Positions 1 to 64,000 of a stretch of DNA of 64,000 bases are shown here, in pieces. Both the position numbers and the translations under genes were made by a program. The notes beneath the pieces were generated by a model. That model did not search any database, was not told where the DNA came from, and saw only the letters and a program-made list of their open reading frames with translations. The stretch spans positions 21,018,001 to 21,082,000 of the forward strand of contig OZ059894.1 of assembly GCA_964057225.1 (NCBI GenBank), given 5' to 3'. How positions within the stretch are numbered: the stretch's first letter is position 1; each line of letters opens with the position of its first letter. The stretch comes from Auanema rhodensis (Eukaryota; Animalia; Nematoda).

Positions 1-1755
1 TAATTTAGCAAAAAGTAGATGTTTTTAGATTCCTTTTTTCAAGGCAAAGACGATGGACAAAGTTATTCAACGAAAAAATTAATTCTTCAGGGTGAAAATC
101 GAGGATATAAGTGTAAACTTATATCAGTTGATATCTCGGTGCATTTTTAAGCTAGCGCAAATCTGATAACACAGAACGACGCAGCTTAAAAATTCGCATC
201 GAATGCACTATACTACATTGAGAAACGCTTAATACAAAAATTAGTTATGATCGTTTGAAAAATGATGCATTAGTGTATGTTGAGTTTCCATGTACACTCA
301 ACATTGCTTCCAAAAACATTTTGACAAAAATTTTTTCGAAAAATTTCAAAATAATTTAGCGAAAAGTAGATGTTTTTAGATTCCATTTTTCAAGGCAAAG
401 ACGATGGACAATGTTATTCAACGAAAAAATTGATTCTTCAGGGTGAAAATCGAGGATATAAGTGTGAACTTATATCAGTTGATATCTCGGTGCATTTTTA
501 AGCTAGCGCAAATCTGATAACACAGATCGACGCAGCTTAAAAATCCGCATCGAATGCACTATACTACATTAAGAAACGCTTAATACAAAAATTAGTTATG
601 ATCGTTTGAAAAATGATGCATTAGTGTATGTTGAGTTTCCATGTACACTCAACATTGCTTCCAAAAACATTTTGACAAAAATTTTTTCGAAAAATTTCGA
701 AATAATTTAGCAAAAAGTAGATGTTTTTAGATTCCATTTTTCAAGGCAAAGACGATGGACAATGTTATTCAACGAAAAAATTAATTCTTCAGGGTGAAAA
801 TCGAGGATATAAGTGTGAACTTATATCAGTTGATATCTCGGTGCATTTTTAAGCTAGCGCAAATCTGATAACACAGAACGACGCAGCTTAAAAATCCGCA
901 TCGAATGCACTATACTACATTGAGAAACGCTTAATACAAAAATTAGTTATGATCGTTTGAAAAATGATGCATTAGTGTATGTTGAGTTTCCATGTACACT
1001 CAACATTGCTTCCAAAAACATTTTGACAAAAATTTTTTCGAGAAATTTCGAAATAATTTAGCAAAAAGTAGATGTTTTTAGATTCCTTTTTTCAAGGCAA
1101 AGACGATGGACAATGTTATTCAACGAAAAAATTAATTCTTCAGGGTGAAAATCGAGGATATAAGTGTGAACTTATATCAGTTGATATCTCGGTGCATTTT
1201 TAAGCTAGCGCAAATCTGATAACACAGATCGACGCAGCTTAAAAATCCGCATCGAATGCACTATACTACCTTGAGAAACGCTTAATACAAAAATTAGTTA
1301 TGATCGTTTGAAAAATGATGCATTAGTGTATGTTGAGTTTCCATGTACACTCAACATTGCTTCCAAAAACATTTTGACAAAAATTTTTTCGAAAAATTTC
1401 AAAATAATTTAGCAAAAAGTAGATGTTTTTAGATTCCTTTTTTCAAGGCAAAGACGATGGACAATGTTATTCAACATAAAAATTAATTCTTCAGGGTGAA
1501 AATCGAGGATATAAGTGTGAACTTATATCAGTTGATATCTCGGTGCATTTTTAAGCTAGCGCAAATCTGATAACACAGAACGACGCAGCTTAAAAATCCG
1601 CATCGAATGCACTATACTACATTGAGAAACGCTTAATACAAAAATTAGTTATGATCGTTTGAAAAATGATGCATTAGTGTATGTTGAGTTTCCATGTACA
1701 CTCAACATTACTTCCAAAAACATTTTGACAAAAATTTTTTCGAGAAATTTCAAAA

Positions 1756-4700
1756 TAATTTAGCAAAAAGTAGATGTTTTTAGATTTCTTTTTTCAAGGC
1801 AAAGACGATGGACAATGTTATTCAACGAAAAAATTAATTCTTCAGGGTGAAAATCGAGGATATAAGTGTGAACTTATATCAGTTGATATCTCGGTGCATT
1901 TTTAAGCTAGCGCAAATCTGATAACACAGATCGACGCAGCTTAAAAATCCGCATCGAATGCACTATACTACATTGAGAAACGCTTAATACAAAAATTAGT
2001 TATGATCGTTTGAAAAATGATGCATTAGTGTATGTTGAGTTTCCATGTACACTCAACATTGCTTCCAAAAACATTTTGACAAAAATTTTTTCGAAAAATT
2101 TCAAAATAATTTAGCAAAAAGTAGATGTTTTTAGATTCCTTTTTTCAAGGCAAAGACGATGGACAATGTTATTCAACGAAAAAATTAATTCTTCAGGGTG
2201 AAAATCGAGGATATAAGTGTGAACTTATATCAGTTGATATCTCGGTGCATTTTTAAGCTAGCGCAAATCTGATAACACAGAACGACGCAGCTTAAAAATC
2301 CGCATCGAATGCACTATACTACATTGAGAAACGCTTAATACAAAAATTAGTTATGATCGTTTGAAAAATGATGCATTAGTGTATGTTGAGTTTCCATGTA
2401 CACTCAACATTGCTTCCAAAAACATTTTGACAAAAATTTTTTCGAGAAATTTCAAAATAATTTAGCAAAAAGTAGATGTTTTTAGATTCCTTTTTTCAAG
2501 GCAAAGACGATGGACAATGTTATTCAACGAAAAAATTAATTCTTCAGGGTGAAAATCGAGGATATAAGTGTGAACTTATATCAGTTGATATCTCGGTGCA
2601 TTTTTAAGCTAGCGCAAATCTGATAACACAGATCGACGCAGCTTAAAAATCCGCATCGAATGCACTAAACTACATTGAGAAACGCTTAATACAAAAATTA
2701 GTTATGATCGTTTGAAAAATGATGCATTAGTGTATGTTGAGTTTCCATGTACACTCAACATTGCTTCCAAAAACATTTTGACAAAAATTTTTTCGAAAAA
2801 TTTCAAAATAATTTAGCAAAAAGTAGATGTTTTTAGATTCCTTTTTTCAAGGCAAAGACGATGGACAATGTTATTCAACGAAAAAATTAATTCTTCAGGG
2901 TGAAAATCGAGGATATAAGTGTGAACTTATATCAGTTGATATCTCGGTGCATTTTTAAGCTAGCGCAAATCTGATAACACAGATCGACGCAGCTTAAAAA
3001 TCCGCATCGAATGCACTATACTACATTGAGAAACGCTTAATACAAAAATTAGTTATGATCGTTTGAAAAATGATGCATTAGTGTATGTTGAGTTTCCATG
3101 TACACTCAACATTGCTTCCAAAAACATTTTGACAAAAATTTTTTCGAAAAATTTCAAAATAATTTAGCAAAAAGTAGATGTTTTTAGATTCCTTTTTTCA
3201 AGGCAAAGACGATAGACAATGTTATTCAACGAAAAAATTAATTCTTCAGGGTGAAAATCGAGGATATAAGTGTGAACTTATATCAGTTGATATCTCGGTG
3301 CATTTTTAAGCTAGCGCAAATCTGATAACACAGATCGACGCAACTTAAAAATCCGCATCGAATGCACTATACTACATTGAGAAACGCTTAATACAAAAAT
3401 TAGTTATGATCGTTTGAAAAATGATGCATTAGTGTATGTTGAGTTTCCATGTACACTCAACATTGCTTCCAAAAACATTTTGACAAAAATTTTTTCGAAA
3501 AATTTCAAAATAATTTAGCAAAAAGTAGATGTTTTTAGATTCCATTTTTCAAGGCAAAGACGATGGACAATGTTATTCAACGAAAAAATTGATTCTTCAG
3601 GGTGAAAATTGAGGATATAAGTGTGAACTTATATCAGTTGATATCTCGGTGCATTTTTAAGCTAGCGCAAATCTGATAACACAGATCGACGCAGCTTAAA
3701 AATCCGCATCGAATGCACTATACTACATTAAGAAACGCTTAATACAAAAATTAGTTATGATCGTTTGAAAAATGATGCATTAGTGTATGTTGAGTTTCCA
3801 TGTACACTCAACATTGCTTCCAAAAACATTTTGACAAAAATTTTTTCGAAAAATTTCGAAATAATTTAGCAAAAAGTAGATGTTTTTAGATTCCATTTTT
3901 CAAGGCAAAGACGATGGACGATGTTATTCAACGAAAAAATTAATTCTTCAGGGTGAAAATCGAGGATATAAGTGTGAACTTATATCAGTTGATATCTCGG
4001 TGCATTTTTAAGCTAGCGCAAATCTGATAACACAGAACGACGCAGCTTAAAAATTCGCATCGAATGCACTATACTACATTGAGAAACGCTTAATACAAAA
4101 ATTAGTTATGATCGTTTGAAAAATGATGCATTAGTGTATGTTGAGTTTCCATGTACACTCAACATTGCTTCCAAAAACATTTTGACAAAAATTTTTTCGA
4201 GAAATTTCAAAATAATTTAGCAAAAAGTAGATGTTTTTAGATTTCTTTTTTCAAGGCAAAGACGATGGACAATGTTATTCAACGAAAAAATTAATTCTTC
4301 AGGGTGAAAATCGAGGATATAAGTGTGAACTTATATCAGTTGATATCTCGGTGCATTTTTAAGCTAGCGCAAATCTGATAACACAGATCGACGCAGCTTA
4401 AAAATCCGCATCGAATGCACTATACTACATTGAGAAACGCTTAATACAAAAATTAGTTATGATCGTTTGAAAAATGATGCATTAGTGTATGTTGAGTTTC
4501 CATGTACACTCAACATTGCTTCCAAAAACATTTTGACAAAAATTTTTTCGAAAAATTTCAAAATAATTTAGCAAAAAGTAGATGTTTTTAGATTCCTTTT
4601 TTCAAGGCAAAGACGATGGACAATGTTATTCAACGAAAAAATTAATTCTTCAGGGTGAAAATCGAGGATATAAGTGTGAACTTATATCAGTTGATATCTC

Positions 4701-6669
4701 GGTGCATTTTTAAGCTAGCGCAAATCTGATAACACAGAACGACGCAGCTTAAAAATCCGCATCGAATGCACTATACTACATTGAGAAACGCTTAATACAA
4801 AAATTAGTTATGATCGTTTGAAAAATGATGCATTAGTGTATGTTGAGTTTCCATGTACACTCAACATTGCTTCCAAAAACATTTTGACAAAAATTTTTTC
4901 GAGAAATTTCAAAATAATTTAGCAAAAAGTAGATGTTTTTAGATTCCTTTTTTCAAGGCAAAGACGATGGACAATGTTATTCAACGAAAAAATTAATTCT
5001 TCAGGGTGAAAATCGAGGATATAAGTGTGAACTTATATCAGTTGATATCTCGGTGCATTTTTAAGCTAGCGCAAATCTGATAACACAGATCGACGCAGCT
5101 TAAAAATCCGCATCGAATGCACTAAACTACATTGAGAAACGCTTAATACAAAAATTAGTTATGATCGTTTGAAAAATGATGCATTAGTGTATGTTGAGTT
5201 TCCATGTACACTCAACATTGCTTCCAAAAACATTTTGACAAAAATTTTTTCGAAAAATTTCAAAATAATTTAGCAAAAAGTAGATGTTTTTAGATTCCTT
5301 TTTTCAAGGCAAAGACGATGGACAATGTTATTCAACGAAAAAATTAATTCTTCAGGGTGAAAATCGAGGATATAAGTGTGAACTTATATCAGTTGATATC
5401 TCGGTGCATTTTTAAGCTAGCGCAAATCTGATAACACAGATCGACGCAGCTTAAAAATCCGCATCGAATGCACTATACTACATTGAGAAACGCTTAATAC
5501 AAAAATTAGTTATGATCGTTTGAAAAATGATGCATTAGTGTATGTTGAGTTTCCATGTACACTCAACATTGCTTCCAAAAACATTTTGACAAAAATTTTT
5601 TCGAAAAATTTCAAAATAATTTAGCAAAAAGTAGATGTTTTTAGATTCCTTTTTTCAAGGCAAAGACGATAGACAATGTTATTCAACGAAAAAATTAATT
5701 CTTCAGGGTGAAAATCGAGGATATAAGTGTGAACTTATATCAGTTGATATCTCGGTGCATTTTTAAGCTAGCGCAAATCTGATAACACAGATCGACGCAA
5801 CTTAAAAATCCGCATCGAATGCACTATACTACATTGAGAAACGCTTAATACAAAAATTAGTTATGATCGTTTGAAAAATGATGCATTAGTGTATGTTGAG
5901 TTTCCATGTACACTCAACATTGCTTCCAAAAACATTTTGACAAAAATTTTTTCGAAAAATTTCAAAATAATTTAGCAAAAAGTAGATGTTTTTAGATTCC
6001 ATTTTTCAAGGCAAAGACGATGGACAATGTTATTCAACGAAAAAATTGATTCTTCAGGGTGAAAATTGAGGATATAAGTGTGAACTTATATCAGTTGATA
6101 TCTCGGTGCATTTTTAAGCTAGCGCAAATCTGATAACACAGATCGACGCAGCTTAAAAATCCGCATCGAATGCACTATACTACATTAAGAAACGCTTAAT
6201 ACAAAAATTAGTTATGATCGTTTGAAAAATGATGCATTAGTGTATGTTGAGTTTCCATGTACACTCAACATTGCTTCCAAAAACATTTTGACAAAAATTT
6301 TTTCGAAAAATTTCGAAATAATTTAGCAAAAAGTAGATGTTTTTAGATTCCATTTTTCAAGGCAAAGACGATGGACGATGTTATTCAACGAAAAAATTAA
6401 TTCTTCAGGGTGAAAATCGAGGATATAAGTGTGAACTTATATCAGTTGATATCTCGGTGCATTTTTAAGCTAGCGCAAATCTGATAACACAGAACGACGC
6501 AGCTTAAAAATTCGCATCGAATGCACTATACTACATTGAGAAACGCTTAATACAAAAATTAGTTATGATCGTTTGAAAAATGATGCATTAGTGTATGTTG
6601 AGTTTCCATGTACACTCAACATTGCTTCCAAAAACATTTTGACAAAAATTTTTTCGAGAAATTTCGAAA
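1756..6669 (+). repeat. 7-monomer (2457 bp) tandem duplication / nascent higher-order repeat
   Basis: Rare variants recur at +2457: 2668/5125, 3214/5671, 3343/5800, 3610/6067, 3920/6377. Confidence 0.93.
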
Positions 6670-7123
6670 TAATTTAGCAAAAAGTAGATGTTTTTAGATT
6701 CCTTTTTTCAAGGCAAAGACGATGGACAATGTTATTCAACGAAAAAATTAATTCTTCAGGGTGAAAATCGAGGATATAAGTGTGAACTTATATCAGTTGA
6801 TATCTCGGTGCATTTTTAAGCTAGCGCAAATCTGATAACACAGATCGACGCAGCTTAAAAATCCGCATCGAATGCACTATACTACATTGAGAAACGCTTA
6901 ATACAAAAATTAGTTATGATCGTTTGAAAAATGATGCATTAGTGTATGTTGAGTTTCCATGTACACTCAACATTGCTTCCAAAAACATTTTGACAAAAAT
7001 TTTTTCGAAAAATTTCAAAATAATTTAGCAAAAAGTAGATGTTTTTAGATTCCTTTTTTCAAGGCAAAGACGATGGACAATGTTATTCAACGAAAAAATT
7101 AATTCTTCAGGGTGAAAATCGAG

Positions 7124-7154
7124 GATATAAGTGTGAACTTATATCAGTTGATAT
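7124..7154. other. Two overlapping dyads (p104-125 and p121-134), present in every monomer
   Basis: GATATAAGT-gtga-ACTTATATC (9-bp stem) overlaps ATATCA-gt-TGATAT (6-bp arms). Confidence 0.9.
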
Positions 7155-7155
7155 C

Positions 7156-7222
7156 TCGGTGCATTTTTAAGCTAGCGCAAATCTGATAACACAGATCGAC
7201 GCAGCTTAAAAATCCGCATCGA
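7156..7222. other. Long imperfect inverted repeat (p136-202), present in every monomer
   Basis: Nested pairings: TCGGTGC/GCATCGA (one G.T), ATTTTTAAGCT/AGCTTAAAAAT (11 bp perfect), GCG/CGC and ATCTG/CAGAT, closing a 6-nt loop ATAACA. Confidence 0.9.
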
Positions 7223-7296
7223 ATGCACTATACTACATTGAGAAACGCTTAATACAAAAATTAGTTATGATCGTTTGAAAAATGATGCATTAGTGT

Positions 7297-7324
7297 ATGT
7301 TGAGTTTCCATGTACACTCAACAT
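7297..7324. other. Dyad p277-304, present in every monomer
   Basis: ATGTTGAGT-ttccatgtac-ACTCAACAT forms a 9-bp perfect stem with a 10-nt loop. Confidence 0.9.
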
Positions 7325-7337
7325 TGCTTCCAAAAAC

Positions 7338-7372
7338 ATTTTGACAAAAATTTTTTCGAAAAATTTCAAAAT
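7338..7372. other. A/T-tract dyad p318-352
   Basis: ATTTTGA...TCAAAAT encloses the 12-bp palindrome TTTTTCGAAAAA. Confidence 0.8.
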
Positions 7373-10300
7373 AATTTAGCAAAAAGTAGATGTTTTTAGA
7401 TTCCTTTTTTCAAGGCAAAGACGATGGACAATGTTATTCAACGAAAAAATTAATTCTTCAGGGTGAAAATCGAGGATATAAGTGTGAACTTATATCAGTT
7501 GATATCTCGGTGCATTTTTAAGCTAGCGCAAATCTGATAACACAGAACGACGCAGCTTAAAAATCCGCATCGAATGCACTATACTACATTGAGAAACGCT
7601 TAATACAAAAATTAGTTATGATCGTTTGAAAAATGATGCATTAGTGTATGTTGAGTTTCCATGTACACTCAACATTGCTTCCAAAAACATTTTGACAAAA
7701 ATTTTTTCGAGAAATTTCAAAATAATTTAGCAAAAAGTAGATGTTTTTAGATTTCTTTTTTCAAGGCAAAGACGATGGACAATGTTATTCAACGAAAAAA
7801 TTAATTCTTCAGGGTGAAAATCGAGGATATAAGTGTGAACTTATATCAGTTGATATCTCGGTGCATTTTTAAGCTAGCGCAAATCTGATAACACAGATCG
7901 ACGCAGCTTAAAAATCCGCATCGAATGCACTATACTACATTGAGAAACGCTCAATACAAAAATTAGTTATGATCGTTTGAAAAATGATGCATTAGTGTAT
8001 GTTGAGTTTCCATGTACACTCAACATTGCTTCCAAAAACATTTTGACAAAAATTTTTTCGAAAAATTTCAAAATAATTTAGCAAAAAGTAGATGTTTTTA
8101 GATTCCTTTTTTCAAGGCAAAGACGATGGACAATGTTATTCAACGAAAAAATTAATTCTTCAGGGTGAAAATCGAGGATATAAGTGTGAACTTATATCAG
8201 TTGATATCTCGGTGCATTTTTAAGCTAGCGCAAATCTGATAACACAGAACGACGCAGCTTAAAAATCCGCATCGAATGCACTATACTACATTGAGAAACG
8301 CTTAATACAAAAATTAGTTATGATCGTTTGAAAAATGATGCATTAGTGTATGTTGAGTTTCCATGTACACTCAACATTGCTTCCAAAAACATTTTGACAA
8401 AAATTTTTTCGAGAAATTTCAAAATAATTTAGCAAAAAGTAGATGTTTTTAGATTCCTTTTTTCAAGGCAAAGACGATGGACAATGTTATTCAACGAAAA
8501 AATTAATTCTTCAGGGTGAAAATCGAGGATATAAGTGTGAACTTATATCAGTTGATATCTCGGTGCATTTTTAAGCTAGCGCAAATCTGATAACACAGAT
8601 CGACGCAGCTTAAAAATCCGCATCGAATGCACTATACTACATTGAGAAACGCTTAATACAAAAATTAGTTATGATCGTTTGAAAAATGATGCATTAGTGT
8701 ATGTTGAGTTTCCATGTACACTCAACATTGCTTCCAAAAACATTTTGACAAAAATTTTTTCAAAAAATTTCAAAATAATTTAGCAAAAAGTAGATGTTTT
8801 TAGATTCCTTTTTTCAAGGCAAAGACGATGGACAATGTTATTCAACGAAAAAATTAATTCTTCAGGGTGAAAATCGAGGATATAAGTGTGAACTTATATC
8901 AGTTGATATCTCGGTGCATTTTTAAGCTAGCGCAAATCTGATAACACAGATCGACGCAGCTTAAAAATCCGCATCGAATGCACTATACTACATTGAGAAA
9001 CGCTTAATACAAAAATTAGTTATGATCGTTTGAAAAATGATGCATTAGTGTATGTTGAGTTTCCATGTACACTCAACATTGCTTCCAAAAACATTTTGAC
9101 AAAAATTTTTTCGAGAAATTTCAAAATAATTTAGCAAAAAGTAGATGTTTTTAGATTTCTTTTTTCAAGGCAAAGACGATGGACAATGTTATTCAACGAA
9201 AAAATTAATTCTTCAGGGTGAAAATCGAGGATATAAGTGTGAACTTATATCAGTTGATATCTCGGTGCATTTTTAAGCTAGCGCAAATCTGATAACACAG
9301 ATCGACGCAGCTTAAAAATCCGCATCGAATGCACTATACTACATTGAGAAACGCTTAATACAAAAATTAGTTATGATCGTTTGAAAAATGATGCATTAGT
9401 GTATGTTGAGTTTCCATGTACACTCAACATTGCTTCCAAAAACATTTTGACAAAAATTTTTTCGAAAAATTTCAAAATAATTTAGCAAAAAGTAGATGTT
9501 TTTAGATTCCTTTTTTCAAGGCAAAGACGATGGACAATGTTATTCAACGAAAAAATTAATTCTTCAGGGTGAAAATCGAGGATATAAGTGTGAACTTATA
9601 TCAGTTGATATCTCGGTGCATTTTTAAGCTAGCGCAAATCTGATAACACAGATCGACGCAGCTTAAAAATCCGCATCGAATGCACTATACTACATTGAGA
9701 AACGCTTAATACAAAAATTAGTTATGATCGTTTGAAAAATGATGCATTAGTGTATGTTGAGTTTCCATGTACACTCAACATTGCTTCCAAAAACATTTTG
9801 ACAAAAATTTTTTCGAAAAATTTCAAAATAATTTAGCAAAAAGTAGATGTTTTTAGATTCCTTTTTTCAAGGCAAAGACGATGGACAATGTTATTCAACG
9901 AAAAAATTAATTCTTCAGGGTGAAAATCGAGGATATAAGTGTGAACTTATATCAGTTGATATCTCGGTGCATTTTTAAGCTAGCGCAAATCTGATAACAC
10001 AGAACGACGCAGCTTAAAAATCCGCATCGAATGCACTATACTACATTGAGAAACGCTTAATACAAAAATTAGTTATGATCGTTTGAAAAATGATGCATTA
10101 GTGTATGTTGAGTTTCCATGTACACTCAACATTGCTTCCAAAAACATTTTGACAAAAATTTTTTCGAGAAATTTCAAAATAATTTAGCAAAAAGTAGATG
10201 TTTTTAGATTTCTTTTTTCAAGGCAAAGACGATGGACAATGTTATTCAACGAAAAAATTAATTCTTCAGGGTGAAAATCGAGGATATAAGTGTGAACTTA

Positions 10301-13300
10301 TATCAGTTGATATCTCGGTGCATTTTTAAGCTAGCGCAAATCTGATAACACAGATCGACGCAGCTTAAAAATCCGCATCGAATGCACTATACTACATTGA
10401 GAAACGCTTAACACAAAAATTAGTTATGATCGTTTGAAAAATGATGCATTAGTGTATGTTGAGTTTCCATGTACACTCAACATTGCTTCCAAAAACATTT
10501 TGACAAAAATTTTTTCGAGAAATTTCAAAATAATTTAGCAAAAAGTAGATGTTTTTAGATTTCTTTTTTCAAGGCAAAGACGATGGACAATGTTATTCAA
10601 CGAAAAAATTAATTCTTCAGGGTGAAAATCGAGGATATAAGTGTGAACTTATATCAGTTGATATCTCGGTGCATTTTTAAGCTAGCGCAAATCTGATAAC
10701 ACAGATCGACGCAGCTTAAAAATCCGCATCGAATGCACTATACTACATTGAGAAACGCTTAATACAAAAATTAGTTATGATCGTTTGAAAAATGATGCAT
10801 TAGTGTATGTTGAGTTTCCATGTACACTCAACATTGCTTCCAAAAACATTTTGACAAAAATTTTTTCGAAAAATTTCAAAATAATTTAGCAAAAAGTAGA
10901 TGTTTTTAGATTCCTTTTTTCAAGGCAAAGACGATGGACAATGTTATTCAACGAAAAAATTAATTCTTCAGGGTGAAAATCGAGGATATAAGTGTGAACT
11001 TATATCAGTTGATATCTCGGTGCATTTTTAAGCTAGCGCAAATCTGATAACACAGATCGACGCAGCTTAAAAATCCGCATCGAATGCACTATACTACATT
11101 GAGAAACGCTTAATACAAAAATTAGTTATGATCGTTTGAAAAATGATGCATTAGTGTATGTTGAGTTTCCATGTACACTCAACATTGCTTCCAAAAACAT
11201 TTTGACAAAAATTTTTTCGAAAAATTTCAAAATAATTTAGCAAAAAGTAGATGTTTTTAGATTCCATTTTTCAAGGCAAAGAGGATGGACAATGTTATTC
11301 AACGAAAAAATTGATTCTTCAGGGTGAAAATCGAGGATATAAGTGTGAACTTATATCAGTTGATATCTCGGTGCATTTTTAAGCTAGCGCAAATCTGATA
11401 ACACAGATCGACGCAGCTTAAAAATCCGCATCGAATGCACTATACTACATTAAGAAACGCTTAATACAAAAATTAGTTATGATCGTTTGAAAAATGATGC
11501 ATTAGTGTATGTTGAGTTTCCATGTACACTCAACATTGCTTCCAAAAACATTTTGACAAAAATTTTTTCGGAAAATTTCGAAATAATTTAGCAAAAAGTA
11601 GATGTTTTTAGATTCCATTTTTCAAGGCAAAGACGATGGACAATGTTATTCAACGAAAAAATTAATTCTTCAGGGTGAAAATCGAGGATATAAGTGTGAA
11701 CTTATATCAGTTGATATCTCGGTGCATTTTTAAGCTAACGCAAATCTGATAACACAGAACGACGCAGCTTAAAAATCCGCATCGAATGCACTATACTACA
11801 TTGAGAAACGCTTAATACAAAAATTAGTTATGATCGTTTGAAAAATGATGCATTAGTGTATGTTGAGTTTCCATGTACACTCAACATTGCTTCCAAAAAC
11901 ATTTTGACAAAAATTTTTTCGAGAAATTTCGAAATAATTTAGCAAAAAGTAGATGTTTTTAGATTCCTTTTTTCAAGGCAAAGACGATGGACAATGTTAT
12001 TCAACGAAAAAATTAATTCTTCAGGGTGAAAATCGAGGATATAAGTGTGAACTTATATCAGTTGATATCTCGGTGCATTTTTAAGCTAGCGCAAATCTGA
12101 TAACACAGATCGACGCAGCTTAAAAATGCGCATCGAATGCACTATACTACATTGAGAAACGCTTAATACAAAAATTAGTTATGATCGTTTGAAAAATGAT
12201 GCATTAGTGTATGTTGAGTTTCCATGTACACTCAACATTGCTTCCAAAAACATTTTGACAAAAATTTTTTCGAAAAATTTCAAAATAATTTAGCAAAAAG
12301 TAGATGTTTTTAGATTCCTTTTTTCAAGGCAAAGACGATGGACAATGTTATTCAACGAAAAAATTAATTCTTCAGGGTGAAAATCGAGGATATAAGTGTG
12401 AACTTATATCAGTTGATATCTCGGTGCATTTTTAAGCTAGCGCAAATCTGATAACACAGATCGACGCAGCTTAAAAATCCGCATCGAATGCACTATACTA
12501 CATTGAGAAACGCTTAATACAAAAATTAGTTATGATCGTTTGAAAAATGATGCATTAGTGTATGTTGAGTTTCCATGTACACTCAACATTGCTTCCAAAA
12601 ACATTTTGACAAAAATTTTTTCGAGAAATTTCAAAATAATTTAGCAAAAAGTAGATGTTTTTAGATTTCTTTTTTCAAGGCAAAGACGATGGACAATGTT
12701 ATTCAACGAAAAAATTAATTCTTCAGGGTGAAAATCGAGGATATAAGTGTGAACTTATATCAGTTGATATCTCGGTGCATTTTTAAGCTAGCGCAAATCT
12801 GATAACACAGATCGACGCAGCTTAAAAATCCGCATCGAATGCACTATACTACATTGAGAAACGCTTAATACAAAAATTAGTTATGATCGTTTGAAAAATG
12901 ATGCATTAGTGTATGTTGAGTTTCCATGTACACTCAACATTGCTTCCAAAAACATTTTGACAAAAATTTTTTCGAAAAATTTCAAAATAATTTAGCAAAA
13001 AGTAGATGTTTTTAGATTCCTTTTTTCAAGGCAAAGACGATGGACAATGTTATTCAACGAAAAAATTAATTCTTCAGGGTGAAAATCGAGGATATAAGTG
13101 TGAACTTATATCAGTTGATATCTCGGTGCATTTTTAAGCTAGCGCAAATCTGATAACACAGAACGACGCAGCTTAAAAATCCGCATCGAATGCACTATAC
13201 TACATTGAGAAACGCTTAATACAAAAATTAGTTATGATCGTTTGAAAAATGATGCATTAGTGTATGTTGAGTTTCCATGTACACTCAACATTGCTTCCAA

Positions 13301-16300
13301 AAACATTTTGACAAAAATTTTTTCGAGAAATTTCAAAATAATTTAGCAAAAAGTAGATGTTTTTAGATTCCTTTTTTCAAGGCAAAGACGATGGACAATG
13401 TTATTCAACGAAAAAATTAATTCTTCAGGGTGAAAATCGAGGATATAAGTGTGAACTTATATCAGTTGATATCTCGGTGCTTTTTTAAGCTAGCGCAAAT
13501 CTGATAACACAGATCGACGCAGCTTAAAAATCCGCATCGAATGCACTATACTACATTGAGAAACGCTTAATACAAAAATTAGTTATGATCGTTTGAAAAA
13601 TGATGCATTAGTGTATGTTGAGTTTCCATGTACACTCAACATTGCTTCCAAAAACATTTTGACAAAAATTTTTTCGAAAAATTTCAAAATAATTTAGCAA
13701 AAAGTAGATGTTTTTAGATTCCTTTTTTCAAGGCAAAGACGATGGACAATGTTATTCAACGAAAAAATTAATTCTTCAGGGTGAAAATCGAGGATATAAG
13801 TGTGAACTTATATCAGTTGATATCTCGGTGCATTTTTAAGCTAGCGCAAATCTGATAACACAGATCGACGCAGCTTAAAAATCCGCATCGAATGCACTAT
13901 ACTACATTGAGAAACGCTTAATACAAAAATTAGTTATGATCGTTTGAAAAATGATGCATTAGTGTATGTTGAGTTTCCATGTACACTCAACATTGCTTCC
14001 AAAAACATTTTGACAAAAATTTTTTCGAAAAATTTCAAAATAATTTAGCAAAAAGTAGATGTTTTTAGATTCCTTTTTTCAAGGCAAAGACGATGGACAA
14101 TGTTATTCAACGAAAAAATTAATTCTTCAGGGTGAAAATCGAGGATATAAGTGTGAACTTATATCAGTTGATATCTCGGTGCATTTTTAAGCTAGCGCAA
14201 ATCTGATAACACAGAACGACGCAGCTTAAAAATCCGCATCGAATGCACTATACTACATTGAGAAACGCTTAATACAAAAATTAGTTATGATCGTTTGAAA
14301 AATGATGCATTAGTGTATGTTGAGTTTCCATGTACACTAAACATTGCTTCCAAAAACATTTTGACAAAAATTTTTTCGAGAAATTTCAAAATAATTTAGC
14401 AAAAAGTAGATGTTTTTAGATTCCTCTTTTCAAGGCAAAGACGATGGACAATGTTATTCAACGAAAAAATTAATTCTTCAGGGTGAAAATCGAGGATATA
14501 AGTGTGAACTTATATCAGTTGATATCTCGGTGCATTTTTAAGCTAGCGCAAATCTGATAACACAGATCGACGCAGCTTAAAAATCCGCATCGAATGCACT
14601 ATACTACATTGAGAAACGCTTAATACAAAAATTAGTTATGATCGTTTGAAAAATGATGCATTAGTGTATGTTGAGTTTCCATGTACACTCAACATTGCTT
14701 CCAAAAACATTTTGACAAAAATTTTTTCGAAAAATTTCAAAATAATTTAGCAAAAAGTAGATGTTTTTAGATTCCTTTTTTCAAGGCAAAGACGATGGAC
14801 AATGTTATTCAACGAAAAAATTAATTCTTCAGGGTGAAAATCGAGGATATAAGTGTGAACTTATATCAGTTGATATCTCGGTGCATTTTTAAGCTAGCGC
14901 AAATCTGATAACACAGATCGACGCAGCTTAAAAATCCGCATCGAATGCACTATACTACATTGAGAAACGCTTAATACAAAAATTAGTTATGATCGTTTGA
15001 AAAATGATGCATTAGTGTATGTTGAGTTTCCATGTACACTCAACATTGCTTCCAAAAACATTTTGACAAAATTTTTTCGAAAAATTTCAAAATAATTCAG
15101 CAAAAAGTAGATGTTTTTAGATTCCTTTTTTCAAGGCAAAGACGATGGACAATGTTATTCAACGAAAAAATTAATTCTTCAGGGTGAAAATCGAGGATAT
15201 AAGTGTGAACTTATATCAGTTGATATCTCGGTGCATTTTTAAGCTAGCGCAAATCTGATAACACAGAACGACGCAGCTTAAAAATCGGCATCGAATGCAC
15301 TATACTACATTGAGAAACGCTTAATACAAAAATTAGTTATGATCGTTTGAAAAATGATGCATTAGTGTATGTTGAGTTTCCATGTACACTCAACATTGCT
15401 TCCAAAAACATTTTGACAAAAATTTTTTCGAGAAATTTCAAAATAATTTAGCAAAAAGTAGATGTTTTTAGATTCCTTTTTTCAAGGCAAAGACGATGGA
15501 CAATGTTATTCAACGAAAAAATTAATTCTTCAGGGTGAAAATCGAGGATATAAGTGTGAACTTATATCAGTTGATATCTCGGTGCATTTTTAAGCTAGCG
15601 CAAATCTGATAACACAGAACGACGCAGCTTAAAAATCCGCATCGAATGCACTATACTACATTGAGAAACGCTTAATACAAAAATTAGTTATGATCGTTTG
15701 AAAAATGATGCATTAGTGTATGTTGAGTTTCCATGTACACTCAACATTGCTTCCAAAAACATTTTGACAAAAATTTTTTCGAGAAATTTCAAAATAATTT
15801 AGCAAAAAGTAGATGTTTTTAGATTCCTTTTTTCAAGGCAAAGACGATGGACAATGTTATTCAACGAAAAAATTAATTCTTCAGGGTGAAAATCGAGGAT
15901 ATAAGTGTAAACTTATATCAGTTGATATCTCGGTGCATTTTTAAGCTAGCGCAAATCTGATAACACAGATCGACGCAGCTTAAAAATCCGCATCGAATGC
16001 ACTATACTACATTGAGAAACGCTTAATACAAAAATTAGTTATGATCGTTTGAAAAATGATGCATTAGTGTATGTTGAGTTTCCATGTACACTCAACATTG
16101 CTTCCAAAAACATTTTGACAAAAATTTTTTCGAAAAATTTCAAGATAATTTAGCAAAAAGTAGATGTTTTTAGATTCCTTTTTTCAAGGCAAAGACGATG
16201 GACAATGTTATTCAACGAAAAAATTAATTCTTCAGGGTGAAAATCGAGGATATAAGTGTGAACTTATATCAGTTGATATCTCGGTGCATTTTTAAGCTAG

Positions 16301-18953
16301 CTCAAATCTGATAACACAGAACGACGCAGCTTAAAAATCCGCATCGAATGCACTATACTACATTGAGAAACGCTTAATACAAAAATTAGTTATGATCGTT
16401 TGAAAAATGATGCATTAGTGTATGTTGAGTTTCCATGTACACTCAACATTGCTTCCAAAAACATTTTGACAAAAATTTTTTCGAGAAATTTCAAAATAAT
16501 TTAGCAAAAAGTAGATGTTTTTAGATTCCTTTTTTCAAGGCAAAGACGATGGACAATGTTATTCAACGAAAAAATAAATTCTTCAGGGTGAAAATCGAGG
16601 ATATAAGTGTGAACTTATATCAGTTGATATCTCGGTGCATTTTTAAGCTAGCTCAAATCTGATAACACAGAACGACGCAGCTTGAAAATCCGCATCGAAT
16701 GCACTATACTACATTGAGAAACGCTTAATACAAAAATTAGTTATGATCGTTTGAAAAATGATGCATTAGTGTATGTTGAGTTTCCATGTACACTCAACAT
16801 TGCTTCCAAAAACATTTTGACAAAAATTTTTTCGAGAAATTTCAAAATAATTTAGCAAAAAGTAGATGTTTTTAGATTCCTTTTTTCAAGGCAAAGACGA
16901 TGGACAATGTTATTCAACGAAAAAATTAATTCTTCAGGGTGAAAATCGAGGATATAAGTGTAAACTTATATCAGTTGATATCTCGGTGCATTTTTAAGCT
17001 AGCGCAAATCTGATAACACAGATCGACGCAGCTTAAAAATCCGCATCGAATGCACTATACTACATTGAGAAACGCTTAATACAAAAATTAGTTATGATCG
17101 TTTGAAAAATGATGCATTAGTGTATGTTGAGTTTCCATGTACACTCAACATTGCTTCCAAAAACATTTTGACAAAAATTTTTTCGAAAAATTTCAAAATA
17201 ATTTAGCAAAAAGTAGATGTTTTTAGATTCCTTTTTTCAAGGCAAAGACGATGGACAATGTTATTCAACGAAAAAATTAATTCTTCAGGGTGAAAATCGA
17301 GGATATAAGTGTGAACTTATATCAGTTGATATCTCGGTGCATTTTTAAGCTAGCTCAAATCTGATAACACAGAACGACGCAGCTTAAAAATCCGCATCGA
17401 ATGCACTATACTACATTGAGAAACGCTTAATACAAAAATTAGTTATGATCGTTTGAAAAATGATGCATTAGTGTATGTTGAGTTTCCATGTACACTCAAC
17501 ATTGCTTCCAAAAACATTTTGACAAAAATTTTTTCGAGAAATTTCAAAATAATTTAGCAAAAAGTAGATGTTTTTAGATTCCTTTTTTCAAGGCAAAGAC
17601 GATGGACAATGTTATTCAACGAAAAAATTAATTCTTCAGGGTGAAAATCGAGGATATAAGTGTGAACTTATATCAGTTGATATCTCGGTGCATTTTTAAG
17701 CTAGCGCAAATCTGATAACACAGATCGACGCAGCTTAAAAATCCGCATCGAATGCACTATACTACATTGAGAAACGCTTAATACAAAAATTAGTTATGAT
17801 CGTTTGAAAAATGATGCATTAGTGTATGTTGAGTTTCCATGTACACTCAACATTGCTTCCAAAAACATTTTGACAAAAATTTTTTCGAAAAATTTCAAAA
17901 TAATTTAGCAAAAAGTAGATGTTTTTAGATTCCTTTTTTCAAGGCAAAGACGATGGACAATGTTATTCAACGAAAAAATTAATTCTTCAGGGTGAAAATC
18001 GAGGATATAAGTGTGAACTTATATCAGTTGATATCTCGGTGCATTTTTAAGCTAGCGCAAATCTGATAACACAGATCGACGCAGCTTAAAAATCCGCATC
18101 GAATGCACTATACTACATTGAGAAACGCTTAATACAAAAATTAGTTATGATCGTTTGAAAAATGATGCATTAGTGTATGTTGAGTTTCCATGTACACTCA
18201 ACATTGCTTCCAAAAACATTTTGACAAAAATTTTTTCGAGAAATTTCAAAATAATTTAGCAAAAAGTAGATGTTTTTAGATTCCTTTTTTCAAGGCAAAG
18301 ACGATGGACAATGTTATTCAACGAAAAAATTAATTCTTCAGGGTGAAAATCGAGGATATAAGTGTGAACTTATATCAGTTGATATCTCGGTGCATTTTTA
18401 AGCTAGCGCAAATCTGATAACACAGATCGACGCAGCTTAAAAATCCGCATCGAATGCACTATACTACATTGAGAAACGCTTAATACAAAAATTAGTTATG
18501 ATCGTTTGAAAAATGATGCATTAGTGTATGTTGAGTTTCCATGTACACTCAACATTGCTTCCAAAAACATTTTGACAAAAATTTTTTCGAAAAATTTCAA
18601 AATAATTTAGCAAAAAGTAGATGTTTTTAGATTCCTTTTTTCAAGGCAAAGACGATGGACAATGTTATTCAACGAAAAAATTAATTCTTCAGGGTGAAAA
18701 TCGAGGATATAAGTGTGAACTTATATCAGTTGATATCTCGGTGCATTTTTAAGCTAGCGCAAATCTGATAACACAGATCGACGCAGCTTAAAAATCCGCA
18801 TCGAATGCACTATACTACATTGAGAAACGCTTAATACAAAAATTAGTTATGATCGTTTGAAAAATGATGCATTAGTGTATGTTGAGTTTCCATGTACACT
18901 CAACATTGCTTCCAAAAACATTTTGACAAAAATTTTTTCGAAAAATTTCAAAA

Positions 18954-21900
18954 TAATTTAGCAAAAAGTAGATGTTTTTAGATTCCTTTTTTCAAGGCAA
19001 AGACGATGGACAATGTTATTCAACGAAAAAATTAATTCTTCAGGGTGAAAATCGAGGATATAAGTGTGAACTTATATCAGTTGATATCTCGGTGCATTTT
19101 TAAGCTAGCGCAAATCTGATAACACAGAACGACGCAGCTTAAAAATCCGCATCGAATGCACTATACTACATTGAGAAACGCTTATACAAAAATTAGTTAT
19201 GATCGTTTGAAAAATGATGCATTAGTGTATGTTGAGTTTCCATGTACACTCAACATTGCTTCCAAAAACATTTTGACAAAAATTTTTTCGAGAAATTTCA
19301 AAATAATTTAGCAAAAAGTAGATGTTTTTAGATTCCTTTTTTCAAGGCAAAGACGATGGACAATGTTATTCAACGAAAAAATTAATTCTTCAGGGTGAAA
19401 ATCGAGGATATAAGTGTGAACTTATATCAGTTGATATCTCGGTGCATTTTTAAGCTAGCGCAAATCTGATAACACAGATCGAGGCAGCTTAAAAATCCGC
19501 ATCGAATGCACTATACTTCATTGAGAAACGCTTAATACAAAAATTAGTTATGATCGTTTGAAAAATGATGCATTAGTGTATGTTGAGTTTCCATGTACAC
19601 TCAACATTGCTTCCAAAAACATTTTGACAAAAATTTTTTCGAAAAATTTCAAAATAATTTAGCAAAAAGTAGATGTTTTTAGATTCCTTTTTTCAAGGCA
19701 AAGACGATGGACAATGTTATTCAATGAAAAAATTAATTCTTCAGGGTGAAAATCGAGGATATAAGTGTGAACTTATATCAGTTGATATCTCGGTGCATTT
19801 TTAAGCTAGCGCAAATCTGATAACACAGAACGACGCAGCTTAAAAATCCGCATCGAATGCACTATACTACATTGAGAAACGCTTATACAAAAATTAGTTA
19901 TGATCGTTTGAAAAATGATGCATTAGTGTATGTTGAGTTTCCATGTACACTCAACATTGCTTCCAAAAACATTTTGACAAAAATTTTTTCGAGAAATTTC
20001 AAAATAATTTAGCAAAAAGTAGATGTTTTTAGATTCCTTTTTTCAAGGCAAAGACGATGGACAATGTTATTCAACGAAAAAATAAATTCTTCAGGGTGAA
20101 AATCGAGGATATAAGTGTGAACTTATATCAGTTGATATCTCGGTGCATTTTTAAGCTAGCGCAAATCTGATAACACAGATCGACGCAGCTTAAAAATCCG
20201 CATCGAATGCACTATACTACATTGAGAAACGCTTAATACAAAAATTAGTTATGATCGTTTGAAAAATGATGCATTAGTGTATGTTGAGTTTCCATGTACA
20301 CTCAACATTGCTTCCAAAAACATTTTGACAAAAATTTTTTCGAAAAATTTCAAAATAATTTAGCAAAAAGTAGATGTTTTTAGATTCCTTTTTTCAAGGC
20401 AAAGACGATGGACAATGTTATTCAACGAAAAAATTAATTCTTCAGGGTGAAAATCGAGGATATAAGTGTGAACTTATATCAGTTGATATCTCGGTGCATT
20501 TTTAAGCTAGCGCAAATCTGATAACACAGAACGACGCAGCTTAAAAATCCGCATCGAATGCACTATACTACATTGAGAAACGCTTATACAAAAATTAGTT
20601 ATGATCGTTTGAAAAATGATGCATTAGTGTATGTTGAGTTTCCATGTACACTCAACATTGCTTCCAAAAACATTTTGACAAAAATTTTTTCGAGAAATTT
20701 CAAAATAATTTAGCAAAAAGTAGATGTTTTTAGATTCCTTTTTTCAAGGCAAAGACGATGGACAATGTTATTCAACGAAAAAATAAATTCTTCAGGGTGA
20801 AAATCGAGGATATAAGTGTGAACTTATATCAGTTGATATCTCGGTGCATTTTTAAGCTAGCGCAAATCTGATAACACAGATCGACGCAGCTTAAAAATCC
20901 GCATCGAATGCACTATACTACATTGAGAAACGCTTAATACAAAAATTAGTTATGATCGTTTGAAAAATGATGCATTAGTGTATGTTGAGTTTCCATGTAC
21001 ACTCAACATTGCTTCCAAAAACATTTTGACAAAAATTTTTTCGAAAAATTTCAAAATAATTTAGCAAAAAGTAGATGTTTTTAGATTCCTTTTTTCAAGG
21101 CAAAGACGATGGACAATGTTATTCAACGAAAAAATTAATTCTTCAGGGTGAAAATCGAGGATATAAGTGTGAACTTATATCAGTTGATATCTCGGTGCAT
21201 TTTTAAGCTAGCGCAAATCTGATAACACAGAACGACGCAGCTTAAAAATCCGCATCGAATGCACTATACTACATTGAGAAACGCTTATACAAAAATTAGT
21301 TATGATCGTTTGAAAAATGATGCATTAGTGTATGTTGAGTTTCCATGTACACTCAACATTGCTTCCAAAAACATTTTGACAAAAATTTTTTCGAGAAATT
21401 TCAAAATAATTTAGCAAAAAGTAGATGTTTTTAGATTCCTTTTTTCAAGGCAAAGACGATGGACAATGTTATTCAACGAAAAAATTAATTCTTCAGGGTG
21501 AAAATCGAGGATATAAGTGTGAACTTATATCAGTTGATATCTCGGTGCATTTTTAAGCTAGCGCAAATCTGATAACACAGATCGAGGCAGCTTAAAAATC
21601 CGCATCGAATGCACTATACTACATTGAGAAACGCTTAATACAAAAATTAGTTATGATCGTTTGAAAAATGATGCATTAGTGTATGTTGAGTTTCCATGTA
21701 CACTCAACATTGCTTCCAAAAACATTTTGACAAAAATTTTTTCGAAAAATTTCAAAATAATTTAGCAAAAAGTAGATGTTTTTAGATTCCTTTTTTCAAG
21801 GCAAAGACGATGGACAATGTTATTCAATGAAAAAATTAATTCTTCAGGGTGAAAATCGAGGATATAAGTGTGAACTTATATCAGTTGATATCTCGGTGCA

Positions 21901-22458
21901 TTTTTAAGCTAGCGCAAATCTGATAACACAGAACGACGCAGCTTAAAAATCCGCATCGAATGCACTATACTACATTGAGAAACGCTTATACAAAAATTAG
22001 TTATGATCGTTTGAAAAATGATGCATTAGTGTATGTTGAGTTTCCATGTACACTCAACATTGCTTCCAAAAACATTTTGACAAAAATTTTTTCGAGAAAT
22101 TTCAAAATAATTTAGCAAAAAGTAGATGTTTTTAGATTCCTTTTTTCAAGGCAAAGACGATGGACAATGTTATTCAACGAAAAAATAAATTCTTCAGGGT
22201 GAAAATCGAGGATATAAGTGTGAACTTATATCAGTTGATATCTCGGTGCATTTTTAAGCTAGCGCAAATCTGATAACACAGATCGACGCAGCTTAAAAAT
22301 CCGCATCGAATGCACTATACTACATTGAGAAACGCTTAATACAAAAATTAGTTATGATCGTTTGAAAAATGATGCATTAGTGTATGTTGAGTTTCCATGT
22401 ACACTCAACATTGCTTCCAAAAACATTTTGACAAAAATTTTTTCGAAAAATTTCAAAA
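18954..22458 (+). repeat. 701-bp dimer higher-order repeat x5 (350+351), with nested 2103-bp duplication
   Basis: The CTTAATAC to CTTATAC deletion recurs every 701 bp. Variants at 19483/21586 and 19725/21828 recur at +2103. Confidence 0.93.
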
Positions 22459-25266
22459 TAATTTAGCAAAAAGTAGATGTTTTTAGATTCCTTTTTTCAA
22501 GGCAAAGACGATGGACAATGTTATTCAACGAAAAAATTAATTCTTCAGGGTGAAAATCGAGGATATAAGTGTGAACTTATATCAGTTGATATCTCGGTGC
22601 ATTTTTAAGCTAGCGCAAATCTGATAACACAGATCGACGCAGCTTAAGAATCCGCATCGAATGCACTATACTACATTGAGAAACGCTTAATACAAAAATT
22701 AGTTATGATCGTTTGAAAAATGATGCATTAGTGTATGTTGAGTTTCCATGTACACTCAACATTGCTTCCAAAAACATTTTGACAAAAATTTTTTCGAGAA
22801 ATTTCAAAATAATTTAGCAAAAAGTAGATGTTTTTAGATTCCTTTTTTCAAGGCAAAGACGATGGACAATGTTATTCAACGAAAAAATAAATTCTTCAGG
22901 GTGAAAATCGAGGATATAAGTGTGAACTTATATCAGTTGATATCTCGGTGCATTTTTAAGCTAGCGCAAATCTGATAACACAGATCGACGCAGCTTAAAA
23001 ATCCGCATCGAATGCACTATACTACATTGAGAAACGCTTAATACAAAAATTAGTTATGATCGTTTGAAAAATGATGCATTAGTGTATGTTGAGTTTCCAT
23101 GTACACTCAACATTGCTTCCAAAAACATTTTGACAAAAATTTTTTCGAAAAATTTCAAAATAATTTAGCAAAAAGTAGATGTTTTTAGATTCCTTTTTTC
23201 AAGGCAAAGACGATGGACAATGTTATTCAACGAAAAAATTAATTCTTCAGGGTGAAAATCGAGGATATAAGTGTGAACTTATATCAGTTGATATCTCGGT
23301 GCATTTTTAAGCTAGCGCAAATCTGATAACACAGAACGACGCAGCTTAAAAATCCGCATCGAATGCACTATACTACATTGAGAAACGCTTAATACAAAAA
23401 TTAGTTATGATCGTTTGAAAAATGATGCATTAGTGTATGTTGAGTTTCCATGTACACTCAACATTGCTTCCAAAAACATTTTGACAAAAATTTTTTCGAG
23501 AAATTTCAAAATAATTTAGCAAAAAGTAGATGTTTTTAGATTCCTTTTTTCAAGGCAAAGACGATGGACAATGTTATTCAACGAAAAAATTAATTCTTCA
23601 GGGTGAAAATCGAGGATATAAGTGTGAACTTATATCAGTTGATATCTCGGTGCATTTTTAAGCTAGCGCAAATCTGATAACACAGATCGACGCAGCTTAA
23701 AAATCCGCATCGAATGCACTATACTACATTGAGAAACGCTTAATACAAAAATTAGTTATGATCGTTTGAAAAATGATGCATTAGTGTATGTTGAGTTTCC
23801 ATGTACACTCAACATTGCTTCCAAAAACATTTTGACAAAAATTTTTTCGAAAAATTTCAAAATAATTTAGCAAAAAGTAGATGTTTTTAGATTCCTTTTT
23901 TCAAGGCAAAGACGATGGACAATGTTATTCAACGAAAAAATTAATTCTTCAGGGTGAAAATCGAGGATATAAGTGTGAACTTATATCAGTTGATATCTCG
24001 GTGCATTTTTAAGCTAGCGCAAATCTGATAACACAGATCGACGCAGCTTAAGAATCCGCATCGAATGCACTATACTACATTGAGAAACGCTTAATACAAA
24101 AATTAGTTATGATCGTTTGAAAAATGATGCATTAGTGTATGTTGAGTTTCCATGTACACTCAACATTGCTTCCAAAAACATTTTGACAAAAATTTTTTCG
24201 AGAAATTTCAAAATAATTTAGCAAAAAGTAGATGTTTTTAGATTCCTTTTTTCAAGGCAAAGACGATGGACAATGTTATTCAACGAAAAAATAAATTCTT
24301 CAGGGTGAAAATCGAGGATATAAGTGTGAACTTATATCAGTTGATATCTCGGTGCATTTTTAAGCTAGCGCAAATCTGATAACACAGATCGACGCAGCTT
24401 AAAAATCCGCATCGAATGCACTATACTACATTGAGAAACGCTTAATACAAAAATTAGTTATGATCGTTTGAAAAATGATGCATTAGTGTATGTTGAGTTT
24501 CCATGTACACTCAACATTGCTTCCAAAAACATTTTGACAAAAATTTTTTCGAAAAATTTCAAAATAATTTAGCAAAAAGTAGATGTTTTTAGATTCCTTT
24601 TTTCAAGGCAAAGACGATGGACAATGTTATTCAACGAAAAAATTAATTCTTCAGGGTGAAAATCGAGGATATAAGTGTGAACTTATATCAGTTGATATCT
24701 CGGTGCATTTTTAAGCTAGCGCAAATCTGATAACACAGAACGACGCAGCTTAAAAATCCGCATCGAATGCACTATACTACATTGAGAAACGCTTAATACA
24801 AAAATTAGTTATGATCGTTTGAAAAATGATGCATTAGTGTATGTTGAGTTTCCATGTACACTCAACATTGCTTCCAAAAACATTTTGACAAAAATTTTTT
24901 CGAGAAATTTCAAAATAATTTAGCAAAAAGTAGATGTTTTTAGATTCCTTTTTTCAAGGCAAAGACGATGGACAATGTTATTCAACGAAAAAATTAATTC
25001 TTCAGGGTGAAAATCGAGGATATAAGTGTGAACTTATATCAGTTGATATCTCGGTGCATTTTTAAGCTAGCGCAAATCTGATAACACAGATCGACGCAGC
25101 TTAAAAATCCGCATCGAATGCACTATACTACATTGAGAAACGCTTAATACAAAAATTAGTTATGATCGTTTGAAAAATGATGCATTAGTGTATGTTGAGT
25201 TTCCATGTACACTCAACATTGCTTCCAAAAACATTTTGACAAAAATTTTTTCGAAAAATTTCAAAA
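22459..25266 (+). repeat. 4-monomer (1404 bp) tandem duplication
   Basis: Variants at 22648/24052 and 22889/24293 recur at +1404. Confidence 0.88.
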
Positions 25267-28200
25267 TAATTTAGCAAAAAGTAGATGTTTTTAGATTCCT
25301 TTTTTCAAGGCAAAGACGATGGACAATGTTATTCAACGAAAAAATTAATTCTTCAGGGTGAAAATCGAGGATATAAGTGTGAACTTATATCAGTTGATAT
25401 CTCGGTGCATTTTTAAGCTAGCGCAAATCTGATAACACAGATCGACGCAGCTTAAAAATCCGCATCAAATGCACTATACTACATTGAGAAACGCTTAATA
25501 CAAAAATTAGTTATGATCGTTTGAAAAATGATGCATTAGTGTATGTTGAGTTTCCATGTACACTCAACATTGCTTCCAAAAACATTTTGACAAAAATTTT
25601 TTCGAAAAATTTCAAAATAATTTAGCAAAAAGTAGATGTTTTTAGATTCCTTTTTTCAAGGCAAAGACGATGGACAATGTTATTCAACGAAAAAATTAAT
25701 TCTTCAGGGTGAAAATCGAGGATATAAGTGTGAACTTATATCAGTTGATATCTCGGTGCATTTTTAAGCTAGCGCAAATCTGATAACACAGAACGACGCA
25801 GCTTAAAAATCCGCATCGAATGCACTATACTACATTGAGAAACGCTTAATACAAAAATTAGTTATGATCGTTTGAAAAATGATGCATTAGTGTATGTTGA
25901 GTTTCCATGTACACTCAACATTGCTTCCAAAAACATTTTGACAAAAATTTTTTCGAGAAATTTCAAAATAATTTAGCAAAAAGTAGATGTTTTTAGATTC
26001 CTTTTTTCAAGGCAAAGACGATGGACAATGTTATTCAACGAAAAAATTAATTCTTCAGGGTGAAAATCGAGGATATAAGTGTGAACTTATATCAGTTGAT
26101 ATCTCGGTGCATTTTCAAGCTAGCGCAAATCTGATAACACAGATCGACGCAGCTTAAAAATCCGCATCGAATGCACTATACTACATTGAGAAACGCTTAA
26201 TACAAAAATTAGTTATGATCGTTTGAAAAATGATGCATTAGTGTATGTTGAGTTTCCATGTACACTCAACATTGCTTCCAAAAACATTTTGACAAAAATT
26301 TTTTCGAAAAATTTCAAAATAATTTAGCAAAAAGTAGATGTTTTTAGATTCCTTTTTTCAAGGCAAAGACGATGGACAATGTTATTCAACGAAAAAATTA
26401 ATTCTTCAGGGTGAAAATCGAGGATATAAGTGTGAACTTATATCAGTTGATATCTCGGTGCATTTTTAAGCTAGCGCAAATCTGATAACACAGAACGACG
26501 CAGCTTAAAAATCCGCATCGAATGCACTATACTACATTGAGAAACGCTTAATACAAAAATTAGTTATGATCGTTTGAAAAATGATGCATTAGTGTATGTT
26601 GAGTTTCCATGTACACTCAACATTGCTTCCAAAAACATTTTGACAAAAATTTTTTCGAGAAATTTCAAAATAATTTAGCAAAAAGTAGATGTTTTTAGAT
26701 TCCTTTTTTCAAGGCAAAGACGATGGACCATGTTATTCAACGAAAAAATTAATTCTTCAGGGTGAAAATCGAGGATATAAGTGTGAACTTATATCAGTTG
26801 ATATCTCGGTGCATTTTTAAGCTAGCGCAAATCTGATAACACAGATCGACGCAGCTTAAAAATCCGCATCGAATGCACTATACTACATTGAGAAACGCTT
26901 AATACAAAAATTAGTTATGATCGTTTGAAAAATGATGCATTAGTGTATGTTGAGTTTCCATGTACACTCAACATTGCTTCCAAAAACATTTTGACAAAAA
27001 TTTTTTCGAAAAATTTCAAAATAATTTAGCAAAAAGTAGATGTTTTTAGATTCCTTTTTTCAAGGCAAAGACGATGGACAATGTTATTCAACGAAAAAAT
27101 TAATTCTTCAGGGTGAAAATCGAGGATATAAGTGTGAACTTATATCAGTTGATATCTCGGTGCATTTTTAAGCTAGCGCAAATCTGATAACACAGATCGA
27201 CGCAGCTTAAAAATCCGCATCGAATGCACTATACTACATTGAGAAACGCTTAATACAAAAATTAGTTATGATCGTTTGAAAAATGATGCATTAGTGTATG
27301 TTGAGTTTCCATGTACACTCAACATTGCTTCCAAAAACATTTTGACAAAAATTTTTTCGAAAAATTTCAAAATAATTTAGCAAAAAGTAGATGTTTTTAG
27401 ATTCCTTTTTTCAAGGCAAAGACGATGGACAATGTTATTCAACGAAAAAATTAATTCTTCAGGGTGAAAATCGAGGATATAAGTGTGAACTTATATCAGT
27501 TGATATCTCGGTGCATTTTTAAGCTAGCGCAAATCTGATAACACAGAACGACGCAGCTTAAAAATCCGCATCGAATGCACTATACTACATTGAGAAACGC
27601 TTAATACAAAAATTAGTTATGATCGTTTGAAAAATGATGCATTAGTGTATGTTGAGTTTCCATGTACACTCAACATTGCTTCCAAAAACATTTTGACAAA
27701 AATTTTTTCGAGAAATTTCAAAATAATTTAGCAAAAAGTAGATGTTTTTAGATTCCATTTTTCAAGGCAAAGACGATGGACAATGTTATTCAACGAAAAA
27801 ATTAATTCTTCAGGGTGAAAATCGAGGATATAAGTGTGAACTTATATCAGTTGATATCTCGGTGCATTTTTAAGCTAGCGCAAATCTGATAACACAGATC
27901 GACGCAGCTTAAAAATCCGCATCGAATGCACTATACTACATTGAGAAACGCTTAATACAAAAATTAGTTATGATCGTTTGAAAAATGATGCATTAGTGTA
28001 TGTTGAGTTTCCATGTACACTCAACATTGCTTCCAAAAACATTTTGACAAAAATTTTTTCGAAAAATTTCAAAATAATTTAGCAAAAAGTAGATGTTTTT
28101 AGATTCCTTTTTTCAAGGCAAAGACGATGGACAATGTTATTCAACGAAAAAATTAATTCTTCAGGGTGAAAATCGAGGATATAAGTGTGAACTTATATCA

Positions 28201-28425
28201 GTTGATATCTCGGTGCATTTTTAAGCTAGCGCAAATCTGATAACACAGATCGACGCAGCTTAAAAATCCGCATCGAATGCACTATACTACATTGAGAAAC
28301 GCTTAATACAAAAATTAGTTATGATCGTTTGAAAAATGATGCATTAGTGTATGTTGAGTTTCCATGTACACTCAACATTGCTTCCAAAAACATTTTGACA
28401 AAAATTTTTTCGAAAAATTTCAAAA

Positions 28426-31400
28426 TAATTTAGCAAAAAGTAGATGTTTTTAGATTCCTTTTTTCAAGGCAAAGACGATGGACAATGTTATTCAACGAAA
28501 AAATTAATTCTTCAGGGTGAAAATCGAGGATATAAGTGTGAACTTATATCAGTTGATATCTCGGTGCATTTTTAAGCTAGCGCAAATCTGATAACACAGA
28601 ACGACGCAGCTTAAAAATCCGCATCGAATGCACTATACTACATTGAGAAACGCTTAATACAAAAATTAGTTATGATCGTTTGAAAAATGATGCATTAGTG
28701 TATGTTGAGTTTCCATGTACACTCAACATTGCTTCCAAAAACATTTTGACAAAAATTTTTTCGAGAAATTTCAAAATAATTTAGCAAAAAGTAGATGTTT
28801 TTAGATTCCTTTTTTCAAGGCAAAGACGATGGACAATGTTATTCAACGAAAAAATTAATTCTTCAGGGTGAAAATCGAGGATATAAGTGTAAACTTATAT
28901 CAGTTGATATCTCGGTGCATTTTTAAGCTAGCGCAAATCTGATAACACAGATCGACGCAGCTTAAAAATCCGCATCGAATGCACTATACTACATTGAGAA
29001 ACGCTTAATACAAAAATTAGTTATGATCGTTTGAAAAATGATGCATTAGTGTATGTTGAGTTTCCATGTACACTCAACATTGCTTCCAAAAACATTTTGA
29101 CAAAAATTTTTTCGAAAAATTTCAAGATAATTTAGCAAAAAGTAGATGTTTTTAGATTCCGTTTTTCAAGGCAAAGACGATGGACAATGTTATTCAACGA
29201 AAAAATTAATTCTTCAGGGTGAAAATCGAGGATATAAGTGTGAACTTATATCAGTTGATATCTCGGTGCATTTTTAAGCTAGCGCAAATCTGATAACACA
29301 GATCGACGCAGCTTAAAAATCCGCATCGAATGCACTATACTACATTGAGAAACGCTTAATACAAAAATTAGTTATGATCGTTTGAAAAATGATGCATTAG
29401 TGTATGTTGAGTTTCCATGTACACTCAACATTGCTTCCAAAAACATTTTGACAAAAATTTTTTCGAAAAATTTCAAAATAATTTAGCAAAAAGTAGATGT
29501 TTTTAGATTCCTTTTTTCAAGGCAAAGACGATGGACAATGTTATTCAACGAAAAAATTAATTCTTCAGGGTGAAAATCGAGGATATAAGTGTGAACTTAT
29601 ATCAGTTGATATCTCGGTGCATTTTTAAGCTAGCGCAAATCTGATAACACAGAACGACGCAGCTTAAAAATCCGCATCGAATGCACTATACTACATTGAG
29701 AAACGCTTAATACAAAAATTAGTTATGATCGTTTGAAAAATGATGCATTAGTGTATGTTGAGTTTCCATGTACACTCAACATTGCTTCCAAAAACATTTT
29801 GACAAAAATTTTTTCGAAAAATTTCAAAATAATTTAGCAAAAAGTAGATATTTTAAGTTTCCTTTTTTCAAGGCAAAGACGATGGACAATGTTATTCAAC
29901 GAAAAAATTAATTCTTCAGGGTGAAAATCGAGGATATAAGTGTGAACTTATATCAGTTGATATCTCGGTGCATTTTTAAGCTAGCGCAAATCTGATAACA
30001 CAGAACGACGCAGCTTAAAAATCCGCATCGAATGCACTATACTACATTGAGAAACGCTTAATACAAAAATTAGTTATGATCGTTTGAAAAATGATGCATT
30101 AGTGTATGTTGAGTTTCCATGTACACTCAACATTGCTTCCAAAAACATTTTGACAAAAATTTTTTCGAGAAATTTCAAAATAATTTAGCAAAAAGTAGAT
30201 GTTTTTAGATTCCTTTTTTCAAGGCAAAAACGATGGACAATGTTATTCAACGAAAAAATTAATTCTTCAGGGTGAAAATCGAGGATATAAGTGTGAACTT
30301 ATATCAGTTGATATCTCGGTGCATTTTTAAGCTAGCGCAAATCTGATAACACAGATCGAGGCAGCTTAAAAATCCGCATCGAATGCACTATACTACATTG
30401 AGAAACGCTTAATACAAAAATTAGTTATGATCGTTTGAAAAATGATGCATTAGTGTATGTTGAGTTTCCATGTACACTCAACATTGCTTCCAAAAACATT
30501 TTGACAAAAATTTTTTCGAAAAATTTCAAAATAATTTAGCAAAAAGTAGATGTTTTTAGATTCCTTTTTTCAAGGCAAAGACGATGGACAATGTTATTCA
30601 ACGAAAAAATTAATTCTTCAGGGTGAAAATCGAGGATATAAGTGTGAACTTATATCAGTTGATATCTCGGTGCATTTTTAAGCTAGCGCAAATCTGATAA
30701 CACAGAACGACGCAGCTTAAAAATCCGCATCGAATGCACTATACTACATTGAGAAACGCTTAATACAAAAATTAGTTATGATCGTTTGAAAAATGATGCA
30801 TTAGTGTATGTTGAGTTTCCATGTACACTCAACATTGCTTCCAAAAACATTTTGACAAAAATTTTTTCGAGAAATTTCAAAATAATTTAGCAAAAAGTAG
30901 ATGTTTTTAGATTCCTTTTTTCAAGGCAAAGACGATGGACAATGTTATTCAACGAAAAAATTAATTCTTCAGGGTGAAAATCGAGGATATAAGTGTAAAC
31001 TTATATCAGTTGATATCTCGGTGCATTTTTAAGCTAGCGCAAATCTGATAACACAGATCGACGCAGCTTAAAAATCCGCATCGAATGCACTATACTACAT
31101 TGAGAAACGCTTAATACAAAAATTAGTTATGATCGTTTGAAAAATGATGCATTAGTGTATGTTGAGTTTCCATGTACACTCAACATTGCTTCCAAAAACA
31201 TTTTGACAAAAATTTTTTCGAAAAATTTCAAGATAATTTAGCAAAAAGTAGATGTTTTTAGATTCCGTTTTTCAAGGCAAAGACGATGGACAATGTTATT
31301 CAACGAAAAAATTAATTCTTCAGGGTGAAAATCGAGGATATAAGTGTGAACTTATATCAGTTGATATCTCGGTGCATTTTTAAGCTAGCGCAAATCTGAT

Positions 31401-32637
31401 AACACAGATCGACGCAGCTTAAAAATCCGCATCGAATGCACTATACTACATTGAGAAACGCTTAATACAAAAATTAGTTATGATCGTTTGAAAAATGATG
31501 CATTAGTGTATGTTGAGTTTCCATGTACACTCAACATTGCTTCCAAAAACATTTTGACAAAAATTTTTTCGAAAAATTTCAAAATAATTTAGCAAAAAGT
31601 AGATGTTTTTAGATTCCTTTTTTCAAGGCAAAGACGATGGACAATGTTATTCAACGAAAAAATTAATTCTTCAGGGTGAAAATCGAGGATATAAGTGTGA
31701 ACTTATATCAGTTGATATCTCGGTGCATTTTTAAGCTAGCGCAAATCTGATAACACAGAACGACGCAGCTTAAAAATCCGCATCGAATGCACTATACTAC
31801 ATTGAGAAACGCTTAATACAAAAATTAGTTATGATCGTTTGAAAAATGATGCATTAGTGTATGTTGAGTTTCCATGTACACTCAACATTGCTTCCAAAAA
31901 CATTTTGACAAAAATTTTTTCGAAAAATTTCAAAATAATTTAGCAAAAAGTAGATATTTTAAGTTTCCTTTTTTCAAGGCAAAGACGATGGACAATGTTA
32001 TTCAACGAAAAAATTAATTCTTCAGGGTGAAAATCGAGGATATAAGTGTGAACTTATATCAGTTGATATCTCGGTGCATTTTTAAGCTAGCGCAAATCTG
32101 ATAACACAGAACGACGCAGCTTAAAAATCCGCATCGAATGCACTATACTACATTGAGAAACGCTTAATACAAAAATTAGTTATGATCGTTTGAAAAATGA
32201 TGCATTAGTGTATGTTGAGTTTCCATGTACACTCAACATTGCTTCCAAAAACATTTTGACAAAAATTTTTTCGAGAAATTTCAAAATAATTTAGCAAAAA
32301 GTAGATGTTTTTAGATTCCTTTTTTCAAGGCAAAAACGATGGACAATGTTATTCAACGAAAAAATTAATTCTTCAGGGTGAAAATCGAGGATATAAGTGT
32401 GAACTTATATCAGTTGATATCTCGGTGCATTTTTAAGCTAGCGCAAATCTGATAACACAGATCGAGGCAGCTTAAAAATCCGCATCGAATGCACTATACT
32501 ACATTGAGAAACGCTTAATACAAAAATTAGTTATGATCGTTTGAAAAATGATGCATTAGTGTATGTTGAGTTTCCATGTACACTCAACATTGCTTCCAAA
32601 AACATTTTGACAAAAATTTTTTCGAAAAATTTCAAAA
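28426..32637 (+). repeat. 6-monomer (2106 bp) tandem duplication
   Basis: Variants at 28891/30997, 29126/31232, 29161/31267, 29850/31956, 30229/32335 and 30360/32466 recur at +2106. Confidence 0.93.
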
Positions 32638-35600
32638 TAATTTAGCAAAAAGTAGATGTTTTTAGATTCCTTTTTTCAAGGCAAAGACGATGGACAATGT
32701 TATTCAACGAAAAAATTAATTCTTCAGGGTGAAAATCGAGGATATAAGTGTGAACTTATATCAGTTGATATCTCGGTGCATTTTTAAGCTAGCGCAAATC
32801 TGATAACACAGAACGACGCAGCTTAAAAATCCGCATCGAATGCACTATACTACATTGAGAAACGCTTAATACAAAAATTAGTTATGATCGTTTGAAAAAT
32901 GATGCATTAGTGTATGTTGAGTTTCCATGTACACTCAACATTGCTTCCAAAAACATTTTGACAAAAATTTTTTCGAGAAATTTCAAAATAATTTAGCAAA
33001 AAGTAGATGTTTTTAGATTCCTTTTTTCAAGGCAAAGACGATGGACAATGTTATTCAACGAAAAAATTAATTCTTCAGGGTGAAAATCGAGGATATAAGT
33101 GTGAACTTATATCAGTTGATATCTCGGTGCATTTTTAAGCTAGCGCAAATCTGATAACACAGATCGACGCAGCTTAAAAATCCGCATCGAATGCACTATA
33201 CTACATTGAGAAACGCTTAATACAAAAATTAGTTATGATCGTTTGAAAAATGATGCATTAGTGTATGTTGAGTTTCCATGTACACTCAACATTGCTTCCA
33301 AAAACATTTTGACAAAAATTTTTTCGAAAAATTTCAAGATAATTTAGCAAAAAGTAGATGTTTTTAGATTCCTTTTTTCAAGGCAAAGACGATGGACAAT
33401 GTTATTCAACGAAAAAATTAATTCTTCAGGGTGAAAATCGAGGATATAAGTGTGAACTTATATCAGTTGATATCTCGGTGCATTTTTAAGCTAGCGCAAA
33501 TCTGATAACACAGATCGACGCAGCTTAAAAATCCGCATCGAATGCACTATACTACATTGAGAAACGCTTAATACAAAAATTAGTTATGATCGTTTGAAAA
33601 ATGATGCATTAGTGTATGTTGAGTTTCCATGTACACTCAACATTGCTTCCAAAAACATTTTGACAAAAATTTTTTCGAAAAATTTCAAAATAATTTAGCA
33701 AAAAGTAGATATTTTAAGTTTCCTTTTTTCAAGGCAAAGACGATGGACAATGTTATTCAACGAAAAAATTAATTCTTCAGGGTGAAAATCGAGGATATAA
33801 GTGTAAACTTATATCAGTTGATATCTCGGTGCATTTTTAAGCTAGCGCAAATCTGATAACACAGAACGACGCAGCTTAAAAATCCGCATCGAATGCACTA
33901 TACTACATTGAGAAACGCTTAATACAAAAATTAGTTATGATCGTTTGAAAAATGATGCATTAGTGTATGTTGAGTTTCCATGTACACTCAACATTGCTTC
34001 CAAAAACATTTTGACAAAAATTTTTTCGAAAAATTTCAAAATAATTTAGCAAAAAGTAGATGTTTTTAGATTCCTTTTTTCAAGGCAAAGACGATGGACA
34101 ATGTTATTCAACGAAAAAATTAATTCTTCAGGGTGAAAATCGAGGATATAAGTGTGAACTTATATCAGTTGATATCTCGGTGCATTTTTAAGCTAGCGCA
34201 AATCTGATAACACAGATCGACGCAGCTTAAAAATCCGCATCGAATGCACTATACTACATTGAGAAACGCTTAATACAAAAATTAGTTATGATCGTTTGAA
34301 AAATGATGCATTAGTGTATGTTGAGTTTCCATGTACACTCAACATTGCTTCCAAAAACATTTTGACAAAAATTTTTTCGAAAAATTTCAAAATAATTTAG
34401 CAAAAAGTAGATGTTTTTAAATTCCTTTTTTCAAGGCAAAGACGATGGACAATGTTATTCAACGAAAAAATTAATTCTTCAGGGTGAAAATCGAGGATAT
34501 AAGTGTGAACTTATATCAGTTGATATCTCGGTGCATTTTTAAGCTAGCGCAAATCTGATAACACAGATCGACGCAGCTTAAAAATCCGCATCGAATGCAC
34601 TATACTACATTGAGAAACGCTTAATACAAAAATTAGTTATGATCGTTTGAAAAATGATGCATTAGTGTATGTTGAGTTTCCATGTACACTCAACATTGCT
34701 TCCAAAAACATTTTGACAAAAATTTTTTCGAAAAATTTCAAAATAATTTAGCAAAAAGTAGATGTTTTTAGATTCCTTTTTTCAAGGCAAAGACGATGGA
34801 CAATGTTATTCAACGAAAAAATTAATTCTTCAGGGTGAAAATCGAGGATATAAGTGTGAACTTATATCAGTTGATATCTCGGTGCATTTTTAAGCTAGCG
34901 CAAATCTGATAACACAGATCGACGCAGCTTAAAAATCCGCATCGAATGCACTATACTACATTGAGAAACGCTTAATACAAAAATTAGTTATGATCGTTTG
35001 AAAAATGATGCATTAGTGTATGTTGAGTTTCCATGTACACTCAACATTGCTTCCAAAAACATTTTGACAAAAATTTTTTCGAAAAATTTCAAAATAATTT
35101 AGCAAAAAGTAGATGTTTTTAGATTCCTTTTTTCAAGGCAAAGACGATGGACAATGTTATTCAACGAAAAAATTAATTCTTCAGGGTGAAAATCGAGGAT
35201 ATAAGTGTGAACTTATATCAGTTGATATCTCGGTGCATTTTTAAGCTAGCGCAAATCTGATAACACAGAACGACGCAGCTTAAAAATCCGCATCGAATGC
35301 ACTATACTACATTGAGAAACGCTTAATACAAAAATTAGTTATGATCGTTTGAAAAATGATGCATTAGTGTATGTTGAGTTTCCATGTACACTCAACATTG
35401 CTTCCAAAAACATTTTGACAAAAATTTTTTCGAGAAATTTCAAAATAATTTAGCAAAAAGTAGATGTTTTTAGATTCCTTTTTTCAAGGCAAAGACGATG
35501 GACAATGTTATTCAACGAAAAAATTAATTCTTCAGGGTGAAAATCGAGGATATAAGTGTGAACTTATATCAGTTGATATCTCGGTGCATTTTTAAGCTAG

Positions 35601-36498
35601 CGCAAATCTGATAACACAGATCGACGCAGCTTAAAAATCCGCATCGAATGCACTATACTACATTGAGAAACGCTTAATACAAAAATTAGTTATGATCGTT
35701 TGAAAAATGATGCATTAGTGTATGTTGAGTTTCCATGTACACTCAACATTGCTTCCAAAAACATTTTGACAAAAATTTTTTCGAAAAATTTCAAGATAAT
35801 TTAGCAAAAAGTAGATGTTTTTAGATTCCGTTTTTCAAGGCAAAGACGATGGACAATGTTATTCAACGAAAAAATTAATTCTTCAGGGTGAAAATCGAGG
35901 ATATAAGTGTGAACTTATATCAGTTGATATCTCGGTGCATTTTTAAGCTAGCGCAAATCTGATAACACAGATCGACGCAGCTTAAAAATCCGCATCGAAT
36001 GCACTATACTACATTGAGAAACGCTTAATACAAAAATTAGTTATGATCGTTTGAAAAATGATGCATTAGTGTATGTTGAGTTTCCATGTACACTCAACAT
36101 TGCTTCCAAAAACATTTTGACAAAAATTTTTTCGAAAAATTTCAAAATAATTTAGCAAAAAGTAGATATTTTAAGTTTCCTTTTTTCAAGGCAAAGACGA
36201 TGGACAATGTTATTCAACGAAAAAATTAATTCTTCAGGGTGAAAATCGAGGATATAAGTGTAAACTTATATCAGTTGATATCTCGGTGCATTTTTAAGCT
36301 AGCGCAAATCTGATAACACAGAACGACGCAGCTTAAAAATCCGCATCGAATGCACTATACTACATTGAGAAACGCTTAATACAAAAATTAGTTATGATCG
36401 TTTGAAAAATGATGCATTAGTGTATGTTGAGTTTCCATGTACACTCAACATTGCTTCCAAAAACATTTTGACAAAAATTTTTTCGAAAAATTTCAAAA

Positions 36499-39400
36499 TA
36501 ATTTAGCAAAAAGTAGATGTTTTTAGATTCCTTTTTTCAAGGCAAAGACGATGGACAATGTTATTCAACGAAAAAATTAATTCTTCAGGGTGAAAATCGA
36601 GGATATAAGTGTGAACTTATATCAGTTGATATCTCGGTGCATTTTTAAGCTAGCGCAAATCTGATAACACAGATCGACGCAGCTTAAAAATCCGCATCGA
36701 ATGCACTATACTACATTGAGAAACGCTTAATACAAAAATTAGTTATGATCGTTTGAAAAATGATGCATTAGTGTATGTTGAGTTTCCATGTACACTCAAC
36801 ATTGCTTCCAAAAACATTTTGACAAAAATTTTTTCGAAAAATTTCAAAATAATTTAGCAAAAAGTAGATGTTTTTAGATTCCTTTTTTCAAGGCAAAGAC
36901 GATGGACAATGTTATTCAACGAAAAAATTAATTCTTCAGGGTGAAAATCGAGGATATAAGTGTGAACTTATATCAGTTGATATCTCGGTGCATTTTTAAG
37001 CTAGCGCAAATCTGATAACACAGAACGACGCAGCTTAAAAATCCGCATCGAATGCACTATACTACATTGAGAAACGCTTAATACAAAAATTAGTTATGAT
37101 CGTTCGAAAAATGATGCATTAGTGTATGTTGAGTTTCCATGTACACTCAACATTGCTTCCAAAAACATTTTGACAAAAATTTTTTCGAAAAATTTCAAAA
37201 TAATTTAGCAAAAAGTAGATGTTTTTAGATTCCTTTTTTCAAGGCAAAGACGATGGACAATGTTATTCAACGAAAAAATTAATTCTTCAGGGTGAAAATC
37301 GAGGATATAAGTGTGAACTTATATCAGTTGATATCTCGGTGCATTTTTAAGCTAGCGCAAATCTGATAACTCAGAACGACGCAGCTTAAAAATCCGCATC
37401 GAATGCACTATACTACATTGAGAAACGCTTAATACAAAAATTAGTTATGATCGTTTGAAAAATGATGCATTAGTGTATGTTGAGTTTCCATGTACACTCA
37501 ACATTGCTTCCAAAAACATTTTGACAAAAATTTTTTCGAGAAATTTCAAAATAATTTAGCAAAAAGTAGATGTTTTTAGATTCCTTTTTTCAAGGCAAAG
37601 ACGATGGACAATGTTATTCAACGAAAAAATTAATCCTTCAGGGTGAAAATCGAGGATATAAGTGTAAACTTATATCAGTTGATATCTCGGTGCATTTTTA
37701 AGCTAGCGCAAATCTGATAACACAGAACGACGCAGCTTAAAAATCCGCATCGAATGCACTATACTACATTGAGAAACGCTTAATACAAAAATTAGTTATG
37801 ATCGTTTGAAAAATGATGCATTAGTGTATGTTGAGTTTCCATGTACACTCAACATTGCTTCCAAAAACATTTTGACAAAAATTTTTTCGAAAAATTTCAA
37901 GATAATTTAGCAAAAAGTAGATGTTTTTAGATTCCTTTTTTCAAGGCAAAGACGATGGACAATGTTATTCAACGAAAAAATTAATTCTTCAGGGTGAAAA
38001 TCGAGGATATATGTGTGAACTTATATCAGTTGATATCTCGGTGCATTTTTAAGCTAGCGCAAATCTGATAACACAGATCGACGCAGCTTAAAAATCCGCA
38101 TCGAATGCACTATACTACATTGAGAAACGCTTAATACAAAAATTAGTTATGATCGTTTGAAAAATGATGCATTAGTGTATGTTGAGTTTCCATGTACACT
38201 CAACATTGCTTCCAAAAACATTTTGACAAAAATTTTTTCGAAAAATTTCAAAATAATTTAGCAAAAAGTAGATGTTTTTAGATTCCTTTTTTCAAGGCAA
38301 AGACGATGGACAATGTTATTCAACGAAAAAATTAATTCTTCAGGGTGAAAATCGAGGATATAAGTGTGAACTTATATCAGTTGATATCTCGGTGCATTTT
38401 TAAGCTAGCGCAAATCTGATAACACAGAACGACGCAGCTTAAAAATCCGCATCGAATGCACTATACTACATTGAGAAACGCTTAATACAAAAATTAGTTA
38501 TGATCGTTTGAAAAATGATGCATTAGTGTATGTTGAGTTTCCATGTACACTCAACATTGCTTCCAAAAACATTTTGACAAAAATTTTTTCGAAAAATTTC
38601 AAGATAATTTAGCAAAAAGTAGATGTTTTTAGATTCCTTTTTTCAAGGCAAAGACGATGGACAATGTTATTCAACGAAAAAATTAATTCTTCAGGGTGAA
38701 AATCGAGGATATAAGTGTGAACTTATATCAGTTGATATCTCGGTGCATTTTTAAGCTAGCGCAAATCTGATAACACAGAACGACGCAGCTTAAAAATCCG
38801 CATCGAATGCACTATACTACATTGAGAAACGCTTAATACAAAAATTAGTTATGATCGTTCGAAAAATGATGCATTAGTGTATGTTGAGTTTCCATGTACA
38901 CTCAACATTGCTTCCAAAAACATTTTGACAAAAATTTTTTCGAAAAATTTCAAAATAATTTAGCAAAAAGTAGATGTTTTTAGATTCCTTTTTTCAAGGC
39001 AAAGACGATGGACAATGTTATTCAACGAAAAAATTAATTCTTCAGGGTGAAAATCGAGGATATAAGTGTGAACTTATATCAGTTGATATCTCGGTGCATT
39101 TTTAAGCTAGCGCAAATCTGATAACACAGATCGACGCAGCTTAAAAATCCGCATCGAATGCACTATACTACATTGAGAAACGCTTAATACAAAAATTAGT
39201 TATGATCGTTTGAAAAATGATGCATTAGTGTATGTTGAGTTTCCATGTACACTCAACATTGCTTCCAAAAACATTTTGACAAAAATTTTTTCGAAAAATT
39301 TCAAAATAATTTAGCAAAAAGTAGATGTTTTTAGATTCCTTTTTTCAAGGCAAAGACGATGGACAATGTTATTCAACGAAAAAATTAATTCTTCAGGGTG

Positions 39401-41412
39401 AAAATCGAGGATATAAGTGTGAACTTATATCAGTTGATATCTCGGTGCATTTTTAAGCTAGCGCAAATCTGATAACACAGAACGACGCAGCTTAAAAATC
39501 CGCATCGAATGCACTATACTACATTGAGAAACGCTTAATACAAAAATTAGTTATGATCGTTCGAAAAATGATGCATTAGTGTATGTTGAGTTTCCATGTA
39601 CACTCAACATTGCTTCCAAAAACATTTTGACAAAAATTTTTTCGAAAAATTTCAAAATAATTTAGCAAAAAGTAGATGTTTTTAGATTCCTTTTTTCAAG
39701 GCAAAGACGATGGACAATGTTATTCAACGAAAAAATTAATTCTTCAGGGTGAAAATCGAGGATATAAGTGTGAACTTATATCAGTTGATATCTCGGTGCA
39801 TTTTTAAGCTAGCGCAAATCTGATAACTCAGAACGACGCAGCTTAAAAATCCGCATCGAATGCACTATACTACATTGAGAAACGCTTAATACAAAAATTA
39901 GTTATGATCGTTTGAAAAATGATGCATTAGTGTATGTTGAGTTTCCATGTACACTCAACATTGCTTCCAAAAACATTTTGACAAAAATTTTTTCGAGAAA
40001 TTTCAAAATAATTTAGCAAAAAGTAGATGTTTTTAGATTCCTTTTTTCAAGGCAAAGACGATGGACAATGTTATTCAACGAAAAAATTAATTCTTCAGGG
40101 TGAAAATCGAGGATATAAGTGTGAACTTATATCAGTTGATATCTCGGTGCATTTTTAAGCTAGCGCAAATCTGATAACACAGAACGACGCAGCTTAAAAA
40201 TCCGCATCGAATGCACTATACTACATTGAGAAACGCTTAATACAAAAATTAGTTATGATCGTTTGAAAAATGATGCATTAGTGTATGTTGAGTTTCCATG
40301 TACACTCAACATTGCTTCCAAAAACATTTTGACAAAAATTTTTTCGAAAAATTTCAAGATAATTTAGCAAAAAGTAGATGTTTTTAGATTCCTTTTTTCA
40401 AGGCAAAGACGATGGACAATGTTATTCAACGAAAAAATTAATTCTTCAGGGTGAAAATCGAGGATATATGTGTGAACTTATATCAGTTGATATCTCGGTG
40501 CATTTTTAAGCTAGCGCAAATCTGATAACACAGATCGACGCAGCTTAAAAATCCGCATCGAATGCACTATACTACATTGAGAAACGCTTAATACAAAAAT
40601 TAGTTATGATCGTTTGAAAAATGATGCATTAGTGTATGTTGAGTTTCCATGTACACTCAACATTGCTTCCAAAAACATTTTGACAAAAATTTTTTCGAAA
40701 AATTTCAAGATAATTTAGCAAAAAGTAGATGTTTTTAGATTCCTTTTTTCAAGGCAAAGACGATGGACAATGTTATTCAACGAAAAAATTAATTCTTCAG
40801 GGTGAAAATCGAGGATATAAGTGTGAACTTATATCAGTTGATATCTCGGTGCATTTTTAAGCTAGCGCAAATCTGATAACACAGAACGACGCAGCTTAAA
40901 AATCCGCATCGAATGCACTATACTACATTGAGAAACGCTTAATACAAAAATTAGTTATGATCGTTTGAAAAATGATGCATTAGTGTATGTTGAGTTTCCA
41001 TGTACACTCAACATTGCTTCCAAAAACATTTTGACAAAAATTTTTTCGAAAAATTTCAAGATAATTTAGCAAAAAGTAGATGTTTTTAGATTCCTTTTTT
41101 CAAGGCAAAGACGATGGACAATGTTATTCAACGAAAAAATTAATTCTTCAGGGTGAAAATCGAGGATATAAGTGTGAACTTATATCAGTTGATATCTCGG
41201 TGCATTTTTAAGCTAGCGCAAATCTGATAACACAGAACGACGCAGCTTAAAAATCCGCATCGAATGCACTATACTACATTGAGAAACGCTTAATACAAAA
41301 ATTAGTTATGATCGTTCGAAAAATGATGCATTAGTGTATGTTGAGTTTCCATGTACACTCAACATTGCTTCCAAAAACATTTTGACAAAAATTTTTTCGA
41401 AAAATTTCAAAA
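36499..41412 (+). repeat. 7-monomer (2457 bp) imperfect tandem duplication
   Basis: Variants at 37105/39562, 37371/39828, 38012/40469 and 38860/41317 recur at +2457. Confidence 0.88.
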
Positions 41413-44400
41413 TAATTTAGCAAAAAGTAGATGTTTTTAGATTCCTTTTTTCAAGGCAAAGACGATGGACAATGTTATTCAACGAAAAAATTAATTCTTC
41501 AGGGTGAAAATCGAGGATATAAGTGTGAACTTATATCAGTTGATATCTCGGTGCATTTTTAAGCTAGCGCAAATCTGATAACTCAGAACGACGCAGCTTA
41601 AAAATCCGCATCGAATGCACTATACTACATTGAGAAACGCTTAATACAAAAATTAGTTATGATCGTTTGAAAAATGATGCATTAGTGTATGTTGAGTTTC
41701 CATGTACACTCAACATTGCTTCCAAAAACATTTTGACAAAAATTTTTTCGAGAAATTTCAAAATAATTTAGCAAAAAGTAGATGTTTTTAGATTCCTTTT
41801 TTCAAGGCAAAGACGATGGACATTGTTATTCAACGAAAAAATTAATTCTTCAGGGTGAAAATCGAGGATATAAGTGTAAACTTATATCAGTTGATATCTC
41901 GGTGCATTTTTAAGCTAGCGCAAATCTGATAACACAGAACGACGCAGCTTAAAAATCCGCATCGAATGCACTATACTACATTGAGAAACGCTTAATACAA
42001 AAATTAGTTATGATCGTTTGAAAAATGATGCATTAGTGTATGTTGAGTTTCCATGTACACTCAACATTGCTTCCAAAAACATTTTGACAAAAATTTTTTC
42101 GAAAAATTTCAAGATAATTTAGCAAAAAGTAGATGTTTTTAGATTCCTTTTTTCAAGGCAAAGACGATGGACAATGTTATTCAACGAAAAAATTAATTCT
42201 TCAGGGTGAAAATCGAGGATATATGTGTGAACTTATATCAGTTGATATCTCGGTGCATTTTTAAGCTAGCGCAAATCTGATAACACAGATCGACGCAGCT
42301 TAAAAATCCGCATCGAATGCACTATACTACATTGAGAAACGCTTAATACAAAAATTAGTTATGATCGTTTGAAAAATGATGCATTAGTGTATGTTGAGTT
42401 TCCATGTACACTCAACATTGCTTCCAAAAACATTTTGACAAAAATTTTTTCGAAAAATTTCAAGATAATTTAGCAAAAAGTAGATGTTTTTAGATTCCTT
42501 TTTTCAAGGCAAAGACGATGGACAATGTTATTCAACGAAAAAATTAATTCTTCAGGGTGAAAATCGAGGATATATGTGTGAACTTATATCAGTTGATATC
42601 CCGGTGCATTTTTAAGCTAGCGCAAATCTGATAACACAGAACGACGCAGCTTAAAAATCCGCATCGAATGCACTATACTACATTGAGAAACGCTTAATAC
42701 ACAAATTAGTTATGATCGTTTGAAAAATGATGCATTAGTGTATGTTGAGTTTCCATGTACACTCAACATTGCTTCCAAAAACATTTTGACAAAAATTTTT
42801 TCGAAAAATTTCAAAATAATTTAGCAAAAAGTAGATGTTTTTAGATTCCTTTTTTCAAGGCAAAGACGATGGACAATGTTATTCAACGAAAAAATTAATT
42901 CTTCAGGGTGAAAATCGAGGATATATGTGTGAACTTATATCAGTTGATATCTCGGTGCATTTTTAAGCTAGCGCAAATCTGATAACACAGATCGACGCAG
43001 CTTAAAAATCCGCATCGAATGCACTATACTACATTGAGAAACGCTTAATACAAAAATTAGTTATGATCGTTTGAAAAATGATGCATTAGTGTATGTTGAG
43101 TTTCCATGTACACTCAACATTGCTTCCAAAAACATTTTGACAAAAATTTTTTCGAAAAATTTCAAGATAATTTAGCAAAAAGTAGATGTTTTTAGATTCC
43201 TTTTTTCAAGGCAAAGACGATGGACAATGTTATTCAACGAAAAAATTAATTCTTCAGGGTGAAAATCGAGGATATATGTGTGAACTTATATCAGTTGATA
43301 TCTCGGTGCATTTTTAAGCTAGCGCAAATCTGATAACACAGATCGACGCAGCTTAAAAATCCGCATCGAATGCACTATACTACATTGAGAAACGCTTAAT
43401 ACAAAAATTAGTTATGATCGTTTGAAAAATGATGCATTAGTGTATGTTGAGTTTCCATGTACACTCAACATTGCTTCCAAAAACATTTTGACAAAAATTT
43501 TTTCGAAAAATTTCAAGATAATTTAGCAAAAAGTAGATGTTTTTAGATTCCTTTTTTCAAGGCAAAGACGATGGACAATGTTATTCAACGAAAAAATTAA
43601 TTCTTCAGGGTGAAAATCGAGGATATAAGTGTGAACTTATATCAGTTGATATCTCGGTGCATTTTTAAGCTAGCGCAAATCTGATAACACAGAACGACGC
43701 AGCTTAAAAATCCGCATCGAATGCACTATACTACATTGAGAAACGCTTAATACAAAAATTAGTTATGATCGTTTGAAAAATGATGCATTAGTGTATGTTG
43801 AGTTTCCATGTACACTCAACATTGCTTCCAAAAACATTTTGACAAAAATTTTTTCGAGAAATTTCAAAATAATTTAGCAAAAAATAGATGTTTTTAGATT
43901 CCTTTTTTCAAGGCAAAGACGATGGACAATGTTATTCAACGAAAAAATTAATTCTTCAGGGTGAAAATCGAGGATATAAGTGTGAACTTATATCAGTTGA
44001 TATCTCGGTGCATTTTTAAGCTAGCGCAAATCTGATAACACAGAACGACGCAGCTTAAAAATCCGCATCGAATGCACTATACTACATTGAGAAACGCTTA
44101 ATACAAAAATTAGTTATGATCGTTTGAAAAATGATGCATTAGTGTATGTTGAGTTTCCATGTACACTCAACATTGCTTCCAAAAACATTTTGACAAAAAT
44201 TTTTTCGAGAAATTTCAAAATAATTTAGCAAAAAGTAGATGTTTTTAGATTCCTTTTTTCAAGGCAAAGACGATGGACAATGTTATTCAACGAAAAAATT
44301 AATTCTTCAGGGTGAAAATCGAGGATATAAGTGTGAACTTATATCAGTTGATATCTCGGTGCATTTTTAAGCTAGCGCAAATCTGATAACACAGATCGAC

Positions 44401-47400
44401 GCAGCTTAAAAATCCGCATCGAATGCACTATACTACATTGAGAAACGCTTAATACAAAAATTAGTTATGATCGTTTGAAAAATGATGCATTAGTGTATGT
44501 TGAGTTTCCATGTACACTCAACATTGCTTCCAAAAACATTTTGACAAAAATTTTTTCGAGAAATTTCAAAATAATTTAGCAAAAAATAGATGTTTTTAGA
44601 TTCCTTTTTTCAAGGCAAAGACGATGGACAATGTTATTCAACGAAAAAATTAATTCTTCAGGGTGAAAATCGAGGATATAAGTGTGAACTTATATCAGTT
44701 GATATCTCGGTGCATTTTTAAGCTAGCGCAAATCTGATAACACAGAACGACGCAGCTTAAAAATCCGCATCGAATGCACTATACTACATTGAGAAACGCT
44801 TAATACAAAAATTAGTTATGATCGTTTGAAAAATGATGCATTAGTGTATGTTGAGTTTCCATGTACACTCAACATTGCTTCCAAAAACATTTTGACAAAA
44901 ATTTTTTCGAGAAATTTCAAAATAATTTAGCAAAAAGTAGATGTTTTTAGATTCCTTTTTTCAAGGCAAAGACGATGGACAATGTTATTCAACGAAAAAA
45001 TTAATTCTTCAGGGTGAAAATCGAGGATATAAGTGTGAACTTATATCAGTTGATATCTCGGTGCATTTTTAAGCTAGCGCAAATCTGATAACACAGATCG
45101 ACGCAGCTTAAAAATCCGCATCGAATGCACTATACTACATTGAGAAACGCTTAATACAAAAATTAGTTATGATCGTTTGAAAAATGATGCATTAGTGTAT
45201 GTTGAGTTTCCATGTACACTCAACATTGCTTCCAAAAACATTTTGACAAAAATTTTTTCGAAAAATTTCAAAATAATTTAGCAAAAAGTAGATGTTTTTA
45301 GATTCCTTTTTTCAAGGCAAAGACGATGGACAATGTTATTCAACGAAAAAATTAATTCTTCAGGGTGAAAATCGAGGATATAAGTGTGAACTTATATCAG
45401 TTGATATCTCGGTGCATTTTTAAGCTAGCGCAAATCTGATAACACAGAACGACGCAGCTTAAAAATCCGCATCGAATGCACTATACTACATTGAGAAACG
45501 CTTAATACAAAAATTAGTTATGATCGTTTGAAAAATGATGCATTAGTGTATGTTGAGTTTCCATGTACACTCAACATTGCTTCCAAAAACATTTTGACAA
45601 AAATTTTTTCGAAAAATTTCAAAATAATTTAGCAAAAAGTAGATGTTTTTAGATTCCTTTTTTCAAGGCAAAGACGATGGACAATGTTATTCAACGAAAA
45701 AATTAATTCTTCAGGGTGAAAATCGAGGATATAAGTGTGAACTTATATCAGTTGATATCTCGGTGCATTTTTAAGCTAGCGCAAATCTGATAACACAGAA
45801 CGACGCAGCTTAAAAATCCGCATCGAATGCACTATACTACATTGAGAAACGCTTAATACAAAAATTAGTTATGATCGTTTGAAAAATGATGCATTAGTGT
45901 ATGTTGAGTTTCCATGTACACTCAACATTGCTTCCAAAAACATTTTGACAAAAATTTTTTCGAGAAATTTCAAAATAATTTAGCAAAAAATAGATGTTTT
46001 TAGATTCCTTTTTTCAAGGCAAAGACGATGGACAATGTTATTCAACGAAAAAATTAATTCTTCAGGGTGAAAATCGAGGATATATGTGTGAACTTATATC
46101 AGTTGATATCTCGGTGCATTTTTAAGCTAGCGCAAATCTGATAACACAGATCGACGCAGCTTAAAAATCCGCATCGAATGCACTATACTACATTGAGAAA
46201 CGCTTAATACGAAAATTAGTTATGATCGTTTGAAAAATGATGCATTAGTGTATGTTGAGTTTCCATGTACACTCAACATTGCTTCCAAAAACATTTTGAC
46301 AAAAATTTTTTCGAAAAATTTCAAGATAATTTAGCAAAAAGTAGATGTTTTTAGATTCCTTTTTTCAAGGCAAAGACGATGGACAATGTTATTCAACGAA
46401 AAAATTAATTCTTCAGGGTGAAAATCGAGGATATAAGTGTGAACTTATATCAGTTGATATCTCGGTGCATTTTTAAGCTAGCGCAAATCTGATAACACAG
46501 AACGACGCAGCTTAAAAATCCGCATCGAATGCACTATACTACATTGAGAAACGCTTAATACAAAAATTAGTTATGATCGTTTGAAAAATGATGCATTAGT
46601 GTATGTTGAGTTTCCATGTACACTCAACATTGCTTCCAAAAACATTTTGACAAAAATTTTTTCGAGAAATTTCAAAATAATTTAGCAAAAAATAGATGTT
46701 TTTAGATTCCTTTTTTCAAGGCAAAGACGATGGACAATGTTATTCAACGAAAAAATTAATTCTTCAGGGTGAAAATCGAGGATATAAGTGTGAACTTATA
46801 TCAGTTGATATCTCGGTGCATTTTTAAGCTAGCGCAAATCTGATAACACAGATCGACGCAGCTTAAAAATCCGCATCGAATGCACTATACTACATTGAGA
46901 AACGCTTAATACAAAAATTAGTTATGATCGTTCGAAAAATGATGCATTAGTGTATGTTGAGTTTCCATGTACACTCAACATTGCTTCCAAAAACATTTTG
47001 ACAAAAATTTTTTCGAAAAATTTCAAAATAATTTAGCAAAAAGTAGATGTTTTTAGATTCCTTTTTTCAAGGCAAAGACGATGGACAATGTTATTCAACG
47101 AAAAAATTAATTCTTCAGGGTGAAAATCGAGGATATATGTGTGAACTTATATCAGTTGATATCTCGGTGCATTTTTAAGCTAGCGCAAATCTGATAACAC
47201 AGATCGACGCAGCTTAAAAATCCGCATCGAATGCACTATACTACATTGAGAAACGCTTAATACAAAAATTAGTTATGATCGTTTGAAAAATGATGCATTA
47301 GTGTATGTTGAGTTTCCATGTACACTCAACATTGCTTCCAAAAACATTTTGACAAAAATTTTTTCGAAAAATTTCAAAATAATTTAGCAAAAAGTAGATG

Positions 47401-50400
47401 TTTTTAGATTCCTTTTTTCAAGGCAAAGACGATGGACCATGTTATTCAACGAAAAAATTAATTCTTCAGGGTGAAAATCGAGGATATATGTGTGAACTTA
47501 TATCAGTTGATATCTCGGTGCATTTTTAAGCTAGCGCAAATCTGATAACACAGATCGACGCAGCTTAAAAATCCGCATCGAATGCACTATACTACATTGA
47601 GAAACGCTTAATACAAAAATTAGTTATGATCGTTTGAAAAATGATGCATTAGTGTATGTTGAGTTTCCATGTACACTCAACATTGCTTCCAAAAACATTT
47701 TGACAAAAATTTTTTCGAAAAATTTCAAAATAATTTAGCAAAAAGTAGATGTTTTTAGATTCCTTTTTTCAAGGCAAAGACGATGGACAATGTTATTCAA
47801 CGAAAAAATTAATTCTTCAGGGTGAAAATCGAGGATATAAGTGTGAACTTATATCAGTTGATATCTCGGTGCATTTTTAAGCTAGCGCAAATCTGATAAC
47901 ACAGATCGACGCAGCTTAAAAATCCGCATCGAATGCACTATACTACATTGAGAAACGCTTAATACAAAAATTAGTTATGATCGTTTGAAAAATGATGCAT
48001 TAGTGTATGTTGAGTTTCCATGTACACTCAACATTGCTTCCAAAAACATTTTGACAAAAATTTTTTCGAAAAATTTCAAAATAATTTAGCAAAAAGTAGA
48101 TGTTTTTAGATTCCTTTTTTCAAGGCAAAGACGATGGACAATGTTATTCAACGAAAAAATTAATTCTTCAGGGTGAAAATCGAGGATATAAGTGTGAACT
48201 TATATCAGTTGATATCTCGGTGCATTTTTAAGCTAGCGCAAATCTGATAACACAGATCGACGCAGCTTAAAAATCCGCATCGAATGCACTATACTACATT
48301 GAGAAACGCTTAATACAAAAATTAGTTATGATCGTTTGAAAAATGATGCATTAGTGTATGTTGAGTTTCCATGTACACTCAACATTGCTTCCAAAAACAT
48401 TTTGACAAAAATTTTTTCGAAAAATTTCAAAATAATTTAGCAAAAAGTAGATGTTTTTAGATTCCTTTTTTCAAGGCAAAGACGATGGACAATGTTATTC
48501 AACGAAAAAATTAATTCTTCAGGGTGAAAATCGAGGATATAAGTGTGAACTTATATCAGTTGATATCTCGGTGCATTTTTAAGCTAGCGCAAATCTGATA
48601 ACACAGATCGACGCAGCTTAAAAATCCGCATCGAATGCACTATACTACATTGAGAAACGCTTAATACAAAAATTAGTTATGATCGTTTGAAAAATGATGC
48701 ATTAGTGTATGTTGAGTTTCCATGTACACTCAACATTGCTTCCAAAAACATTTTGACAAAAATTTTTTCGAAAAATTTCAAAATAATTTAGCAAAAAGTA
48801 GATGTTTTTAGATTCCTTTTTTCAAGGCAAAGACGATGGACAATGTTATTCAACGAAAAAATTAATTCTTCAGGGTGAAAATCGAGGATATAAGTGTGAA
48901 CTTATATCAGTTGATATCTCGGTGCATTTTTAAGCTAGCGCAAATCTGATAACACAGATCGACGCAGCTTAAAAATCCGCATCGAATGCACTATACTACA
49001 TTGAGAAACGCTTAATACAAAAATTAGTTATGATCGTTTGAAAAATGATGCATTAGTGTATGTTGAGTTTCCATGTACACTCAACATTGCTTCCAAAAAC
49101 ATTTTGACAAAAATTTTTTCGAAAAATTTCAAAATAATTTAGCAAAAAGTAGATGTTTTTAGATTCCTTTTTTCAAGGCAAAGACGATGGACAATGTTAT
49201 TCAACGAAAAAATTAATTCTTCAGGGTGAAAATCGAGGATATAAGTGTGAACTTATATCAGTTGATATCTCGGTGCATTTTTAAGCTAGCGCAAATCTGA
49301 TAACACAGATCGACGCAGCTTAAAAATCCGCATCGAATGCACTATACTACATTGAGAAACGCTTAATACAAAAATTAGTTATGATCGTTTGAAAAATGAT
49401 GCATTAGTGTATGTTGAGTTTCCATGTACACTCAACATTGCTTCCAAAAACATTTTGACAAAAATTTTTTCGAAAAATTTCAAAATAATTTAGCAAAAAG
49501 TAGATGTTTTTAGATTCCTTTTTTCAAGGCAAAGACGATGGACAATGTTATTCAACGAAAAAATTAATTCTTCAGGGTGAAAATCGAGGATATAAGTGTG
49601 AACTTATATCAGTTGATATCTCGGTGCATTTTTAAGCTAGCGCAAATCTGATAACACAGATCGACGCAGCTTAAAAATCCGCATCGAATGCACTATACTA
49701 CATTGAGAAACGCTTAATACAAAAATTAGTTATGATCGTTTGAAAAATGATGCATTAGTGTATGTTGAGTTTCCATGTACACTCAACATTGCTTCCAAAA
49801 ACATTTTGACAAAAATTTTTTCGAAAAATTTCAAAATAATTTAGCAAAAAGTAGATGTTTTTAGATTTCTTTTTTCAAGGCAAAGACGATGGACAATGTT
49901 ATTCAACGAAAAAATTAATTCTTCAGGGTGAAAATCGAGGATATAAGTGTGAACTTATATCAGTTGATATCTCGGTGCATTTTTAAGCTAGCGCAAATCT
50001 GATAACACAGAACGACGCAGCTTAAAAATCCGCATCGAATGCACTATACTACATTGAGAAACGCTTAATACAAAAATTAGTTATGATCGTTTGAAAAATG
50101 ATGCATTAGTGTATGTTGAGTTTCCATGTACACTCAACATTGCTTCCAAAAACATTTTGACAAAAATTTTTTCGAAAAATTTCAAAATAATTTAGCAAAA
50201 AGTAGATGTTTTTAGATTCCTTTTTTCAAGGCAAAGACGATGGACAATGTTATTCAACGAAAAAATTAATTCTTCAGGGTGAAAATTGAGGATATAAGTG
50301 TGAACTTATATCAGTTGATATCTCGGTGCATTTTTAAGCTAGCGCAAATCTGATAACACAGAACGACGCAGCTTAAAAATCCGCATCGAATGCACTATAC

Positions 50401-50538
50401 TACATTGAGAAACGCTTAATACAAAAATTAGTTATGATCGTTTGAAAAATGATGCATTAGTGTATGTTGAGTTTCCATGTACACTCAACATTGCTTCCAA
50501 AAACATTTTGACAAAAATTTTTTCGAGAAATTTCAAAA

Positions 50539-52995
50539 TAATTTAGCAAAAAGTGGATGTTTTTAGATTCCTTTTTTCAAGGCAAAGACGATGGACAATG
50601 TTATTCAACGAAAAAATTAATTCTTCAGGGTGAAAATCGAGGATATAAGTGTGAACTTATATCAGTTGATATCTCGGTGCATTTTTAAGCTAGCGCAAAT
50701 CTGATAACACAGATCGACGCAGCTTAAAAATCCGCATCGAATGCACTATACTACATTGAGAAACGCTTAATACAAAAATTAGTTATGATCGTTTGAAAAA
50801 TGATGCATTAGTGTATGTTGAGTTTCCATGTACACTCAACATTGCTTCCAAAAACATTTTGACAAAAATTTTTTCGAAAAATTTCAAAATAATTTAGCAA
50901 AAAGTAGATGTTTTTAGATTCCTTTTTTCAAGGCAAAGACGATGGACAATGTTATTCAACGAAAAAATTAATTCTTCAGGGTGAAAATCGAGGATATAAG
51001 TGTGAACTTATATCAGTTGATATCTCGGTGCATTTTTAAGCTAGCGCAAATCTGATAACACAGATCGACGCAGCTTAAAAATCCGCATCGAATGCACTAT
51101 ACTACATTGAGAAACGCTTAATACAAAAATTAGTTATGATCGTTTGAAAAATGATGCATTAGTGTATGTTGAGTTTCCATGTACACTCAACATTGCTTCC
51201 AAAAACATTTTGACAAAAATTTTTTCGAAAAATTTCAAAATAATTTAGCAAAAAGTAGATGTTTTTAGATTCCTTTTTTCAAGGCAAAGACGATGGACAA
51301 TGTTATTCAACGAAAAAATTAATTCTTCAGGGTGAAAATCGAGGATATAAGTGTGAACTTATATCAGTTGATATCTCGGTGCATTTTTAAGCTAGCGCAA
51401 ATCTGATAACACAGATCGACGCAGCTTAAAAATCCGCATCGAATGCACTATACTACATTGAGAAACGCTTAATACAAAAATTAGTTATGATCGTTTGAAA
51501 AATGATGCATTAGTGTATGTTGAGTTTCCATGTACACTCAACATTGCTTCCAAAAACATTTTGACAAAAATTTTTTCGAAAAATTTCAAAATAATTTAGC
51601 AAAAAGTGGATGTTTTTAGATTCCTTTTTTCAAGGCAAAGACGATGGACAATGTTATTCAACGAAAAAATTAATTCTTCAGGGTGAAAATCGAGGATATA
51701 AGTGTGAACTTATATCAGTTGATATCTCGGTGCATTTTTAAGCTAGCGCAAATCTGATAACACAGATCGACGCAGCTTAAAAATCCGCATCGAATGCACT
51801 ATACTACATTGAGAAACGCTTAATACAAAAATTAGTTATGATCGTTTGAAAAATGATGCATTAGTGTATGTTGAGTTTCCATGTACACTCAACATTGCTT
51901 CCAAAAACATTTTGACAAAAATTTTTTCGAGAAATTTCAAAATAATTTAGCAAAAAGTAGATGTTTTTAGATTCCTTTTTTCAAGGCAAAGACGATGGAC
52001 AATGTTATTCAACGAAAAAATTAATTCTTCAGGGTGAAAATCGAGGATATAAGTGTGAACTTATATCAGTTGATATCTCGGTGCATTTTTAAGCTAGCGC
52101 AAATCTGATAACACAGATCGACGCAGCTTAAAAATCCGCATCGAATGCACTATACTACATTGAGAAACGCTTAATACAAAAATTAGTTATGATCGTTTGA
52201 AAAATGATGCATTAGTGTATGTTGAGTTTCCATGTACACTCAACATTGCTTCCAAAAACATTTTGACAAAAATTTTTTCGAAAAATTTCAAAATAATTTA
52301 GCAAAAAGTAGATGTTTTTAGATTCCTTTTTTCAAGGCAAAGACGATGGACAATGTTATTCAACGAAAAAATTAATTCTTCAGGGTGAAAATCGAGGATA
52401 TAAGTGTGAACTTATATCAGTTGATATCTCGGTGCATTTTTAAGCTAGCGCAAATCTGATAACACAGATCGACGCAGCTTAAAAATCCGCATCGAATGCA
52501 CTATACTACATTGAGAAACGCTTAATACAAAAATTAGTTATGATCGTTTGAAAAATGATGCATTAGTGTATGTTGAGTTTCCATGTACACTCAACATTGC
52601 TTCCAAAAACATTTTGACAAAAATTTTTTCGAAAAATTTCAAAATAATTTAGCAAAAAGTGGATGTTTTTAGATTCCTTTTTTCAAGGCAAAGACGATGG
52701 ACAATGTTATTCAACGAAAAAATTAATTCTTCAGGGTGAAAATCGAGGATATAAGTGTGAACTTATATCAGTTGATATCTCGGTGCATTTTTAAGCTAGC
52801 GCAAATCTGATAACACAGATCGACGCAGCTTAAAAATCCGCATCGAATGCACTATACTACATTGAGAAACGCTTAATACAAAAATTAGTTATGATCGTTT
52901 GAAAAATGATGCATTAGTGTATGTTGAGTTTCCATGTACACTCAACATTGCTTCCAAAAACATTTTGACAAAAATTTTTTCGAGAAATTTCAAAA
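50539..52995 (+). repeat. 3-monomer (1053 bp) periodicity
   Basis: The AGTAGA to AGTGGA variant occurs at 50555, 51608 and 52661. Confidence 0.82.
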
Positions 52996-55509
52996 TAATT
53001 TAGCAAAAAGTAGATGTTTTTAGATTCCTTTTTTCAAGGCAAAGACGATGGACAATGTTATTCAACGAAAAAATTAATTCTTCAGGGTGAAAATCGAGGA
53101 TATAAGTGTGAACTTATATCATTTGATATCTCGGTGCATTTTTAAGCTAGCGCAAATCTGATAACACAGATCGACGCAGCTTAAAAATCCGCATCGAATG
53201 CACTATACTACATTGAGAAACGCTTAATACAAAAATTAGTTATGATCGTTTGAAAAATGATGCATTAGTGTATGTTGAGTTTCCATGTACACTCAACATT
53301 GCTTCCAAAAACATTTTGACAAAAATTTTTTCGAAAAATTTCAAAATAATTTAGCAAAAAGTAGATGTTTTTAGATTCCTTTTTTCAAGGCAAAGACGAT
53401 GGACAATGTTATTCAACGAAAAAATTAATTCTTCAGGGTGAAAATCGAGGATATAAGTGTGAACTTATATCAGTTGTTATCTCGGTGCATTTTTAAGCTA
53501 GCGCAAATCTGATAACACAGATCGACGCAGCTTAAAAATCCGCATCGAATGCACTATACTACATTGAGAAACGCTTAATACAAAAATTAGTTATGATCGT
53601 TTGAAAAATGATGCATTAGTGTATGTTGAGTTTCCATGTACACTCAACATTGCTTCCAAAAACATTTTGACAAAAATTTTTTCGAAAAATTTCAAAATAA
53701 TTTAGCAAAAAGTAGATGTTTTTAGATTCCTTTTTTCAAGGCAAAGACGATGGACAATGTTATTCAACGAAAAAATTAATTCTTCAGGGTGAAAATCGAG
53801 GATATAAGTGTGAACTTATATCAGTTGATATCTCGGTGCATTTTTAAGCTAGCGCAAATCTGATAACACAGATCGACGCAGCTTAAAAATCCGCATCGAA
53901 TGCACTATACTACATTGAGAAACGCTTAATACAAAAATTAGTTATGATCGTTTGAAAAATGATGCATTAGTGTATGTTGAGTTTCCATGTACACTCAACA
54001 TTGCTTCCAAAAACATTTTGACAAAAATTTTTTCGAAAAATTTCAAAATAATTTAGCAAAAAGTAGATGTTTTTAGATTCCATTTTTCAAGGCAAAGACG
54101 ATGGACGATGTTATTCAACGAAAAAATTAATTCTTCAGGGTGAAAATCGAGGATATAAGTGTGAACTTATATCAGTTGATATCTCGGTGCATTTTTAAGC
54201 TAGCGCAAATCTGATAACACAGATCGACGCAGCTTAAAAATCCGCATCGAATGCACTATACTACATTGAGAAAAGCTCAATACAAAAATTAGTTATGATC
54301 GTTTGAAAAATGATGCATTAGTGTATGTTGAGTTTCCATGTACACTCAACATTGCTTCCAAAAACATTTTGACAAAAATTTTTTCGAAAAATTTCAAAAT
54401 AATTTAGCAAAAAGTAGATGTTTTTAGATTCCATTTTTCAAGGCAAAGACGATGGACGATGTTATTCAACGAAAAAATTAATTCTTCAGGGTGAAAATCG
54501 AGGATATAAGTGTGAACTTATATCAGTTGATATCTCGGTGCATTTTTAAGCTAGCGCAAATCTGATAACACAGATCGACGCAGCTTAAAAATCCGCATCG
54601 AATGCACTATACTACATTGAGAAACGCTTAATACAAAAATTAGTTATGATCGTTTGAAAAATGATGCATTAGTGTATGTTGAGTTTCCATGTACACTCAA
54701 CATTGCTTCCAAAAACATTTTGACAAAAATTTTTTCGAAAAATTTCAAAATAATTTAGCAAAAAGTAGATGTTTTTAGATTCCTTTTTTCAAGGCAAAGA
54801 CGATGGACAATGTTATTCAACAAAAAAATTAATTCTTCAGGGTGAAAATCGAGGATATAAGTGTGAACTTATATCAGTTGATATCTCGGTGCATTTTTAA
54901 GCTAGCGCAAATCTGATAACACAGAACGACGCAGCTTAAAAATCCGCATCGAATGCACTATACTACATTGAGAAACGCTTAATACAAAAATTAGTTATGA
55001 TCGTTTGAAAAATGATGCATTAGTGTATGTTGAGTTTCCATGTACACTCAACATTGCTTCCAAAAACATTTTGACAAAAATTTTTTCGAAAAATTTCAAA
55101 ATAATTTAGCAAAAAGTAGATGTTTTTAGATTCCATTTTTCAAGGCAAAGACGATGGACGATGTTATTCAACGAAAAAATTAATTCTTCAGGGTGAAAAT
55201 CGAGGATATAAGTGTGAACTTATATCAGTTGATATCTCGGTGCATTTTTAAGCTAGCGCAAATCTGATAACACAGATCGACGCAGCTTAAAAATCCGCAT
55301 CGAATGCACTATACTACATTGAGAAAAGCTTAATACAAAAATTAGTTATGATCGTTTGAAAAATGATGCATTAGTGTATGTTGAGTTTCCATGTACACTC
55401 AACATTGCTTCCAAAAACATTTTGACAAAAATTTTTTCGAAAAATTTCAAAATAATTTAGCAAAAAGTAGATGTTTTTAGATTCCTTTTTTCAAGGCAAA
55501 GACGATGGA

Positions 55510-55580
55510 CAATGTTATTCAACGAAAAAATTAATTCTTACTGATATAAGTTCACACTTATATCCTCGATTTTCACCCTG
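55510..55580. other. Left strand-switch junction (tail-to-tail) at 55539/55540; blunt, 41-bp asymmetric spacer
   Basis: The junction reads ...TTAATTCTT|ACTGATATAAG. The next forward base would be C and the previous reverse base would be A, so there is no microhomology. Mirror symmetry begins at 55581 (AAGAATT). Confidence 0.97.
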
Positions 55581-58500
55581 AAGAATTAATTTTTTCGTTG
55601 AATAACATTGTCCATCGTCTTTGCCTTGAAAAAAGGAATCTAAAAACATCTATTTTTTGCTAAATTATTTTGAAATTTCTCGAAAAAATTTTTGTCAAAA
55701 TGTTTTTGGAAGCAATGTTGAGTGTACATGGAAACTCAACATACACTAATGCATCATTTTTCAAACGATCATAACTAATTTTTGTATTAAGCGTTTCTCA
55801 ATGTAGTATAGTGCATTCGATGCGGATTTTTAAGCTGCGTCGTTCTGTGTTATCAGATTTGCGCTAGCTTAAAAATGCACCGAGATATCAACTGATATAA
55901 GTTCACACTTATATCCTCGATTTTCACCCTGAAGAATTAATTTTTTCGTTGAATAACATTGTCCATCGTCTTTGCCTTGAAAAAAGGAATCTAAAAACAT
56001 CTACTTTTTGCTAAATTATCTTGAAATTTTTCGAAAAAATTTTTGTCAAAATGTTTTTGGAAGCAATGTTGAGTGTACATGGAAACTCAACATACACTAA
56101 TGCATCATTTTTCAAACGATCATAACTAATTTTTGTATTAAGCGTTTCTCAATGTAGTATAGTGCATTCGATGCGGATTTTTAAGCTGCGTCGATCTGTG
56201 TTATCAGATTTGCGCTAGCTTAAAAATGCACCGAGATATCAACTGATATAAGTTCACACATATATCCTCGATTTTCACCCTGAAGAATTAATTTTTTCGT
56301 TGAATAACATTGTCCATCGTCTTTGCCTTGAAAAAAGGAATCTAAAAACATCTATTTTTTGCTAAATTATTTTGAAATTTCTCGAAAAAATTTTTGTCAA
56401 AATGTTTTTGGAAGCAATGTTGAGTGTACATGGAAACTCAACATACACTAATGCATCATTTTTCAAACGATCATAACTAATTTTTGTATTAAGCGTTTCT
56501 CAATGTAGTATAGTGCATTCGATGCGGATTTTTAAGCTGCGTCGTTCTGTGTTATCAGATTTGCGCTAGCTTAAAAATGCACCGAGATATCAACTGATAT
56601 AAGTTCACACTTATATCCTCGATTTTCACCCTGAAGAATTAATTTTTTCGTTGAATAACATTGTCCATCGTCTTTGCCTTGAAAAAAGGAATCTAAAAAC
56701 ATCTACTTTTCGCTAAATTATTTTGAAATTTTTCGAAAAAATTTTTGTCAAAATGTTTTTGGAAGCAATGTTGAGTGTACATGGAAACTCAACATACACT
56801 AATGCATCATTTTTCAAACGATCATAACTAATTTTTGTATTAAGCGTTTCTCAATGTAGTATAGTGCATTCGATGCGGATTTTTAAGCTGCGTCGTTCTG
56901 TGTTATCAGATTTGCGCTAGCTTAAAAATGCACCGAGATATCAACTGATATAAGTTCACACTTATATCCTCGATTTTCACCCTGAAGAATTAATTTTTTC
57001 GTTGAATAACATTGTCCATCGTCTTTGCCTTGAAAAAAGGAATCTAAAAACATCTACTTTTTGCTAAATTATTTTGAAATTTTTCGAAAAAATTTTTGTC
57101 AAAATGTTTTTGGAAGCAATGTTGAGTGTACATGGAAACTCAACATACACTAATGCATCATTTTTCAAACGATCATAACTAATTTTTGTATTAAGCGTTT
57201 CTCAATGTAGTATAGTGCATTCGATGCGGATTTTTAAGCTGCGTCGATCTGTGTTATCAGATTTGCGCTAGCTTAAAAATGCACCGAGATATCAACTGAT
57301 ATAAGTTCACACTTATATCCTCGATTTTCACCCTGAAGAATTAATTTTTTCGTTGAATAACATTGTCCATCGTCTTTGCCTTGAAAAAAGGAATCTAAAA
57401 ACATCTACTTTTTGCTAAATTATTTTGAAATTTTTCGAAAAAATTTTTGTCAAAATGTTTTTGGAAGCAATGTTGAGTGTACATGGAAACTCAACATACA
57501 CTAATGCACCATTTTTCAAACGATCATAACTAATTTTTGTATTAAGCGTTTCTCAATGTAGTATAGTGCATTCGATGCGGATTTTTAAGCTGCGTCGTTC
57601 TGTGTTATCAGATTTGCGCTAGCTTAAAAATGCACCGAGATATCAACTGATATAAGTTCACACTTATATCCTCGATTTTCACCCTGAAGAATTAATTTTT
57701 TCGTTGAATAACATTGTCCATCGTCTTTGCCTTGAAAAAAGGAATCTAAAAACATCTACTTTTTGCTAAATTATTTTGAAATTTTTCGAAAAAATTTTTG
57801 TCAAAATGTTTTTGGAAGCAATGTTGAGTGTACATGGAAACTCAACATACACTAATGCACCATTTTTCAAACGATCATAACTAATTTTTGTATTAAGCGT
57901 TTCTCAATGTAGTATAGTGCATTCGATGCGGATTTTTAAGCTGCGTCGTTCTGTGTTATCAGATTTGCGCTAGCTTAAAAATGCACCGAGATATCAACTG
58001 ATATAAGTTCACACTTATATCCTCGATTTTCACCCTGAAGAATTAATTTTTTCGTTGAATAACATTGTCCATCGTCTTTGCCTTGAAAAAAGGAATCTAA
58101 AAACATTTACTTTTTGCTAAATTATTTTGAAATTTTTCGAAAAAATTTTTGTCAAAATGTTTTTGGAAGCAATGTTGAGTGTACATGGAAACTCAACATA
58201 CACTAATGCATCATTTTTCAAACGATCATAACTAATTTTTGTATTAAGCGTTTCTCAATGTAGTATAGTGCATTCGATGCGGATTTTTAAGCTGCGTCGA
58301 TCTGTGTTATCAGATTTGCGCTAGCTTAAAAATGCACCGAGATATCAACTGATATAAGTTCACACTTATATCCTCGATTTTCACCCTGAAGAATTAATTT
58401 TTTCGTTGAATAACATTGTCCATCGTCTTTGCCTTGAAAAAAGGAATCTAAAAACATCTACTTTTTGCTAAATTATTTTGAAATTTTTCGAAAAAATTTT

Positions 58501-61500
58501 TGTCAAAATGTTTTTGGAAGCAATGTTGAGTGTACATGGAAACTCAACATACACTAATGCACCATTTTTCAAACGATCATAACTAATTTTTGTATTAAGC
58601 GTTTCTCAATGTAGTATAGTGCATTCGATGCGGATTTTTAAGCTGCGTCGTTCTGTGTTATCAGATTTGCGCTAGCTTAAAAATGCACCGAGATATCAAC
58701 TGATATAAGTTCACACTTATATCCTCGATTTTCACCCTGAAGAATTAATTTTTTCGTTGAATAACATTGTCCATCGTCTTTGCCTTGAAAAAAGGAATCT
58801 AAAAACATCTACTTTTTGCTAAATTATTTTGAAATTTTTCGAAAAAATTTTTGTCAAAATGTTTTTGGAAGCAATGTTGAGTGTACATGGAAACTCAACA
58901 TACACTAATGCATCATTTTTCAAACGATCATAACTAATTTTTGTATTAAGCGTTTCTCAATGTAGTATAGTGCATTCGATGCGGATTTTTAAGCTGCGTC
59001 GATCTGTGTTATCAGATTTGCGCTAGCTTAAAAATGCACCGAGATATCAACTGATATAAGTTCACACTTATATCCTCGATTTTCACCCTGAAGAATTAAT
59101 TTTTTCGTTGAATAACATTGTCCATCGTCTTTGCCTTGAAAAAAGGAATCTAAAAACATCTACTTTCTGCTAAATTATTTTGAAATTTCTCGAAAAAATT
59201 TTTGTCAAAATGTTTTTGGAAGCAATGTTGAGTGTACATGGAAACTCAACATACACTAATGCATCATTTTTCAAACGATTATAACTAATTTTTGTATTAA
59301 GCGTTTCTCAATGTAGTATAGTGCATTCGATGCGGATTTTTAAGCTGCGTCGTTCTGTGTTATCAGATTTGCGCTAGCTTAAAAATGCACCGAGATATCA
59401 ACTGATATAAGTTCACACTTATATCCTCGATTTTCACCCTGAAGAATTAATTTTTTCGTTGAATAACATTGTCCATCGTCTTTGCCTTGAAAAAAGGAAT
59501 CTAAAAACATCTACTTTTTGCTAAATTATTTTGAAATTTTTCGAAAAAATTTTTGTCAAAATGTTTTTGGAAGCAATGTTGAGTGTACATGGAAACTCAA
59601 CATACACTAATGCATCATTTTTCAAACGATCATAACTAATTTTTGTATTAAGCGTTTCTCAATGTAGTATAGTGCATTCGATGCGGATTTTTAAGCTGCG
59701 TCGATCTGTGTTATCAGATTTGCGCTAGCTTAAAAATGCACCGAGATATCAACTGATATAAGTTCACACATATATCCTCGATTTTCACCCTGAAGAATTA
59801 ATTTTTTCGTTGAATAACATTGTCCATCGTCTTTGCCTTGAAAAAAGGAATCTAAAAACATCTACTTTTTGCTAAATTATTTTGAAATTTTTCGAAAAAA
59901 TTTTTGTCAAAATGTTTTTGGAAGCAATGTTGAGTGTACATGGAAACTCAACATACACTAATGCATCATTTTTCAAACGATCATAACTAATTTTTGTATT
60001 AAGCGTTTCTCAATGTAGTATAGTGCATTCGATGCGGATTTTTAAGCTGCGTCGATCTGTGTTATCAGATTTGCGCTAGCTTAAAAATGCACCGAGATAT
60101 CAACTGATATAAGTTCACACTTATATCCTCGATTTTCACCCTGAAGAATTAATTTTTTCGTTGAATAACATTGTCCATCGTCTTTGCCTTGAAAAAAGGA
60201 ATCTAAAAACATCTATTTTTTGCTAAATTATTTTGAAATTTCTCGAAAAAATTTTTGTCAAAATGTTTTTGGAAGCAATGTTGAGTGTACATGGAAACTC
60301 AACATACACTAATGCATCATTTTTCAAACGATCATAACTAATTTTTGTATTAAGCGTTTCTCAATGTAGTATAGTGCATTCGATGCGGATTTTTAAGCTG
60401 CGTCGTTCTGTGTTATCAGATTTGCGCTAGCTTAAAAATGCACCGAGATATCAACTGATATAAGTTCACACTTATATCCTCGATTTTCACCCTGAAGATT
60501 TAATTTTTTCGTTGAATAACATTGTCCATCGTCTTTGCCTTGAAAAAAGGAATCTAAAAACATCTACTTTTTGCTAAATTATCTTGAAATTTTTCGAAAA
60601 AATTTTTGTCAAAATGTTTTTGGAAGCAATGTTGAGTGTACATGGAAACTCAACATACACTAATGCATCATTTTTCAAACGATCATAACTAATTTTTGTA
60701 TTAAGCGTTTCTCAATGTAGTATAGTGCATTCGATGCGGATTTTTAAGCTGCGTCGATCTGTGTTATCAGATTTGCGCTAGCTTAAAAATGCACCGAGAT
60801 ATCAACTGATATAAGTTCACACTTATATCCTCGATTTTCACCCTGAAGAATTAATTTTTTCGTTGAATAACATTGTCCATCGTCTTTGCCTTGAAAAAAG
60901 GAATCTAAAAACATCTATTTTTTGCTAAATTATTTTGAAATTTCTCGAAAAAATTTTTGTCAAAATGTTTTTGGAAGCAATGTTGAGTGTACATGGAAAC
61001 TCAACATACACTAATGCATCATTTTTCAAACGATCATAACTAATTTTTGTATTAAGCGTTTCTCAATGTAGTATAGTGCATTCGATGCGGATTTTTAAGC
61101 TGCGTCGTTCTGTGTTATCAGATTTGCGCTAGCTTAAAAATGCACCGAGATATCAACTGATATAAGTTCACACTTATATCCTCGATTTTCACCCTGAAGA
61201 TTTAATTTTTTCGTTGAATAACATTGTCCATCGTCTTTGCCTTGAAAAAAGGAATCTAAAAACATCTACTTTTTGCTAAATTATCTTGAAATTTTTCGAA
61301 AAAATTTTTGTCAAAATGTTTTTGGAAGCAATGTTGAGTGTACATGGAAACTCAACATACACTAATGCATCATTTTTCAAACGATCATAACTAATTTTTG
61401 TATTAAGCGTTTCTCAATGTAGTATAGTGCATTCGATGCGGATTTTTAAGCTGCGTCGATCTGTGTTATCAGATTTGCGCTAGCTTAAAAATGCACCGAG

Positions 61501-63786
61501 ATATCAACTGATATAAGTTCACACATATATCCTCGATTTTCACCCTGAAGAATTAATTTTTTCGTTGAATAACATTGTCCATCGTCTTTGCCTTGAAAAA
61601 AGGAATCTAAAAACATCTATTTTTTGCTAAATTATTTTGAAATTTCTCGAAAAAATTTTTGTCAAAATGTTTTTGGAAGCAATGTTGAGTGTACATGGAA
61701 ACTCAACATACACTAATGCATCATTTTTCAAACGATCATAACTAATTTTTGTATTAAGCGTTTCTCAATGTAGTATAGTGCATTCGATGCGGATTTTTAA
61801 GCTGCGTCGTTCTGTGTTATCAGATTTGCGCTAGCTTAAAAATGCACCGAGATATCAACTGATATAAGTTCACACTTATATCCTCGATTTTCACCCTGAA
61901 GAATTAATTTTTTCGTTGAATAACATTGTCCATCGTCTTTGCCTTGAAAAAAGGAATCTAAAAACATCTATTTTTTGCTAAATTATTTTGAAATTTCTCG
62001 AAAAAATTTTTGTCAAAATGTTTTTGGAAGCAATGTTGAGTGTACATGGAAACTCAACATACACTAATGCATCATTTTTCAAACGATCATAACTAATTTT
62101 TGTATTAAGCGTTTCTCAATGTAGTATAGTGCATTCGATGCGGATTTTTAAGCTGCGTCGTTCTGTGTTATCAGATTTGCGCTAGCTTAAAAATGCACCG
62201 AGATATCAACTGATATAAGTTCACACTTATATCCTCGATTTTCACCCTGAAGAATTAATTTTTTCGTTGAATAACATTGTCCATCGTCTTTGCCTTGAAA
62301 AAAGGAATCTAAAAACATCTACTTTTTGCTAAATTATCTTGAAATTTTTCGAAAAAATTTTTGTCAAAATGTTTTTGGAAGCAATGTTGAGTGTACATGG
62401 AAACTCAACATACACTAATGCATCATTTTTCAAACGATCATAACTAATTTTTGTATTAAGCGTTTCTCAATGTAGTATAGTGCATTCGATGCGGATTTTT
62501 AAGCTGCGTCGATCTGTGTTATCAGATTTGCGCTAGCTTAAAAATGCACCGAGATATCAACTGATATAAGTTCACACATATATCCTCGATTTTCACCCTG
62601 AAGAATTAATTTTTTCGTTGAATAACATTGTCCATCGTCTTTGCCTTGAAAAAAGGAATCTAAAAACATCTACTTTTTGCTAAATTATCTTGAAATTTTT
62701 CGAAAAAATTTTTGTCAAAATGTTTTTGGAAGCAATGTTGAGTGTACATGGAAACTCAACATACACTAATGCATCATTTTTCAAACGATCATAACTAATT
62801 TTTGTATTAAGCGTTTCTCAATGTAGTATAGTGCATTCGATGCGGATTTTTAAGCTGCGTCGATCTGTGTTATCAGATTTGCGCTAGCTTAAAAATGCAC
62901 CGAGATATCAACTGATATAAGTTCACACATATATCCTCGATTTTCACCCTGAAGAATTAATTTTTTCGTTGAATAACATTGTCCATCGTCTTTGCCTTGA
63001 AAAAAGGAATCTAAAAACATCTACTTTTTGCTAAATTATTTTGAAATTTTTCGAAAAAATTTTTGTCAAAATGTTTTTGGAAGCAATGTTGAGTGTACAT
63101 GGAAACTCAACATACACTAATGCATCATTTTTCAAACGATCATAACTAATTTTTGTATTAAGCGTTTCTCAATGTAGTATAGTGCATTCGATGCGGATTT
63201 TTAAGCTGCGTCGTTCTGTGTTATCAGATTTGCGCTAGCTTAAAAATGCACCGAGATATCAACTGATATAAGTTCACACTTATATCCTCGATTTTCACCC
63301 TGAAGAATTAATTTTTTCGTTGAATAACATTGTCCATCGTCTTTGCCTTGAAAAAAGGAATCTAAAAACATCTACTTTTTGCTAAATTATCTTGAAATTT
63401 TTCGAAAAAATTTTTGTCAAAATGTTTTTGGAAGCAATGTTGAGTGTACATGGAAACTCAACATACACTAATGCATCATTTTTCAAACGATCATAACTAA
63501 TTTTTGTATTAAGCGTTTCTCAATGTAGTATAGTGCATTCGATGCGGATTTTTAAGCTGCGTCGATCTGTGTTATCAGATTTGCGCTAGCTTAAAAATGC
63601 ACCGAGATATCAACTGATATAAGTTCACACATATATCCTCGATTTTCACCCTGAAGAATTAATTTTTTCGTTGAATAACATTGTCCATCGTCTTTGCCTT
63701 GAAAAAAGGAATCTAAAAACATCTACTTTTTGCTAAATTATCTTGAAATTTTTCGAAAAAATTTTTGTCAAAATGTTTTTGGAAGC
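55540..63786 (-). repeat. Same 351-bp satellite in inverted orientation (23.5 monomers, 8247 bp)
   Basis: From 55540 the sequence reads ACTGATATAAGTTCACACTTATATCC, the reverse complement of the monomer from p128 downward. It continues with period 351 and no indel to GGAAGC at 63786 (p306). Confidence 0.99.
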
Positions 63787-63816
63787 CAATGTTATTCAAC
63801 GAAAAAATTAATTCTT
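63684..63816. other. Right strand-switch junction (head-to-head) at 63786/63787; CAATGTT microhomology plus one extra C, 103-bp spacer
   Basis: Reverse consensus is GGAAG-CAATGTT-GAGT, forward consensus is GATGGA-CAATGTT-ATTC, and the observed sequence is GGAAG-C-CAATGTT-ATTC. Confidence 0.96.
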
Positions 63817-64000
63817 CAGGGTGAAAATCGAGGATATAAGTGTGAACTTATATCAGTTGATATCTCGGTGCATTTTTAAGCTAGCGCAAATCTGATAACA
63901 CAGAACGACGCAGCTTAAAAATCCGCATCGAATGCACTATACTACATTGAGAAACGCTTAATACAAAAATTAGTTATGATCGTTCGAAAAATGATGCATT
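63787..64000 (+). repeat. 351-bp satellite, forward orientation resumed (partial monomer from p58, truncated by window end)
   Basis: CAATGTTATTCAACGAAAAAATTAATTCTTCAGGG from 63787 matches forward p58 onward. Confidence 0.98.

Follow-up and report, generated by a model that had tools for sequence, protein, structure and literature searches.

In human duplication-inverted triplication-duplication rearrangements (DUP-TRP/INV-DUP), the second of the two junctions has been shown to carry 1-9 bp of microhomology, to be blunt, or to contain insertions of 1-2 bp (PMC11293582). Many of these rearrangements have no long inverted low-copy repeats, and it has been proposed that triplications can be eroded after they form (PMC10766186). 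In yeast, inverted triplication takes place at short interrupted inverted repeats, whose arms of 2-14 bp lie within about 100 bp (PMC10766183). Within satellite DNA, macro-dyad structures have been stated to be documented only in Tribolium (PMC13081366). For the nematode A. rhodense, the accessible part of a preprint reports that an inbred line was assembled from HiFi reads with hifiasm, describes germline-restricted tandem repeats with units of 167-504 bp at about 29-fold coverage, and contains no discussion of orientation switches within arrays (bioRxiv 10.64898/2026.08.27.747507).

The A. rhodense DNA described here (the window, a stretch of 64,000 nucleotides analysed as a whole) consists of one satellite, with a period of 351 bp, about 31% GC and 99% matches between adjacent copies, and Tandem Repeats Finder reports two arrays only, both with a period of 351 and 99% matches. 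The unit size falls inside the range of the germline-restricted repeats mentioned above; none of four A. rhodense FISH probes matches the monomer (13-16 of 27-28 bases), and a literature search for a 351-bp satellite found nothing relevant, as did a search of metagenome contigs with a 32-base monomer pattern. The telomere hexamer is absent from the window, which thus shows no trace of a break healed by a telomere or made by elimination. Phase within the monomer (p) was mapped by placing 15-mers against the window's own consensus, after which the monomers were cut and their differences from the consensus were listed, those to the left as L0-L158 and those of an inverted block as B0-B24 in the block's own orientation.

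1..55539, plus strand: forward 351-bp array of 158.2 monomers (L0-L158), ending at p87 (phase map, monomer variants)

This left array contains local duplications spanning 2-7 monomers, and its turnover is by in-register duplications of that size, of which recent examples lie at 1756-6669 (7 monomers), 28426-33339 (6) and 36499-41412 (7), with 0-3 differences. A 1-bp deletion at about p231 is common to five alternate monomers between 18954 and 22107, where it gives a local 701-bp dimer repeat. The variant pair 34A and 59G is seen twice about 48 kb apart (3862-4212 and 6319-6669 versus 54049-55452), a recurrence pointing to an old long duplication or to long-range conversion. Three linked substitutions within 9 bp, 21A, 26A and 29T, have been amplified four times (L85, L91, L96 and L103; 29830-36498) and may stem from one mutation that changed several bases at once. 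Polymorphism in the array is highest at p176, where 60 of 158 monomers are variant. The 351-bp unit outperforms its own shuffles in folding (z = -4.2) and is rich in short inverted repeats (p104-125, p143-193, p277-304 and p326-346, for example in 53698-54048); a dimeric structure of 176-bp units is not evident in it, the top self-shift identity being 33%.

Near its right end the window changes orientation. A sequence-only reading of this DNA had described an 8247-bp minus-strand block here, in which the left flank stops at p87, the block extends from p306 to p128 and the right flank restarts at p58, and the phase map reproduces this geometry exactly:

55540..63786, minus strand: inverted block of 8247 bp, 23.5 monomers (B0-B24), p306 to p128 in its own orientation (phase map)
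55539..55540, no strand: left junction, plus p87 to minus p128, blunt, without microhomology (sequence inspection)
63786..63793, no strand: right junction, minus p306 to plus p58, with 7-bp microhomology CAATGTT and one extra C
63677..63793, no strand: interrupted inverted repeat of 117 bp at the right junction, with 7-bp arms at 63677-63683 and 63787-63793
63787..64000, plus strand: forward array restarting at p58, with 176A (63905) and 256C (63985), visible over 214 bp

The block had also been called the sole break in 64 kb, and this holds for orientation, in which the window has no other break, but not for phase, which is also shifted by six 1-bp deletions in the left part of the array. Neither N characters nor inserted foreign bases were found in the window or at the junctions, in agreement with the earlier statement that the block ends carry no foreign DNA. 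When the proposed count of junction k-mers and search for reciprocal junctions were carried out within the window, each junction 20-mer was found once, and the four possible reciprocal 20-mers were found nowhere, with one mismatch allowed. In the assembly, two novel junctions thus lie in cis without reciprocal products. With these sequences absent and the phases non-adjacent (offsets of 218 bp lost or 133 bp duplicated and of 280 bp lost or 71 bp duplicated, modulo 351), a clean, balanced two-break inversion is ruled out, as had been argued. The emphasis that was placed on the breakpoints being non-reciprocal is misplaced, since phases are known only modulo 351 and are shifted by end loss or staggered cuts, and since an event that gains copies has no reciprocal product, so that non-adjacent phases are to be expected under every explanation considered here other than an assembly artefact.

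At the right junction, the two strands meet on a 7-bp inverted repeat that is built into the monomer, formed by CAATGTT (p58-64) and the complementary bases of p300-306, owing to which the placement of the break is ambiguous up to 63793. The first C is retained from both sides, which is one base above a clean microhomology join. At least 7 shared bases with a one-base slip occur in 0.7% of all phase pairs, which is the chance per junction. Three sources are conceivable for the additional C at 63786-63787: faulty joining, slippage at a later time, or a homopolymer error in the reads. An Rfam search around the left junction gave no match. Both block ends sit 2-3 nt outside a hairpin stem, and of the four phases at which the breaks fall, three are no more than 3 nt from the end of a stem (a probability of about 0.014 by chance, in a comparison chosen post hoc); this placement may guide a genome-wide census but does not amount to a result.

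A fold-back mirror was considered at both junctions and rejected, as the first mirror pairs at the left junction differ at 4-5 variant sites per monomer and the right flank differs from its mirror, B1, by 3 mismatches in 214 bp. Neither junction being mirrored, both switches were long-range or were altered afterwards. A quasi-palindrome of 16.5 kb can be drawn around the block, and this is merely the symmetry that any inversion produces in a uniform array. The missing mirrors also bear on the view that the block is an artefact of assembly, in which chimeric reads or a misjoin set a real piece of the array backwards. The satellite is highly uniform (99%), and regions of such kind in A. rhodense are covered only about 29-fold according to the accessible part of the preprint (bioRxiv 10.64898/2026.08.27.747507). 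However, missed-adapter or fold-back chimeras mirror exactly at the junction, the window has no gap characters, and variants private to the block are repeated within it (see below), which marks it as real, distinct sequence. A pair of out-of-phase junctions, one of them on a 7-bp inverted repeat, is not typical output of an overlap assembler, and an artefact is considered highly improbable.

The origin of the block can be traced from its monomer variants, which place its closest relative on the forward strand of the same array:

42069..46805, plus strand: forward relative (source-like segment) of the block, L119 p306 to L133 p128, with 110T, 350G and 15A
46806..55539, plus strand: stretch of 8734 bp between the end of the source and the left junction, the predicted distal duplicated segment

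Here, B0-6 align in order to L119-125 with a score of 21.0, against -1.5 for the next-best placement, and B19-24 align in order to L128-133 with a score of 13.5, against -0.5, while none of 2000 shuffles of the monomer order reached either score. The longest exact match between block and source is 1532 bp (63152-61621 versus 42703-44234). The variants 15A, 110T and 350G are seen in 11 of 25 block monomers and in 17 of 31 monomers of L105-135, as opposed to 5 of 105 earlier monomers and none of the 22 monomers of L136-157, next to the left junction. Nine variants of these adjacent monomers were sought in the block and none was present, so that the block does not mirror the array beside it; 46806-55539, whose 17G, 34A, 59G and 226A are missing from the block, is not mirrored in it. 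The two template switches suggested by the sequence-only reading are supported by this local source and by the microhomology at the right junction, which together make the suggestion specific. Re-integration of an extrachromosomal piece from anywhere, which had been offered as another origin, becomes unneeded with the closest relative 8.7 kb from the junction.

Because the ends of the block match 42069-46805 in order and with few differences, the block can be described as an inverted duplicate, no longer young, of a nearby part of the array. That it is not recent is evident from 5 differences in the 4035 bp of aligned block ends, from a length that exceeds the source-like relative by about 10 monomers, with the surplus in the middle of the block, and from private variants (83A twice, 265G three times, 249A, 11G and 18A), the first two of which have been duplicated inside it. 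In addition, B9-B12 resemble L131-L134 and so run past the block's own end point, which together with the extra monomers points to a template other than the left copy in its present form. Among local tandem duplications of the array, the youngest show 0-1 differing sites in 2.5-2.8 kb, and the overall average is 0.23%; by this internal clock, the inversion event is neither among the youngest nor very old.

The right flank is where the possible explanations part. Over p58-271, four monomers alone are identical to it, L105, L110, L112 and L117; this type thus makes up 4 of 158 monomers (2.5%), all of which lie no more than 5.2 kb upstream of the source start (36.9-41.4 kb), L117 being the nearest at 950 bp. 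In 214 bp, its mismatches number 0 to L117, 1 to L133 and 2-4 to the last left monomers. By sequence, the right flank does not resemble a continuation of the left flank, and the term "insertion" used earlier is probably inapt in this respect. With a restart at one of the identical monomers upstream of the source, the layout would be that of a duplication-inverted triplication-duplication, in which one further segment would take part:

41119..42068, plus strand: candidate proximal duplicated segment, L117 p58 to L119 p305, 950 bp

Other possible starts of this segment are 39364, 38662 and 36907.

The same flank can be read as the far side of an inverted templated insertion into one monomer, in which L158 broke, the gap was filled either with DNA copied off the opposite strand close by or with a loose piece of satellite, and the ends were sealed, leaving a 30-bp target-site duplication (p58-p87). 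The left end at p87 and the right start at p58 do form a formal 30-bp direct repeat, and a source lies nearby, but two arbitrary phases yield a repeat of 30 bp or less in 8.5% of cases, and the right-flank type (176A 256C), found in 2.5% of monomers, is unlike that of the neighbours L154-L157 (34A 59G 226A). Insertion is regarded as rather improbable.

In a further possibility, a tandem paralogue of 42-47 kb already lay after 55.5 kb and was flipped in place by two breaks, with end joining that left the losses or duplications given above for the two pairs of ends; in a variant form, a double switch returned to an L133-like monomer. B24 (15A) followed by the right flank (256C) resembles L133 (15A, 256C) with 1 mismatch in 214 bp, at p176 only. 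The internal duplications and private variants of the block are what is expected of an independent paralogue, and long-range sharing of variants does occur in the array (34A/59G at L11, L18 and L154-157). An inversion in place requires, however, a change at p176, where only 1 of 71 aligned duplicate pairs differs, and a prior duplication of at least 14 kb whose boundary coincided with the break or was deleted at it, and 256C is missing from B11, the block's other L133-like monomer. The inversion with resection at both ends that had been suggested earlier would in this form need extra coincidences, and is considered unlikely, if less so than an insertion. Rough likelihoods for the restart of the right flank are 0.27 upstream of the source, about 0.025 at a random monomer and 0.014 at an L133-like monomer (~10:1), from ranges set post hoc and a p176 rate biased by the alignment. 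This result is discounted on account of the post hoc ranges and because L133 differs by one base only, at p176, where the array is most variable. The choice between triplication and its rivals rests on two bases.

We favour, with a probability of roughly 55%, a triplication, this figure covering jointly the scar of a duplication-inverted triplication-duplication made by two template switches and an inverted triplication that was later eroded. By two switches, forward copying would have halted at p87 of the last left monomer (55539) and then started again on the other strand, some 8.7 kb behind, at p128 of an L133-like monomer. Reverse copying would then have spanned about 24 monomers, to p306 of an L119-like monomer, and the forward strand would have been regained at the monomer's 7-bp inverted repeat, about 1-5 kb further upstream (L117-type, p58). 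Break-induced or microhomology-mediated break-induced replication could serve as the pathway for both switches, as has been proposed for human DUP-TRP/INV-DUP (PMC11293582). Alternatively, a full inverted triplication with fold-back ends may have formed first, and its palindromic arms may have been trimmed later by deletion; the right junction fits a short interrupted inverted repeat, and the left junction would be an eroded one. By either route, later drift would account for the 5 differences in 4 kb between block and source, and unequal exchange for the gain or loss of about 10 monomers. In this reading we infer the gain of copies, the order of the steps and the repair pathway, and that the array to the right of 64000 re-runs 41-55.5 kb. 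Several observations speak against triplication: the right flank is visible over 214 bp only and an L133-like continuation would differ from it by the p176 base alone, the block exceeds its relative by 10 monomers and includes, in B9-B12, a run that continues past its own end point, and the left junction is without homology, unlike most human cases, in which long inverted repeats hold one of the junctions.

If triplication is the true origin, one event added roughly 18 kb or more to the array and reversed part of it, giving a base-resolved example of satellite growth and reorientation other than by in-register unequal exchange. There is no function of the block to point to, and its evident effect is DNA added to the array and a changed orientation. 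It could be speculated, as a long shot, that monomer hairpins and the 7-bp inverted repeat serve as recurrent template-switch sites, and that, in a nematode whose DNA undergoes programmed elimination, satellite arrays restricted to the germline would regularly grow through inverted triplication guided by sequence. A single case changes nothing known; its value is as one data point for a genome-wide census of orientation switches, which could test the clustering of breaks at particular monomer positions.

Among known systems, DUP-TRP/INV-DUP of human MECP2 and PLP1 shares with this locus two junctions in cis, an inverted middle copy of nearby origin, and non-mirror junctions with blunt or short-microhomology joins (PMC11293582; PMC10766186). 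It differs in scale, which is hundreds of kb in humans as opposed to kilobases inside a satellite; in addition, no long inverted low-copy repeat is present here at either junction, and the third copy is a predicted one, to the right of 64000. With ODIRA in yeast, the locus shares a right junction at a short interrupted inverted repeat that already existed (arms of 7 bp, span of 117 bp), whereas its left junction lacks an inverted repeat and its arms are not mirror copies (PMC10766183). An uneroded ODIRA or fold-back triplication was accordingly rejected, as there is no inverted repeat at the left junction and mirror arms are missing at both, and the block fits ODIRA only after later erosion or conversion. 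The macro-dyad symmetries of Tribolium satellites are likewise kb-scale inverted sub-arrays within satellite arrays, but they have conserved inversion sites and thousands of copies, as opposed to junctions that each occur once in the window (PMC13081366). Human alpha-satellite, as described in the accessible part of a preprint, also shows orientation changes and inverted duplications in a homogeneous array, although over hundreds of kb to Mb, in centromeric higher-order arrays and with a mechanism not resolved at the level of the monomer (bioRxiv 10.64898/2025.12.09.693231). The kind of rearrangement favoured for this window is already known from yeast and humans, and the block is probably an ordinary scar of copying that switched strands twice.
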